From Patescibacteria group bacterium (GTDB taxonomy: Bacteria > Patescibacteriota > Patescibacteriia > JAZDEU01), in NCBI GenBank assembly GCA_042568285.1, contig JBHPIX010000002.1, forward strand, positions 783-64,782: a DNA stretch of 64,000 nucleotides. The letters run 5' to 3'. Under the pieces are notes generated by a model. That model worked only from the letters and a program-made list of their open reading frames with translations, ran no database searches and was not told the origin of the DNA. Of the stretch, positions 1-64,000 are shown piece after piece. The stretch's first letter is position 1. Every line of letters begins with the position of its first letter. The translations under genes and the position numbers were made by a program.

Positions 1-2
1 CA

Positions 3-545
3 ATGAGAATTGGATTAGCGGCGCTAAAATTTATGTTGCTAAAAGTAAGCCCAAATAAAAATATAATGTTTAATCCTGAAGAAGCTATTTCATTTGAGGG
101 CGACACAGGCCCTTATGTTATGTATTCTTATGTTAGAATTAAGAGCATATTAAGGAAAGCTGGAAAAGACGGTTTCATAGTCCCGACAGAGGAGGGCTGT
201 GAAACTGAGATTCAACATTTGAAAAATGGAACAAGCGCAAAAATATCTGATGAAGAAATGAAATTAGCAAAACTAATCTACGAATTTCCTGACATATTAT
301 CTAAATCAGTCATAGGAATAATAACAAAAAACAAAGCTACTGAAAATTCAGTTAATCCAGCCTTTCTTGCGAATTATCTATTAGAATTATCTGGCGCGTT
401 TAATCATTTTTATCATATACACAAAGTAATAGATGCTGAGACAAAAGAATTAAAACATACGCGATTAGCATTGATAAATTCTGTCGCCATTGTTCTAAAA
501 AAAGGAATGGAAATTTTGGGAATTGATATGGTAGAGGAAATGTAG
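3..545 (+). CDS. argS: Arginyl-tRNA synthetase, C-terminal part (5' end lies outside the window)
   Basis: The ORF is open to the window edge. It has ArgRS-like C-terminal anticodon-binding sequence (GPYVMYSYVRIKSILRKA ... HTRLALINSVAIVLKKGMEILGI) and stops at TAG 543-545. Confidence 0.8.
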   Translation: MRIGLAALKFMLLKVSPNKNIMFNPEEAISFEGDTGPYVMYSYVRIKSILRKAGKDGFIVPTEEGCETEIQHLKNGTSAKISDEEMKLAKLIYEFPDILSKSVIGIITKNKATENSVNPAFLANYLLELSGAFNHFYHIHKVIDAETKELKHTRLALINSVAIVLKKGMEILGIDMVEEM

Positions 546-730
546 ACTTCGTCACGCAGATAAATCACGGATTTGCTACGCGGATCAGTCGCGGAACCTA
601 TTTGTCGGTGACTGTCACCAAACAAATTAATTTTTAAATAAAAAGTCTAAAGTTTATCTTAATCTATCTTTCTCTTTTTAAAATTAGACATTAAATATTT
701 TTTTAAAATTTGAAATTTAAAATTAAACTT

Positions 731-2497
731 ATGTTACGAACACACACTTGCGGTGAATTAAATAAAAAAAATAAAGGCGAAAAAGTTATCTTATGCGGAT
801 GGGTTAATAGCAGAAGGGACCATGGCGGACTTATTTTTATTGATTTGAGAGATAAATATGGGATAACTCAAATTAATTTTGATCCAAAAAATTCAAAAAA
901 AGCTTGGACGATTGCTGATACAACAAGGAATGAATTTGTAATAAAAGTGACTGGAAAAACAGTTATGCGACCTGAGAATATGGTTAATAAAAAACTTGCT
1001 ACTGGCGAAATTGAAATTGAAGCTAAAGAGATTGAAATTTTGAGTGAAGCGGAAACTCCTCCTTTTGAAGTTCATGAAGAGAAGGGCAACGAAGTTAAGG
1101 AAGAATTGAGAATGAAATACCGCTACATTGATTTGAGAAAACAAAACATCAAAGAAGCGATAATTAAGCGCCATCAATTTGTTAAACTTATTCGCGACTA
1201 TCTATCAGATAAAGAATTTTTGGAAATTGAAACTCCAATTCTGGGAAAAAGCACTCCTGAGGGAGCGCGCGATTTTTTGGTTCCCTCTCGGTTGCATGAA
1301 GGGGAATTTTATGCTTTGCCTCAGTCCCCGCAGCAATACAAACAATTTTTGATGATCGGTGGCATGGATAAATATTTTCAGATTGCCCGATGTTTTAGAG
1401 ATGAAGACACCCGTGGAGATAGACAAGCTGAGTTTACTCAGTTGGATATGGAAATGTCTTTCATTGAACGTGATGATATTTTGGATTTAACAGAAGACAT
1501 GATAACAAAGGCGATTAAAAAATTGTTTCCAGAAAAAAAGCTACTATCATCTCCGTGGCCACGACTTGATTATGAAGATGTAATGTTAAAATATGGGACA
1601 GATAAACCAGATTTGCGGTTTGGGATGAAAATTAAAGATGTTACAGATTTAGTTAATGATTGCGGATTCAAAGTATTCTCTGATGTTGCGTCTAATCATA
1701 ATGTAGTGAGAGCAATCTGCGCTACTGGCGCCGCTAAGTTCAGTCGCTCCCAAATTGATGACTTGACCGAGCTAGTTAAAAAATCTGGCGCTAAAGGGCT
1801 GGCGTATATACTATTGAAAGAAGATGGAACGTTGCAGTCTCCAATTGTGAAATTTCTCGGCGAAAATCTTGCGCAAAAAATAGTGAAACGAGTTGAAGCT
1901 AAAGCAGGTGATATAATATTTTTTGGAGCTGACACCAAAAAAGTTGTATGTGAAAGTTTGGCAAGTTTGAGGAATGAATTAGGAAAACTTCTTATTAAAA
2001 TTAACCCTGATTTAATCGCCATGGCATTTGTGATAAATTTCCCATTATTTGAAGAAGGGTTGCAAGACGGACATTATGCGCCAAATCATCATATGTTTAC
2101 TTCTCCAAGAGATGAGGATATTAAATTATTAGAAACAGATCCTGCAAAAGCGAAATCTTATCAGTATGACATGATAGGCAATGGGTACGAATTAGGAGGC
2201 GGAAGCATAAGAATTCATAATGCGAAAATTCAAGAAAAAATATTTAATTTAATAGGATTTGATAATGCAAGAAAAAAATTATTCAGCCATTTTTTGAGAG
2301 CGTTCAAATTCGGCGTTCCTCCTCACGGAGGAATAGCGCCAGGCATTGATAGAATGTTAATGGTGTTCATGAACAAAAATAGCATTCGCGATGTAATGGC
2401 ATTTCCTAAAACTGGAGATGGCAGAGATCTTGTAATGGAAGCTCCTAGTGAAGTTGAAGCAAAACAACTAAAAGAACTTGGAATTAAAATTGTATAA
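731..2497 (+). CDS. aspS: Aspartyl-tRNA synthetase (bacterial type)
   Basis: Class II motifs are present: FRDEDTRGDRQAEFTQLDMEMSF, GGGSIRIH and GIAPGIDRMLM. The ORF track starts at TTG 710; ATG 731 (MLRTHTCGEL) is the more likely start. Confidence 0.93.
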   Translation: MLRTHTCGELNKKNKGEKVILCGWVNSRRDHGGLIFIDLRDKYGITQINFDPKNSKKAWTIADTTRNEFVIKVTGKTVMRPENMVNKKLATGEIEIEAKEIEILSEAETPPFEVHEEKGNEVKEELRMKYRYIDLRKQNIKEAIIKRHQFVKLIRDYLSDKEFLEIETPILGKSTPEGARDFLVPSRLHEGEFYALPQSPQQYKQFLMIGGMDKYFQIARCFRDEDTRGDRQAEFTQLDMEMSFIERDDILDLTEDMITKAIKKLFPEKKLLSSPWPRLDYEDVMLKYGTDKPDLRFGMKIKDVTDLVNDCGFKVFSDVASNHNVVRAICATGAAKFSRSQIDDLTELVKKSGAKGLAYILLKEDGTLQSPIVKFLGENLAQKIVKRVEAKAGDIIFFGADTKKVVCESLASLRNELGKLLIKINPDLIAMAFVINFPLFEEGLQDGHYAPNHHMFTSPRDEDIKLLETDPAKAKSYQYDMIGNGYELGGGSIRIHNAKIQEKIFNLIGFDNARKKLFSHFLRAFKFGVPPHGGIAPGIDRMLMVFMNKNSIRDVMAFPKTGDGRDLVMEAPSEVEAKQLKELGIKIV

Positions 2498-2520
2498 AAT
2501 AGCGATGAAACATATTTTTA

Positions 2521-2630
2521 TGTCATTCCGTGCTTGACGAAGTTATTATAACTGGATCCCGCTCGTCTCGCTTCGCAAGCCGAAGCGGACATCAAGTGCC
2601 GTGCCTACCGGCAGGCAGGCGGGATGACAT
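2521..2630. repeat. GC-rich palindromic element, composite copy (tgtcatYccg ... cgggatgaca termini)
   Basis: Its termini, tgtcattccgtgcttgac and gcgggatgaca, are inverted. The nested module gatcccgctcgtctcgcttcgcaagccgaagcggacatcaagtgc recurs at 27136-27176 (reverse orientation) and 61914-61955. Confidence 0.85.
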
Positions 2631-2686
2631 AAACACATAAATAACTCTGTTATAATTTTTTAAACATCATACTTGCCTATCTATAT

Positions 2687-5600
2687 ATGAAAAATAAATT
2701 TGTCCAGAACGAAGAAGATATATTAAAATTTTGGGAAAAAAATAAAACTTTTGAAAAATCAGTGCAAAAAAAAGCGCCAAAAGGCGATTATGTTTTTTAT
2801 GACGGGCCTCCTTTCGCGACAGGGCTTCCGCATTATGGACATATCGTTGCAAGTTTAATGAAAGATGTTGTTCCAAGGTATTGGACAATGAAAGGTTATA
2901 AAGTAGAAAGAAAATGGGGCTGGGACTGCCATGGATTGCCAGTTGAAAATATCGCTGAAAAAGAATTAAAAATAAAAAATAAAAAAGACATAGAAAAAAA
3001 TGGTGTCAAAAATTTCAATGAAGAATGCCGAGGTCTTGTGCTTAGATATGCTGATGAATGGAAAACAGTAATACAGAGAATTGGTAGATGGGTTGATATG
3101 GAAAATGATTATAAAACAATGGAAGCTGACTATATGGAATCAATCTGGTGGGTATTTAAATCATTATGGGATAAAAAATTGATCTATAAAGGTCATAATA
3201 GTATGCATATTTGTCCAAGATGCGGAACACCTCTATCCAATTTTGAGGTGAGTCAAAATTATCAGGACATAAAGGACTTATCTGTTATTGCTAAATTTGA
3301 ATTAGAAGACGAACCAGAAACATACATTTTAGCATGGACAACTACACCATGGACATTGCCGGGTAATGTTGCTTTAGCTATGGGCGCTAAAATTGATTAT
3401 GTAAAAATTAAAAATTTGAAGGATAATAAGCATTATATCTTAGCAAATGCAAATTTAGAACAATTATTCGCTACTGACGAATATAAGGTAGAACAAATAC
3501 TGCATGCGGAAGATTTGACAGGCAAAAAATATAAGCCTCTGTTTGATTATTTTATAAAAACAGATTTAGAAAATAAAGAAAATTTATATACAATTCAAAC
3601 TGCTAATTTTGTAATGGTTGGAGAAGGGACAGGAATAGTTCATATTGCTCCAGCATTTGGAGAAGATGATATGAATATAGGCAAAGAAAAAAAATTGCCT
3701 ATGATTCAACATGTTTCTCCAAATGGTAAATTTACGGATGATATAAAAGAATGGGCAAATGAAACTGTAAAACCAAAAGAAGATACACAAGCGACAGATA
3801 AAAAAATAGTTGATTATTTGGATAAAAAAGGATTAATTTTTAAATCAGAAGAATTTGAACATAGCTATCCATTATGCTGGCGATGCGATACGCCTCTTTT
3901 AAATTATGCCACTGACTCCTGGTTTGTAAAAGTTGCAGAAATAAAAGATAAAATGATAGCTAATAATGAAAAAATGAATTGGATGCCTAAACATATCAAA
4001 TATGGTCGATTTGGCAAATGGCTTGAGAATGCTAGAGATTGGGCTATTTCCCGCGAAAGATATTGGGGCGCTCCATTGCCAGTTTGGGAATGCGATAAAT
4101 GCGAAGAGACAGAAGTTATTGGAGATATAAAAACTTTGGAAGATAAAGCTCTTAAAAATGGAAAAGTTTATTTTATAAGACATGGAGAAGCTGACAATAA
4201 TGTAAATCAAACTTTAAATTCTAAAACAGATGATGACATTAACATAACAGAAAAAGGCATTGAAGAAATTAAAAAATCCGCGAATGAATTGAAAGATAAA
4301 AAAATAGATATTATAATTTCTTCCGACATTAATAGATCTGTTCAAAGCGCTGAAATTTTATCAAAAGAATTAGGATTAGAAATACAGTATGATAAAAGAT
4401 TACGGGAAGTAAATATAGGAGATTGGAATGGAGATTTAATGGAAGATCATAAAGATTTTATAAATAAATGGCGAGCTGGCGAATTAGTAACTTACCCTAA
4501 TGGAGAAAATTGGCTTGACGCAAAAAAAAGAATCAAATTATTCTATAATGATTTATTAAGGGACTATGGAAATAAAAATATTTTATTAGTTAGTCATGGC
4601 GATTTAAGCGTCGCTTTTGAAAGTATTTTAAAATCTAAAAATTTCCTGCAAAGCATTAAAGAAAAATTTAGTTCTTGCAAAAAACTTTCAGAAAATAACC
4701 ATAAAAATGCGGAAATAAAAATTTATGATCATAAAATTATAGATTTGCATAAACATAATATAGATTCTCTAAAATGGAAATGCGATAAATGCGATGGCGA
4801 AATGAAAAGAATTGATTCTGTTGTTGATTGCTGGTTTGAGTCAGGTTCTATGCCATACGCGCAAAATCATTATCCTTATGAAAATAAAGAAAAATTTGAA
4901 CAAAATTTTCCAGCGCAGTTTATAGCGGAAGGAATTGATCAGACAAGAGGATGGTTTTATACTCTGCTTGTTCTATCCAGCGCGCTATTTGACAAGCCGC
5001 CTGCGCTAAATGTAATTGTGAATGGAATTGTTTTAGCTGAAGATGGGCAAAAGATGGCAAAATCAAAAAAGAATTATCCTGATCCGATGAAAATTATTGA
5101 TGAATATGGAGTTGATCCATTAAGGCATTATTTATTATCATCTCCTGTTATGTCTGCCGAAGGATTAAATTTTTCAGAAAAAGGAGTTAAAGAATCTCTG
5201 CAAAAAACAGTAATGCTTATTAGTAATATCTTATCATTCTATAAAATGTATGAAGAAAAAACATCAGTAAATGAAAAAATTGATAGTTCTAATGTTCTTG
5301 ATAAATGGATAATAGCTATGCTTAATAAGCTAAATGCTACTGTTGAAAAATCTATGGATAATTATAATCTTCAAGAAGCATCGCGACCGATTGAAAAATT
5401 CATAAACGACTTTTCAACATGGTATTTGCGCCGTTCTAGAGATAGGTTTAAAGGTGATGATGAGAAAGATAAAGAATGCGCATTGCAAACAACCAAATAT
5501 GTATTAATTGAGTTGTCAAAAATAATAGCTCCTTTTATGCCGTTTATCTCTGAACAGGTTTGGCAGGAGACCACTGGTTATAATTTTAAGAATCCGGATA

Positions 5601-6124
5601 AAAGCGTGCATTTGGAGGAGTGGGCAAAGGCAGGTGAGATTGATAAAAATATTTTAGAAAAAATGGCATTAGTCCGCCAAATCGCGGAACAAGGATTATC
5701 AGCTCGCGCAGAGGCTGGTATAAAAGTTAGACAGCCACTTCAAGCATATTGCACTTCCCTAACAGATTCTCTTGAACCTGCATATATATCAATGCTTCAA
5801 GAAGAATTAAATGTTTTAGAAATAAAATTTGGCGAGGATAAATTATCTCTCAAATTAACTCCCGAATTAATTAGAGAGGGAATGGCGAGAGAATTAATTC
5901 GTCAGATAAATAACTTGCGAAAAAATCAAGGGTTAACTATAAACGACCGCGTAAAAATATATTATCAAACAAATTCTGAGGACATAAAAAATACACTTTC
6001 AAAATTAGGAGAACAAATTAAAAAAGATACTTTAGCGGATGAACTTATTTTTGGCGATGTTTTAGATGGGAAAGAGGTTAAAATTAATGGTGAGGTTGTT
6101 AGGATTGGGATAGAGAGGATATAA
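2687..6124 (+). CDS. ileS: Isoleucyl-tRNA synthetase with an inserted histidine-phosphatase-like domain
   Basis: It has a HIGH-type motif (PHYGHIVAS), a KMSKS-type motif (KMAKSKKN), WAISRERYWGAPLPVW and VVDCWFESGSMPYAQ. It is a single uninterrupted 1145-codon ORF. Confidence 0.93.
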   Translation: MKNKFVQNEEDILKFWEKNKTFEKSVQKKAPKGDYVFYDGPPFATGLPHYGHIVASLMKDVVPRYWTMKGYKVERKWGWDCHGLPVENIAEKELKIKNKKDIEKNGVKNFNEECRGLVLRYADEWKTVIQRIGRWVDMENDYKTMEADYMESIWWVFKSLWDKKLIYKGHNSMHICPRCGTPLSNFEVSQNYQDIKDLSVIAKFELEDEPETYILAWTTTPWTLPGNVALAMGAKIDYVKIKNLKDNKHYILANANLEQLFATDEYKVEQILHAEDLTGKKYKPLFDYFIKTDLENKENLYTIQTANFVMVGEGTGIVHIAPAFGEDDMNIGKEKKLPMIQHVSPNGKFTDDIKEWANETVKPKEDTQATDKKIVDYLDKKGLIFKSEEFEHSYPLCWRCDTPLLNYATDSWFVKVAEIKDKMIANNEKMNWMPKHIKYGRFGKWLENARDWAISRERYWGAPLPVWECDKCEETEVIGDIKTLEDKALKNGKVYFIRHGEADNNVNQTLNSKTDDDINITEKGIEEIKKSANELKDKKIDIIISSDINRSVQSAEILSKELGLEIQYDKRLREVNIGDWNGDLMEDHKDFINKWRAGELVTYPNGENWLDAKKRIKLFYNDLLRDYGNKNILLVSHGDLSVAFESILKSKNFLQSIKEKFSSCKKLSENNHKNAEIKIYDHKIIDLHKHNIDSLKWKCDKCDGEMKRIDSVVDCWFESGSMPYAQNHYPYENKEKFEQNFPAQFIAEGIDQTRGWFYTLLVLSSALFDKPPALNVIVNGIVLAEDGQKMAKSKKNYPDPMKIIDEYGVDPLRHYLLSSPVMSAEGLNFSEKGVKESLQKTVMLISNILSFYKMYEEKTSVNEKIDSSNVLDKWIIAMLNKLNATVEKSMDNYNLQEASRPIEKFINDFSTWYLRRSRDRFKGDDEKDKECALQTTKYVLIELSKIIAPFMPFISEQVWQETTGYNFKNPDKSVHLEEWAKAGEIDKNILEKMALVRQIAEQGLSARAEAGIKVRQPLQAYCTSLTDSLEPAYISMLQEELNVLEIKFGEDKLSLKLTPELIREGMARELIRQINNLRKNQGLTINDRVKIYYQTNSEDIKNTLSKLGEQIKKDTLADELIFGDVLDGKEVKINGEVVRIGIERI
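4105..4779 (+). other. Histidine phosphatase (PGAM/RHG superfamily)-like domain nested inside IleRS
   Basis: The segment reads VYFIRHGEADNN (RHG at 4178-4186) ... SSDINRSVQSAE ... LREVNIGDWNG ... LLVSHGD (SHG at 4592-4600). It lies between the two CDKC knuckles at 4091-4102 and 4781-4792. Confidence 0.7.
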
Positions 6125-6411
6125 ATAATAATTTTAAATGACAAATTTTAAATTTTAAAAAAATATCAAATTTTAAATGACTAAATGTTAAAATGCTATT
6201 ACTTTTTTAAAAATATCTTTATTCAAAACTATAATATTATTATTGTTTTATTGACTAACATATTACGAAATATGCCAAGTTTTAAAAATTTGTCATTTGT
6301 TATTTAAAATTGTTTTAAAATTTGAAATTTAAAATTTAAAATTATAAACTTTATTAAAATCACATACGCAGATTATTATAATAGGTAACCATATATCGCG
6401 TATGAGCCAAT

Positions 6412-7332
6412 TTACTCCCGATAATATTTTGCCGCGTCTTCTGGCGAGACTGGATTGATAACTAAGCCAGACCCGATTTCCACACCAGCCCAAACACTGC
6501 CACGGGGTGTTACTTTCATATACAAATGCTGATCCTCGTCGTTAATCACTTGATGGAAATAATAATTATAAGGTAAGCCCAAAGCGCTTATTTTTTTTAA
6601 GACTTTTTTTAAAATTTTAGCAAAAGATCCTCTTTCTTTATCTGTTAAACATGTAATATTATCTATATGCCTTATTGGCATAATCCAAATTTCATAATTA
6701 TGTATTGACGCGTAAGGAGTAAAGGCAACTACATTTTTATCTTTATAAACTAATCTTGGGCCTTTAGATTCTTTTTCTATAACATCGCAATAGACGCATG
6801 TTCCATGTCTTAACTTATATTCCTGCACCCTCTGACTCTTATCAATTAAATGCGGTGGCAAAAAAGAAGTCGCGAAAATTTGCGAATGGGAATGTATAAT
6901 AGAGGCTCCTGCTTTTCCTCCATTATTTTTAAAAATTAAAATATATTCTATTTCCTTGTCTTTTGAAATTGACTTTGTTCTTAAAGCGTAAACTTTTATC
7001 AATTCAGAAATATGATTTTCTGGCAAATCATCCAATTCCTTAAAATGATCTGGGGTTTCAATAATAACTTCCTGTGTTCCATAAGCTTTTGGATTATCCA
7101 AGCTTACAGCTGGAAAAATATTTTTTATTACCTTTACTCTCCAATCCTTTTTTGTTCCGACAGTCAATAAATCTTTAACTTTATTTACCTGCGCAGGACA
7201 AAAAACACAACTTTCACCTCGTGATGTATCTCCAATTTGAGGTTTTTCAATTTGATGAGGTCGCTTACCCCTAACAGGAGCTATAATAACATATTTTTCT
7301 TGGATATAATCTTTTCTTATTTCAGGTTTCAT
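6412..7332 (-). CDS. GalT/HIT-superfamily nucleotidyltransferase (galactose-1-phosphate uridylyltransferase or ADP-glucose phosphorylase-like)
   Basis: It has an N-terminal CVFCP zinc motif and the HSHSQ (HxHxQ) active-site motif. It is adjacent to glgA on the same strand. Confidence 0.7.
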   Translation of the reverse strand: MKPEIRKDYIQEKYVIIAPVRGKRPHQIEKPQIGDTSRGESCVFCPAQVNKVKDLLTVGTKKDWRVKVIKNIFPAVSLDNPKAYGTQEVIIETPDHFKELDDLPENHISELIKVYALRTKSISKDKEIEYILIFKNNGGKAGASIIHSHSQIFATSFLPPHLIDKSQRVQEYKLRHGTCVYCDVIEKESKGPRLVYKDKNVVAFTPYASIHNYEIWIMPIRHIDNITCLTDKERGSFAKILKKVLKKISALGLPYNYYFHQVINDEDQHLYMKVTPRGSVWAGVEIGSGLVINPVSPEDAAKYYRE

Positions 7333-7339
7333 ATATATT

Positions 7340-9010
7340 TTATTTAATTAGCTTTTTATAAATTTTTAAATATTCTTTAGCAGAACGCCCCCATGAAGAA
7401 TCCCTCTTCATTCCATTTAACATTATTTTTTCCCACATTTTTTTATTCTGATAAACCTCTAAAGCATAATCTATTATTTTTAGCATAGCATTGGTAAAAT
7501 ATCTCTCAAAAACAAATCCATTCGCAGACTTTATAGACTTTACGACTTTATGGACTTTCAACTCGTTCACCGTATCAGCAAGCCCGCCTGTCTTTCTAAC
7601 AATTGGGACTGTCCCGTATCTCATTGCAGTAAGTTGACCAAGTCCGCACGGTTCAAATTTTGATGGCATTAAAAATATATCTGATCCAGCATAAATTCGC
7701 TGGGCTATTTTTAAATCAAATTTAATAAGCGGTTTAAAATTATATGGATACTTTTTTCCTAACTCTTTTAGTTTTGTTTCATATTCAGGATTTCCTGTTC
7801 CTAAAAGAATAAAAAACAAATTCGGATATTTCTTAAACATTTGAGGAATTGCGTCAATCACTAAATCAATACCCTTTTGAGACGCGAGGCGGGATATTAG
7901 TCCAATTAGCGGCTGCGACACGGTGGCTCCAAAATATTCCTTCAGTAAATCCTCTTTATTCTTCCTCTTTCCATCCAAATCTTTCACTGAATAATTATAT
8001 TTTATAAAGGAATCCGTCTCTGGATTAAACTTATCAACATCTATACCATTTATTATACCATAAAGATCATTTTTTCTCATTTTTAAAATATTGTCTAACC
8101 CTTCTCCACATTGTTTTGTTAAAATTTCTTTAGCGTAAGTAGGACTTACTGTTGTTATAACTTCTGATGATAAAATCCCCTGCGCCATTTTATTTATATC
8201 ACCATCACGAGAATCTGCCTCCAAATGTTTACTGCTATTTAATAAAATGTTCAAAGATTTTAATTTTTTCGTGGAAAATTGTCCCTGAAACTGCAAATTA
8301 TGAATAGTTAAAACTGTTTTTATATTTAATCCTTCATTTTTTAATAAAGCTGATATAAAGGCTGTATGATTATCATTACAATGAATTATGTCAGGTCTAA
8401 CGAACGCAAATCCGCCAGCATTGCCTCTCTTAAATACAGCTTGACTGGAATCAACACGAAAATTATCAGCGATTATTTCCGCTACTGCTTTTGAAAAAAA
8501 CAAAAATTTAACTGGCGGATGATAAATATCTTTACCCCCAAAATATTTTTTATTATCTATGAAATAGATCGGGACTGAATTACAATCATGGGCTTGATTT
8601 CCTTGTGTCATCCCGCGCTTGACGCGGGATCTACTTCTGGATTCCGTATCAAGCACGGAATGACATAAAGAACTATTTTTACTATTTTCATCCGTCCTTA
8701 CAGAAGCTACAATGTCAGCCTTATAAACATTAATCTTTTCATTCTTCCCATCAAATTCAACTGTAAAATTTTCTACAACATTCTCTAATAAATATTTTTT
8801 TTCATTACATTCAATTGCCGTTAATTTTTTGTTTTTAAATATTTTTTTTATATTGCCATACAAAGGCATCATAACACTAATATCAACACCCAGATTCGCC
8901 AAAGCTGGTGGCAAAGCTCCTGCAACATCAGCAAGCCCGCCCACTTTAGCAAATGGAGCCACTTCAGCTGATATGAAAAAAACTTTTGGGTTTTTTGTCT
9001 TTTTTATCAT
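7340..9010 (-). CDS. glgA: Glycogen/starch synthase (GT5) carrying an in-frame repeat insertion
   Basis: The N-terminus has the KxGGL motif (AEVAPFAKVGGLADVAGALP). C-terminal GT-B motifs are present (PSKFEPCGLGQLTAMRYGTVPIV, TGGLADTV). Confidence 0.85.
   Translation of the reverse strand: MIKKTKNPKVFFISAEVAPFAKVGGLADVAGALPPALANLGVDISVMMPLYGNIKKIFKNKKLTAIECNEKKYLLENVVENFTVEFDGKNEKINVYKADIVASVRTDENSKNSSLCHSVLDTESRSRSRVKRGMTQGNQAHDCNSVPIYFIDNKKYFGGKDIYHPPVKFLFFSKAVAEIIADNFRVDSSQAVFKRGNAGGFAFVRPDIIHCNDNHTAFISALLKNEGLNIKTVLTIHNLQFQGQFSTKKLKSLNILLNSSKHLEADSRDGDINKMAQGILSSEVITTVSPTYAKEILTKQCGEGLDNILKMRKNDLYGIINGIDVDKFNPETDSFIKYNYSVKDLDGKRKNKEDLLKEYFGATVSQPLIGLISRLASQKGIDLVIDAIPQMFKKYPNLFFILLGTGNPEYETKLKELGKKYPYNFKPLIKFDLKIAQRIYAGSDIFLMPSKFEPCGLGQLTAMRYGTVPIVRKTGGLADTVNELKVHKVVKSIKSANGFVFERYFTNAMLKIIDYALEVYQNKKMWEKIMLNGMKRDSSWGRSAKEYLKIYKKLIK
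8606..8665. repeat. 60-bp double-hairpin palindromic element inside the glgA ORF, in frame
   Basis: The sequence is tgtcatcccgcgcttgacgcgggatc-tacttctg-gattccgtatcaagcacggaatgaca. It has the same architecture and length as the intergenic copy at 13567-13626 and encodes CHSVLDTESRSRSRVKRGMT in GlgA. Confidence 0.85.
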
Positions 9011-9313
9011 AATTCATCAGTTACTTAGTTAATTAGTTAATTAGTTCCTTGTTTACTTAGCCTGATCAACTAAGTAACTAATCTCACTATTATTATACTT
9101 CAAATCCAGCCTAACTTCAAGCGCAAATTTGACTTAACTAAAAAAATGCGATAACATCGTAGAATAGGGGGAGAATGTATATCGCACATTTTTTGTTCAT
9201 TTACAACTAAATATTAACTCGCTCAGATTGGGCAGAAAGGAGATCAAATAGATATAAAACCTAATATAACCTAATTTTTTAATACCAAATAATCTTTTAT
9301 AAGGAGTAAAAAA

Positions 9314-10084
9314 ATGTTACCAAATTTTAAAAATGTTTTAGATAGAGTAGTATTTGCAATGGATCCAAAATCTCCGACCACACCATTGACCACAGAGGAA
9401 ATAACTAACTATGCAAAAATTTTAGGCGGTAAAGTCGGAACTTTTAAAATGAATTCTGTCTTTTATGGCAAAAATAGAGATTTTGCATTAAAAACAATTA
9501 TTGATTCAGGATCTAGTCTTTGGATAGATTGTAAGGTTCATGATATACCAGAGACAGTTCTTGCTGAATGTGTTGAGATGGTGGAATTAGTAAATAATCT
9601 TGATGGGGATCTTCGTTTTATTACTGTACATACAAGCGGCACTGGGGAAATGTTAAAATATGCGGTAGATGGTCTTGATGAAAAATATGGAGAGGCAAGA
9701 CCTCTGATTTTAGGAATAACAATTCTTACCAGTATTGGACAAGATGCCTTTAATAAAGAGTTATGTATTTTCGGCTCAATTCAAGAACATGTTGTCCATT
9801 TAGCTAAAATAGCGCAGAACGTTGGAGCAGACGGAATAGTGTGTTCGCCTAAAGAAGCTTTGGCTGTTAACAAAGTTACTAGACAGGATTTGTTGCGAGT
9901 TACTCCTGGTATCCGTTTTTCTGATCAAAGCAAAGATCACCAAAAAAGAGTTACCACACCCGCTGATGCGATAAAAGTAGCTGACATGCTTGTTATGGGT
10001 TCGGCTTTAAAAAAAGGCAATCCTGCAGAAAACATTGCGCGAGTTAAAAAAGAAATTGAAATTGGTTTACAAGATCAAACTTAA
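9314..10084 (+). CDS. pyrF: Orotidine 5'-phosphate decarboxylase
   Basis: It has the DCKVHDIPETV motif (D-x-K-x-x-D-I-P) and PGIR near the C-terminus. An AAGGAG RBS lies upstream. Confidence 0.85.
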   Translation: MLPNFKNVLDRVVFAMDPKSPTTPLTTEEITNYAKILGGKVGTFKMNSVFYGKNRDFALKTIIDSGSSLWIDCKVHDIPETVLAECVEMVELVNNLDGDLRFITVHTSGTGEMLKYAVDGLDEKYGEARPLILGITILTSIGQDAFNKELCIFGSIQEHVVHLAKIAQNVGADGIVCSPKEALAVNKVTRQDLLRVTPGIRFSDQSKDHQKRVTTPADAIKVADMLVMGSALKKGNPAENIARVKKEIEIGLQDQT

Positions 10085-10098
10085 AGGAGGTAAACATA

Positions 10099-10866
10099 AT
10101 GATAAACGATATTTTATGCCTATCGCCAAAGGAAATGCCTGATTTAGTTTTACAAAAAATTTCACGCTTTGACGAAAAAACAGAACTGCCTGTTAGAAAA
10201 TTATCAGCAAAAGAAATCTTATACATTTTTAAATGTATGAACGGTTTTTGGACATACGCTTATCAATTAGCTAAAAATGGTAAGGTTGGCAAGCATGCTG
10301 AGTTAAAATCAAAACGTCACAGTGATGGATTTTTAAATTCAAAAATGGTTTTAAATTACCATAATCTCCGTTGGATAATAGCATGGCAACTCTTTCTGTT
10401 ATATAAACGACTAAATCTGACTATGCCTAATTATGTTGTTGGTGTTCCTACGGGAGCTAGTGAGTTAGGAAAGGATGTAGCGCAATTAATGCATGCTAAA
10501 AATGTTACTATGGAAAAGCAAAATGGCAAAATTAAACTTATTTCTTCTTTGGAAAAAGGCAAAACTGTACTTTTAGTGGAAGATTTTTGCACAAAAGGAA
10601 CTGGCTTCAAAGAAGCCGTTCATATACTAAAGCAGTCGGATCCTGAAGTTAATATTATCCCTTACGAATTAGTTGTCATAAATAGAGGTGGCTTAAAAAA
10701 AATAGAAGCCAACGCAACAGACAAATTTAAAATAACAGCTTTATCTGACCATCGAATAAACGACTGGCATCCTTCTGAATGCCCTTTATGTAAAATGGGC
10801 TCTATACCTATAAAACCTAAGGTTTCTAAAGAAAGTTGGATAGAACTCACCACTTCACAATTGTAA
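10099..10866 (+). CDS. Type I phosphoribosyltransferase, orotate-PRTase-like
   Basis: It has the PRPP-binding motif VLLVEDFCTKGTGF and an AAGGAGG RBS, and it sits immediately downstream of pyrF. Assigning it to pyrE is inference from context. Confidence 0.6.
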   Translation: MINDILCLSPKEMPDLVLQKISRFDEKTELPVRKLSAKEILYIFKCMNGFWTYAYQLAKNGKVGKHAELKSKRHSDGFLNSKMVLNYHNLRWIIAWQLFLLYKRLNLTMPNYVVGVPTGASELGKDVAQLMHAKNVTMEKQNGKIKLISSLEKGKTVLLVEDFCTKGTGFKEAVHILKQSDPEVNIIPYELVVINRGGLKKIEANATDKFKITALSDHRINDWHPSECPLCKMGSIPIKPKVSKESWIELTTSQL

Positions 10867-10902
10867 ATTTAAAATTAAGGAGGAAAAACTTTCAAACAAC
10901 AG

Positions 10903-10941
10903 CTCGGCAGTTTCACAAAAACGAAATTGCCGAGTTTTTTT
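10903..10941 (+). terminator. Rho-independent terminator after the PRTase gene
   Basis: Stem ctcggca (10903-10909) pairs with tgccgag (10928-10934), followed by a T7 run. Confidence 0.6.
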
Positions 10942-11013
10942 ATTAACAAAAAAACCGGGAGAAATTTAAAGTTTAAACTAAAACTTAAATTTCTCTCGGC
11001 GCAATTTAGAAGA

Positions 11014-11409
11014 CTAATTGCATAAAAAAGATCTAATAACATTCTTCAATTCCTGACATTCGAAAGGTTTTAATAATACCAGATTAATATTTTTTTTCAA
11101 TTGCCAATTATTTTCAATATCTTTAATAATTTTTCTGGAACCTGTCATTAAAATCGTAAAAAGACAAGAACAATTAAAACCATAATGCTTTCTAACCGCC
11201 TGAATCAACTGAAGACCATTTGTTTCAGCCTTTAAATCACAATCTGACAAAAGAATTATTTTTTTTATCTTTTCCTTCATTAAATCAGATATTAGATTAA
11301 ATCCTAAATCAGCGTTACAAGCTAAATGAACATTGCCCATGCTCTTTAAAATTTTTCCAATTCCATTTCGTAGACCTTCTTCATCATCTACTATAACTAT
11401 ATGTGGCAT
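11014..11409 (-). CDS. Stand-alone response-regulator receiver domain protein
   Basis: It has a CheY-like pattern: IVIVDDEEG, LLSDCDL, MTGS and LLKPF. Confidence 0.7.
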   Translation of the reverse strand: MPHIVIVDDEEGLRNGIGKILKSMGNVHLACNADLGFNLISDLMKEKIKKIILLSDCDLKAETNGLQLIQAVRKHYGFNCSCLFTILMTGSRKIIKDIENNWQLKKNINLVLLKPFECQELKNVIRSFLCN

Positions 11410-11474
11410 AATAAGCCCCCCTTCATACCATGTTGTTTATAAAATGTCCTTCTAAAAAAGGACTAATAATGAAC

Positions 11475-11506
11475 TGTTCTTCTGTTCTTCTGTTCTTCTG
11501 TTCTTC
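11475..11506. repeat. Tandem 8-bp repeat (tgttcttc x4)
   Basis: Four perfect direct copies are visible in the intergenic region upstream of the receiver gene. Confidence 0.9.
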
Positions 11507-11662
11507 TGTAAAAGAACAATTTTACACCTCTTACTTTCATAATATACTCTAAATATCTATTTTGTCAATACCTTGTTTTATTAAAAATTGTTTTTCCATT
11601 TTTATAATATTGTGCTATAATATATAAGAAGTGAATTAGTTGATTACAGATTGTCTAAGGAT

Positions 11663-11745
11663 TGTCATTCCGTGCTTGACACGGAATCCAGAAATTTTTA
11701 AATTTAACCTAAATAACTAGATTCCGCATCAAGTGCGGAATGACA
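11663..11745. repeat. Palindromic element (tgtcattccg ... gcggaatgaca family)
   Basis: The sequence is tgtcattccgtgcttgacacggaatcc ... gattccgcatcaagtgcggaatgaca, a double hairpin with a longer AT-rich spacer. Confidence 0.85.
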
Positions 11746-11802
11746 AAAGTGATTTTTTCTCAATTCTTAGACAGTAACTAATCCCTAATTAACTAATTAT
11801 AT

Positions 11803-12354
11803 ATGGCTCATATAACAGGGGGAAACGAGCTCCTTAATCCAGAAAATTTACTTAAAAAAGCAAAGATAGCTACAAGTATGCAGATAGCTGATTTTGGCTG
11901 TGGCGGACAAGGACAGTTTGTTTTAACTGCTTCAAAAATTATAGGAAACGGAGGCACAATATATGCTGTTGATATACTAAAAACAGTTTTGGAAGGTATA
12001 GAAAGCAAAGCTAAATCTCAAGGTCTCAAAAATATAAAAACAATTTGGACTAACTTGGAAATCTATAAAGCAACTAAAATTGAAGATGCTAAATTAGACC
12101 TAGGACTTTTAATAAACACTTTGTTCCAAAGTAAAAAACATTTAGAAATAATAAAAGAATGCGTAAGGATGATCAGACTGCAAGGAACTTTAATGGTTAT
12201 TGATTGGAAAAATATTCCATCAGCATTTGGGCCAGCGACAGTTGATAGAGTTAATCAAGACGCAATAAAAGCAATAGCCAACCAAATCAATCTCCAGCTT
12301 ATAGAAGAATTTGACGCAGGTCATTATCATTATGGACTTTTATTTAAAAAATAA
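11803..12354 (+). CDS. Class I SAM-dependent methyltransferase
   Basis: It has the motif I sequence IADFGCGGQGQF and a Rossmann-like downstream pattern. Confidence 0.65.
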   Translation: MAHITGGNELLNPENLLKKAKIATSMQIADFGCGGQGQFVLTASKIIGNGGTIYAVDILKTVLEGIESKAKSQGLKNIKTIWTNLEIYKATKIEDAKLDLGLLINTLFQSKKHLEIIKECVRMIRLQGTLMVIDWKNIPSAFGPATVDRVNQDAIKAIANQINLQLIEEFDAGHYHYGLLFKK

Positions 12355-12497
12355 TTCACATATTAAATTTTAGAAGAATTATTCATTTCAATAATCCGCG
12401 TCTGATCAGCGTAAAAGATCCGCACGCAGATCTGCGAGACTTAAATAAAACGATTTAAATTAAGATTATAAAAATTATTCTTCTATACTTTCTCCAT

Positions 12498-12893
12498 ATG
12501 AAACTATTTATCGCAATCTTATCTCTTTTATTCGGCATTATAATTGGAACGGCTATTACTACTTTTTTAATTGTTAAAAAAAGTCCGATGATACAAAATT
12601 TTTTATGTGTTAATTCTGAAGAACAAACTAATATAAATTCAGAATCTTTATCTGATTTTTTTAATACTATAAAAAACAATGACTCTGAAGAAACTACAAC
12701 AACAATACAAAAAGAAATCAAAGAAAACATAGAAAATATAGCGCAAGAGGGTGATGAAAATGAAATATTTACTAAAGCAGGACCAGGTGAATGTAAAACA
12801 GAAGATGAATGTTTAGAGTATTGCCTAAAATTAGAAAATTTAAAAGAATGCTTAGATTTCATTAAACAATATGGATTTGAACCGACGCAATGA
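12498..12893 (+). CDS. Hypothetical membrane-anchored small protein with a Cys-rich C-terminus
   Basis: It has an N-terminal TM helix (LFIAILSLLFGIIIGTAITTFLIV), an acidic linker and a CKTEDECLEYCLKLENLKEC tail. Its stop overlaps the next start. Confidence 0.45.
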   Translation: MKLFIAILSLLFGIIIGTAITTFLIVKKSPMIQNFLCVNSEEQTNINSESLSDFFNTIKNNDSEETTTTIQKEIKENIENIAQEGDENEIFTKAGPGECKTEDECLEYCLKLENLKECLDFIKQYGFEPTQ

Positions 12894-13528
12894 ATTATAT
12901 TCTAACAAATAATAAAAAAATAATAAATCATTATAAGCTATTGCGAAAAAAATATAAAAAGCCGCAAGAACAATGGTTTCTTTGGAGTAAAAATTCTAAA
13001 ACATTAAAAGAAAAAGAAGAAATAATTATTGGATCCATTTTAACGCAACAAACTAGTTGGAAAAATGTAGAAATTGCTATTAGCCAACTAAAAAATGCTG
13101 GAATAAATTCTATTGCCAGCATTTATGATTTAAGTAAAAAAGATAAAGCAAAATTATCAAAACTAATCAAACCATCTGGCTTTTACAATCAAAAAACTGA
13201 ATACCTTATAAACATTTGCAGTTTTATTATTAAAAAATATAAAACATTAAAAAAAATGTCAGACATACCATTTCTTCAGCTTCGCGAAGAACTCTTAAAC
13301 ATAAAAGGAATCGGCAAAGAAACTGCTGATTCCATTTTATTATACGCTATTGAAAAGCCAATATTCGTTATTGATGAATACACAAAACGATTTGTTAAAA
13401 AACATAAAATTGCAGATGAATATTCGTATGAATATTTGCGAAAACTATTTGAAACAAATCTGCCGAAAAATCACAAGCTATACCAAGACTTTCACGCGCT
13501 AATTGTTATAGATGGAAAGAAAAGTTAA
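12890..13528 (+). CDS. HhH-GPD superfamily base-excision DNA glycosylase (endonuclease III-like, no Fe-S motif seen)
   Basis: It has a helix-hairpin-helix (LLNIKGIGKETADSILLY) followed by the catalytic-Asp region VIDEYTKRF. Confidence 0.7.
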   Translation: MNYILTNNKKIINHYKLLRKKYKKPQEQWFLWSKNSKTLKEKEEIIIGSILTQQTSWKNVEIAISQLKNAGINSIASIYDLSKKDKAKLSKLIKPSGFYNQKTEYLINICSFIIKKYKTLKKMSDIPFLQLREELLNIKGIGKETADSILLYAIEKPIFVIDEYTKRFVKKHKIADEYSYEYLRKLFETNLPKNHKLYQDFHALIVIDGKKS

Positions 13529-13566
13529 TAAAAACTATATTCCAATATATCATTCCAAATTTACTT

Positions 13567-13626
13567 GTGTCATCCCGCACTTGATGCGGGATCCAGATAT
13601 AGATCCCGCATCAAGTGCGGGATGAC
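13567..13626. repeat. 60-bp double-hairpin palindromic element (canonical copy)
   Basis: The sequence is tgtcatcccgcacttgatgcgggatc-cagatata-gatcccgcatcaagtgcgggatgaca. Confidence 0.9.
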
Positions 13627-13663
13627 AAATTGAACTAATTAGTTACAATTTAATAAATTAAAA

Positions 13664-15778
<2,115 letters not shown>

Positions 15779-15929
15779 TTATTTCATACTTATATTGTAT
15801 CATACAAAAAACTATCTGTCATCTTGACAAATTCTGTATTTTGGTGTATGATTATAAATCCATTAAAAAAGGGAAAGGAGGATAGATCTTTACAATTTAA
15901 AACAATTTTTATAAGGAAAGGGAGTGGAA

Positions 15930-16427
15930 ATGAAATTTATTTTTGGAGTAAAAAAGTTAGAAATCATCAAAACAGCTGAATTTGCTGTAAAAATTTATGA
16001 AAATTTACCTTGCAATCGCAGTAACGAAAATCCCAAAAAGGGTGGAATTTTATCAATAAGAGATGAAATTAATTTTCCTAGTTTCATTGAGAAAATAGGA
16101 ACTTTTGCAAAATACAATTATAATAAATTTTTTAGTTTATCGCTAGAACAAAGCTGTAGACTAGGACTGAACGAAAATCATATAAGCAGTTTTCAAAGCG
16201 TAGATAAGCTGCAAAAAAACATGCCAGGGGCTGTTCGTTTTGATCATAAAATTCTTTCACTTGCAGGGTTTGCTCCATCAGTAAATGAATCTATAGTTCT
16301 TGTAATTGCTTTATTGCTTAGATGGGGGGATCTTGAGCAAGCTATCACTATTGCGAAATTAAGCAATAATAATTATTTTAATAAGCATTATGATAATGCT
16401 TATGATGCGATTCATACTAATAATTAA
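15930..16427 (+). CDS. Hypothetical protein
   Basis: The ORF has a GGAAAGGGAG RBS-like tract upstream of ATG 15930. No motif was recognised. Confidence 0.4.
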   Translation: MKFIFGVKKLEIIKTAEFAVKIYENLPCNRSNENPKKGGILSIRDEINFPSFIEKIGTFAKYNYNKFFSLSLEQSCRLGLNENHISSFQSVDKLQKNMPGAVRFDHKILSLAGFAPSVNESIVLVIALLLRWGDLEQAITIAKLSNNNYFNKHYDNAYDAIHTNN

Positions 16428-16447
16428 TTTTTCAGGGGGGGGAAACA

Positions 16448-16867
16448 ATGAAATTTTTTTCAGAAAGCAAAAATGATACAATAAATAGTATTTCAAAAAA
16501 AATTAATGCTTCAGAAGATTTGATCGTTCTACAAGCAATCTGCGACATTGGAATAATGGCATCTACTATCTGTAAAAAACAAGATATCGGGACACAGATT
16601 AAGGATGACTCTAAATTCTCTATTGACATAGAGTCTAGTATAGAGTTTAGTTCTGTAAATAGTTTGCTTCAGTTTACAAATAAAGTTAAAAAAATTCTGC
16701 AAACTCTAGAAAAAACTAAATGGAGCGAGGAAAAAGAAAACTTTCTGAACACAATAATTGTCATCGGAATAATCGCTGATGACAAATTAAACGCTCTTCG
16801 GAGTTGCGAAAAAAATGAAATTAAAAAATATATACCGCAACCATTGGGCAGTAAATATTACTGCTAA
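16448..16867 (+). CDS. Hypothetical protein
   Basis: The ORF is preceded by a G-rich RBS-like tract (gggggggg). No motif was recognised. Confidence 0.4.
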   Translation: MKFFSESKNDTINSISKKINASEDLIVLQAICDIGIMASTICKKQDIGTQIKDDSKFSIDIESSIEFSSVNSLLQFTNKVKKILQTLEKTKWSEEKENFLNTIIVIGIIADDKLNALRSCEKNEIKKYIPQPLGSKYYC

Positions 16868-16894
16868 AAATTAGCAATTAACAGTAAAAACCAC

Positions 16895-16937
16895 GGCGCA
16901 TAGAAAATCAACATTGATTGACTATGCGCCTTTTTTG
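16895..16937 (+). terminator. Rho-independent terminator
   Basis: Stem ggcgcatag (16895-16903) pairs with ctatgcgcc (16922-16930), followed by tttttt. Confidence 0.55.
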
Positions 16938-16958
16938 TATTATTTAATTTTCGATATT

Positions 16959-17130
16959 AGTTCCCCCTTTTATAAAGGGGGACAAGGGGGATTCTGTCTA
17001 AGTAAACATCCCCCCTGTCTCGACTGGCGCGAGCCAAGGCGGACTGTCCCCCCTCACAGAGGGGGGCACTAATGCCCAAATCCCTCACAATTCGTGTAGA
17101 TTCGTTCCTAAAATCGTGTTAATTCGTATA
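16959..17130. repeat. Cluster of GC-rich repeat modules
   Basis: It contains the cccccttttataaaggggg palindrome, cgagacagg/gtctcg-type words, cccctcacagagggggg, and the attcgtg module (caattcgtgtagattcgttcctaaaatcgtgttaattcgt). Related modules occur at 24284-24375, 28081-28147 and 49415-49597. Confidence 0.8.
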
Positions 17131-17174
17131 TTCCAATTTGCCTTTTCCACTATAATATCCTATAATTAAACTAT

Positions 17175-18077
17175 ATGAGAAATGATTTTAAATCTCCATA
17201 CCACGAATTAAGCGACGACAAACTAAACAGAGGTTACTGGTTTGTAAGCCATAAAATATTCTTAAAAAGATTAACTTATTTTATATTATTTTTTCTATTT
17301 TTTGTTTTAATCCTTTTTAATATCTATAGACTAATCAATTATTACACAACTGGTCAAAAAAAATACGAATATGAACTTCAAAAACTATATAGCCAACAAA
17401 TGGATTATGAGCGACTTAATAAAATAAGAGCTCCGCAGAATATACGGATGGGTGAAATAAAAATAATAAATAGTGGCAAAGAAATTGACGATAAAAATTA
17501 TAATCTAATCGCTAACATAGAAAATCCAAATAAAAAATTTAAAATAACATTTGATTATCAGTTCACAGCAAGCGGAAAACCTTTAAATAAATATTCATCA
17601 TTTATACTTCCTGGTCAAAAAAAAATCTTATTTGACTTTAAAAGCAATGTCCGTGGCGCTGAATCTATTAAAATAATATTAGACAATCTGAAATATAATA
17701 GAATTTCTCCAGAGATATCAAAAGATCCTGTTAGCTTTACAAATGAACATTTAATTTTTGATGTCCAAGATGTTAATCTTACTCAAATAGAAACAAAAAA
17801 TTCTTTTTCAAAAATAACATTTAATTTAACTAACAATACAGCTTATAATTATTGGGAGCCTGGGATAAATGTTATTTTATATAAAAATAAAACAATAATA
17901 GGAGTTGACTACATATTACTTAAAGAATTGCGTTCTGGAGAAACAATCCCGTTGTCTGTTAATTGGTATAATCAATTACCTTCTACAATAAAACTTTCAG
18001 TGATTCCTAATATAGATATTTTTAATCCAAACGGATATATAGATTTTACTGGCGAACAGGAAGGAATAGGGAGATAG
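17175..18077 (+). CDS. Hypothetical N-terminally anchored membrane protein
   Basis: It has a single TM helix (LTYFILFFLFFVLILFNIY) followed by a ~240-aa extracytoplasmic region. No motif was recognised. Confidence 0.45.
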   Translation: MRNDFKSPYHELSDDKLNRGYWFVSHKIFLKRLTYFILFFLFFVLILFNIYRLINYYTTGQKKYEYELQKLYSQQMDYERLNKIRAPQNIRMGEIKIINSGKEIDDKNYNLIANIENPNKKFKITFDYQFTASGKPLNKYSSFILPGQKKILFDFKSNVRGAESIKIILDNLKYNRISPEISKDPVSFTNEHLIFDVQDVNLTQIETKNSFSKITFNLTNNTAYNYWEPGINVILYKNKTIIGVDYILLKELRSGETIPLSVNWYNQLPSTIKLSVIPNIDIFNPNGYIDFTGEQEGIGR

Positions 18078-18207
18078 GGACAAATTTCTAATTTCTAATT
18101 TCTAATTTTCAATCAATTTCCAATTACTAAATTTTCAAACAGAGCCGTTTGGAAATTAAAAATTGATTATTCAATGAAAATTAAAAATTGAAATTACTAT
18201 TTGATAT

Positions 18208-19305
18208 ATGTTTCTCAAAAAAACATTCTTTCATTTAAAAAAATTTGATTGGATAACGTTCATAATCGTTATTTTTTTTATATCGTTGGGAATTATGGCA
18301 ATTTATGGTATTTCTCTAAGTAGCGGCGAGGTAGTTTTAAGTAACTTTAAAAAACAAATTATATTCGCGTGCGCAGGATTAGCAATAATATTTTTAATAA
18401 CTATTTTAGATTATAAATTGCTAAAAAACTATTCTTACTTTATTTATGGAATAGCCGTAATATTGTTAATAGCAGTTTTAATGGTGGGTAAAGTTATTAG
18501 AGGGACTAAAGGATGGTTCACTATTTACGGCTTTGGGTTCCAACCAGTAGAATTTGCAAAAATTGCTCTAATACTAATTTTAGCTAAATTTTTTAGTAAA
18601 AAAACTTATGAATCAAAACAATTTAAAACAATACTAAAAAGTGGGCTAATAACTTTACTAGTAATACTCCCTACAATGCTTCAACCTGATATGGGATCTG
18701 TGTTTATTTTATTTATGATTTGGTTTGGAATGATTTTAATGTTTGGCATTAAAAAAAGACATTTTTTTATGATAGGAATTATGATTATCATTGTGGCAAT
18801 ATGTTCGTGGATATTCCTTCTTAAGAATTACCAAAAAGACAGAATATACACATTTTTAAGCCCTGAAAATGATCCTCTAGGGAAAGGATATAACATTACA
18901 CAATCAATAATTGCGATCGGATCAGGTAAATTACTTGGGAAAGGATTGGCTTTTGGATCGCAAAGCCAATTAAAATTTCTTCCTGAAACAAAAACGGATT
19001 TTATTTTCTCAGTTATTTCAGAAGAGCTAGGATTTATTATAGCTATGTTAATTTTTCTTGGATGGGCAATTCTTTTCTATCGTCTATGTTCATTAGCAAA
19101 AAAAACTAAAAATAATTTCGCTTATTTTCTTGTTATAGGATTTTCTATATTTCTCTTTTTACATCTATTTGTAAATATTGGTGTAAGTATAGGAATATTG
19201 CCTGTAACAGGAATCCCTCTACCATTTATGAGTTATGGCGGAAGTTTCTTGCTTACATGCCTATTATCAATAGGAATTATAGAGAGCATTGCAGTGAGAA
19301 CTTAA
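18208..19305 (+). CDS. SEDS-family peptidoglycan glycosyltransferase (FtsW/RodA)
   Basis: It is multi-pass, with typical SEDS motifs: QPVEFAKI, LQPDMGS, TDFIFSVISEELG and PLPFMSYGGS. Confidence 0.85.
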   Translation: MFLKKTFFHLKKFDWITFIIVIFFISLGIMAIYGISLSSGEVVLSNFKKQIIFACAGLAIIFLITILDYKLLKNYSYFIYGIAVILLIAVLMVGKVIRGTKGWFTIYGFGFQPVEFAKIALILILAKFFSKKTYESKQFKTILKSGLITLLVILPTMLQPDMGSVFILFMIWFGMILMFGIKKRHFFMIGIMIIIVAICSWIFLLKNYQKDRIYTFLSPENDPLGKGYNITQSIIAIGSGKLLGKGLAFGSQSQLKFLPETKTDFIFSVISEELGFIIAMLIFLGWAILFYRLCSLAKKTKNNFAYFLVIGFSIFLFLHLFVNIGVSIGILPVTGIPLPFMSYGGSFLLTCLLSIGIIESIAVRT

Positions 19306-19339
19306 TTCTCCAACTCCCAAAACGGAAGAAAAAAACTTT

Positions 19340-19431
19340 TGTCATCCCGCAATCCCGCCCTGCGGGATATGCGGGATCCAGCAATTACTACTTTCTTTAT
19401 TTCTGGATCCCGTGTCAAGCACGGGATGACA
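19340..19431. repeat. Palindromic element (tgtcatcccg ... cgggatgaca family)
   Basis: The sequence runs tgtcatcccgcaatcccgccctgcgggatatgcgggatcc ... ggatcccgtgtcaagcacgggatgaca. It lies between convergent genes. Confidence 0.85.
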
Positions 19432-19463
19432 ATTTTGAGACAACCTGAAGAGGGAGTGAACCA

Positions 19464-20183
19464 CTATTTCTCCCCCACAATTATAAGGTTATTTCCTTTT
19501 GTCCATCTGACTTTTTGTCCATTCTGTTCATAATAACATTCTTTGACTTTAAAACGCGCTTTTTTAAACAATGTTTTAATGCCAAATTTCGTAAAAGCAT
19601 GGTGATAACGTTCTTTGCCTTTTCCGCTAAATGATTTTAACATTATATCGCCAAAATCTAAACCGTTAAATTTTATTGCAGAGCTAAATATATTTTTTCT
19701 ATAACGAGGTTGATATAAATTCCAATTTGACATAATTAAAATTCCATTGGTCTTTAAAACTCTTCGCATTTCTGTAATAGCTTTATATCGCAATTGCCTT
19801 GAAGGTATATGATGTAAAACAGCGACACATAGCAAAACATCAAATTGACTATCTTTAAACGGTAAATTAAGAATATCGCCAGTAATAAATTTGAAATTAT
19901 TATTTTCAGTAAGCGCAGAAGAATTAGTTGCCTGAGCCTGATCAATTAACTTATCGCTATTATCAATGCCAATATATTCCACATCTTTATTTTTTAATAA
20001 TTGCAATGTCCTTCCATTGCCACAACCAACATCTAATAGCTTATCTCCATTTTTTACATATTTTTCTGATAGGACAATAATTTCTTTCCAATTATAAGCC
20101 CGCGTTTTAGAAAATTCCTCAGCGCAAAAGTTGTAATTCTCTTTAACTTGATGTAAAATATTTCTAACAATTTCTTTTTGCAT
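19464..20183 (-). CDS. Class I SAM-dependent methyltransferase
   Basis: It has motif I (LLDVGCGNGR) and later FDVLLCVAVLHH. Confidence 0.7.
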   Translation of the reverse strand: MQKEIVRNILHQVKENYNFCAEEFSKTRAYNWKEIIVLSEKYVKNGDKLLDVGCGNGRTLQLLKNKDVEYIGIDNSDKLIDQAQATNSSALTENNNFKFITGDILNLPFKDSQFDVLLCVAVLHHIPSRQLRYKAITEMRRVLKTNGILIMSNWNLYQPRYRKNIFSSAIKFNGLDFGDIMLKSFSGKGKERYHHAFTKFGIKTLFKKARFKVKECYYEQNGQKVRWTKGNNLIIVGEK

Positions 20184-20239
20184 AATTTTGCATGCCTCCC
20201 CCCTTTAGAAGGGGGGACTAAGGGGGGTATTAACTATAT

Positions 20240-21850
20240 ATGATCCCATTTCTCTTAAAACTTAATCCAAAAACTCATAACGACTTGTCACAAGCAAAGC
20301 GGAAATTAGCGTCTAATTTTAATTCGCCTATTTTTACAAATTCAGAACTACTTGAAAAATACCATAAATATCTAAAAAATACAAATACAAAACCTAACTT
20401 AATTCTACTTTCACTCTTAAAAAGACGGCAAGTTAGAACAGGCTCAGGAGTAGCTCCAGTAGCTATTTTAACTAAACCATATCCATGTCCTGGCAAATGT
20501 ATTTATTGCCCAAACGAAAAACAGATGCCTAAAAGCTATTTATCAAATGAACCTGCTGTAATGCGAGCTATTCTAAATAAATTCAATCCTTATAAACAAA
20601 TACAATCACGACTATTGGCATTAGAAGCTAATGGACATAATACTGATAAAATAGAACTAATAATAATGGGCGGAACATGGTCTTGCCTTCCTAAAAGTTA
20701 CCAGTTGAATTATATTATAAAATGTTTTAAAGCATGTAATGAGTTTGGCAACACGCACATACCCACATCTAATATGCCCGCCGAGTCGGCGGGGCAATAC
20801 CTTAAAAAACTCCAAAAACAAAACGAAAATGTAAAACATAGAATTGTAGGACTTACTTTAGAAACTAGACCAGACTTTATAAATATAGAAGAAATAAAAA
20901 GGATGCGCGAATTCGGATGCACAAGAGTTGAATTAGGCGTTCAGGCAATTGATGACAAAATTTTATCTTTAAATAAACGAGGGCATAGAATAAAAGAAAC
21001 AATTAATGCCACTAAATTATTAAGACAAGCTGGATTTAAAATATGCTACCACTTAATGCTTAATTTGCCTGGTTCCAATCCAAGTAAAGATTTAAAAATG
21101 TTTAAAGAAATATTCTCCAACCAAAATTATCAACCAGATTTAATAAAAATTTATCCATGTGTAGTTACAAAAAATGCTCCGTTATATAACTGGGTTAAAC
21201 AAGGCAACTATATTCCTTACAGTCCTAAAATACTTACCGAACTTATCATTAAAATAAAACTAATAATTCCTTCTTACGTAAGAGTAATTAGGGTTATAAG
21301 AGACATTCCAACAACTTCTGTAATATCTGGCAACAAAATTTCAAACCTTCGGGAAAATACGCATAAAATAATGGCAAAGAGAGGTCTTCACTGTCAATGT
21401 ATAAGGTGTAGAGAAATAGGAAAATTCAAAATTCAAAATTCAAAATTCAAAATTAAAAATTATGAGACATCTTCGGGCGAAGAATATTTTTTATCTTATG
21501 AAGATTTAAAACAAAATAAATTATTAGCATTCTTGAGACTTCAAATCCCTTCAAATGATACTTTAACAGAAAATAAAAGTATATATAAATACTTTCCTTG
21601 CTTAAAAAATTCCGCAATTATTCGCGAAGTCCACACTTACGGGACATTAGTGCCAATCAATAAACGACTCAAAAGAGCTACTCAGCATATTGGATTTGGA
21701 AAAAAACTAATTAAAAAAGCCGAAAAAATCGCATTTAAAAAGGGGTATAACAAAATTGTTGTTATTGCGGGTGTTGGGGTAAGGGAGTATTATAAAAAAT
21801 TAGGGTATAAAACTCAAAACACATATATGGTTAAAAATTTGTCCTTGTAA
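20240..21850 (+). CDS. Elp3-like radical-SAM / GNAT acetyltransferase
   Basis: It has a Cys-rich radical-SAM region (CPGKCIYCPNE), ELIIMGGTWS and LETRPDFI, then a C-terminal GNAT-like segment (HIGFGKKLIKKAEKIA). Confidence 0.75.
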   Translation: MIPFLLKLNPKTHNDLSQAKRKLASNFNSPIFTNSELLEKYHKYLKNTNTKPNLILLSLLKRRQVRTGSGVAPVAILTKPYPCPGKCIYCPNEKQMPKSYLSNEPAVMRAILNKFNPYKQIQSRLLALEANGHNTDKIELIIMGGTWSCLPKSYQLNYIIKCFKACNEFGNTHIPTSNMPAESAGQYLKKLQKQNENVKHRIVGLTLETRPDFINIEEIKRMREFGCTRVELGVQAIDDKILSLNKRGHRIKETINATKLLRQAGFKICYHLMLNLPGSNPSKDLKMFKEIFSNQNYQPDLIKIYPCVVTKNAPLYNWVKQGNYIPYSPKILTELIIKIKLIIPSYVRVIRVIRDIPTTSVISGNKISNLRENTHKIMAKRGLHCQCIRCREIGKFKIQNSKFKIKNYETSSGEEYFLSYEDLKQNKLLAFLRLQIPSNDTLTENKSIYKYFPCLKNSAIIREVHTYGTLVPINKRLKRATQHIGFGKKLIKKAEKIAFKKGYNKIVVIAGVGVREYYKKLGYKTQNTYMVKNLSL

Positions 21851-22005
21851 AAACTTTTTTTTTATGATACTATATTAAATAATAGACCTGTTGCTTAATA
21901 ACTTATCCGCCCTATTAGCGGATTAGCATTGAATTATTGATCAACAGGTTTATTATTACTAACTTACTGGCTCAAAAAACGCCATAAATTTATAATATAA
22001 AAAAT

Positions 22006-22395
22006 ATGACTGAAAAAAGAAAAAAAATTCTGATCATTGAAGACGACCAAATTTTAGCTGATATGTATGGGCTAAAGTTTAAAAAAGATGGGTATGAAGT
22101 TTTAATTACAGAAAATGGAGCAGATGGATTAAATTTAGCAAAAACTAAAAAACCAACTGTAATTTTGTTAGATATAATACTGCCTCAATTAGATGGGTTT
22201 TCTATCTTAGCTGAGCTTAAAAAAAATGCGACAACAAAAAAGATACCTGTAATTCTATTAACTAATTTAGGACAAGGCGGTGATCTAGAAAAAGGTAAAA
22301 ATTTAGGCGCAGATGGATATTTAACAAAAGCTAATACTACACCAGATGAAATAATGAAACAAATAAAAAATATATTAGAAAATAGGGAGAAATAA
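22006..22395 (+). CDS. Stand-alone response-regulator receiver domain protein
   Basis: It has a CheY-like pattern: ILIIEDDQ, VILLDIILPQLDG, LLTNLG and GYLTKA. Confidence 0.8.
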   Translation: MTEKRKKILIIEDDQILADMYGLKFKKDGYEVLITENGADGLNLAKTKKPTVILLDIILPQLDGFSILAELKKNATTKKIPVILLTNLGQGGDLEKGKNLGADGYLTKANTTPDEIMKQIKNILENREK

Positions 22396-22407
22396 TTTAT
22401 AAAAACT

Positions 22408-23022
22408 ATGAAAAATAAATCAATAGAACAAACATTAGTTATCATAAAAGGAGATGGTGTCCAGAGAGGAATTGCGGGAGAAATTATAACCCGATTTGAA
22501 AAAGTTGGATTAAAATTAAAAGCAATGAAAATGGTATGGCCAAACAATGAAATGATCAATAAGCATTATGATGCTGAAAATAAAGAATGGCTTGAGAATG
22601 TAGGAATAAAAGCTATTAAAGGTTATGAAAAAAGAGGCATAAAAATTGATACAGCTCCTATTGACATTGGACTAATAGTGCAAAAAAATTTACTTTCATA
22701 TTTTTCCGCTGGTCCTGTCATAGCTATAGTTTTAGAAGGATCGCACGCCATTGAAATGGTAAGAAAAATAGTCGGACCAACAGATCCATTTAGCGCTGCT
22801 CCCGGAACAATCAGAGGAGACTATTCTATGGACTCGTTCCAAATGAGCGATGTTGAAGACAGAACAATAAGAAACCTTATCCATGCTTCCGGAGACGTTG
22901 AAGACGCAAAAAAAGAAATAGAAATATGGTTTGATAAATCAGAACTTCATACTTATATTATGCCTATTGAAGAAATTTTATACAGCAAAGACTGGGAAAA
23001 AAAACAGGCAATTATAGAATAA
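22408..23022 (+). CDS. ndk: Nucleoside-diphosphate kinase, long form
   Basis: It has the TLVIIKGDGV, RFEKVGLKLKAMKM, GPVIAIVLEG and TIRGDY motifs and the active-site His region NLIHASGD. Confidence 0.75.
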   Translation: MKNKSIEQTLVIIKGDGVQRGIAGEIITRFEKVGLKLKAMKMVWPNNEMINKHYDAENKEWLENVGIKAIKGYEKRGIKIDTAPIDIGLIVQKNLLSYFSAGPVIAIVLEGSHAIEMVRKIVGPTDPFSAAPGTIRGDYSMDSFQMSDVEDRTIRNLIHASGDVEDAKKEIEIWFDKSELHTYIMPIEEILYSKDWEKKQAIIE

Positions 23023-23066
23023 TGACATTCTATAATATCTATAACAATAATTTATAAATCACAAAA

Positions 23067-23094
23067 AACACCCTCCTACCTAAGAGGGTGTTTT
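23067..23094. terminator. Bidirectional terminator-like hairpin between convergent genes
   Basis: Stem aacaccctc pairs with gagggtgtt, flanked by an A-run upstream and a T-run downstream. Confidence 0.55.
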
Positions 23095-23117
23095 AAATAT
23101 TATGTTTGCCAGTACTT

Positions 23118-24137
23118 TTAATGTCCAAACTTTGCGCGCGCTTTAATCCATGCTGGAAAATCTTTTACTGTTCGTTCAATTTTACTCAAAACAGTTGTTC
23201 TAGATGTTAACTTTTTAAAAAATATAATCCAGCTTGACCATTGATAAACTGACAATACTGCTCCCGCAAAAGCCACTATGGCAACAATTATAAAAAGCAT
23301 CATAATAATAGCTGTCCAAAAAGCATAAGAAAGTCCTGCGGCTGAATATATTATTGCCATTGTAATAAATGGCAATGAAATTATTATTACCGCGAATAAA
23401 GCTACAAGTCCAACAATGAAATTTAATAAAAATAGAAAAAATGCCATTTCTAAGCTCACAATCCAATTGTCAAGAAATAAATGCCATCCTTTATTAATTG
23501 ATTCAAAAAAATTCTTATTTTTTAAAACAACAAATGCAGAAGCGTATTTAGCTATAAATGAAATTATTATTGCTATTGGAATAAGAATAAGAAATGCTAA
23601 AATATACAAAATTAAACTTAAAATTGATTCAGATCTTCTTGCTAAAAATAATAGTGGCAACCCTGTTAAAACCAACATTAAACAAATCAATGACTTTGAT
23701 ATAAAATTTATTCCTAAAATAGAAGAAAATTTTTCTTTTCCTAAATTAATGCCTTCTTGAAATGTTATTTTTTTATTTGAAATTCCTTTATCTGCTCCTG
23801 CGATTAAAGAAACTTGGAAAACCACAATAAGCCAGATAAGAAAACCTATTAAAAATAAAATTGAAAAAACAGCTACTAAGATTAAAATAAATTCTGTTGG
23901 GTTATAAAGAGATAAATTATATAAACCTTTTAAAAATCCTCCTGAAAAAGTTTGACTAGCTGAATTTAAAACTACATTTCGCGCTATATGAAATTTATCA
24001 AATGTTTTAACTAAAATTTGATATTCTCCACCATTGCCAAGTAAAGCCGCAAAAAGACCAAAAACCCAAAGGATTTTATTATTCTTTGTGATTTCCCAAG
24101 CATTTTTTAATACGTCGCGATAAATATTTTTTTTCAT
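23118..24137 (-). CDS. Hypothetical multi-pass membrane protein
   Basis: About 7 hydrophobic helices are visible. ATG 24137 is preferred over the ORF-track start at 24182 because an AGGAGG site sits directly upstream (forward cctcct, 24139-24144). Confidence 0.5.
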   Translation of the reverse strand: MKKNIYRDVLKNAWEITKNNKILWVFGLFAALLGNGGEYQILVKTFDKFHIARNVVLNSASQTFSGGFLKGLYNLSLYNPTEFILILVAVFSILFLIGFLIWLIVVFQVSLIAGADKGISNKKITFQEGINLGKEKFSSILGINFISKSLICLMLVLTGLPLLFLARRSESILSLILYILAFLILIPIAIIISFIAKYASAFVVLKNKNFFESINKGWHLFLDNWIVSLEMAFFLFLLNFIVGLVALFAVIIISLPFITMAIIYSAAGLSYAFWTAIIMMLFIIVAIVAFAGAVLSVYQWSSWIIFFKKLTSRTTVLSKIERTVKDFPAWIKARAKFGH

Positions 24138-24283
24138 ACCTCCTGTTAAATTTCGTTCGCTTTTTATTTTGGTAGAGAACAATAATTATTGTTCCCTACT
24201 AATTATAAACATCCCAAAACAAAAACCTCCACGAAAATAATTTTATTTTTTTATATTGTTATTAGAGAAAAAGATAAAAATTT

Positions 24284-24375
24284 GCCTTCCCCCCATTCGC
24301 GCTTTTCGTCCGCCTCGGATCGACCGAGTCGAGACGGGTGTTGCCCCTGTTCTCATTCGTGTTTTTCGTGTTCCT
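24284..24375. repeat. GC-rich repeat modules (attcgtg, cgagac and related words)
   Basis: The sequence is ccccccattcgcgcttttcgtccgcctcggatcgaccgagtcgagacgggtgttgcccctgttctcattcgtgtttttcgtgttcc. ORF 24189-24377 lies mostly within this repeat cluster. Confidence 0.75.
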
Positions 24376-25009
24376 AATTATTATAACACTTTTTTAAAAA
24401 AACGCCAAACGATTTTTTAAAAATGTTCGCTTTTGATTTATCTGGAATATTTTTAAATTCTTTATACTCGCTCGGAGTCATACCAAAAGTAGCCTTAGAT
24501 ATTTCAGCAGTTAAAATGGCATAATCTTTTTTACTGACAACGCCACGATCTTGCCATTCATCAGTTAAATTTTGCCTAATCGCCATCCCGCGCAATCTTT
24601 TGTCTATCCAATCTTTTGGGTATCCTTTTTTCTCGTATAATTCTTTCATTCTCTCCTGCGCTAACTCTGGATTTTCAATTTCATCAAGCCTGTCTTTTCC
24701 TACTTGCGCTAACCAAAGTTTGAACGGCTCGGCTTTTGGCGATGGAATTGATTGGATTAAACGAAAAACATTTTTTGTGTTAACGCAATCTGTGGCGTAT
24801 TTCTTACCATCAGTGCTCTACAATTTCAGTTGTAAACAAATTGTTAACAACTGGACATCTCGTTGCTTCAAAACCCCCCAATACTGCCTAGGCGCAGAAC
24901 TTTCCGATAACACTTCCACAATATCAACCACTGAATAAAACCATTCATCATTATGCCAAATTCGTCTAATTTTCTGTTTTTAAAATAAAATTAATTTTTC
25001 TCCATTCAT
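24374..25009 (-). pseudogene. Bro-N / DinD-like (phage antirepressor-type) gene with two in-frame stops and a truncated C-terminus
   Basis: A single reading frame gives MNGEKLILF*KQKIRRIWHNDEWFYSVVDIVEVLSESSAPRQYWGVLKQR...LQLKL*STDGKKYATDC...IPSPKAEPFKLWLAQVGKDRLDEIENPELAQERMKELYEKKGY...LTDEW. The TAA is at 24982-24980. Confidence 0.65.
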
Positions 25010-25089
25010 ATTTTTAAAATAATACTTGCAATTAAATCCTATCTATATTATATCACAACATTTCTAAAATCCGAAAACAAAATAAAAAA

Positions 25090-25115
25090 ACACCTGCGGA
25101 ATGCAGGTGTTTTTT
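25090..25115. terminator. Bidirectional rho-independent terminator (serves ftsH on the minus strand)
   Basis: Stem cacctgc (25090-25096), loop ggaat, stem gcaggtg (25102-25108). An A-run precedes it and a T-run follows. Confidence 0.65.
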
Positions 25116-25235
25116 TATAAAACGTGTAATATGTAAAGCATTCTGGGTATCACAGCCCTGCTGGGACTATGATACCCTCACAAAACATCCCCCTGGGAGG
25201 AATGGGCACTAATTCCCACAGTCCTGCAGAAACAT

Positions 25236-27062
25236 TTAAGCAAATATCCCCTCAAATTCTTTCCTTTCAATAGTTTCCTTTTTAATTAAAATGTCAACTA
25301 TCTTTTCTAAATATTCTTTTTTCTCAGTTATAATTTTTTTCGCTGTTGCTTTCGCTTCAGATACTAATTTATGAATCTCGCTATCTATAACTTCAGCTGT
25401 CTTTTCGCTGTAATCTCGCTGTTCATGAATTTCCTTGCCTAAAAATATCATATCATCAGTTGAACCAAATGTTCTTGGTCCTAATTTTTCGTTCATCCCA
25501 TATTGCGTAATTATACTTTTAGCTATATTTGTAGCTCGTTTTAAATCATTAGAAGCGCCTGTTGTTATTTCATTAAAAATTTCTTCTTCTGCTGTCTGCC
25601 CTGCTATTAAAACCGCAAGATCATCAATGAAATCTTTTTTGCTGTGCAAATGTTTATCTTCAATAGGAAGTTTTAAAGTATATCCAGCCGCCTGTCCTCT
25701 GGAGATTATTGACACTTTATGAACAGGATCAGCATTAGGTAAAATATGCGCCACTAACGCATGTCCAGCTTCGTGATAAGCTGTAATCTTTTTTTCTTTC
25801 TCGCTTAAAATATGACTTTTCCTTTCAGGGCCTAACAGAACTTTCTCTATACTTTCTAAAGTGTCATCTTTTTCAATTTTAGTTTTATTTTTCTGCGCCG
25901 CCAAAATCGCCGCCTCATTTAATAAATTTGATAAATCAGCCCCAGAAAATCCAGGAGTCCGTTCTGCTATTGCTCTTAATGAAACATCTTTAGCTAAAGG
26001 TTTCTTTTTCGCATGAACTTTAAGAATATGTTCTCTTTCATTTATATCAGGTAAATCTATAAAAATTCTTCTATCAAATCTGCCAGGTCTCAATAATGCT
26101 GGATCTAAAACATCAGGCCGATTAGTAGCGGCTAATACAATTATATTAGCGTTTGGTTCAAACCCATCCATCTCAACTAAAATTTGGTTTAAAGTCTGTT
26201 CCCTTTCATCATGAGATCCTCCTAAACCAGCTCCTCTTCTTCTGCCAACAGCGTCTAACTCATCTATAAAAATAATGCATGGCGCGCTTTTTTTAGCTTT
26301 TTTGAATAAATCTCTAACGCGCGAAGCGCCCACGCCGACAAACATCTCAACAAATTCAGAACCTGAAATGTGAAAAAAAGGAACATTAGCCTCGCCAGCG
26401 ACCGCTCTTGCCATTAATGTTTTTCCTGTACCCGGAGCTCCTACTAATAAAGTGCCTTTGGGTATCTTAGCTCCCATATCAATAAATTTCTTAGGGCTTT
26501 TCAAAAATTCAACAACCTCCATAAGTTCTTTCTTCGCCTCCTGATTTCCAGCAACATTTTTAAAACTTACTTTATCTTTACCATTTTCAGCATCCACTTG
26601 CTTAGCGCCAGACTGACCAAACATTATTGCCTTAGAATTAGCGCCCTGCACCTGTCGCATCATAAGCCAAATTAAACCTACTATAAGTAAAAATGGTATT
26701 AGAAAAGGTAAAATAGCTGTTAAAAATATTGTCCAAGCATTTTTTTCTTTATATATAATATCAATTTTACTAACTGTTCCTAAATTGATGCCATAATTTT
26801 TAACTATATCTCCAAATGATTCTCTCAGATCTTTCTGCACTTCCTCTTTATTGCCATTTTTTAATTCAACTTCTATTTTTTCATCACTCACAACGATTTT
26901 TAAAACTTCTTCATTATCAATCTGCTGTATCATCCTGCTAATATTACTTTTTTCAGGTTCCACTTTTCCAAAAGGAGCTTTAGAAGAATAGACAGAATAT
27001 AATCCGCCCACAATTAAAAAAATAACGAATAATATTAAAAAATTTTTGATTAAATTCTTCAT
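25236..27062 (-). CDS. ftsH: ATP-dependent zinc metalloprotease FtsH
   Basis: It has N-terminal TM helices, Walker A (GAPGTGKT), Walker B (IIFIDELD), an SRH region and the HEAGHAL zinc motif. Confidence 0.95.
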
Positions 27063-27120
27063 AGATTTAAATATGCTTTTATAGTGGTCTTACTTAAAAT
27101 TGTGACTACTGAATCCAATA

Positions 27121-27231
27121 TGTCATCCCGCACTTGATGTCCGCTTCGGATTGCCCAAAGCGAGACGAGCGGGATCTATTCTGGATTCCGCGTCAAGCCT
27201 CGCCGAATCGGCGGGCAAGCGCGGAATGACA
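27121..27231. repeat. Palindromic element, composite copy with nested modules in both hairpins
   Basis: The sequence is tgtcatcccgcacttgat[gtccgcttcggattgcccaaagcgagacgagc]gggatc ... ggattccgcgtcaag[cctcgccgaatcggcgggc]aagcgcggaatgaca. Confidence 0.85.
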
Positions 27232-27319
27232 AAAGGGATGTAATTTAAAATTTAAGATGTATAACAATTAACTCTTAATTAACTTATACATAAAAAAATA
27301 CTATTTAAAAAATTAGCTT

Positions 27320-27595
27320 TTATTTTCCTGTATTACTCATCCCATTGATTTTCTTCATTAAAGCAGACTTTTTTCTTGCTCCAGTATTTTTCTTTAAAAC
27401 TCCTTTTTGGATAGCTTTATCTATTACTTTAATAGCCTCAAAAGAATACTTCTTTGCATTCTCATCATTTTTAGAGATAACTGCTTTTACTGTATCTTTA
27501 GATAAACTTTTAATGTTGCGTTTAATTTTTGAATTAAGAAATGCTCTTTTTTTAGATTGCTTTAAAGCCTTTTTAGCTGATTTTTTATTAGCCAT
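27320..27595 (-). CDS. rpsT: 30S ribosomal protein S20
   Basis: It has the typical size and a basic N-terminus (MANKKSAKKALKQSKKRAFLNSKIK). Confidence 0.88.
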   Translation of the reverse strand: MANKKSAKKALKQSKKRAFLNSKIKRNIKSLSKDTVKAVISKNDENAKKYSFEAIKVIDKAIQKGVLKKNTGARKKSALMKKINGMSNTGK

Positions 27596-27714
27596 ATTTA
27601 GTTAAAAAAATAACGAGAAAGAATCCCTACAATATGGTTGGGAAACATATCGTATTAATTAATTATAATTTAAATTATAAACTACTATATCTACTATATT
27701 AAAACACAAAATCT

Positions 27715-28776
27715 TTAAAATTTCAACCCCTTGACAACTTTATACATATTATACCAAATTTTTCTTAAAATAACATCATAAGTCCCTGCATAATGCGCTT
27801 CAAATCCGCCAAACCCCTTTTTAAACCGTGTAATCCCCTGCCATTCACCTTTTTGCGTTTCAACACCTCCAAAATTATAATATTTATATTGCTTTTCAAT
27901 AGCATCTTGAATTATTTGCCATTGTAATAAATAAGTAGCCATTAAATTGCGATTTTCATAATCAGATCCTCCATGCATATATGTCGCAGTGTCGCCAAAA
28001 TAACTTACCATATTAGAAGCTATAATTTTTCCTTCATATTCAGCAACCCATAATTTAACATCGCCATCAACACAAAAAACGCTCGCCCCCCCTTCCCCTA
28101 TTCGTGTTGATTCGTTTTTAGATTCGTGTTCATTCGTATTCCCCCCTAAAATCCCATTATAATATTCTTTAGTATGAGTATTTATATTTTTTCTATTATA
28201 CGTATTAGAAATCAACTCCCAAAATTTCTCAAAATCATTATTATTATTCGCAAGTCTAATCTTAACACCTTTCTTTTTTGCTAACATAATATTATATCTT
28301 GTCTTATGATGCATACCAGCTAATAATTCTTCCTTATTTTTTTTCAAATCTAACACCCAGTCATTTTCAGGCTGGACAGATTTCACCCGCCTGCCTATTC
28401 TTAAATCGTTTTCATCAGATTCAGCTGACAATTCAACTCTAACAAACATGCTCTTTTCTTCTTTCGCCAATTCTTTAATTTTTTTTAAAAAAATATTCCA
28501 TGACTTTGGACTTCTTGCCCCGTGTTCATCACTGGGGTGGACTTTGGACTTTGGATTTACTCCCGGTCCCCTTGGACAATATAAATAATTCTGCCCAAAA
28601 GGCAGACTATATTTTATAATTTGAGCTACCACACCATCCACTACAACTCGCCAAACTTTCCTCCCCATTTTTTTATGAAATTCTCCCCATTCCCAAGACT
28701 GCAAAAATTGAGCATTTTTTTGGCTAGCAACAAGTTCATTCCATTTATTTTTATCTGTAATTTCTGTTATATTCAT
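27715..28776 (-). CDS. FemAB/FemX-family peptidoglycan peptide-bridge transferase with two repeat-derived in-frame segments
   Basis: It has FLQSWEWGEFHKKMGRKVWR, YCPRGP, HKTRYNI and the C-terminal FKKGFGG motif. The likely start is ATG 28776 (MNITEI). Confidence 0.78.
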   Translation of the reverse strand: MNITEITDKNKWNELVASQKNAQFLQSWEWGEFHKKMGRKVWRVVVDGVVAQIIKYSLPFGQNYLYCPRGPGVNPKSKVHPSDEHGARSPKSWNIFLKKIKELAKEEKSMFVRVELSAESDENDLRIGRRVKSVQPENDWVLDLKKNKEELLAGMHHKTRYNIMLAKKKGVKIRLANNNNDFEKFWELISNTYNRKNINTHTKEYYNGILGGNTNEHESKNESTRIGEGGASVFCVDGDVKLWVAEYEGKIIASNMVSYFGDTATYMHGGSDYENRNLMATYLLQWQIIQDAIEKQYKYYNFGGVETQKGEWQGITRFKKGFGGFEAHYAGTYDVILRKIWYNMYKVVKGLKF

Positions 28777-28849
28777 ATATAAACTTTTACACACCCCTGC
28801 CCCCTCTCATAGAGGGGAACTAACTGACACATTCTCTCATACTTTCCAC

Positions 28850-28913
28850 ATCCGCGTTAAATCCGCGTAACAATCCGCGACTAATCCGCGTAACAATCCG
28901 CGACTAATCCGCG
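28850..28913. repeat. Six ATCCGCG heptamers at alternating 11/12-bp spacing (23-bp unit)
   Basis: The heptamers start at 28850, 28861, 28873, 28884, 28896 and 28907. They lie between the rmuC stop and the femX-like start. Confidence 0.9.
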
Positions 28914-28970
28914 GGGCGTATCTTAATCCAGACATATTTCGTCAATTAATCTATCATACTTAATCCAAAA

Positions 28971-29933
28971 TTACTCCTTCAACAACCTAACATCATCAAT
29001 CTTGCCACTCAACTTTGAATACTCATTATTAACTGTGTCAACAGATGCTTTTGCGTGAGTAATATGAGAAGTTAAAACTCCTAAATGTTTGGAAAATTTA
29101 TCATTGTCAACTTTTATCGCAGAAAGAGTTTGTAAAATCTGTTGCGCGACCGCCTCAATCTTTTTACCCTCTAGTCCAATCATAATTACTCTTAAAAAAT
29201 AATAAAAACTATTTGGAGATACTGGGAAAACTTTCTTTTCGCAAGCATAATTATTTATATCCTCGCTATGTCTAATGACTTCATAATATACTGTTTCAGA
29301 TGGCACATACATAACTGCAAAATCTACTGTTCCTTCTGCTGGCAAAATATATTTTTTAGAAATGCTATCAATATGCTTCCTAACATCTTTTGCAAATTCA
29401 TGAAAAAATTTATTCTTTTCTTCCTCTATCTCAGATTTCATTGCTTTCTGAAAATTCTCCATTGGAAATTTTGAATCAATTGGAATAATGCCTTTATCAG
29501 TTTTTATAATCGCGTCAACCCGTTCTCCAGTTTTAAATTGGTGTTGTATTTCAAAATGCCCTCTTGAAAAACATTGCTCTAAAATATCCCGCAAAACCTG
29601 CTCTCCTATGTTGCCACGCAATTTAGGAGATCTTAAAAAATCCTGTAAGTCTTTCATGTTCCGTCCAATTTCTTTTACTTTACCTAATTCACTGCTAACA
29701 CCTGAGATAACATTAGCCGCTTTATCAAGGCGCGCGCTAATCGCTTCTGTTGTTTTGTCTATCCTTTGCTGAACTCCCTGCATATTTTGGTTTAACATCA
29801 TAAGCCCCTGATCATTTTTTTGATTTTTAACAGTTTCATTTAATTCCGCAATTTTTTTGCTCAAAAAAATGTATGTCAAACCGCCTACGATAAGAATAGA
29901 TACTACTGTTGTGATTATAATTGTTATTTGCAT
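28971..29933 (-). CDS. rmuC: DNA recombination protein RmuC
   Basis: It has an N-terminal TM helix and coiled coil, then an RmuC-type region (GNIGEQVLRDILE, IIPIDSKFP, DFAVMYVPSE). The likely start is ATG 29933. Confidence 0.82.
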   Translation of the reverse strand: MQITIIITTVVSILIVGGLTYIFLSKKIAELNETVKNQKNDQGLMMLNQNMQGVQQRIDKTTEAISARLDKAANVISGVSSELGKVKEIGRNMKDLQDFLRSPKLRGNIGEQVLRDILEQCFSRGHFEIQHQFKTGERVDAIIKTDKGIIPIDSKFPMENFQKAMKSEIEEEKNKFFHEFAKDVRKHIDSISKKYILPAEGTVDFAVMYVPSETVYYEVIRHSEDINNYACEKKVFPVSPNSFYYFLRVIMIGLEGKKIEAVAQQILQTLSAIKVDNDKFSKHLGVLTSHITHAKASVDTVNNEYSKLSGKIDDVRLLKE

Positions 29934-30028
29934 ATATATAAACTTATCATATCCACAAGAGATTATCAAGTCATTATTTAGCTATCAGTTATTTGATTTT
30001 TTAATCATACCGTAGTAAAATATGATAT

Positions 30029-30772
30029 ATGAAAAGAATTATACTAACAATACTAATAATTTTTTTGATCATTACACCTGCCTTAGCTGATGGATTATCA
30101 GATATGGACAAAGACGGCATTCTTGATCAAGATGAAATAGAAATATATAAAACAAATCCTGAAAATTCTGACACTGATGGAGATGGATTTAATGATTGGA
30201 TAGAATTAAATAACGGATATTCTCCTCTTGATTCAAATCCTATAAAATTGGAAGACGCAGATTATGATAATGACGGATTATCAGATAGAATGGAGCTAAA
30301 TTTCCATACTGATCTAAGTAAAGCAGACACTGACAGCGATGGACATACAGATGGGGAAGAAATACAAAATGGATATGATCCTCTTAATAATAGTAATGGC
30401 AAATTAGAAAAAAGAATTGAAATTAACACAGGTTCTCAAGAATTAAGCTACTTTCTTGGAGGAGTACGGATGGAAACATTTATTGTTTCAACAGGCAAGC
30501 CGTCTATGCAGACTCCAAAAGGGCATTTTAATATAGATGATAAAAATCTAAAAGCATGGTCAGCTAATTATGGGTTATGGATGCCTTATTGGATGTCTTT
30601 AAGCAACGGGTATTTCGGCATTCATGAATTACCTGAATGGCCAAATGGATATAAAGAAGGCGCTGATCATTTGGGACAGCCAGTCTCTCATGGATGTATT
30701 CGCCTTGGTATAGGAGATGCTGAATTTTTATATAATTGGGCTGAGATTCAGACCGCTGTATTTATTTATTAG
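30029..30772 (+). CDS. Secreted L,D-transpeptidase (YkuD domain) with N-terminal thrombospondin-type-3-like Ca-binding repeats
   Basis: It has a signal peptide, DTDGDGFND / DYDNDGLSD / DTDSDGHTDGEE repeats, and the YkuD catalytic motif SHGCIRL. Confidence 0.85.
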   Translation: MKRIILTILIIFLIITPALADGLSDMDKDGILDQDEIEIYKTNPENSDTDGDGFNDWIELNNGYSPLDSNPIKLEDADYDNDGLSDRMELNFHTDLSKADTDSDGHTDGEEIQNGYDPLNNSNGKLEKRIEINTGSQELSYFLGGVRMETFIVSTGKPSMQTPKGHFNIDDKNLKAWSANYGLWMPYWMSLSNGYFGIHELPEWPNGYKEGADHLGQPVSHGCIRLGIGDAEFLYNWAEIQTAVFIY

Positions 30773-30821
30773 TTGTATTTGACTTATATAAAAAAATAAA
30801 CTAAAATCTTAACTAATGAGG

Positions 30822-30846
30822 ACTGTCGGATGAGGGACAGTTTTTT
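30822..30846 (+). terminator. Rho-independent terminator
   Basis: Stem actgtc pairs with gacagt, followed by tttttt. Confidence 0.5.
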
Positions 30847-30915
30847 GTTTGGTCTTTTATAAACAACACTATATAGTGTTCATAACGACTAACCATCAAA
30901 AAAAGGAGAAAAAAG

Positions 30916-31605
30916 ATGGAACAAGTAAAATTAGTATTGATATTGTCTGGCAGAGGGTCTGACGCGGCATCTATATTAGCTACGCATCAAGAAGGAAAAA
31001 TTCCAGAGGTAGACGAGATAATTTTAATTTCAACTGTTGAAGGAGCGGGAGAATGCGTCAAAAAATTTATATCTATTAAGATGAAAGTAATTGATTATGA
31101 AGCAACTACATACGATAATTCTTTATATTTTGACAACCAAGTAAAACTTTTTTTACAAGAAAATCATATTGAACTTGTTTTCGCTGTAGGGTGCATACAC
31201 CTTCTTCCTATTCTCACAGGAATAGATGGATATAATATCCATCCTGCTGACATTGAAGAACATGGAGGCAATACAATGTATGGATTGGCAGTTCATCAAC
31301 ATGCGCTAAATAGCATTATGGATCAAATAAAACGAGGGAGAGGAAATGTTAATACGCAATTCTTTACAAAAATCGTAATCCATAAAATTGGAAAAGAATA
31401 TGATAAGGGAAATATTTTTAAAATAATCAATATCCCTATCCCAACAGAAATTGTATTAGCTTTACACAAAAAGATTGCAACAATAGAAGAAGCCGCAAAA
31501 AATCTTCAAAAACATGTCATTCAATTTGAACATATTGAATTGCCGTCTGCGGTAAGATCAGCGGCAAGAATAATTTTAGAAAGAAAGGAAGGGAAAGGGG
31601 TATGA
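30916..31605 (+). CDS. Divergent formyltransferase-fold protein (PurN-like), translationally coupled to purL
   Basis: It has an LILSGRGSDA N-terminal pattern and a later NIHPAD region, resembling the GAR-transformylase ILISG.GSN / NIHPSLLP motifs but divergent. ATGA overlaps the purL start. Confidence 0.45.
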   Translation: MEQVKLVLILSGRGSDAASILATHQEGKIPEVDEIILISTVEGAGECVKKFISIKMKVIDYEATTYDNSLYFDNQVKLFLQENHIELVFAVGCIHLLPILTGIDGYNIHPADIEEHGGNTMYGLAVHQHALNSIMDQIKRGRGNVNTQFFTKIVIHKIGKEYDKGNIFKIINIPIPTEIVLALHKKIATIEEAAKNLQKHVIQFEHIELPSAVRSAARIILERKEGKGV

Positions 31606-34600
31606 ACGGATATTTTTATAAATTTTTCAAAAGACCATTTTTGTCAAAAGAAAAAACTGAAGATTTGCTTAAACAAATTCAAAAAATAAAACCGCTAATT
31701 GAAAAAATTGAAACTGAAACAGTCTTTTATGTTCAAACTTCACGCAAACTTAATACAGACGAGCTTGAAAAATTAAAATGGTTTTTAATGGACGAGCATT
31801 ATCCTCAAAATTTTAAAGATTTATCTTTTTTGAGCGCCAGCAATGCTAACTTGTTTAATGTATCTCCGCTATCGCATTTTGAAACTCCTGAATCCACTAA
31901 CAGAACGGCAATATGTCAATTATGCGGGATTCCAGTTATAAAATTAGAGGTTGGAAAAAGATATTGGATTATGAAGAAATCTAGTTTTATAGGGGCTCAA
32001 ACAAGAAAACTAATTGCTAATCTGTTGCATGACAAAATGCTTGAATATGAGCATGAACAAATTCTGAAATCTTTTGGCATTGAAAAAAAACCTGAACCTC
32101 TTAAATATATTCCTGTTTTACAACAAGGAATACAATCTTTAAAACAAGCAAATGAAAAATATGGCACTGGAATGGATGAGCAGGATATAAACTATTATTA
32201 TTATCTTTTCACTGAACTATATAAACGAAATCCTACTGACGTTGAATTTTGCGGACTTGGAAACGCTAATTCAAACCACTCGCGACATTTTGATTTTAAC
32301 GCGAAAATTATTATTGACGGAAATGAAATGCCTTTTACTTTAATGGAAATTCTAAAAAGCACATTGAAAGATATAAATAAAAATAGTATTATTGCTTTCC
32401 ACGACAATCTATCAGCTATTCATGGTTTTCCTATTGATATACTTATTCCTCAAAAACCTGGTTTTTCATCATCAATGAGAATGGCTAATATTCTTTTGCA
32501 TTTAACGCTCACATGTGAAACTCATAATCATCCTTGCTTAATAGCGGCTTATCCCGGAGCGGCAACAGGTGGCGGAGGAGGCAGAAGAGACGGAGCAGCT
32601 GGAGGAAAAGGCAGTATGGTTGTATGCGCGTCAGCTGGTTTTTTATGCGGAAATCTTCTGCTACCAAATTATATTATGCCTTGGGAAGATGAATCTTTTC
32701 TTTATGATCATACTTTAGAATCTCCTTTAAGTTTTTTAATAAAAGCCACTAATGGATGTTATAACGACGGCAATGAATTTGGAGAGCCTGTAATTAGCGG
32801 CATCACTGATAGTTTTGGAATGTTAGTTGGAAAGGAAAGATGGGAATATATAAAGCCGGTTATGTTCACTGGAAGGTTCGGCGCCATTGATGACAAGCAT
32901 ACAAAAAAAGAGGAACCACAAAAAGGATGGTTTCTTATACATCTTGGAGGATTTGCGTATAGGGTAGGAGTATGCGGTGGATCAGCTTCCAGTATGATTA
33001 AAGGCGAAAATAAAGATGACCTTGATTTTAACTCTGTTCAGAGAGCCAATGGAGAAATGGCAAAAAAGGCTGATAATGTAATAAGGATGTGTGTTCAAAT
33101 GGGAGATGATAATCCTATAGCAAGTATACATGATCAGGGTGCTTGTGGAAAATTTAATTGCTTGCTAGAGCTTATGGGAAATCAAGGCGGTGAGATTAAG
33201 CTTCGCCAAATTCCTATTGGAGATAATACACTATCTCCTCTTGAAATTTTGGTAGCTGAATATCAAGAGAATTTTGGAATTCTTATTAAGCCTGGAAGAT
33301 GGGAAGAGTTTAAGAGAATTTGTGATCGTGAAAGATGTCCTTGCGCTATTTTGGGAACGATAACAGGAGACGGAAAAGCGATTGTTATTGATGAAAAAAA
33401 TGAAACTGTTCCAGTTGATCTTGAATTAAAACATGTATTTGCTGATTATCCGCAAAAAATTATTCATGACGAACATAGAAAACTTGATTTAAAACCTCTT
33501 GAAATTCCTGCTGACTTAACTTTCCGTAAAGCATTGGATTTAATTTTTCGGCATTTGGGAGTAGCGTCAAAAGCATGGGCTGTTCATAAAGTTGACCGAT
33601 CTGTAACAGGAAAAGTAAATCAACAGCAATGTGTCGGCCCGCTTCAGATTCCGCTTTCTAATTATTCTGCTATACAATTTAGTCCGTTTTCTAATGTTGG
33701 TGAAGCGAATTCACACGCTGTTCGTCCGAGAATTGGATTTATTTCCGCTGGGGCAATGGTAAGAATGACATTAGCTGAAGCAATGATTAAACTAATGCTT
33801 ATAAAGGTAACCGACAGAAAGGACATAAAAATTTCTGGTAATTGGATGCTCGCGGCAAAACTTCCCGGAGGAATGGCTTGGTTATATGACGCTACTGTTG
33901 CTTTAAGAGACGCTCTTGAAGCGACTGGAATTGACGAAGATGGCGGAAAAGATTCTTCTTCAATGGCAGCGAAAACTCCATCTGGCGACGGTTCTACTGA
34001 AATAGTAAAATCCCCAAGCACTTTTGTACTGTCAACTTATGTTGGTTGTCCTGATCTTACTAAAAAATTAACTCCTGACATTAAGGAGCATGGAAACAGC
34101 AGGCTCATATTTATTGATATTGCAAAAGGAAAAATGAGATTGGGAGGAAGCGTATTTGCTCAATGTTTAAATCAAATTGGACTAAAATGCCCTGATATTG
34201 ATGATAATAACTTCGACACTATAAATAAAACATTTGATCTTTTTCAAAAACTGCTTGACGAAAATCTAATTCTTAGCGCGCACAAAAAAAGCAAAGGAGG
34301 ATTGATAACTACTTTATGCGAAATGGCGTTTGGAGGGAACTGCGGGATTGAAATTGAATTAAAGCATCAGACAGCTTCGGTATTTGAAATGTTCCTTAAT
34401 GAAGAAGCTGGGCTAATTATTGAATGTCTTATTGGAGATGAAAGTGACATTTATCAGTATTTTTATGAGGTAGGATTAGGAGATATAATTTATACCCTAG
34501 GGCATACGACCACTGAAAAGAAAATTACCGTTATTTATAATGGTGAAAATGAAATCACAGAGTCTACAGACGACTTGCGAGCGCTTTGGAGCGAAACTTC

Positions 34601-35540
34601 TTATAATTTGGAGCTTATTCAATCTACTGTTTCTTGCGCGAATTCTGAAAGAAGAAACACCTATACTCGTTCTGGCGCGAATTATAAATTAACTTTTGAT
34701 CCTGATAAATATCCTTTAATATTAGACCAGAATATTAATAGACACAATGTAGCAATTATTAGAGAAGAAGGTTGCAACAGTGATGAGGAAATGAAAAATG
34801 CGTGCTTTGCCGCTGGGCTTATGCCATGGGATGTAACAATGACAGATTTAATAGAAGAAAGAATAAATTTAGATAATTTTGCTGGAATTGGATGGGTTGC
34901 GGGTTTTTCTTTTAAGGATGTGTTTGGCGCCGCTAAAGGATGGGCTGGAATTATAAAATATAATCCGCAAGCAGCAGAACAAATTGAAAAATTCTATTTA
35001 CGTGAAGATACATTTAGCTTTGGATTTTGCAATGGCGCGCAGTTGATGCTTGAATTAGGATTAGTTCCATATAAAATGGCTGCAAACATACAGCCAAAAT
35101 TCATAACAAACGACAGCGAAAAATTTGAGTCAAGATTTGTATCAGTTAGAATTGGTAATTCTCCCGCTATTATGCTTAATGGGATGGAAGGATCTATTCT
35201 GGGAGTTCACGCGGCGCATGGACAAGGAAAATTTTACACACTCAACTATGTATTATCATATATACTTCACGCGAATTTAGCTCCTATAAAATATGCTGAT
35301 GACGGTGGTAATCCCACAATGGTTTATCCTTTTAATCCTAATGGATCGTTAGAAGCTATCGCGGCATTATGTAGTGCTGATGGAAGGCATTTAGCTTTTA
35401 TGCTTCATCCTGAAAGAACCGCGTTTAAATTTCAATGGCACTATTGGCCAAAAGAATGGAAGCGCATTATAAACTCGCCATGGATTCGCATGTTCCAAAA
35501 CGCGAGACTATGGAGGGATAAATACGATAATTCGCATTGA
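31602..35540 (+). CDS. purL: Phosphoribosylformylglycinamidine synthase, large single-chain form
   Basis: It is 1312 aa, with TCETHNHP and duplicated AIR-synthase-like domains. The C-terminal glutaminase has catalytic GFCNGAQLM and HPER. Confidence 0.9.
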   Translation: MNGYFYKFFKRPFLSKEKTEDLLKQIQKIKPLIEKIETETVFYVQTSRKLNTDELEKLKWFLMDEHYPQNFKDLSFLSASNANLFNVSPLSHFETPESTNRTAICQLCGIPVIKLEVGKRYWIMKKSSFIGAQTRKLIANLLHDKMLEYEHEQILKSFGIEKKPEPLKYIPVLQQGIQSLKQANEKYGTGMDEQDINYYYYLFTELYKRNPTDVEFCGLGNANSNHSRHFDFNAKIIIDGNEMPFTLMEILKSTLKDINKNSIIAFHDNLSAIHGFPIDILIPQKPGFSSSMRMANILLHLTLTCETHNHPCLIAAYPGAATGGGGGRRDGAAGGKGSMVVCASAGFLCGNLLLPNYIMPWEDESFLYDHTLESPLSFLIKATNGCYNDGNEFGEPVISGITDSFGMLVGKERWEYIKPVMFTGRFGAIDDKHTKKEEPQKGWFLIHLGGFAYRVGVCGGSASSMIKGENKDDLDFNSVQRANGEMAKKADNVIRMCVQMGDDNPIASIHDQGACGKFNCLLELMGNQGGEIKLRQIPIGDNTLSPLEILVAEYQENFGILIKPGRWEEFKRICDRERCPCAILGTITGDGKAIVIDEKNETVPVDLELKHVFADYPQKIIHDEHRKLDLKPLEIPADLTFRKALDLIFRHLGVASKAWAVHKVDRSVTGKVNQQQCVGPLQIPLSNYSAIQFSPFSNVGEANSHAVRPRIGFISAGAMVRMTLAEAMIKLMLIKVTDRKDIKISGNWMLAAKLPGGMAWLYDATVALRDALEATGIDEDGGKDSSSMAAKTPSGDGSTEIVKSPSTFVLSTYVGCPDLTKKLTPDIKEHGNSRLIFIDIAKGKMRLGGSVFAQCLNQIGLKCPDIDDNNFDTINKTFDLFQKLLDENLILSAHKKSKGGLITTLCEMAFGGNCGIEIELKHQTASVFEMFLNEEAGLIIECLIGDESDIYQYFYEVGLGDIIYTLGHTTTEKKITVIYNGENEITESTDDLRALWSETSYNLELIQSTVSCANSERRNTYTRSGANYKLTFDPDKYPLILDQNINRHNVAIIREEGCNSDEEMKNACFAAGLMPWDVTMTDLIEERINLDNFAGIGWVAGFSFKDVFGAAKGWAGIIKYNPQAAEQIEKFYLREDTFSFGFCNGAQLMLELGLVPYKMAANIQPKFITNDSEKFESRFVSVRIGNSPAIMLNGMEGSILGVHAAHGQGKFYTLNYVLSYILHANLAPIKYADDGGNPTMVYPFNPNGSLEAIAALCSADGRHLAFMLHPERTAFKFQWHYWPKEWKRIINSPWIRMFQNARLWRDKYDNSH

Positions 35541-35561
35541 TCATTAACTTAAAATAAAAGA

Positions 35562-35600
35562 GGCGGAATATGTTTAATACATTTTCCGCCTTATTTTTTT
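35562..35600. terminator. Hairpin plus T-run between convergent purL and the pyrB fragment
   Basis: Stem ggcggaa (35562-35568) pairs with ttccgcc (35584-35590), followed by ttatttttttt. Confidence 0.5.
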
Positions 35601-35606
35601 TGGTAA

Positions 35607-36046
35607 TTACGTCAACAACATTTTTAAAAGAGCCATACGAACATATAATCCATTTTGTATCTGGCGAAAATATGCCGCGCGAGGATCAAGATCAACCTCT
35701 GATAAAATTTCTCCTGAACGGGGGAATGGATGCATAATAATTGATTTCTCTTTCATAATATCCAAAATACTTTGATCAATAATATATTTGCCATAAGCTT
35801 TTTCATATTCAGAGAGGTTTTCAAAACGTTCTCTTTGAATTCTGGTTTGATAAATCACATCTACTTCTTTTGCGACTTTTCGCAAATCAGATTCTTCTAT
35901 AAAAGTCGTATTATGCTTTAACAAATATTCTTTAACATCATCTTTCATTTTAACAACATCTGGCGCGACAAAATAAATTTTAATTCCATCAAATTTAGTA
36001 AGCAAATATGACAAAGAACGAACTGTCCTGCCAAATTTTAAATCTC
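35607..36046 (-). pseudogene. pyrB: Aspartate carbamoyltransferase, 3' half only (truncated at the IS boundary)
   Basis: The frame reads (R)DLKFGRTVRSLSYLL ... YQTRIQRERF ... IMHPFPRSGEI ... LLT*. The N-terminal carbamoyl-phosphate domain is absent. The reading frame runs straight into the left IR of the IS at 36047. Confidence 0.8.
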
Positions 36047-37139
36047 GGTTTAATAGACAAAAAGTGTTGGTAAAATTACCGTTTTTGTTGTAAGATTAGC
36101 TATAAACCAATAACAAATTTAAAATGATTTAAATTTATGGCTAATCTATCAAAAAAAACACTGTCTTTTTTGTAAAAAATCATCCGTTATTAAGTGGGGA
36201 AAAAAGAATAAAAAACAAAGATGGAAATGTAAAATTTGTAATAAAACTTTCTTTTGGACAAATGTTGGTACGAAACGAAATCAACAATTAAAAATATTCC
36301 AAAGATGGATAATTGGAAAAAGAACATTACAAGAATTATCAGACGAAAACGGAAAGTCAGTTCGCACTTTACAAAGATTATTTGAATATTTTTTAAACAA
36401 TCCACCTGTGTTGAAAATAAGACAAAATAATAATTGTCATTTATTTATCGATGGGACATATTTTACAAGAAAATTTTGTTTATTAAATTATTCTGATAAC
36501 GATTTGAAATATTTACAATTACAGACAATAGTTGAACGTGAAAATTATGACAATTATTTAACTGACTTAAAGTTATTAAAACATTCAGGTCTAACAATAG
36601 CCTCTATCACTTCAGATGGACAAAAAGGGCTAATTAAAGCAATAACTGAGGTATTCCCTAATGTAATTCATCAGCGATGTATTATTCATATATAGAGAAT
36701 GTGCTTAATATATTTAACACGACATCCGAAAACTTGGGCTGGCGAACAATTGCGAGATTTAGTAAGAGGATTGCATCAGATAAAAACTTTCCAAGAAAAG
36801 GATAAATGTATCCGTGAATTTAACAGCTGGAACAGAGTGTGGGATAAATTTTTAAAACAGAAAAGTGAAAGTCCGTCAGGTAGAAAATGGTATACTCATA
36901 AATTACTTCGTCGCGCAAGATCGTTAATACAAAATGCATTACCAGATATGTTTCATTATTTAGAAAATTCTAAGATTCCAAAATCAACAAATGGATTAGA
37001 AACTAAATTTTCTTATCTAAAAAATAATTTAAAAATTCACCGTGGTTTAATTGAAAAGAACAGAAAAAAATTCATTCTTTGGTATAATTATTTTAAGTAT
37101 AATTAACAAATTTTACCAACACTTTTTGTCTATTAAACC
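36047..37139 (+). mobile_element. 1093-bp insertion sequence with perfect 31-bp terminal inverted repeats and a decayed transposase
   Basis: The left IR is ggtttaatagacaaaaagtgttggtaaaatt (36047-36077). It is the exact reverse complement of 37109-37139. The immediate flanks (aaatctc | caaaacta) show no direct duplication. Confidence 0.85.
36137..37106 (+). pseudogene. DDE transposase (IS256/Mutator-like core with N-terminal zinc ribbon; family tentative), one frameshift plus one in-frame TAG
   Basis: MANLSKK runs into an A8 tract (36151-36158). The +1 frame continues HCLFCKKSSVIKWG...WKCKICNKTF...LFIDGTYF...ITSDGQKGLIKAITEVFPNVIHQRCIIHI, then TAG (36696-36698), then ...STNGLETKFSYLKNNLKIHRG. 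Confidence 0.75.
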
Positions 37140-37350
37140 CAAAACTACTATCCCTGAAAATATAATCTATCTTGTCTACATCAAAAGGGCCATTTATGAT
37201 ATGGGCAAGAAAAAGCTTTGATGGCTCTTTAGTCTTTCCTATAATATACTTAGCTACTGTATCCAAATCTATTGATATAGGATAATTTGACTCAATGTTT
37301 TTATGGATTAATCCAACACAAGACTTTAATTCTCTGGGAAGTGGATTGTC
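37140..37350 (-). pseudogene. HD-domain (dGTPase/SAMHD1-like dNTP triphosphohydrolase) fragment abutting the right IS end
   Basis: The minus-strand frame reads ...LIHKNIESNYPISIDLDTVAKYIIGKTKEPSKLFLAHIINGPFDVDKIDYIFRDSSF and then enters the IS IR. It has no start codon and overlaps the 5' end of the LamG ORF. Confidence 0.45.
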
Positions 37351-40300
37351 TTACGAGCAGATATTTATAAGTAAGTCTCCTACAAATGGCGCAGAAGAAG
37401 GAAGTTTTATTTTTAAAATTGATACAGATACAGATAAATTGCAATTTGGCGCGTTTGATAATGCAGGCGATGTTGTTGTTAATATTTTTGGTACGAATAC
37501 ATCTTGGAATGCTAATCAATGGTATCAAATAGCAATTACATTTAATGGGGCAGGTTATGAAGTTTATTTAGACGGTCAGTCGGATGGGTACACTACAGAT
37601 TCAGATTCGTTTGGTTCAACAGATCAAACATATTACATTGGAAGAGCTGGAAATGATGTAAATCCTCAATATTTCGACGGCCTCATAGACTCTGTCAGAA
37701 TATACAACCGAGCCCTAACCGCGAATGAAATAAGGGCGCATTATGATTTGGGAAGCCATATACAAGATGGGGATATGGAGGATGCTTCTGGCAGTCGTGT
37801 TGTTGGAGAATGGAATCAGTCAAGCGAGGGAGCGGAACTTTTAACAAATGGAGGATTTGAAACAGCTGGCGGTGGCGGAGCAGATGTTTGGGGAACATGG
37901 GCGGAAAACGCTGGGGATGGCGGGTTGGCGAATGAGACAAGTATAAAATACGCTGGTTCGGATGCGGCATCAACAACTGCTGGAAGTTTAACAGACACTT
38001 TTGTCAAACAAGCCGCGGCAGTTACCACTGGCAATATGTATAAGGCGACATTTTATACAAGAGGCGATGGAACATATTCAGGACAATACGCGATTTGGGA
38101 TGCCACAAATGATGCTGTTATAACAGCCACAACAACAGCTGGAATTACTGGAACAACATACACTAAATTTACAAAATATTTCACAGCGCCATCCAGTTGC
38201 GCGTCAGTTGATCTGCATTTATACGCGCCATCAACTGAAGGCGGAACCGCGTATTTTGACGATGCGTCTGTCATAGCCGCCCAAGTGGCGTCACCCGAAT
38301 CTGGAATTGTTCGCGCGGAAGATGGGCTTGTCGGGGGGTGGAATTTTAGTGGAACATCCGGGACATCCGCGGATGGGGATACTTTGACAGATGTGTCTGG
38401 AAACAGCAATGATGGAACAGGCGTTGATGGAGCTAATAATACTGGTTTAGGATTTGTGAGTGGTCGGTTTGGGACTGCGATTGAGTTTGATGGGGTGGAT
38501 GATTATGTTGATTGTGGAACGAATAGTAGTTTATTACCAAATATATTTACAGCCATAGCATGGGTTAAATATGATGGAAGTCAGACAGATGCACCTTTGA
38601 TTACTTGGGCTACAACTCAACCCGGGATTTATATCGAGTTCTTGAACGTCGGTCCACTTATCTATATTGGTGTTGAAAATTTTAGATACTTTGAAAAAGA
38701 TAGTCCAGTTGATGTATTTAATAATAAATGGCATCAGCTTGCTTTTGTAGTAACAGGTAATGCCCAAAACGATATTGATAATTCAAAATTATATGTTGAT
38801 GATAGAGAACAAGATATTAGGACTACTAACAATACTGGTACGCCCGACACAAAAACTTTTCTTAGAATTGGAGTTGGGCATTCGAATTATTTCAACGGCG
38901 CCATAGACTCCGTTCGCGTATATAACCGCGCCCTATCTGCAGGTGAAATAGTGGCGCATTATTCGTCCACACGAGGGAAGTTTGGGGAGTATTCCGCGAA
39001 GATAAAATTAGTAGATGATAATAGCAACAGTTATTTAGATGAAATATTAACTGATGATCAAGATTATCTGCTGTCATATTGGTATAAAGCAGGAGAAGAC
39101 AATGCTAATCCGATAAATTTTACAGCGTCTGGCACTGCCATAATGCTTCCTGAACAAAACATAATGGCTTCGTCCACAACCGGACTTGTGGGAGCTTGGA
39201 ATTTTGAGGAAGCGGCGACACCATCGGTAGATGTATCTGGAAATGGACATTCATTAACATGGAACGGAACAGCGGCAAAATCAACATCTGGAAAATTCGC
39301 AAACGCGATAGACTTAGATGGCGATAGCGATTATTTAAATAAAACAGATTCAGATAGTTTAGATTTAGCATCAGCCGCAACAATATCAGCATGGGTATAT
39401 TTAGATGATCTTGCTGCCCAACACTGCATTGCGGACAAAGGAACAAATTACGGAGTTCATATAGATACTTCAGGATATTTAACATGGGATAATGGAACAG
39501 AATATAAAGACACAACAGCAATAGCGGCAACAACATGGACGCATGCAGTAGTAGTTAATGATGGAACAACAGCAAGTTATTACATCAATGGAACTTACTC
39601 AAGCAATGACACAGCAGGATTCGCGGCTATAAACGCAAGCGATTTAAGAATAGGATATGATGGAACAAATTATTACCAAGGATTGATAGATAATTTGAGA
39701 ATATATAATAAAGCCCTAACTGCCTCTGAAGTGTATGAAAGCTATAAAGCAGGAGATTGGAGACAATATGAACTGTCATTTGAAGCAGACGCTGGAGTAG
39801 CAGGAGTCCATGCTTTTAGCTTTATTCAAGATGGAACAACAGCCGGCAACAGCATCGTTTATGTGGATAACTTTAGATTGGATAAAAATTTAGCGGATAA
39901 AGGTTCGTTTGAAGCTTTTTCCGGCGGAGACCCTGACATTCCAACTGGATGGGTAAATGAAAGTTTGTCAGCAGGAGAAGGGGACGAAGGCGATGAGGAA
40001 ATACATTCTGGAAGCAAAAGTTTTGAACTCATTGACGCCGACGATGGAGAAGGAATTATGCAGGGGATTACTGTGACATCTGGCAATTGGTACACATTTG
40101 GAATGTGGGCAAAAAATAATAATCAAGATGTGGAAGCAATAATAGGAGGAACAGCTCTCGCAAGCACAACCATTGATTTGACGACCGCGGGAAATATTTG
40201 GACAAAATTTAATAAAACATTTATCGCAAGCAGTACAGATTTGGCGATTTTAATTTCTGCCGGAGCCGCAACCCAAGACGGATATTTTGACGATGTAAGT

Positions 40301-42757
40301 CTGGTAGAGCTGGACTCCTACTCTGGCGCGGCAACTGCCACAACAACAACACCATCGTCTGCCGCAAACTCATACAGCTATGGCAGATGGGGAGAATCTT
40401 CTGGCTCGTTGATGATGGATGGAGGGGATACTTTAACATACCCGACAGCGAATAATATGTATGCTGATCAAGGATCATTCAGCTTTTGGATAAAGCCGTC
40501 TATGGACTATGACGACTATGCGGAAAATAAATACCTTTGGGATGTTTCAGACGGAACAAATAACGCCATAAGATTATATTACAATTATTCTGACTATAAA
40601 TTCTATTTTGAAATATACGACGGAGCGTCTTGGACATCTGTGCAAGCAGCTTCTTCTGCTCAATCTTTTACAGAAGACACGTGGATACATTTGGCAGGCA
40701 CATGGAACGACAGAAAAAATTTGGTTTATTTATATGTGAACGGCGCGAATGACGGATCATCGGATTGGGGTTGGTACGCGCAAACATTGCCGACTAATAT
40801 GTATTTTGGATCTGATTACAGCGGAACAAATAACGCTGATATGTATATTGACGATTTGCGGGTTTATGAATACGCGCTTTCAGCGGAAGATATTAGCCGA
40901 ATGTACGGCTCTCTTCCAGATCCGTCTGCTGACAATTTAAGAGTATCAATCCCATTCACATCAGGAGGAATTGGCATAGACGGAACTGGATTATTTGATC
41001 TCACTGGAACGTTTACTGCTGGGTGGGGATACCGAACTGGAAAAGTGTCTGGAGAAAACGCCATGCTCTTCGCTGGTTCCGACGATCTGCAGTTTTCACG
41101 TGGAGACCAGCTGGACGGCAACATTTATGAATATATTAGCCCGTATCAGGGCACGATTAAAACTTGGGTTAGATCTGGATTTGATGGATCAGATTCTACA
41201 ACAAATTACATTTTCCAAAATGGAAGCACAAGCTACATCAAACTGTACTCCAGTTCAGGAACTCTATATTTTGACATAGCAACAACAACAGGCGCTGTTA
41301 TTAGCAGAGTATCAAATGACATTTCTGGCTGGACAGCGGGAGAGTGGCATCATATTGCCGCAGTTTGGAGCAATGAAAATACTGTTTCAACAAGTTCCAC
41401 TCAATATTTAATGGAACTATATGTGGACACTGCCATCGCTGGAAATACTTATACTAATGCCACATTTAACACAAATTTTTGGGCATCGTTCGCCCCCGGA
41501 ACATCTTTTATTGGAGAAGATTCAGATTCAGCAAATCAGTGGGATGGATTGATTGGAGGATTTGTTTTGGAAAATCGGGCTTGGAGCGGGAATGAAGTGT
41601 CTGACGACTATAATTCTGGAACAGGCACTGCGGTTGCGGTTAATCAATCAACCATTATGTCCCTGCCATTTGATTCAGCTGATCTTGACGGATTGGTAAC
41701 TTGGGCAACCTCTACACAAAATGTGGTGGCTGATTGGAATATGGAAGATGGGGATGCGGGGGAATGGACAGATACGTTAAACGCTTCCAGCTCCGCAGAA
41801 TCAGGAATCGTAACAGCAGAGGATGGGTTGGTGGGGGGATGGAATTTTGAGGATGATTTAACAGATGATAGCGGGAATAGCAAGACAGGCGTTTCTCATA
41901 CAGATCCAGACTGCCCGACAGGCTATGTATTTGTTCCCGGTAATTCAACTTATAGCACAAGCGATTTCTGTGTAATGCAATATGAAGCGAAGTATGATTC
42001 TAATGACGACGGGACAGGGGATGACGCGCCAACAGAATGTAAATATAACACAGATTATGATACTTGGGACTGGGGGAAAGATGTAGCGACAGAATGCGGG
42101 TATGATGTAAATGAAACAGCAAGAGTAGTATCAACAGCGGCAGGATCTCCAATAGCTGGCATTACGCATACAGAAGCGTTAAGCGCCTGTCCCTCTGGGG
42201 ATCATATAATAACAAATGACGAATGGATGACAATCGCAAGAGACGCGGAACAAGTGAATGCTAACTGGACAGGCGGAGAAGTCGGTTCGGGGTGTTTGTT
42301 TGCAGGGAATAATGGAGACGCGACTTGCGGGTATAATGGCGATGATCCAGAAAAAGGAACTGGAAGAAACGCGAGAGCTAAATTTATTCTTTCCAGCGGA
42401 GAAGAAGTTTATGATATATCAGGAAATGTTTGGGAACATGTAAAAGTTGATGCAAGTGATACTTTAATTGATGACACTCCTACTGACGGCGGGGCGGCTG
42501 AATGGCGTTGGATTGAATTTACAGCTATTACAGGCTATGGCGATCTTAGTTATGATCAAATTAGACCTTCTAATTCTTCTTGGAATGCTGATCAAGGGAT
42601 GGGGCGATTATATACCTATAATGGCGTGAGTAGCAACCGCGTGTTTCTTCGTGGTGGCATGTGGTCCGATGATACTAACGCCGGCGCGTTCACGTTGAGC
42701 TTGAATTGGACGGCGAGCACTCAGCATTATACTGTTGGTGTGCGGTGTGCCAGGTAG
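37295..42757 (+). CDS. DGR target protein: multi-LamG (concanavalin-A-like) repeat protein with CBM-like modules and a C-terminal C-type-lectin/FGE-sulfatase-fold variable domain; apparently 5'-truncated
   Basis: The LamG signature recurs (F(D/N)G.IDSVRIYNRAL(T/S)A.EI..HY) along with NGGFE...YFDD modules. The C-terminus reads CPTGYVFVPG...DISGNVWEHV...VFLRGGMWSDDTNAGAFTLSLNWTASTQHYTVGVRCAR. There is no signal peptide or RBS, and the ORF begins inside a LamG domain (MFLWINPTQ). Confidence 0.85.
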   Translation: MFLWINPTQDFNSLGSGLSYEQIFISKSPTNGAEEGSFIFKIDTDTDKLQFGAFDNAGDVVVNIFGTNTSWNANQWYQIAITFNGAGYEVYLDGQSDGYTTDSDSFGSTDQTYYIGRAGNDVNPQYFDGLIDSVRIYNRALTANEIRAHYDLGSHIQDGDMEDASGSRVVGEWNQSSEGAELLTNGGFETAGGGGADVWGTWAENAGDGGLANETSIKYAGSDAASTTAGSLTDTFVKQAAAVTTGNMYKATFYTRGDGTYSGQYAIWDATNDAVITATTTAGITGTTYTKFTKYFTAPSSCASVDLHLYAPSTEGGTAYFDDASVIAAQVASPESGIVRAEDGLVGGWNFSGTSGTSADGDTLTDVSGNSNDGTGVDGANNTGLGFVSGRFGTAIEFDGVDDYVDCGTNSSLLPNIFTAIAWVKYDGSQTDAPLITWATTQPGIYIEFLNVGPLIYIGVENFRYFEKDSPVDVFNNKWHQLAFVVTGNAQNDIDNSKLYVDDREQDIRTTNNTGTPDTKTFLRIGVGHSNYFNGAIDSVRVYNRALSAGEIVAHYSSTRGKFGEYSAKIKLVDDNSNSYLDEILTDDQDYLLSYWYKAGEDNANPINFTASGTAIMLPEQNIMASSTTGLVGAWNFEEAATPSVDVSGNGHSLTWNGTAAKSTSGKFANAIDLDGDSDYLNKTDSDSLDLASAATISAWVYLDDLAAQHCIADKGTNYGVHIDTSGYLTWDNGTEYKDTTAIAATTWTHAVVVNDGTTASYYINGTYSSNDTAGFAAINASDLRIGYDGTNYYQGLIDNLRIYNKALTASEVYESYKAGDWRQYELSFEADAGVAGVHAFSFIQDGTTAGNSIVYVDNFRLDKNLADKGSFEAFSGGDPDIPTGWVNESLSAGEGDEGDEEIHSGSKSFELIDADDGEGIMQGITVTSGNWYTFGMWAKNNNQDVEAIIGGTALASTTIDLTTAGNIWTKFNKTFIASSTDLAILISAGAATQDGYFDDVSLVELDSYSGAATATTTTPSSAANSYSYGRWGESSGSLMMDGGDTLTYPTANNMYADQGSFSFWIKPSMDYDDYAENKYLWDVSDGTNNAIRLYYNYSDYKFYFEIYDGASWTSVQAASSAQSFTEDTWIHLAGTWNDRKNLVYLYVNGANDGSSDWGWYAQTLPTNMYFGSDYSGTNNADMYIDDLRVYEYALSAEDISRMYGSLPDPSADNLRVSIPFTSGGIGIDGTGLFDLTGTFTAGWGYRTGKVSGENAMLFAGSDDLQFSRGDQLDGNIYEYISPYQGTIKTWVRSGFDGSDSTTNYIFQNGSTSYIKLYSSSGTLYFDIATTTGAVISRVSNDISGWTAGEWHHIAAVWSNENTVSTSSTQYLMELYVDTAIAGNTYTNATFNTNFWASFAPGTSFIGEDSDSANQWDGLIGGFVLENRAWSGNEVSDDYNSGTGTAVAVNQSTIMSLPFDSADLDGLVTWATSTQNVVADWNMEDGDAGEWTDTLNASSSAESGIVTAEDGLVGGWNFEDDLTDDSGNSKTGVSHTDPDCPTGYVFVPGNSTYSTSDFCVMQYEAKYDSNDDGTGDDAPTECKYNTDYDTWDWGKDVATECGYDVNETARVVSTAAGSPIAGITHTEALSACPSGDHIITNDEWMTIARDAEQVNANWTGGEVGSGCLFAGNNGDATCGYNGDDPEKGTGRNARAKFILSSGEEVYDISGNVWEHVKVDASDTLIDDTPTDGGAAEWRWIEFTAITGYGDLSYDQIRPSNSSWNADQGMGRLYTYNGVSSNRVFLRGGMWSDDTNAGAFTLSLNWTASTQHYTVGVRCAR
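42635..42756 (+). other. DGR variable region (VR)
   Basis: It is 122 nt and 109/122 identical to 43199-43320, with 11 mismatches opposite TR adenines. It covers the last 40 codons of the target ORF. Confidence 0.88.
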
Positions 42758-42801
42758 TTTGTAGATATCTGGTATCTGAAATTTAGGTATCTGGTAAAAT
42801 T

Positions 42802-43134
42802 ATGATAAATGATTTAATACTTTTTCAAAAATTTTATGATTTTATCCTTTGGATTTATCCTACGGTCAACAAATTTCCCAAAACCCAAAGATTTGTTTTA
42901 GGACAGCAAATTTCAAATACGGTTTTAGATATTTTAAAAAATATAATTCAGGGAAATTCTGAACGATATAAATTACCATATCAAAAACAGGTAAGTGTTG
43001 ATCTGGATAAATTAAGGATTCTAATTCGTCTTTCAAAAGATTTAAAATTTATAAGTATAAAGCAATATGGATTTGCTTCGGATAAAATTAATGAGATTGG
43101 AAGATTGTTGGGTGGTTGGATAAAAAATACTTAG
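42802..43134 (+). CDS. avd: DGR accessory variability determinant (Avd-like four-helix-bundle protein)
   Basis: It is 110 aa and lies between VR and TR. Avd-like features are YPTVNKFPKTQRFVLGQQI and the C-terminal EIGRLLGGWIKN. Confidence 0.8.
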   Translation: MINDLILFQKFYDFILWIYPTVNKFPKTQRFVLGQQISNTVLDILKNIIQGNSERYKLPYQKQVSVDLDKLRILIRLSKDLKFISIKQYGFASDKINEIGRLLGGWIKNT

Positions 43135-43198
43135 AACATATAAACTTGAAGTTATTTAGGTTTATGCGTTTTAGGACGCAGAAGGGGTAAAGTCGCAT

Positions 43199-43320
43199 AA
43201 CCGCGTGTTTCTTCGTGGTGGCAAATGGAACAATGAAACTAACGCCGGCGCGTTCACGTTGAACTTGAATTGGAATGCGAGCAATCAGAATTATAATGTT
43301 GGTTTGCGGTGTGCCAGGTA
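43199..43320 (+). ncRNA. DGR template repeat (TR)
   Basis: It is a non-coding copy of the VR, rich in AAY codons when read in the VR frame (NRVFLRGGKWNNETNAGAFTLNLNWNASNQNYNVGLRCAR). It has 32 adenines, 11 of them substituted in the VR. Confidence 0.88.
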
Positions 43321-43483
43321 TTTCTCAATTTGGTCTGAGTGAAATGCTTACGGGCATAAGTCCGAGCCAGAAAACTACTGATTTTATTCCATCCTTGAAA
43401 AAGGAAAATACTTGGCTTTTACCTCAAGGCGGTGAGAGTATTTTCTTTAGAAAAGAAATTTCCGTCTTGAGCATTAAGCCATT

Positions 43484-44515
43484 ATGAAATCACACAAGAA
43501 TTTATTTTTAAAATTTTGTTCTTTTGAAAATCTATATAGCGCATACTTAAAAGCAAGAAGTTGTAAACGATATAAAGAGTATGTTTTGGAATTTAGCTAT
43601 AATTTAGAGCAAAATTTATTCTTTTTACAAGATGAATTAATAACTCAAAAATATCATTGTGGAAAATATAATGAATTTATTGTTAATGATTCAAAAAAGC
43701 GACTTATTAAAGCGCCTGATTTTAGAGATAGAATTGTCCATCACGCGTTATGTAATATTATTGAACCGATTTTTGACAATAGTTTTATTCACGATAGTTA
43801 TGCCTGCAGAAAAAACAAAGGAACGCATAAAGCGATTTTGAGATTAAAGGGTTTTTTAAAAAATAAAGAAAATGTTTATTGTTTACAATGTGATGTTAGA
43901 AAATTTTTCGCGAGTATAGATCAGAATATTTTAAAAGAATTGACAAAGAAGAAAATAGCGGATAAAAAAATTTTGAAAGTTATAAATTTAGTAATAGATA
44001 GTAGTTTTGACAATAAAATTTATGAAAATTTATTTGATTTTCGTTTAACAGGAGTTCCTTTAGGAAATCTTACAAGCCAGCTTTTTGCTAATATTTATTT
44101 GAACGAATTAGATCAATTGGTAAAGCATAAACTAAAAGCAAAATATTATATTCGCTATATGGATGATTTTTTAATTTTGGGGTATAATAAAAAGAGATTG
44201 CAACAGCAAAAAGAAGAAATATATTATTTTTTGAAGAATAGCTTAAAATTAGATTTGCATCCTAAGAAATGTAATATGTTTACTGTAAAAAGTGGAATTG
44301 ATTTTCTTGGTTATAGAATTTTTGCAAATTATCGTTTGTTAAGAAAAAGCACAGTGAAAAGATTTATAAAGAGGACAAGAGTTTATAAACGGAAAGTAGA
44401 TAGCGATTTGATGTCATTAGAAAAATTTAATCAATCTTTGCAGTCATGGCTTTCTTACGCTAAATTTGGGAATTCATGGGGGTTGATTGGAAGTTTGGTT
44501 GAGCTTTGGAATTAA
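43484..44515 (+). CDS. DGR reverse transcriptase
   Basis: RT motifs include GVPLGNLTSQLFANIYL (44051-44086; the (I/L)GxxxSQ signature typical of DGR RTs) and YMDD (44156-44167). It starts 164 nt downstream of the TR. Confidence 0.9.
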   Translation: MKSHKNLFLKFCSFENLYSAYLKARSCKRYKEYVLEFSYNLEQNLFFLQDELITQKYHCGKYNEFIVNDSKKRLIKAPDFRDRIVHHALCNIIEPIFDNSFIHDSYACRKNKGTHKAILRLKGFLKNKENVYCLQCDVRKFFASIDQNILKELTKKKIADKKILKVINLVIDSSFDNKIYENLFDFRLTGVPLGNLTSQLFANIYLNELDQLVKHKLKAKYYIRYMDDFLILGYNKKRLQQQKEEIYYFLKNSLKLDLHPKKCNMFTVKSGIDFLGYRIFANYRLLRKSTVKRFIKRTRVYKRKVDSDLMSLEKFNQSLQSWLSYAKFGNSWGLIGSLVELWN

Positions 44516-44586
44516 GGCGAGATTGATAGTTTTTCATTGTTTTTTTATCAAAACTATGATATAATTCTGATATAAATAAGAAATAT

Positions 44587-45849
44587 ATGATTCAAAGAGA
44601 AGCGTTGCAAAAAATTAAAAAATGGCTTGGTAAAGAAAAAATCTTGATTATTAAAGGCGCTAGGCAAGTTGGCAAAACGTTTTTACTCAAAGAAATTAAA
44701 AAAGATTTAGAAAATACAGGAGCCAAAGTTGTCTATTTATCAGCAGATGAAATTGACAATAAATTAATATTAAAAAGTTCTGATAGTCTAAAATTATATT
44801 TAGAGCAATATTTTAATTTTCCCAATGAGTTTATTTATTTAATGATTGATGAGTTTCAAGTAATAGAAGAAGCTGGGATTTTGCTCAAAAATATTTTTGA
44901 CAAATATAAAAATAAAATTCAGCTGATTGTTAGCGGATCAAGCGCGTTAGAGATAAATAAAAATTCGGAATATTTAACAGGCAGAGCTATTCATTTTAAT
45001 ATTGATAGGATTAATCTTAAAGAATATTTTGATTATCACGAAGACATAAATACTAAGAGATATAAACTTGCCCAATTTAATGAATTAAAAATATTTTTTG
45101 AAACCTTCAAACCAAAATTGGAATTGAGTCTTGGAGAATATCTGTCTTATGGAGGTTATCCAGAAGTTTTGACAACTCAAAATGTGGAAGAAAAAGAGGA
45201 GGTACTTAAATCTATTATCAAAACATATATTGACAAAGATATTATCAATCAGTTGAACGTGGAAAATATCACTGGCTTTAATAATTTGATAAAAATTTTA
45301 GCCGGGCAAATAGGGCAATTAACAAATAACAATGAACTTGCAAATACATCCAATATATCTATCAATACTTTAAAAAAATATTTAGAAATTTTGGTAGGCA
45401 CTTATGTTATTGATTTAGTTACCCCATATTTTAAAAATATTCGTTCAGAAATTTCCAAAATGCCAAAAGTTTATATTTTGGATATTGGTATTAGAAATTA
45501 TCTTTTGCGAACTTTTGAAATAAATTTGGATGGGCAAGGATCAGTAATTGAAAATTTTGTTTATAATACTTTGCTAACTCAATATGCCAAAGAATATATC
45601 CATTTTTATCGCACTTCTGCCGGAGCGGAAATTGATTTTGTGATTGAAGATAAAAATAATAAATTAACACTTTGCGAGGTAAAGTATAGAAATAAAATAA
45701 ATGTGCCAGTGATAATGAAAAATTTTGAGGAAAGATATACCAATGTTGGAAAAAAATTGATTATAACAAAAGATTTATTGAAAATAGAAAAAAGTGTTTA
45801 TTTTATTCCAGTCGCGCTTTTACCGTTTGTGGATTTAGGATTATTATGA
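44587..45849 (+). CDS. AAA-family ATPase of the COG1373 type (AAA_14 + DUF4143-like C-terminus)
   Basis: It has Walker A (GARQVGKTFLL) and Walker B-like (LMIDEFQ) motifs, and the C-terminal half is typical of this family. Its stop overlaps the start of the next gene (ATGA). Confidence 0.75.
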   Translation: MIQREALQKIKKWLGKEKILIIKGARQVGKTFLLKEIKKDLENTGAKVVYLSADEIDNKLILKSSDSLKLYLEQYFNFPNEFIYLMIDEFQVIEEAGILLKNIFDKYKNKIQLIVSGSSALEINKNSEYLTGRAIHFNIDRINLKEYFDYHEDINTKRYKLAQFNELKIFFETFKPKLELSLGEYLSYGGYPEVLTTQNVEEKEEVLKSIIKTYIDKDIINQLNVENITGFNNLIKILAGQIGQLTNNNELANTSNISINTLKKYLEILVGTYVIDLVTPYFKNIRSEISKMPKVYILDIGIRNYLLRTFEINLDGQGSVIENFVYNTLLTQYAKEYIHFYRTSAGAEIDFVIEDKNNKLTLCEVKYRNKINVPVIMKNFEERYTNVGKKLIITKDLLKIEKSVYFIPVALLPFVDLGLL

Positions 45850-48428
45850 AAAAATACACAATAACAATTTTATTTTGCATATCTGCTTTGGGAGGACTTT
45901 TCCTTTTTTCTAAACCCGCAAACGCCGCTTCTTACATTACCGGTCGTTTTGGGCAGGCGCTTTCTTTTGATGGTAGCGGAGATTATATTGATATGGGAGA
46001 TGTTTCAGCGACTGTAAAAACAGTTAGTTTTTGGGTTAGCCCAAATAGTACGACTGAAAAATTTCTGGAACTTAACGGTGAGGCGTATATAGACGCAACA
46101 AGTGGAACAGTGGCGGCAACTGGTTTTACAAGTCCAACTATTTATGTGGATGGCGCGGAATCTTCAACATTAAGTACTGGTTGGCATTATGTGGCGGTTA
46201 CAACTGGAACAGCGATAAATGCCAATTCTGTGATTGTCGGAAAAATTTCTACAACATATTTCACTGGATCTATGGATTCTATTAGAATCTACAACCGAGC
46301 CCTGTCCGCCTCAGAAATAGCAAATCATTATTTCTCTGGCAGAGGGAAGTTTGACGATTATTCAGCGAAGATCAGACTAATGGCAGATGATGCTGATAGT
46401 TATTTAGATGAAAATTTAACATTAAATCAAGATTATCTGCTGTCATATTGGTATAAAGTAGGACAAGATAATGCTAATCCGATAAATTTCACTCTTTCAG
46501 GTTCTGGAACTATAGTAGCAGAAGAAAATATAATGGCTTCGTCCACAATGGGACTGGTGGGAGCTTGGAATTTTGAGGAGGGCGGATCATCTGCTACTAC
46601 TGCTGACCTTTCTGGAAACAACAATACTGGAACATTACAAGCAGGAGATGATACTGGAAGTAATGATTCTGCTACTGATATGTGGACAGGTGGTGTATCT
46701 GGAAAGTTTGGACAGGCGATTGAGTTTGATGGGACGAATGATTATGTTGATATAAATAATCCTGTTTTAGGAGCAACAGAAATGACAGTTTGCGCGTGGG
46801 TAAAAAAAGTAGGATTTGTAAGATATGCAGGGATTGTTGCTGATTATAATACAGAAGGTTATAAAAATTTTATGTTAGGATACGAAAATCCAGAAAATAC
46901 TTTAAAATTTTATGTTGGAGATGGTTCTAATATGGATTCTATTGCAAAAACAGGTTTAACACAAGATGTATGGCATTATGTTTGCGGAGTTTTTATCGGT
47001 TCCCAAACTGTAAGCATTTACATAGATGGTGCGGGTAGTACAGAAAGCACTTCAATCACGAATATAGGTTTAACACAAAGTGCGAGCTGTGATATAGGGC
47101 GATATCATGGTAGCTATGAGTTCAACGGCCTAATAGATTCCGTCCGTATCTACAACCGCGTCCTCACAGCAAGCGAAGTATATGAACATTACAAAGCGGG
47201 AGACTGGAGACAATATGAACTATCATTTGAAGCAGATCAGACAGGCGCGCATCTGTTCAAATTTATACAAGACGGATCCACATCTGGAAATTCTATTGTT
47301 TATGTGGATAATTTTAGGGTGGATACTAATTTGACGGAAGACGGAGATTTTGAAAGTTTTCAAGGAGGAAATCCTGACATTCCTACGAGTTGGACTAATG
47401 ATGGTTTAGATTCTGGTGAGGGGGTAGAAGGGGTGGAACAGATTCATTCAGGGAGTAATAGTTTGAAATTAGTCGCGGCAGATGCGGATGAAGGAATTTA
47501 TCAAGATGTTACAGTAGAATCAGGAAAATTTTATACCCTTGGAATATGGGCGAAAAATGACAATCAAGATGTGGATGTTGTTTTGAGCGATGCAGTTTCT
47601 GCTACTGTTGATTTAACAACAAGTAATAATAATTGGACTAAATTTAATTATACATTAAAATCAGGTGGAACTACTTTAAGGATTACAATTATATCCGGCG
47701 CCACGGATCAGACAGGATATTTTGACGATGTTAGTCTGGTAGAGCTGGATTCATATTCAACAAACACAGATCCGACAACAACAACACCGTCTGCGACAGC
47801 AAATTCATATAGCACAGGAAAATGGGATGGAGCGAGTAAAGCCTTCTTATTAGATGGCGCGGATGATTTAGAATATAATGCTTCTGGCGTTTTATCAACT
47901 GCAAGCGGAACAGTATCAATGTGGTGGAAACCGATGTGGGATTATGATGCTTATGATGAAGATGCATATATTTTTAACAGCGAAGACGGAACGAATAATT
48001 TTATGAGAGTATATTTTGACGCTTCAGAAGATAAAATTATCGCCAATCTGTATGATGGAACAAATTGGACAAATGTTACAGCAACATCTTCAGCGTTAAC
48101 ATTCGCGGAAGATGTATGGCAACACATTGGAATAATTTATGGAAATGATACTGGAACAGTTCGTATCCTTTTGGACGGCGCGGAATCTGGGACAGATTAT
48201 GATGGATCAAGCTGGACAGAACAAACTGTGCCAACATATTTTTATCCGGGTTCCCTTTACGGCGCGTCCGCGAACACAAACCAAGCGGACGGATGGATAG
48301 ATGACATCCGAATATATGACACAGCATTGGCGACATCATCCTTAAATGATCTTTACACAATTGATCCAAACCCGCCGACAAACGCCACATGGAATCGGAA
48401 TTTGGCAGATCCTATTATTGATGGATGA
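45846..48428 (+). CDS. Secreted LamG-repeat protein, paralog of the DGR target, without a VR
   Basis: It has a signal peptide (ILFCISALGGLFLFSKPANA). It is colinear with the target at ~38.9-40.9 kb (for example DYLLSYWYK.G.DNANPINF, LTASEVYE.YKAGDWRQYELSFEAD, GYFDDVSLVELDSYS). It has no C-type-lectin tail and no TR match. Confidence 0.8.
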   Translation: MKKYTITILFCISALGGLFLFSKPANAASYITGRFGQALSFDGSGDYIDMGDVSATVKTVSFWVSPNSTTEKFLELNGEAYIDATSGTVAATGFTSPTIYVDGAESSTLSTGWHYVAVTTGTAINANSVIVGKISTTYFTGSMDSIRIYNRALSASEIANHYFSGRGKFDDYSAKIRLMADDADSYLDENLTLNQDYLLSYWYKVGQDNANPINFTLSGSGTIVAEENIMASSTMGLVGAWNFEEGGSSATTADLSGNNNTGTLQAGDDTGSNDSATDMWTGGVSGKFGQAIEFDGTNDYVDINNPVLGATEMTVCAWVKKVGFVRYAGIVADYNTEGYKNFMLGYENPENTLKFYVGDGSNMDSIAKTGLTQDVWHYVCGVFIGSQTVSIYIDGAGSTESTSITNIGLTQSASCDIGRYHGSYEFNGLIDSVRIYNRVLTASEVYEHYKAGDWRQYELSFEADQTGAHLFKFIQDGSTSGNSIVYVDNFRVDTNLTEDGDFESFQGGNPDIPTSWTNDGLDSGEGVEGVEQIHSGSNSLKLVAADADEGIYQDVTVESGKFYTLGIWAKNDNQDVDVVLSDAVSATVDLTTSNNNWTKFNYTLKSGGTTLRITIISGATDQTGYFDDVSLVELDSYSTNTDPTTTTPSATANSYSTGKWDGASKAFLLDGADDLEYNASGVLSTASGTVSMWWKPMWDYDAYDEDAYIFNSEDGTNNFMRVYFDASEDKIIANLYDGTNWTNVTATSSALTFAEDVWQHIGIIYGNDTGTVRILLDGAESGTDYDGSSWTEQTVPTYFYPGSLYGASANTNQADGWIDDIRIYDTALATSSLNDLYTIDPNPPTNATWNRNLADPIIDG

Positions 48429-48483
48429 CAAATAACATCCGCCAAATCGGCGGATTAAAACAATAATAAATTTACAAATGACA

Positions 48484-48640
48484 AAAGAATCCCCCTCGTC
48501 TCGCCTTTCCGCTTCGGGCTCGAATCGAGACGAGCGGCAAGCCGAAGCGGACTGACCCCCTTTTGAAAAGGGGGAACTAGAGGAATTAATTTAGCAAGTG
48601 CCCCCCTCTGGAGGGGGGATAGGGGGAAGGTTAAATTTTA
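48484..48640. repeat. GC-rich modular repeat cluster (intergenic)
   Basis: The sequence aaagaatccccctcgtctcgcc...ggcaagccgaagcggactgacccccttttgaaaagggggaacta is followed by the gtgcccccctctggagggggg palindrome. The first module recurs inside the giant ORF at 51956-52024. Confidence 0.85.
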
Positions 48641-48709
48641 AATTTTAAAAAAACCTGCCCGACTTTGTCATTCAGGCGGGTATCAAATAACAAATTTTAA
48701 AAGGGCTCT

Positions 48710-48786
48710 GGATTCCCGCCTTCGCGGGAATGACAAAAACGCATTCGTGGGGAATGACAAAGAGGCTTCGCGGGAATGACAAAAAC
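48710..48786. repeat. Three tandem half-elements ending in gggaatgacaaa
   Basis: The sequence is ggattcccgccttcgcgggaatgacaaaaac / gcattcgtggggaatgacaaagag / gcttcgcgggaatgacaaaaac. It generates the artificial MTK...GMTK N-terminus of ORF 48730. Confidence 0.8.
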
Positions 48787-48816
48787 GGGAGGGGAGGGAA
48801 TAATTTCAAATTAGTT

Positions 48817-49350
48817 ATGGTTATAAATATGCTTAAAGAAGAAAACAATTTAGCTTTTGTTGACGGACAGAATTTATATTTAGGGACAACAAAGTCAAAA
48901 AACAGGTGGAAAGTTGATTTAGCTAAGTTTAGAATTTATTTGAATAAAAAATATAAAGTTGATAAAGCTTATTATTTTTTGGGGTGCGTTAATGATAATT
49001 ACCAAGATTTGTATGACGAAATTCAAGAAGCTGGTTTTATTTTGAAATTTAGAGAACATAATACTGTTATGTTGGGGAAGAAAAAAGGCAATGTTGATTC
49101 AGATATTATATTTTTTATTATAGAAAAAATGTATAGAAAAGAAAAATTTGATAAAATTATTTTAGTCTCTGGCGATGGTGATTATAGAAAATTAGTTGAT
49201 TTTTTGATTGAAGAAAATAGGTTTGAGAAAATTCTTTTTCCAAATAAGAAATTCGCGTCTTCCTTGTATAAAAAATTATCAAGCAAATATTATGACCATT
49301 TAGGAAACGAGGAAATAAAAGCGAAAATAAAAAAGGGTCCCCTTAGGTAG
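48817..49350 (+). CDS. NYN/LabA-like (PIN-like) domain protein
   Basis: It has LAFVDGQNLY, GNVDSDIIF and ILVSGDGDY motifs. The start is moved to ATG 48817 because the first 29 codons of the tracked ORF are repeat sequence. Confidence 0.7.
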   Translation: MVINMLKEENNLAFVDGQNLYLGTTKSKNRWKVDLAKFRIYLNKKYKVDKAYYFLGCVNDNYQDLYDEIQEAGFILKFREHNTVMLGKKKGNVDSDIIFFIIEKMYRKEKFDKIILVSGDGDYRKLVDFLIEENRFEKILFPNKKFASSLYKKLSSKYYDHLGNEEIKAKIKKGPLR

Positions 49351-49414
49351 TTAGCCGTTCGGATTCCCTTCGTCTTGATAGTTATATTGTAGCATATTTA
49401 ACATTTATGTCAAG

Positions 49415-49597
49415 GGTGTGGGGGGGGATCCTTGTCAACCCTGTTTCTGCTGGAATACACGAAGGGGGGAACACGAATCTTGAGAGTGGGGACAGTCCGC
49501 CTTTCCGCCTCGGCTCGCTCCGCTTCGGATTGCCTAAGGCGAGACGGGAGCTCAGCGAGACAGGGGCTCGACAGCAAAGTCGAGACAGGGGGTGTGT
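49415..49597. repeat. GC-rich modular repeat cluster
   Basis: It contains acacgaa modules, gtccgcctttccgcctcggctcgctccgcttcggattgcctaaggcgagacgg, and cgagacagg words. The overlapping ORFs 49382-49609 (-) and 49407-49631 (+) are probably artefacts. Confidence 0.8.
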
Positions 49598-49785
49598 AAA
49601 ATTTGGCAAGGAATTTATAAATATGGTATAATAATTGGGGAATGAATTTTAAATTTTAAATTTAAAAAAAATAATCAATAATAAATATCAAATAACCAAA
49701 CGGGAAAATCAAATCCAAATGTCAAAAATGGAAATGGGAATTTAAAATGTTTAAAAGAAATATAAAATTAAAAAATAAAAATAGC

Positions 49786-49815
49786 AAATTAAAAACTGCT
49801 CTGTTAAAAGCAGTT
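49786..49815 (-). terminator. Rho-independent terminator of the tRNA gene
   Basis: On the minus strand the stem is AACTGCT / AGCAGTT (forward 49809-49815 and 49794-49800), followed by TTTAATTT. Confidence 0.6.
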
Positions 49816-49823
49816 CTTAGGTG

Positions 49824-49895
49824 TGGACATGACGGGAATCGAACCCGTACGACTACCTGTCAAGAGCAGCATGCTACCATTAACATTACATGCCC
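49824..49895 (-). tRNA. 72-nt class I tRNA with anticodon UGA in the best fold; acceptor carries G3:U70 and A73; identity uncertain
   Basis: The fold is GGGCATG TA ATGT TAATGGTA GCAT G CTGCT CTTGACA GGTAG TCGT ACGGG TTCGATT CCCGT CATGTCC A. The T-arm is canonical, and U8, G18G19 and U33 are present. Oddities are U14 and C37. No CCA is encoded. Confidence 0.65.
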
Positions 49896-49910
49896 ATGTC
49901 CACAAGATTT

Positions 49911-49939
49911 ATTATAAAGCAAAAAGAACCCTTTTTCAA
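49911..49939 (-). promoter_or_regulatory. Sigma-70-type promoter for the tRNA gene
   Basis: On the minus strand: TTGAAA (forward 49934-49939), a 17-nt spacer, then TATAAT (forward 49911-49916). The -10 box ends 15 nt upstream of the mature 5' end. Confidence 0.55.
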
Positions 49940-50082
49940 GGATCCTTTTTGTTGACAGGTAGTAATGCCTGTAATGTATAGGCATACTGCTCTTAATGTT
50001 TAAAGTATAGCATAAATTAAAAAAATGTCAAGTGTTAAAAAATTTTATGGAATTAGGTAGTTAATTAGAGAGATAAATTATA

Positions 50083-53000
50083 ATGCAAAAAAATATAAAA
50101 AATAAAAATCACAGACCCCCCCCTACCCCCCCCTTAGTAAGGGGGGGAGCGAATAACCTCCCCCCTGCCAAGGGGGGAAGCAGGGGGGTAGAAAAGAGGG
50201 GAATTATATTGTTGTTAACAGCTATTTTTGTTGTGAGTGGAATTTTTGGCGGTCTGCTGAAAACGAAAAAAGTAAATGCGCAAAATTTTATAGATACGGC
50301 TGCTCTGCAACAACGAGAAAGAGACTATCAGACTCACCTTGCAGAGGAAGCAGCAGACAAAGCTAAAGAGTTGAAGTGGAAGGCATTTAAGACGGCGACT
50401 TATAATATAATAGTTAGCATGGCAAATAATTTTACTCAAAGCCTTGCTTATAATTCAGCTGTATTTATAGCAGAAGGCGGGAAAGGCAGACAAGGTTTAG
50501 GTTGGAGTGAAAGTTGGAGTAAATATTTGAACGATGCAAAAGATGCCGCTCTTGGCGACTTTATTGGTTCAATTAGCCAAGTATGGGGAGTAGATTTTTG
50601 CGATCCCGGAGCGCTTGAAAAAATAGATATAACATTTGGGTTAATCGCAAGTATTCAAAAACCGCCTAAACCGAGATGCGATTGGAAAGATATAAAAAAC
50701 AGTTGGGACAAATTAGATGACAATGATTTTACTACAAAATTAGGATTTATGTTTAATCCAAAAGTTAATTATTTAGGAAGCAGTTTTGCTCTTAAGTCAG
50801 AAATGGAGCAGTCAGCAAAAGATAATGAAAACTTAGCTAAAATGGTCAGAGGAATACCAACAGAAACAGGATTTAAAAGTATCAATGATACTGTGTCAGG
50901 GTATATACAAACTCCTGATAGTATAATTAAAGAGATGGCATGGTATCCTGCGGATGAAGCGGCAAGAAATAGGCAAACAGAGGGGATCGGTAACGCTCTT
51001 ATGGCAGATCTTGTTGTCCCAACATTTAAGACATTTTTTAGCACCCTCACTGGAAAGTTAATGGAAAAATGGGCAAACAAAGGAATGTTTCAAAAAAGTT
51101 CTGGAAGCAGATCTATAACTGATCCAGAATCATCTGCCACATTAGTTGCGTCGCAAAATGACACAAAAGCGATGTATGGAGATTTAATGGAATCTGAGTT
51201 TGGAGCTGGAGGTAATTATGATATTTTATCTGATTTTGTTTCTTGCCCTGTTATGCCTCAAAATTTAAAAAATGGACCAACAAATTGTGTTATTGACAAC
51301 GGTTTTAGAATGGCTATTGAAGAAGGATTGACAGTTGGACAGGCTATAAATAATAATTATTTAAAAAAAGATAATATTTTTGGGTTTAAATCTGACGGGC
51401 AAACCCCAGATTATAAAGAAGGATATTCTTTGCGGAATATGATTATTTTAAGGAGCTATCGCATATTGCCAGTTGGCTGGGAAATAGCGACGCAATATAT
51501 TGAAAAATACATTGAAAGTGAAGCATATACTTTAGGCGAAATGGTTGCTTGTTATTCTATTGATGATAATTGGACAGGAGTTGAAGAAAGTTGGTGCAGA
51601 GGTATGGTTGATCCATCATGGGTTTTGAAAGCTCCAGCGAATAATTGTGATAAAATGGCTTATGGCCAAGAAATAATAAGTAAATCTACTAGTAAAGGAA
51701 TAGATATGAATAAAGACGGGAAATATTATAATTTTAATAAAGATAAAGATGATCCGTTAAATGAATTAGATGATAATGACAGTCCGCCAATAATGAACAT
51801 AACCCGCAATGAATTCTGCGCGGAAACTCAAAGTTGTTTAATGGAACGGGATGATGGCAGTTGTTTGAAATGGGGGACTTGTTTGGAGGAAAAGCGGATA
51901 TGGGAATTTGAAGGTGATAAATGCGATGCTATATATAATAGTTGCATGGAATATGAAAGAATCCCCCTCGTCTCGCCTTCGGCAAGCCGAAGCGGACTGA
52001 CCCCCTTTACAAAAGGGGGAACTAACACCACCTCGTCAACACGGGGAGGAATTGCGTATTTGAAAAATAGTTTGGATTATGGGGTTTGCGGAGCGAATAA
52101 TGCTGGATGTTCTTGGTTATGCCAATATTATGATAAAGAAAAAGAAGAATGGACATGTGGAATGGATCCAGCTTCGCCTTTAGCGTTTCCAGAAGGATAT
52201 AGTTTGCCAGCTCCGACGACTGGCGCGTTATTTTTTGATAATTCTGTCCAAGAATGCGAACAAGCGGATGAAGGATGTCATAAATATATTAGATTGACAG
52301 ACGGAGCGAATTTAGTTTTTAATGGCGGATTTGAAAAGGGCGCTGAAACAGCTTTAAATTTAGATGGTCAGCCCGCCAATTCTTCTGTAATAATCAAATT
52401 TAATGATTGGCCTATTGAAAAAAGTTCTGGAGATAATTTTGAAATTGAAAAGATGATTGATAATGAAAAAGGAGGCTGGGTTTATAAAATAACAACAAAT
52501 GGTGGAAATAATGGATTATATTTTTATGATAATTCTAAAAAAGATTTAACATTGATGCCAAGTAATTACAGATTTGATTTGTATAAAAATTACGTGTTTT
52601 CCGTTGATGTAAAAGTGATTTCTGGAAAGGTTGAGATCGGGCTTACAGACGGATCTGCACGGATTGTAAACGGATCTTCACGGATAGGTGAATGGGAAAG
52701 AATAGTTGTTGAATTGCCAAAGGAAGAAATGATTATCAATAAAGCTTTTATACATAGTGTTGGAGGATCGGAATTTTATTTAGATAATGTTCAATTGGAG
52801 GAGGTACAGACGGATTTGCACGGATTGGGAACGGATGGGGACGGATATGCGTATAAGGAGTATGGAGATTATAGCAGAGTAGCTTATATTAAAAAAGCTC
52901 CTGATTATTTAGATTGCGCGAATAATATAAAGTTATTTAAGCAAGGAGTGGAAAATGGGACTCTTACACCAACTGAACTGGAAAATTATGAAAACATTTT

Positions 53001-56000
53001 ATCAGAGTGCTCTAATTACGCTATGGAATGTTCTGAAGAACAGGTCGGTTGCCAAAAATATTCTCCTGTAAATGGAGATCCATGGATACCTGCTATTATT
53101 TCGGAAGAAGATACATGCGATTATGAATGTGTTAATTATAAATCATATAAACAAAGCGCGACTAATTTTTCAACGGCTATAATGAATGTCAATTTTATTG
53201 CAGATAGTCCTTATTTGGGCTCCGCACCACCCCCTAACCCCCTCCTCGGGGAGGAGGGGGGCATCGCGCCACCGCTCGGTGGAGCTGGCTCGGGGGGGAG
53301 GTTATGTCCTGCTTCAACGTCTGGATGTACAGAATTTACTAATTTAGATGAATTAGAACAAGAAGGCGAATCAAAAGAATATTATAGTTTTTTAAAGCGA
53401 TGCGTTAAACCAGATGACGCAGGAGTGTCTTGTGGAACATTTTATACATGGATAGGAAGCGATACAGCCGGGTATCAATTAAAAGAATATTATTTAGAGA
53501 AAGCTGGTGATGGCGTTAGAGAAATAAATAATCCGCAGGATTTTGGAGAATGTAATAATCAGCAGGACGCTATAGATAATTCAGCTAATTGTAAGGAATT
53601 TTATAGTGAAGATGGAACTGTCTATTATGCTATTTATCAAAATACAGTGACTTGTAGCGAAAACTGTCATCCTTATCGTCAAACTAGCGATAGAATAAAT
53701 AAATCAGAATGCGTTTTTTATGGAAGTACATGGAATAATGGACTAGATGTATGTAATTTAGAAAAAGAAAATTGCGATAATAGCGGAGGTATATGGGATA
53801 CTAATGAAAAAGCTTGTATGTATCAAGCAGTTCCAGAAGAGGGGATAGTTTGTTCAGTTGAAAATGTAGGGTGCAGGGAATATAAAGGAACAACTAGCGC
53901 GAATGTTAAAATTATTCTTAGAGATGAGTTTGAAGGCATGGACAGTGATGGATGGGAAAATTCTGAACAAAGCAACAGATCAAGTTATTTTACTGGTCAT
54001 TCAATAACACCTACTGGAGCGAATGACATAATCAAAACCCTGTCTGGCGAATCTAATTTGCAAATCGGCAAAGAATATAAAGTGTCATTTTTGGCTAATT
54101 ATAATTCAAATAACAGCAGGACAGTGAGAATTCAATTAAGGGGAATAAATTTTATTGCTGAAAGAACATTGGAAATAAAAAATAACGAGACTGATGATTG
54201 GAATATATATCAGGCAGGTCCAATGGTTTTAACAGGAGATTTAGATGAAAATGGGGCGCTTGAAGGAAGAGATGCGAATATTATGAATGCTATTATCAGC
54301 AATCCAGCCAGCGCCACTGCCAAGCAGGTGGAACTTGCTGACATAAACGGCGATGGCATAGTGAACATCACAGATCGTGACATTTTTAATAATTATAGAA
54401 ATAACCCGAGCCAAGTTCAAGAAATAGTAATCAAAGACGTCAACAATAATTTATATTTTGATAATATAATTGTTAAGGAAGTTTTAGAAAATAGTTATTT
54501 AATAAAAGATTCTTGGACTGTTCCTGAAAAATGCGATGAACCTATTTCAGGGTTCCAACTGGGATGTGAAGAATACAAAAATATTGCAGGAGATTTTGTT
54601 CAGTTAAAATCTTTCACTGACATCTGTCCATCAGAAGCAGTTGGATGTTCGCGAATGATTGATACTTATAATTCAGATACTGTTTTAAAACAAGTTTTTA
54701 ATGAAAGCGATGAAAGTCAGATAATCGTCCCTGCTGATGAAGTGGTTTATTTTATTGATGATTTCTCAAAAGAATGTCATCTTGAAGATAAAGGGTGCCA
54801 GCGACTTGGCGTTCCTCAGTTTAATAAAGATAGAACAGCATTAGATGTTGATGCAGGCGGATATAGCGGAGATGTTTATCTAATAAATAATCCTGATAAT
54901 TATGGAAGTATATTATGCGAATATGAAGCTGTTAATTGTTCTGAATTTGAAGATAGCGATGGTAATAAAAATTATTTTAAGGATCCTGGGGATAAAGTGT
55001 GCCAATACGCAAATGGTCAATGGTTGAAAAATGGTACAGAAGAAGCATGTCCTACAGAAATAAATTTTGATTTCACTATTGGCGCTAATGGAATAGATGT
55101 TCCTATGCCTACAAACGGATGGGCTGGATTATGCCCTTCTTCTCAAAGTGGATGCTTAGAATATATAGATCCTTTAAGTGATAATAATCCCAACTTAATT
55201 TTAAATGGAGATATTGAACAGGATATTGATAAAAATGGGCGACCTGATGAATGGAATAATTGCTTATCTATTCCTTTTGGGTATGGAGATAGTAAAGCGA
55301 TTAGCTCAAATTGCAATCAAACTATTTTATTTAAAAAACCTGGATTATATACATTATCCGCTTTAGTAAGAGGCGCTGGAATACTTACTATACAGGGATG
55401 TTATACAAGTTCGCCTGATAATAGCATGGTAATAGAGCCAGACGGAGCATTGACTAAAGCAAATTTAATATTTTTTATGGAAGGCGCTAATCCTGATACG
55501 CCGTTAGAGATAAGAAGTGGAAGATTTTATGTTTATGAGCCTGATTTGGAATGTGAATTGATTGCGCGAAGCGATTTAGGAATAGGGGCAGATCCAACTA
55601 TGGATGAAATTAGCATAAGGGAAACAGGAGTTTATTATAATTTAGATGATACAGTTAATGGATGTTCAGAGTATTCTAATTATGAAGGATGCGTTTTGGT
55701 TAATCAAAGAAATTTATTGCAGACTGAATGGAATGAAAATAATGAGATTAAGCCTGTTTATAATGATTTAATATATAGTTCTAATCTAGCTGTTAGCGGA
55801 AAAAATAACATTACATGCGATATACAAAAAAATGAATTAGCAAATTATTGCGATGATAATTATATAGATGGAACACCTGCTTTTGAGAATTGCGCAAAAA
55901 TAATCGCGCAAACTCAAAAAGGTTTTTGCAGCGCGAATAAATTGATTAAAGCAAAACAAGATAGAGTTTGTGATAGGTGGCTATATGATATGACATCTGA

Positions 56001-58368
56001 AAAAATCACAAACACGAAAGGCGAGACTGAGATAAAAGTTTGGAATGTAGGGGAATGCAACGCTCTTGATGAATCAGGTCAATGTATAAGAAAGGTGGAA
56101 AGCCCAAAAGAGAATATTGAATTTTCTTTTGTTAATATTGATTTAATGAATAATATTTCAGGCATGAGTAAAGTTGGATTTCAATGGGATAACAACCATA
56201 AAATAGAAGGCAATTATTCTATAAGCAATATGTCGCAGTTTGGACAGATGATAAATTTTCAAGGAGGATTTGAAATGTCAACACCTGTTGGACAGCCAGT
56301 AGGATGGGAGAGCGAAGCTGAAATAGAGTATGGAGAAGCTTGGAGTCCTATTTATTTTCAAGTTATAAATAATCCAGTTGACTCTCAACTTGAATTAGGA
56401 TTAGACTCAATATCAGCTCCTGAAGGAAAAAATTTCTTAAAGATTAATAGAGATTATAAGGCATTTACTAAATATTTTCCAGCTTATGACAACATGGAAT
56501 ATGTTATAAGCGGATCAATTAATAGTATTAACTCTGGCGCAAATGCTTCTGCTCAAATACAAGTTTTAGTTTATGGACAAAATAAAAATAGATTACAAAT
56601 AAATAATCATGATGGAGAGAGGATTATATTATCGTTAGATGGTGGCAAGCAGTGGACTTTTTTATCAAAAAGATTTACAATTAATAATAGCGAAGCCGCA
56701 TTTTTGAGAATTGAACTGATTAATTATTTAGGTTCTGAAGATGATTCTGCGTATTTTGATGACATTACTATCCTGCCTGCTTTAGAATTAAGAGATAGCG
56801 AGGACATCTCCGCAATGGCTCCGTCAATATGCAAGATATATCCGCAAGAAGATTCTTTAGCTTGCGAGTATGTTGGGGATGAAGGATTATCTTATAGAGG
56901 AGAAAGAGGATATTGTCTTGAATATGACAGAGCGCCTGGAAATCCAGATGTGTGTATAAACTGGTTCCCTACTAATGTCATTAGAGGCGACGAGGAAATT
57001 GAAATGCCATTATTCAATGAAGGAATACCTTTATTTTATTGCGCTGAAGTCCAGCTTTTGGAATATAGGAAGACAACAAATGCTCCGCTATGTGTCAATT
57101 GTAATAACCAATGCCCAGTAGAAGGAGGTTATGTATGTAGTGGCTGTCATGGCGATCATGGAGGTGGCAGGGGCAATGGAAGGTGTATTCCTAGTGGAGA
57201 AATTATAATACAAGATAATGATGGAGACGCTAAGTCTGGCTGGTATGATTATAATGGGACAATTCGCTATGGAGAATATGCTAATGACACGGGAGGTAGA
57301 ACTAGAATATATTCTGAAGAATTGTTAGCGCGATGCGTTAAAATTATACAAGTTGCTAAATTAGGAGGAGAGAACAGGGCTTGGTTTGATAGAATGATTT
57401 CAAATACTGATTATGCGGGAGTTCCTGATTTGATGTATAACGATGAAAATTATAAATATAATAGTTTTAATTCGCCTTATGGCGCGATGATAAGTCCAGA
57501 TGGCGAGATTATTTATAATATTACTGAATTAGAGGGAAATGAAGATACTATAGATGGAAAAGATGCTTTGATGATTTTAAGAACTACTAACGGCGAGTAT
57601 ATTGGAATGCCTGAATGGGGGTTGCCTTATTCTGCCAGTAGCACTCATTTTTCTACCGCGTATTATAACGTTAATGGCGATGATTTACAGTTTATTGAAT
57701 TTGGAGTTCCTGTTCAAAATAGTATAGAGGGAGCTACGGATCGTTTGAAAAATTTATTCGCGGAAAGTTATCTTGCTTGGGAATGGGATGATAGATTAAA
57801 AAAATATCTTGTAGCGCCAGAATTTATATGGGGACCGCCAGAAAATATATGCGCTGGAAACAGAAGAACCGAAGCTATGACAGTAACAGAACAATTTTGC
57901 GGTATTCCTCCTATTATAGATAATATAAAAATTGGCAATTCTTCAGGAGGACAAATAGAAATTGGAAGGAATAGCAGTGTTTTATTGAAATTTACAAGCG
58001 AAATAAATAAAGAACAGACTCCTCTTACCGCTTATTATATTGATTGGAGAGATGGGACAGATAGTATCGCGGAAGAATTAAAGGTTATGGATAAACCGCA
58101 TATTACTAATCCGCATAGTTTTAGTCATTTTTATAGTTATGATGATGTGTATAAAAATAGAAATTTAACAGGAATAAATTGTTATGATTTTGACGATCCT
58201 GAGTGCGCCATTTATGAAAGAGGAGATTGCTGTTTAGTAAAACCGAGAATAAGAATAACCGATAATTGGGATTGGTGCAGTGATGGAATAGACGGATCTC
58301 CTTGTCCTTCTAATAATAAAGCTAATTGGGATGAGTTTGGCGGGTTGATTGTTGTTAGTGAGAGGTAG
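50083..58368 (+). CDS. Giant (2761-aa) Cys-rich secreted or surface protein with CBM-like modules and a dockerin-like EF-hand pair
   Basis: It has an N-terminal TM/signal helix (IILLLTAIFVVSGIFGGLL) and NGGFE...FYLDNVQL / YFDDITILP jelly-roll-like modules. A dockerin-like segment is DLDENGALEGRDANIM...ADINGDGIVNITDRDIF. Three GC-rich repeat modules sit in frame. The start is uncertain (ATG 50083 or TTG 50209). Confidence 0.8.
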   Translation: MQKNIKNKNHRPPPTPPLVRGGANNLPPAKGGSRGVEKRGIILLLTAIFVVSGIFGGLLKTKKVNAQNFIDTAALQQRERDYQTHLAEEAADKAKELKWKAFKTATYNIIVSMANNFTQSLAYNSAVFIAEGGKGRQGLGWSESWSKYLNDAKDAALGDFIGSISQVWGVDFCDPGALEKIDITFGLIASIQKPPKPRCDWKDIKNSWDKLDDNDFTTKLGFMFNPKVNYLGSSFALKSEMEQSAKDNENLAKMVRGIPTETGFKSINDTVSGYIQTPDSIIKEMAWYPADEAARNRQTEGIGNALMADLVVPTFKTFFSTLTGKLMEKWANKGMFQKSSGSRSITDPESSATLVASQNDTKAMYGDLMESEFGAGGNYDILSDFVSCPVMPQNLKNGPTNCVIDNGFRMAIEEGLTVGQAINNNYLKKDNIFGFKSDGQTPDYKEGYSLRNMIILRSYRILPVGWEIATQYIEKYIESEAYTLGEMVACYSIDDNWTGVEESWCRGMVDPSWVLKAPANNCDKMAYGQEIISKSTSKGIDMNKDGKYYNFNKDKDDPLNELDDNDSPPIMNITRNEFCAETQSCLMERDDGSCLKWGTCLEEKRIWEFEGDKCDAIYNSCMEYERIPLVSPSASRSGLTPFTKGGTNTTSSTRGGIAYLKNSLDYGVCGANNAGCSWLCQYYDKEKEEWTCGMDPASPLAFPEGYSLPAPTTGALFFDNSVQECEQADEGCHKYIRLTDGANLVFNGGFEKGAETALNLDGQPANSSVIIKFNDWPIEKSSGDNFEIEKMIDNEKGGWVYKITTNGGNNGLYFYDNSKKDLTLMPSNYRFDLYKNYVFSVDVKVISGKVEIGLTDGSARIVNGSSRIGEWERIVVELPKEEMIINKAFIHSVGGSEFYLDNVQLEEVQTDLHGLGTDGDGYAYKEYGDYSRVAYIKKAPDYLDCANNIKLFKQGVENGTLTPTELENYENILSECSNYAMECSEEQVGCQKYSPVNGDPWIPAIISEEDTCDYECVNYKSYKQSATNFSTAIMNVNFIADSPYLGSAPPPNPLLGEEGGIAPPLGGAGSGGRLCPASTSGCTEFTNLDELEQEGESKEYYSFLKRCVKPDDAGVSCGTFYTWIGSDTAGYQLKEYYLEKAGDGVREINNPQDFGECNNQQDAIDNSANCKEFYSEDGTVYYAIYQNTVTCSENCHPYRQTSDRINKSECVFYGSTWNNGLDVCNLEKENCDNSGGIWDTNEKACMYQAVPEEGIVCSVENVGCREYKGTTSANVKIILRDEFEGMDSDGWENSEQSNRSSYFTGHSITPTGANDIIKTLSGESNLQIGKEYKVSFLANYNSNNSRTVRIQLRGINFIAERTLEIKNNETDDWNIYQAGPMVLTGDLDENGALEGRDANIMNAIISNPASATAKQVELADINGDGIVNITDRDIFNNYRNNPSQVQEIVIKDVNNNLYFDNIIVKEVLENSYLIKDSWTVPEKCDEPISGFQLGCEEYKNIAGDFVQLKSFTDICPSEAVGCSRMIDTYNSDTVLKQVFNESDESQIIVPADEVVYFIDDFSKECHLEDKGCQRLGVPQFNKDRTALDVDAGGYSGDVYLINNPDNYGSILCEYEAVNCSEFEDSDGNKNYFKDPGDKVCQYANGQWLKNGTEEACPTEINFDFTIGANGIDVPMPTNGWAGLCPSSQSGCLEYIDPLSDNNPNLILNGDIEQDIDKNGRPDEWNNCLSIPFGYGDSKAISSNCNQTILFKKPGLYTLSALVRGAGILTIQGCYTSSPDNSMVIEPDGALTKANLIFFMEGANPDTPLEIRSGRFYVYEPDLECELIARSDLGIGADPTMDEISIRETGVYYNLDDTVNGCSEYSNYEGCVLVNQRNLLQTEWNENNEIKPVYNDLIYSSNLAVSGKNNITCDIQKNELANYCDDNYIDGTPAFENCAKIIAQTQKGFCSANKLIKAKQDRVCDRWLYDMTSEKITNTKGETEIKVWNVGECNALDESGQCIRKVESPKENIEFSFVNIDLMNNISGMSKVGFQWDNNHKIEGNYSISNMSQFGQMINFQGGFEMSTPVGQPVGWESEAEIEYGEAWSPIYFQVINNPVDSQLELGLDSISAPEGKNFLKINRDYKAFTKYFPAYDNMEYVISGSINSINSGANASAQIQVLVYGQNKNRLQINNHDGERIILSLDGGKQWTFLSKRFTINNSEAAFLRIELINYLGSEDDSAYFDDITILPALELRDSEDISAMAPSICKIYPQEDSLACEYVGDEGLSYRGERGYCLEYDRAPGNPDVCINWFPTNVIRGDEEIEMPLFNEGIPLFYCAEVQLLEYRKTTNAPLCVNCNNQCPVEGGYVCSGCHGDHGGGRGNGRCIPSGEIIIQDNDGDAKSGWYDYNGTIRYGEYANDTGGRTRIYSEELLARCVKIIQVAKLGGENRAWFDRMISNTDYAGVPDLMYNDENYKYNSFNSPYGAMISPDGEIIYNITELEGNEDTIDGKDALMILRTTNGEYIGMPEWGLPYSASSTHFSTAYYNVNGDDLQFIEFGVPVQNSIEGATDRLKNLFAESYLAWEWDDRLKKYLVAPEFIWGPPENICAGNRRTEAMTVTEQFCGIPPIIDNIKIGNSSGGQIEIGRNSSVLLKFTSEINKEQTPLTAYYIDWRDGTDSIAEELKVMDKPHITNPHSFSHFYSYDDVYKNRNLTGINCYDFDDPECAIYERGDCCLVKPRIRITDNWDWCSDGIDGSPCPSNNKANWDEFGGLIVVSER

Positions 58369-58385
58369 GGACACGAATTATAAAA

Positions 58386-58775
58386 ATGTCAAATAACAAA
58401 GTTCAAATGTCAAATCAAGCTCAAAATTCAAAGGTCAAAAAAAACTATAATTTAGGAGAACGAACAGCAAAATTTGGGGAAGATATTATTGTATTTTCTA
58501 AGTCTATATCACATAATGCAGTGCATAATCCGCTTATAAGTCAAATAGTAAGATCAGGAACGAGTATAGGCGCAAATTATATGGAAGCAGATGGCGCAGA
58601 ATCAAAAAAAGATTTTAGACATAAAATAGCAATAGTAAAAAAAGAATCAAAAGAAACAATGCATTGGCTTAGGATGATTGCCAAAGCTAATCCAGAAAAA
58701 GCGCAAGAGTGTAGAAAATTATGGAAAGAAGCTCACGAATTTGCTTTAATTTTTTCTTCTATACTTAGGAAATAG
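58386..58775 (+). CDS. Four-helix-bundle protein of the 23S-rRNA-IVS / S23p family (Avd-related), orphan
   Basis: It has the family core QIVRSGTSIGANYMEADGAESKKDFRHKIAIVKKESKETMHWLRMI. The first ~20 codons overlap caaatgtcaaat-type repeat words. Confidence 0.75.
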   Translation: MSNNKVQMSNQAQNSKVKKNYNLGERTAKFGEDIIVFSKSISHNAVHNPLISQIVRSGTSIGANYMEADGAESKKDFRHKIAIVKKESKETMHWLRMIAKANPEKAQECRKLWKEAHEFALIFSSILRK

Positions 58776-58839
58776 TTTGACATTTGAGCTTTGGATTCCC
58801 GCCTGAACGAGCCATTCGGGCAGGTGATTTGACATTTGG
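58776..58839. repeat. 64-bp repeat, left copy of an inverted pair
   Basis: The sequence is tttgacatttgagctttggattcccgcctgaacgagccattcgggcaggtgatttgacatttgg. It is the reverse complement of 63373-63436 with one mismatch. Confidence 0.9.
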
Positions 58840-58869
58840 ATTTTGAAATTTGAAATTTTATAAAATTAT

Positions 58870-61839
58870 ATGCGTAAAATAATATCAATATCAATAATCA
58901 TAATAGCGACCTATTTTGTAATCGGCACTGCTTTTAGTCAAAAAAAAGACGCTATAGGTGTTAAAATTATTAAAAATCCTGAACATTCTCCTGTTTTAGT
59001 TTGGTATCAAAATCAGAATTTTATAAAAGGCAGTCCGCAACCAATGTTAGTTGATGGATATGACGGAGTTAAAGATGGTAATACTGTATATGTAAATGTA
59101 GCTAATGTGGTAAATCCTTCTAATGAAAGTTTTACTAATAATGTTTATACTAATATTTATGTTATTTCATATAATGAAGGCGCAGGCGAGGATGTATCTG
59201 GAATTTTTGATCAGATTATTAGTAATTGGAAATTTAACAGTAATATAAGCGATGGAGCTGTTACAAGGCTTAATGTTTCTATGAAAGAAGCATTAAGAAG
59301 AGATACAAGAAGATTAGCGGATATGTCTTTTATAAATAATACATTGAATAGTTATTATACTGCGTATGGCAAATATCCAGATTTATTAGCTGGAACATAC
59401 ATTAAAGGAGAATCAATGAGTAAATGGCCAAGCTGGCAAGCGAGTTTAGGCAATACTTTAGGTGTTGCTATGCCTGTTGATCCATTAAATACATTTTATG
59501 CTTTTGATATATGTCCAATAGCTAATTGTCAATGTGAAAAAATAAGCGAATTTTATGATACTGAAACTTGCTGGAATCAGCAGAGAAAAGAATTTAACGG
59601 AGAAAATAATGTCGCGGATGGATTAAATAATAATAATTTTTTTAATGCTTTTGTGTATTATTATAAGTCAAGCGATAATGGCATGAATAGCTATATTGAA
59701 GTTTCACATTGGGAAACCCCGTATCTTGATAATAGCGCGTTTAATGATTATCCTTCATTAACAGTTCAAAATAATAATCCTGTTATAGAATCAGTTGAGA
59801 CAGTAAAAATGAATTATAATGAAGAAAATATTATTGGAATGAAAGCTTATGATAAAGACATCTCAACAACAGATATATCATGGACTTTGCAAAATTATTC
59901 AGCATGTTTAAATAATGTTAGTTTAGAAGATGTTAGTCATAAGACGGATGGCTGGTCAGATAATGCAAATAGATTTGAAAGTTATAAAAATGTAAAAATA
60001 CAAAGTAAATCTATAGATTGCGATGGAGAAATAAGGTTAACAGCTACTGATGGAGATGGTGGATCATATAATTACGACATTAATGTCGATGTGAAAAATA
60101 TGCCAGCGCTTATTAATAGATTAAGCAATGACACAGGAATCGTGGACACAGGAAATGGAGATGTTGCGTTCACAACGGAAATTTTAACTAAAAATAAAGA
60201 TGGAAATAATCTTACTTGGAGCACAAGCGGATTTTCTGATGCTGGAATAGCAGATCTTAATAATAGTTCAAGTAATATAATAAGCGGTATATTTAATCAA
60301 GCTGGAGTCTGGTCAATTAGAATAAATGTAAAAGACCAATATGATGTTATTTCAACATATCAAACACAGGTGATGTCTATAAATAATTCGCCTGTAATTA
60401 CAAGCCCTAATACCTCATCTATGATTTTAGAACAGCCTAATTGGAGTTTTTCTATAGAAGCTCATGACAATGCGCCATATTATGATGTTGACGGAAAAGC
60501 GCATCCTCATTTGCCAATAACTTATGGTTTAATTGATAATCCAAATTGGGTTAATTTAACTGGTAATAAAATGACTGTTCTTCCATCAAATGATATTGAT
60601 GTTGGCGATTATAATTTCACAATAAAGGCAACAGATTCTAAAGGAGCTTTCTCTACTCAAAATTTTTCGTTAATAACTTTTAATAATCCGCCTGTAATAA
60701 CAGATTATCCAAAAGATGGAATTGTTATGCGAGCTAGAGGCAATTTTTCTTATCAAATAAAAGCTTCGGATCCTGATGGGCATAGTTTAACTTATAGTAT
60801 AGATTATAGTATAGACAATAATAATCTGTTACAAATAAGTCAAGCAGGAGTTATAACTGGAGGGGCTTTTAACATTGATGACGGGGGAATATATAAGATA
60901 ACCATTGTTGTAAATGATGGGTATAAAGGAGGAATAACAAAAGAAAGTTTCACTTTACAGTTAAATAGTTTTTGCGGGGATGGAAAAAGGCAGGAGCCAA
61001 ATATGGAAAAATTAGGAGGACAGGAGAATGACGGGTATGAACAATGCGATTATATAAATTATAATGCTCCTAGTAATCCAACAGAAAGTTCAAAGGCTAA
61101 GCAGTATATATGTTATTCTGATTGTTCTTTTTCTATCAATGGAATATATAGCGGATGGTGCGGGGATGGAACAGTTCAGAGCGCAAGAGGCGAGAATTGC
61201 GATCCTGAAGAAACAAAAGAAAAATATGAAGAAAGAATGGGGTATGAATTTGGAATAAGCGATGCGGATTTTGAGGGTATTCTTGCTTCATGCACACCTG
61301 AGTGTGAGATAGGGTGCGAAGGAGAAGAAGCCTCTGAACTTGGAAAAGGATGTTATATAGGCGCTAATGAGTGTCTGAAAGGAAAAATGGAGTGTCTTAA
61401 TAATGAAGCAATTTGTGTAGATGTATTTACTCCGAAAGATGGGATTGGAATTTATGATTATTGTTGCCAGTCAATTGAAGAAACAGGAGATGTGTTAAAA
61501 GCCCAACAGGATTTAGCAGAACTTAGAAATACAGGAATTCTTACTAGAGTTAAACCATCTGTTGCTGAAACTGGGATTGGAAGAGGTTCGTATTATTGTG
61601 AGGATGTTTGTAAGCAATCAAATCAGATATGCGTTGGAGTAGCTATAACTGATTGGCCACAACATTTTTGTTATGCTGTAAAATGTGATGCGGGAAAAGT
61701 GTGCACTAACTCTGGGAATACTAAATTAAATGATTGCAGAACACAATATCCATTTGGCTCATGGGATGGAGATGATTGCACAGAACCCGAAAAATATTTT
61801 GTTGGATATACTTCTTGTCTTTGTTATAGAGAGAATTAA
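58870..61839 (+). CDS. Secreted 989-aa protein with a pilin-like RDxxR...YP segment, Ig/cadherin-like repeats and a Cys-rich C-terminus
   Basis: It has a signal peptide (IIIIATYFVIGTAFS) and RRDTRRLADMSFINNTLNSYYTAYGKYPD. Repeats of the form NSPVITSP.../NNPPVITDYP...ASDPDGHSLTYSI are present, and the last ~250 aa contain many Cys. Confidence 0.7.
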   Translation: MRKIISISIIIIATYFVIGTAFSQKKDAIGVKIIKNPEHSPVLVWYQNQNFIKGSPQPMLVDGYDGVKDGNTVYVNVANVVNPSNESFTNNVYTNIYVISYNEGAGEDVSGIFDQIISNWKFNSNISDGAVTRLNVSMKEALRRDTRRLADMSFINNTLNSYYTAYGKYPDLLAGTYIKGESMSKWPSWQASLGNTLGVAMPVDPLNTFYAFDICPIANCQCEKISEFYDTETCWNQQRKEFNGENNVADGLNNNNFFNAFVYYYKSSDNGMNSYIEVSHWETPYLDNSAFNDYPSLTVQNNNPVIESVETVKMNYNEENIIGMKAYDKDISTTDISWTLQNYSACLNNVSLEDVSHKTDGWSDNANRFESYKNVKIQSKSIDCDGEIRLTATDGDGGSYNYDINVDVKNMPALINRLSNDTGIVDTGNGDVAFTTEILTKNKDGNNLTWSTSGFSDAGIADLNNSSSNIISGIFNQAGVWSIRINVKDQYDVISTYQTQVMSINNSPVITSPNTSSMILEQPNWSFSIEAHDNAPYYDVDGKAHPHLPITYGLIDNPNWVNLTGNKMTVLPSNDIDVGDYNFTIKATDSKGAFSTQNFSLITFNNPPVITDYPKDGIVMRARGNFSYQIKASDPDGHSLTYSIDYSIDNNNLLQISQAGVITGGAFNIDDGGIYKITIVVNDGYKGGITKESFTLQLNSFCGDGKRQEPNMEKLGGQENDGYEQCDYINYNAPSNPTESSKAKQYICYSDCSFSINGIYSGWCGDGTVQSARGENCDPEETKEKYEERMGYEFGISDADFEGILASCTPECEIGCEGEEASELGKGCYIGANECLKGKMECLNNEAICVDVFTPKDGIGIYDYCCQSIEETGDVLKAQQDLAELRNTGILTRVKPSVAETGIGRGSYYCEDVCKQSNQICVGVAITDWPQHFCYAVKCDAGKVCTNSGNTKLNDCRTQYPFGSWDGDDCTEPEKYFVGYTSCLCYREN

Positions 61840-61858
61840 GGGGAAGGTCGATTTTTTC

Positions 61859-61965
61859 TGTCATTCCGCGCTTGCCTCGCCGATTCGGCGGGCTTGACGC
61901 GGAATCCAGTATAGATCCCGCTCGTCTCGATTCGAGCCGAAGCGGACATCAAGTGCGGGATGACA
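61859..61965. repeat. Palindromic element, composite copy
   Basis: The sequence is tgtcattccgcgcttg[cctcgccgattcggcgggc]ttgacgcggaatcc ... gatcccgctcgtctcgattcgagccgaagcggacatcaagtgcgggatgaca. It supplies the ATG at 61960. Confidence 0.85.
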
Positions 61966-61977
61966 AATATATTTTAT

Positions 61978-63318
61978 ATGAATAAAACAAAAAAAATTAT
62001 TTTAGCGATTATATTTATAATATTAGCGATAGCTGTATTTTTAATGTTTTTTAAAAAAGATATTGCTACTTTGTTGAAAGGCAATAAAACAAGCAGTGAA
62101 CTCGGGGAAAAATTTGTTTTTCCAGCCCAAAAACAAGATGAAGTTTCAAGAATTCTTCCAGTAATTGAAGAAAGATGTTCAGGTGAACAAAATGAACAAG
62201 ATAAACAAAAATGTTTTAACCAATTAAGTTTAGAAAAAGCTCTTTTTGGAAAAAATCTGCAAGGATGTATTAAGATAATTGGAGATATTGATAAAAGGGA
62301 TGAATGTGTAATGGCTATCGCGAAACAAAGCGAGAATGAATTGGGTTCAGAAGATTTATGTGATCGCATTGCGAATAAAAAAAGAAGAAATGAATGTTTT
62401 TCCGTTATGGCTATTTTTAGACCTTATAATTTAGAAAATAATATTTGCCAAATTCATGATGATGAGCCGTTTGAGGTGAAAGAATGTCAGGATAGAAGAG
62501 TTGCGATGCAAATAGCTGATATGATAAATGATGCTAAAAGCGAAGAAGAAAAAGTAGAAGCGATTGCTAATTGTAAAGAAGATATGGCATTGGAATATGG
62601 GAGTTTGTGTTTAAATTACGGGTTAGGGGCGTTGAATTTTCAGTGTGATTTACTTCCTGAAGGGAGAATTAAAGATTATTGTATAACAATAAATATTAAA
62701 AAAAATGCCGAGGACTTTATTTCTGAAAAAGATTGCAATGATATGCCGATAGAAGTTCATAGAAAAGTTTGTTTATCTGAAATTGAAACACAAAAGGATA
62801 GATATGAGATAGATTCTGATAATGACGGAAAAAGCAATGGTAGTGAATTGTTTTTTCAGACAGATCCTTTTAATCCAGACAGCGACGGCGATGGGCTTTC
62901 TGATGGGGATGAACTTGAAAAATACAGATGCAGTCCTTTACATTATGATACAGACAACGATGGGTTATCTGACAGCGAGGAATTTAAGCTTGGCACTCAT
63001 GTTCATAAACCAGATACAGATGGCGATGGCATTATAGATAGTAAAGATGATAATCCTTTTTCTGAAGATAGTGATGGCGATTGGCTTAGCGACGATGATG
63101 AAAAAAAATGGGGGACTGATCCGAATAATAAAGACACGGACGGCGATGGTATTGATGACAGAACTGAAATTAAAAATACAACTAATCCGTTAGGAGAAGG
63201 ATGGATGCATGATACTGATAAAGATGGGCTGATTGATGTTGATGAAAGATTTTATCTTACTGATCCGTTAAATCCAGATACAGATGGAGATGGGGTTTTG
63301 GATGGGGATGAATACTAA
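61978..63318 (+). CDS. Membrane-anchored Cys-rich protein with C-terminal thrombospondin-type-3-like Ca-binding repeats
   Basis: It has a TM helix (IILAIIFIILAIAVFLMFF), and Cys residues recur through the helical-looking central region. C-terminal repeats are DSDNDGKSNG, DSDGDGLSDGDE, DTDNDGLSDSEE, DTDGDGIIDS and DTDGDGIDD. The start is moved from 61960, which lies inside a repeat, to ATG 61978. Confidence 0.7.
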   Translation: MNKTKKIILAIIFIILAIAVFLMFFKKDIATLLKGNKTSSELGEKFVFPAQKQDEVSRILPVIEERCSGEQNEQDKQKCFNQLSLEKALFGKNLQGCIKIIGDIDKRDECVMAIAKQSENELGSEDLCDRIANKKRRNECFSVMAIFRPYNLENNICQIHDDEPFEVKECQDRRVAMQIADMINDAKSEEEKVEAIANCKEDMALEYGSLCLNYGLGALNFQCDLLPEGRIKDYCITINIKKNAEDFISEKDCNDMPIEVHRKVCLSEIETQKDRYEIDSDNDGKSNGSELFFQTDPFNPDSDGDGLSDGDELEKYRCSPLHYDTDNDGLSDSEEFKLGTHVHKPDTDGDGIIDSKDDNPFSEDSDGDWLSDDDEKKWGTDPNNKDTDGDGIDDRTEIKNTTNPLGEGWMHDTDKDGLIDVDERFYLTDPLNPDTDGDGVLDGDEY

Positions 63319-63372
63319 AGCTCAAAGCTCCCGCCAACACGGCCGTGCCTACCGGCAGGCAGGCAAAGTATT

Positions 63373-63436
63373 CCAAATGTCAAATCACCTGCCCGAATGG
63401 CTCGTTCAGGCGGGAATTCAAAGCTCAAATGTCAAA
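63373..63436. repeat. 64-bp repeat, right copy of the inverted pair
   Basis: The sequence is ccaaatgtcaaatcacctgcccgaatggctcgttcaggcgggaattcaaagctcaaatgtcaaa. It matches the reverse complement of 58776-58839 at 63/64 positions. Confidence 0.9.
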
Positions 63437-63444
63437 AATATCCT

Positions 63445-63506
63445 TGTCATCCCGCACTTGATGCAGGATCCAGAAATTTAGATCCCGCATCAAGTGCGGG
63501 ATGACA
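63445..63506. repeat. Double-hairpin palindromic element
   Basis: The sequence is tgtcatcccgcacttgatgcaggatc-cagaaattta-gatcccgcatcaagtgcgggatgaca. Confidence 0.9.
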
Positions 63507-63555
63507 ACTGTATCATTTTTTGGATTTTGAAATTTGAAATTTTATAAAAAAAAAT

Positions 63556-64000
63556 ATGTTTGAAGATTTAAAACAACAAAATAAGGTTGATGGCGCGACA
63601 GCGCATGGATCTGATTCCTCTGTATCTTCTGACAAAGATATGGCGGGCGAGGCAGATAAGCATAATGATGATAATAAAGTTCCTGAGTTATCAGATGCAA
63701 CTACTTCTGCTAATGAAGTTGACATGCATAGATTAGCTCATACTGGTAATATTGAAAAAAATGATAAAGTTGAAGATATTTTTGAAAAAATTAAAGATGG
63801 CGATAACGTTCAAGAATCTAAAAGTCAAATCCCTGTTTTAAAAGAAGTAAATGAAAAAAAACAAGAGATAGAAGATGAGAAAGATGGCAAAAGAATCAAA
63901 AAGAGGATATTTTTTATAGTTTTGATAGTTGTAATTATAGTTGGCGCAATATTATTATTATTATTTTTAAATAGAAATATTGATTTTGCTGTTGAGGACG
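63556..64000 (+). CDS. Hypothetical membrane-anchored protein, 3' end outside the window
   Basis: This ORF is absent from the supplied track because it is open to the window end. It reads MFEDLKQQNKVDG...KRIKKRIFFIVLIVVIIVGAILLLLFLNRN, an acidic N-terminal region followed by a TM helix. The same 28-bp leader that precedes the ORF at 58870 precedes it. Confidence 0.55.
   Translation, partial: MFEDLKQQNKVDGATAHGSDSSVSSDKDMAGEADKHNDDNKVPELSDATTSANEVDMHRLAHTGNIEKNDKVEDIFEKIKDGDNVQESKSQIPVLKEVNEKKQEIEDEKDGKRIKKRIFFIVLIVVIIVGAILLLLFLNRNIDFAVED

Follow-up and report, generated by a model that had tools for sequence, protein, structure and literature searches.

Short GC-rich palindromic repeats in frame within a giant predicted surface-protein gene of a Patescibacteria genome: a probable counterpart of Rickettsia palindromic elements

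Palindromic repeats that lie in frame within protein genes have been documented for Rickettsia palindromic elements (RPEs), BRE, ERIC and others (PMC10969869, PMC3184786). In the former account (PMC10969869), the genic copies of RPEs (Ogata et al., 2002) are described as in frame and predicted to be translated. In this study, we analyzed GC-rich repeats in a 64-kb stretch of DNA (64,000 nucleotides; hereafter the window) from an AT-rich Patescibacteria genome (about 33% GC). The window repeats are like RPEs in being dispersed palindromes of a reduced AT-rich genome that occupy both intergenic and genic, tolerant sites and have no known partner transposase. Two features of RPEs were found here, namely a multicopy dispersed palindrome with genic and intergenic copies, and genic copies that are in-frame insertions relative to orthologues without them. 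On the other hand, PMC10969869 presents RPEs as elements of about 100-150 bp that are confined to Rickettsia and occur in many unrelated genes, whereas the window repeats are nesting C-run/G-run mosaics of 39-96 nt in Patescibacteria, their clear genic copies within the window all lie in one gene, and one of their units (the B unit, see below) is found across phyla. The window repeats would work like RPEs without being members of that family, from which host and unit length set them apart.

REP/REPIN-RAYT systems and MITEs (ERIC, BOX/RUP, BRE and QMITE1; PMC3184786, PMC10969869) are likewise short, structured, non-autonomous and mostly extragenic, and they also share with the window repeats occasional in-frame fusions to host ORFs and the use of existing repeats as further insertion targets. 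Unlike them, the window repeats lack a RAYT or insertion-sequence partner in the window, a target-site duplication and the conserved REP 5' tetranucleotide, and three copies are genic. When every window ORF of 150 aa or more was annotated with Pfam, this revealed no transposase or RAYT-like gene (Y1_Tnp) and no cognate insertion sequence of the MITE type; therefore, we infer mobility from the distribution of the repeats only. A DGR-type reverse transcriptase was recorded in the window by Pfam. An outer stem of 6-8 bp (ACCCCCC..GGGGGGT) closes the B units, and inspection of the flanks showed no clear terminal inverted repeats beyond it; the ends of A-type elements are not clearly inverted repeats. 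No target-site duplication was detected in the flanks of nine B and three A copies, where only a stem-extending A..T pair recurred, and only tRNAs matched Rfam families at the gathering score in the window and eight related loci. Yeast mitochondrial GC clusters and the 'byp' elements of Magnusiomyces are short GC-rich palindromic mobile clusters of AT-rich organelle genomes, and, like the window repeats, some of them reside inside protein genes and they are often nested or clustered. However, both are organellar and 'byp' elements are bypassed by the ribosome, whereas the window repeats are bacterial and bear the marks of read-through (in frame, stop-free, a stop removed). Small dispersed repeats of cyanobacteria, reportedly described by Elhai and colleagues in 2008, are said to nest and to be tolerated inside genes, as in the window; their sequences and hosts differ from those of the window repeats.

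The host gene (50083..58368, plus strand) was identified from the ORF list and its translation and encodes 2761 aa. A homologue search revealed 100% identity to P0001, which is titled 'dockerin type I repeat-containing protein [Patescibacteria group bacterium]', and Pfam detected a dockerin type I repeat, a CBM_4_9-like domain and numerous Cys-rich modules. The product is predicted to be a secreted or surface protein. Three GC-rich palindromic inserts of 69, 75 and about 75 nt were observed in one unbroken reading frame, and the protein could be aligned to homologues on either side of each of them. These three patches belong to two element families, A and B. Since C-runs code for Pro and G-runs for Gly, the inserts would be translated as Pro/Gly-rich stretches of 23-25 residues.

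The A-type composite element (51956..52024, plus strand; 69 nt, 23 codons, ..RIPLVSPSASRSGLTPFTKGGT..) is in frame in the giant gene, is read there as ..ERIPLVSPSASRSGLTPFTKGGTN.. and is composed of a 5' arm AATCCCCC, the A-core module CGTCTCGCCTTCGGCAAGCCGAAGCGGA and a hairpin CCCCCTTTACAAAAGGGGG. An intergenic A-type copy of 96 nt was found at 48484..48579 (plus strand), between a LamG-like gene and an NYN gene. Alignment of the two copies showed that 67 of 69 positions match (24/24 in the left arm and 43/45 in the right part), plus a 27-nt indel, which confirmed the original prediction that a GC-rich module is common to an intergenic region and, in frame, the giant ORF. The extra nested hairpin noted at that time was also present; its size, given as ~30 nt, was refined to 27 nt, and it is a reversed A-core copy (48508..48534, minus strand; TCCGCTTCGGGCTCGAATCGAGACGAG) within the loop of the outer A-core module, with which it shares identical ends over 9 nt and 10 nt. 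The difference previously reported in the last hairpin loop (tttac/ttttg) proved to be the sole base difference, TG in the intergenic copy versus AC in the ORF copy (TTTTGAAAA versus TTTACAAAA). In addition, when read in the frame of the giant gene, the intergenic loop TTTTGAAAA contains a TGA. The in-ORF copy diverges precisely within this triplet, and the two loop changes would have taken away an in-frame stop. The in-ORF copy is probably a recent arrival, because only 2 of its 69 bases differ from the intergenic copy. A gap-tolerant alignment suggested a possible extension at 52025..52047 (plus strand; ..NTTSSTRGG..), where 21 nt (ACACCACCTCGTCAACACGGG) without an intergenic counterpart are followed by GAGGAAT, which is also found directly 3' of the intergenic copy; this continuation is weak because only the 7-nt match supports it. 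The A element is stop-free in four of the six frames. An exhaustive peptide search identified no other protein carrying the A peptide, and A-type coding insertions should therefore be rare. Its sole strong match, P0043, was rejected because it is a tandem repeat of a eukaryotic chromosome of 820 Mb; P0044, an unrelated Cys-rich repeat protein, was rejected as well.

Patches 1 and 3 are members of family B, in which an outer C-run/G-run stem surrounds hairpins. Two further palindromic in-frame patches had been anticipated in the giant gene, and both were present, at 50116..50190 and about 53227..53301 (plus strand). The former (patch 1; 75 nt, 25 codons, PPPTPPLVRGGANNLPPAKGGSRGV) is located in the N-terminal region and has an outer C8/G6 stem around two C/G hairpins, and the latter (patch 3; about 75 nt, PPPNPLLGEEGGIAPPLGGAGSGGR) is a diverged copy with a 5' arm CCCCCTAACCCCC, an outer stem and two hairpins. 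An intergenic B-like unit was also found at 20198..20229 (plus strand; CCCCCCTTTAGAAGGGGGG, ACTAA, GGGGGGTA). In two well-preserved copies, the B element is stop-free in two of six frames, and the three in-ORF copies (two in the window and one in the homologous locus L001) all have the common open frame +0. The two B-type copies in the giant gene are probably older than its A copy. Whether patch 1 lies inside the ORF depends on the ATG at 50083 being the true start. The Lys-rich sequence MQKNIKNKNHR..EKRGIILLL of the giant protein is similar to the N-termini of homologues, and an alternative start may be a TTG located 3' of a GGGGA Shine-Dalgarno-like site, in which case patch 1 would be upstream of the start.

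Comparison with homologues supported the reading of the patches as repeat insertions. Six homologues (P0003-P0008, 29-41% identity) had gaps exactly at both internal patches and began about 30 residues past the N-terminal patch, and none of them carried homologous peptides at the patch sites; the patches are therefore insertions and not conserved coding sequence. The earlier claim of at least three insertions without loss of the frame thus stood for the internal sites, and for patch 1 it depends on the ATG at 50083. A closer homologue (P0002, 64% identical, locus L001 from an independent JGI assembly) had in-frame repeat-derived inserts at both internal sites: at site 2, which is occupied by the A type in the window, it contains a B-type element, 68/75 (91%) identical to patch 1, and at site 3 a decayed GC patch occupies the position of patch 3. 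The presence of different repeat inserts at the same two loops suggests that these loops are old or recurrent targets, and points to the two internal sites as insertion hot spots. In an AlphaFold2 model of residues 560-1130, confidence was confined to the central beta-sandwich and pLDDT was below 50 near both inserts; therefore, the model was uninformative on whether these sites are surface loops.

The near identity of the A copies could in principle result from copying in either direction, and the Pro/Gly segments might then be native low-complexity linkers, with the intergenic copies being gene fragments or gene-conversion products. This is extremely unlikely given the lack of the segments in the six homologues, the loop palindrome that is perfect in the intergenic copy and imperfect in the ORF copy, and the distribution of the A-core module, which has about 9 copies in the window (0.28 in shuffles), nearly all intergenic, in either orientation and some of them nested. 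A third, diverged A-type copy of 69 nt is intergenic at 17003..17071 (plus strand), with a B-like unit on its 5' side (16963-16993; a hairpin, ACAA and GGGGGATT). Other intergenic A-core copies were found at 2564..2589 (plus strand), where the module is fused to a hairpin of another family, at 61923..61946 (plus strand), and at 24309..24336 (diverged) and 27140..27167, both on the minus strand in the same orientation as the flanking minus-strand genes. A composite of nested A-core modules (49484..49575, minus strand; inner module 49519-49546) lies between the NYN gene and a tRNA gene. The NYN-domain gene, flanked by composite elements, was considered as an autonomous element and rejected, having neither convincing terminal inverted repeats nor a transposase-like domain. 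A metagenome scan with the A-core pattern also bears on the direction of copying: genuine matches came from two unrelated low-GC contigs only (L015 and L017), both copies being intergenic, and L015 contains composite nested elements as well. Three other metagenome matches, on high-GC contigs, were due to chance, as were all viral-contig matches to a relaxed A pattern, again high in GC; the A-type pattern had zero matches in the genome collection.

Repeats of the window as a whole were concentrated outside genes. C5..G5 hairpins gave 16 pattern matches versus 0.1 expected, and 16 of 19 palindromic loci were intergenic, falling in the ~18% of the window that no ORF of 150 aa or more covers (P about 7e-10). 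This intergenic bias would reflect selection against coding insertions. The motif 'ACACGAATC', observed near some elements, was not enriched (6 matches versus 3.5 expected). The window also has a separate REPIN-like doublet family (GTCATCCCGCACTTGATGCGGGATC), distinct from the family in the giant gene.

To our surprise, family B did not appear to be private to this lineage. A B unit of 39-45 nt, consisting of ACCCCCCT, a linker, CCCCCCTT, a loop, AAGGGGGG, a linker and AGGGGGGT, was found in frame in conserved enzymes of Nitrospirota, Planctomycetota, Chloroflexi and Bacteroidales and in a receptor-like protein of a cyanobacterium; the units in these five other host genes were all in frame. 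The units were located by structure-aware regular expressions, as MAFFT misaligns the variable 5' linker. A genome scan with a B-type 19-mer yielded 11 matches, 8 of which were real on inspection and 3 of which were chance (L003, L006, i.e., UvrA GPEGGKQGG, and L010). In a GT39 family of Nitrospirota, a single loop holds intact, decayed and re-colonised copies, which parallels the hot spots of the giant gene. An exact empty/filled junction was sought in this family and none was found; P0055 (L144), considered as the 'empty site' allele, proved to be a decayed copy when compared with L145. One B pattern matched nothing in viral contigs. A relaxed pattern gave at least 120 matches there, which represent a looser motif class, about 50% of them being in open frames versus 68% of random windows and several adjoining ribosome-binding sites; these were not equated with the strict B unit. 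We found no publication describing the cross-phylum B unit. It is possible, though tentative, that the B unit belongs to a family of tiny C-run/G-run hairpins that nest, extend across phyla and are stop-free in all three forward frames. Such a family would occur in frame in conserved proteins of Patescibacteria and other phyla, repeatedly re-colonise the same loops and spread horizontally as a pan-bacterial counterpart of RPEs. DUF559/Vsr-like endonucleases and IS5-family genes, noted anecdotally, are candidates for genes that accompany high copy numbers of the unit.

Repeats are classic points of mis-assembly and the source is a metagenome-assembled genome, so a chimeric or mis-joined contig, or C/G runs that are sequencing artefacts, might be suspected. 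The chance of this is close to negligible, as the protein and its homologues remain collinear to either side of every insert, the same phenomenon is seen in the independent assembly of L001, related units occur in the isolate genome of Chlorogloeopsis sp. ULAP02 (L009), and the inserts differ in loops and linkers in the manner of evolving sequences.

Another explanation is that the elements are not translated but skipped, either because the ribosome bypasses them in a programmed manner (as for 'byp' and gene 60 of phage T4) or because they are excised from the mRNA. The setting, GC-rich hairpins within coding sequence of an AT-rich genome, is analogous, and the hairpins are stable (-26 to -51 kcal/mol, with coding-strand z-scores of -1.6 to -3.6, clearly below shuffles for three of four elements). 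However, neither bypassing nor excision calls for inserts that are stop-free and a multiple of three in length, and every in-ORF copy in the window and L001 is in frame and stop-free. The B copies share one of only two open frames, the units of the five other host genes are in frame as well, and the only mutations of the A copy remove the host-frame stop. Neither interruptions of the frame by stops nor flanking take-off/landing codon pairs, as expected of 'byp'-like elements, were seen. Skipping is thus very unlikely.

The inserts might also have been recruited for function, the C8/G7 runs acting as slip-strand 'contingency' on/off tracts near the 5' end or the Pro/Gly stretches being selected as flexible linkers. 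Phase variation by such tracts has precedent in other bacteria. Patch 1 places C8, C8, G7, C6, G6 and G6 tracts in the first 36 codons, of the 13 coding C/G tracts in the window that reach 6 nt or more, 8 belong to the giant gene, and the 64%-identical orthologue has kept inserts in the same loops. Nevertheless, the same units are present in enzymes with housekeeping roles, for which on/off switching would do harm, and copies decay in place (L144 versus L145; site 3 of L001), as expected of neutral passengers. We therefore regard recruitment as unlikely.

Instead, the repeats are probably selfish REP/MITE-like hairpins whose coding insertions survive only when they are in frame, stop-free and in permissive loops. 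Several families of short, non-autonomous GC-rich palindromic repeats (REP/MITE/RPE-like) would colonise the AT-rich genome, each assembled from small hairpin modules that can nest in one another, and would land or be copied genome-wide. Coding copies would persist only if their length is a multiple of three, if they bring no stop codon into the reading frame of the host and if they fall within a permissive loop of a tolerant protein. Three such survivors would be present in the giant surface-protein gene, transcribed and translated with it. Existing copies may attract or seed more copies by nesting, re-colonisation or gene conversion, which would explain the different elements at the same two loops of the orthologue.

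The repeats would represent a known, RPE-like kind of element, now in a new phylum. Unexplained insertions in proteins and rRNAs are a recognised oddity of the Candidate Phyla Radiation, and our results suggest that the RPE-like writing of selfish palindromes into proteins also occurs in this group. The two-base difference that removes a stop would be an unusually clean footprint of the filter on which genic insertions survive. Such inserts may inflate or distort gene calls, N-terminal extensions and alignments of metagenome-derived proteins. If the cross-phylum reading is true, bacterial proteins would in general draw Pro/Gly loop insertions from one tiny element family, which would also offer a way to trace the enzyme that mobilises these hairpins.

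The only long ORF covering the 69-nt segment at 51956-52024 was a giant gene at 50083-58368 on the + strand (2761 aa), in which the segment encodes ..ERIPLVSPSASRSGLTPFTKGGTN... NCBI has an identical protein (100%) under 'Patescibacteria group bacterium', with the annotation dockerin type I repeat-containing protein; in the giant protein, Pfam recognized the dockerin repeat together with a weak CBM_4_9 match. Neighboring genes encoded surface proteins (LamG-type, He_PIG and TSP3-repeat), an NYN-domain protein and a 23S-rRNA-IVS-type protein, and the remaining genes of the window were housekeeping genes (GyrB, FtsW, FtsH, aminoacyl-tRNA synthetases and purine synthesis). Because the genome has a GC content of ~33%, GC-rich patches stand out; C5..G5 hairpins gave 16 pattern matches in the window versus 0.1 expected. 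The sequences quoted in the original prediction were present where it had placed them, and its two further patches in the same ORF (patch 1, 50116-50190; patch 3, ~53227-53301) were confirmed as in-frame, GC-rich sequences with strong self-complementarity.

Two element families could be distinguished: family A, the 69/96-nt element, and family B, comprising patches 1 and 3 and an element on L001, a JGI metagenome contig that encodes a homologue (P0002) of the giant protein. When the in-ORF A element was aligned with the intergenic copy at 48484-48579, described previously as the same module, the left 24 nt were identical and the right 45 nt differed at two adjacent bases, located in the last hairpin loop (TTTTGAAAA in the intergenic copy versus TTTACAAAA in the ORF). 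The extra nested hairpin, estimated at ~30 nt, was a 27-nt block present in the intergenic copy only, consisting of an A-core module in reverse orientation within the loop of an outer A-core module; similar nesting was observed at 49484-49575 and on metagenome contig L015. A third, diverged A copy without this block was found at 17003-17071. Family A elements run from a 5' arm (G)AATCCCCC through the core module CGTCTCG..CCGAAGCGGA to a terminal hairpin, CCCCCTTT-n-AAAAGGGGG, after which comes AACTA. In the window, the core module (24-30 nt) occurred in ~9 copies, compared with 0.28 in shuffles, and its orientation was that of the flanking or host genes in all seven copies with unambiguous context, which is suggestive only (two-sided sign test, P about 0.016). 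Family B has an outer stem (ACCCCCC..GGGGGGT) around one or two C-run/G-run hairpins, and reduced B-like units, in which a short linker joins a hairpin to a G-run, were intergenic at 16963-16993 and 20198-20229. The layout of these units recurs in the right-hand half of the A element, and family A may represent a B-type scaffold whose 5' linker contains the core module.

The original prediction regarded the patches as insertions and made comparison with homologues its decisive test. Alignment of the giant protein with its seven closest homologues (P0002-P0008) favored insertion: six of them (P0003-P0008, 29-41% identity) had gaps exactly at residues ~625-648 and ~1047-1073. Their N-termini start ~30 residues downstream of the first Met of the window protein, and removal of patch 1 would give an N-terminus (MQKNIKNKNHR-EKRGIILLLTAIF..) resembling the Lys-rich N-regions of the homologues. 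A TTG just downstream of patch 1, preceded by AAGAGGGGA, could be the true start; patch 1 is probably coding. In P0002 (64% identity), both of these internal sites were occupied by Pro/Gly-rich inserts whose sequences differed from those of the window. On L001, site 2 was a 96-nt B element identical to patch 1 at 68 of 75 positions (alignment score 101.6; best of 300 shuffles, 21.7) and differing from it by a 21-nt indel, and site 3 was a decayed GC patch having CTCGGGGAGG in common with patch 3. These comparisons suggest that the two internal loops are old or recurrent targets, and that the A copy in the giant gene is a late arrival since 67 of its 69 nt match the intergenic copy.

Insert lengths were 69, 75 and ~75 nt in the window gene and 96 nt in L001, and, as had been proposed, the reading frame was kept: the host protein aligned with homologues on both sides of each insert in one continuous frame. 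The A element was open in four of six frames. The two well-preserved B elements lacked stops in only two of six, and all three genic B copies used the same open frame, encoding PPxxPP(L/F)VRGG.. or a diverged form. Read in the giant-gene frame, the intergenic A copy gives ..TPF*KGGT, its TGA arising from the perfect loop palindrome TTTTGAAAA, whereas the genic copy gives ..TPFTKGGT; the only two differences are the TG of this TGA, and the palindrome is broken. The most straightforward interpretation is that, after an element inserted into the gene, only a stop-less variant persisted. The opposite direction, from gene to intergenic region, is contradicted by several results, and so is an assembly artefact. 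The observed frame and stop properties, which neither bypass nor excision of the inserts would require, make these two alternatives unlikely. Moreover, 16 of 19 palindromic loci fell in the ~18% of the window outside ORFs of ≥150 aa (P ~7e-10, binomial test); thus, coding insertions are normally purged. Taken together, we consider it quite probable that these hairpin repeats are selfish and that genic copies pass a selective filter, whose survivors would be in frame, stop-free and located in tolerant loops, with the inserts predicted to be translated as Pro/Gly-rich segments.

Oppositely oriented composite A-type elements (48484-49575) and a direct AT-rich repeat (48626-48653/49644-49671) lie on either side of the NYN-domain gene (48730-49350); the position in L001 that corresponds to this gene by synteny is occupied by an unrelated ORF of 156 aa. 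Immediately behind the giant gene, a gene at 58386-58775 encodes a 23S-rRNA-intervening-sequence-type four-helix protein; this gene is missing from the orthologous region of L001, where the He_PIG gene comes directly next.

An exact-pattern scan of the genome collection with the 19-mer AAGGGGGGAAGCAGGGGGG, common to the window and L001, matched 11 loci. Eight also had two complementary arms, ACCCCCCT.. and ..CCCCCCTT, at the right spacing, which the pattern did not require (one arm was shortened or degenerate in three of them); the other three lacked such arms and were rejected. The unit in other phyla spans 39-45 nt (ACCCCCCT, linker, CCCCCCTT, loop, AAGGGGGGAAGCAGGGGGGT) and, at seven of the eight loci, lies in frame within a long open frame. 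Five of these seven host genes were Pfam-confirmed conserved enzymes: a D-glutamate cyclase family protein in Planctomycetota (L004, 7168-7208), PAP2-GT39 in Nitrospirae (L005, 5592-5634), a HAD hydrolase in Nitrospirota (L007, 2156-2198), an ATP-grasp/GNAT acetyltransferase in Chloroflexi (L008, 1015-1056) and a UDP-sugar dehydrogenase in Bacteroidales (L011, 1867-1904). The others were an 895-aa ORF of a cultured Chlorogloeopsis (cyanobacterium), by eye a putative TonB-dependent-receptor-like outer-membrane protein (L009, 7480-7504), and a 1128-aa ORF in Nitrospirota (L012, 5550-5579). Units were read in all three forward frames (..KGGSRGV, ..RGEAGG, ..GGKQGG) and once in reverse orientation, and the solved homologue 9isq showed an 11-residue gap exactly at the element of the Chloroflexi protein. 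For the giant surface protein, a recruited function is possible but unsupported, whether as selected linkers or as phase variation via the C8/G7 tracts, and enzyme hosts do not fit it. Rfam had no family for these elements, and neither the literal B-unit sequence nor its peptides occurred in the searchable literature, where keyword searches returned the general class only.

A concatenated peptide bait recovered further proteins with two-hairpin B peptides (..PPFVRGG..PLTKGG.RGV; P0046 and P0047, also P0045, P0048 and P0049). Among these were a DUF559/Vsr-like endonuclease ORF with such peptides at each end, a protein from a 3.45-Mb contig, and small ORFs, one of which runs on into an IS5-family N-terminal domain (DUF4096) with the peptide just upstream; the endonuclease and IS5-family contexts provide anecdotal links to candidate mobilising genes. 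On the basis of eight loci from one exact-pattern scan and a few proteins, the B unit may be a cross-phylum element. A relaxed B pattern gave at least 120 matches in viral contigs, which were not equated with the strict unit, being structurally looser and not coding-enriched. In many phage/provirus contigs (L077-L103 and other loci), a C6 hairpin, 3-6 nt and a G6 run (often ..GGGGGGATTT) recurred, and in several the reverse complement lay directly upstream of a GGAGG ribosome-binding site and start codon; this motif could belong to a regulatory or terminator-like class.

In the Nitrospirota PAP2-GT39 family, the inter-helix loop after LFWKAV contained element-derived peptides in many orthologues, in different frames. 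At the DNA level, loci L145 and L147 had an intact C6/G6 unit, L144 the same unit decayed via C-to-T and G-to-A changes, and L146 nothing recognisable, and in L005 (5580-5680) an intact unit adjoined the 3' half of an older one. An exact empty/filled junction was not obtained among these loci. Parallel to the window gene versus L001, copies persist for long, decay in place and are joined by new ones at the same spot.

Family A, on the other hand, looks lineage-restricted from genome, metagenome and protein searches, and its genic copy appears to be a rare event. Its exact pattern had no match in species-representative genomes, the A-core module was found in the metagenome scan between ORFs on two short 38%-GC contigs, and 1.84 billion protein representatives, searched exhaustively with HMMER, included no other bacterial protein with the A peptide. 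Three further A-core metagenome matches were chance hits in high-GC DNA, and the single strong A-peptide match came from a tandem repeat in a eukaryotic chromosome of 820 Mb.

Additional repeats and insertions were observed in the window. A separate intergenic family, absent from ORFs, forms inverted doublets of the hairpin GTCATCCCGCACTTGATGCGGGATC in a REPIN-like layout (8597-8678, 11662-11765, 13559-13640 and 63444-63526; families D4, D5, D9, D10 and D15) and single hairpins (19406-19435 and 61940-61969). In a FemAB-family ORF (27715-28794), a G6/G7-flanked stretch with ACGAAT repeats (28086-28146, minus strand) encodes ..LGGNTNEHESKNESTRIGEGG.. between two FemAB profile matches, adding ~22 residues relative to FemX structures; a second gene may thus contain an in-frame repeat insert, although the case is weak given the distant homologues and the lack of enrichment of the motif. 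An IleRS-like class I aminoacyl-tRNA synthetase (2687-6124, 1145 aa) has a histidine-phosphatase domain (His_Phos_1, residues 494-640) between two parts of its catalytic-domain match, an unusual domain insertion.

With regard to mobility, there was no target-site duplication, and no partner enzyme and no transposase or RAYT-like gene was found in the window. The sole mobile-element enzyme there was the reverse transcriptase (RVT_1, 43484-44515) of a probable diversity-generating retroelement (42635-44515), just downstream of two 125-nt repeats with 89% identity (VR, 42635-42759; TR, 43199-43323); one copy forms the 3' end of a 1820-aa LamG-repeat gene (37295-42757), and mismatches lie mostly at adenines of the copy upstream of the RT. 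Nesting and hot spots suggest that the elements either insert into hairpins already present or spread by gene conversion among copies. Structure modelling gave no information on the insert sites. The elements differ from MITEs, which have target duplication and a cognate IS, and from REP/RAYT systems, which have a RAYT gene. In-frame palindromic repeats in genes have been described as Rickettsia palindromic elements (RPEs) and others (PMC10969869, PMC3184786). These gene-fused repeats are the functional match of the window elements, which nevertheless fall outside those families by host, size and architecture. Our results point to RPE-like behaviour in a phylum for which we found no prior report.
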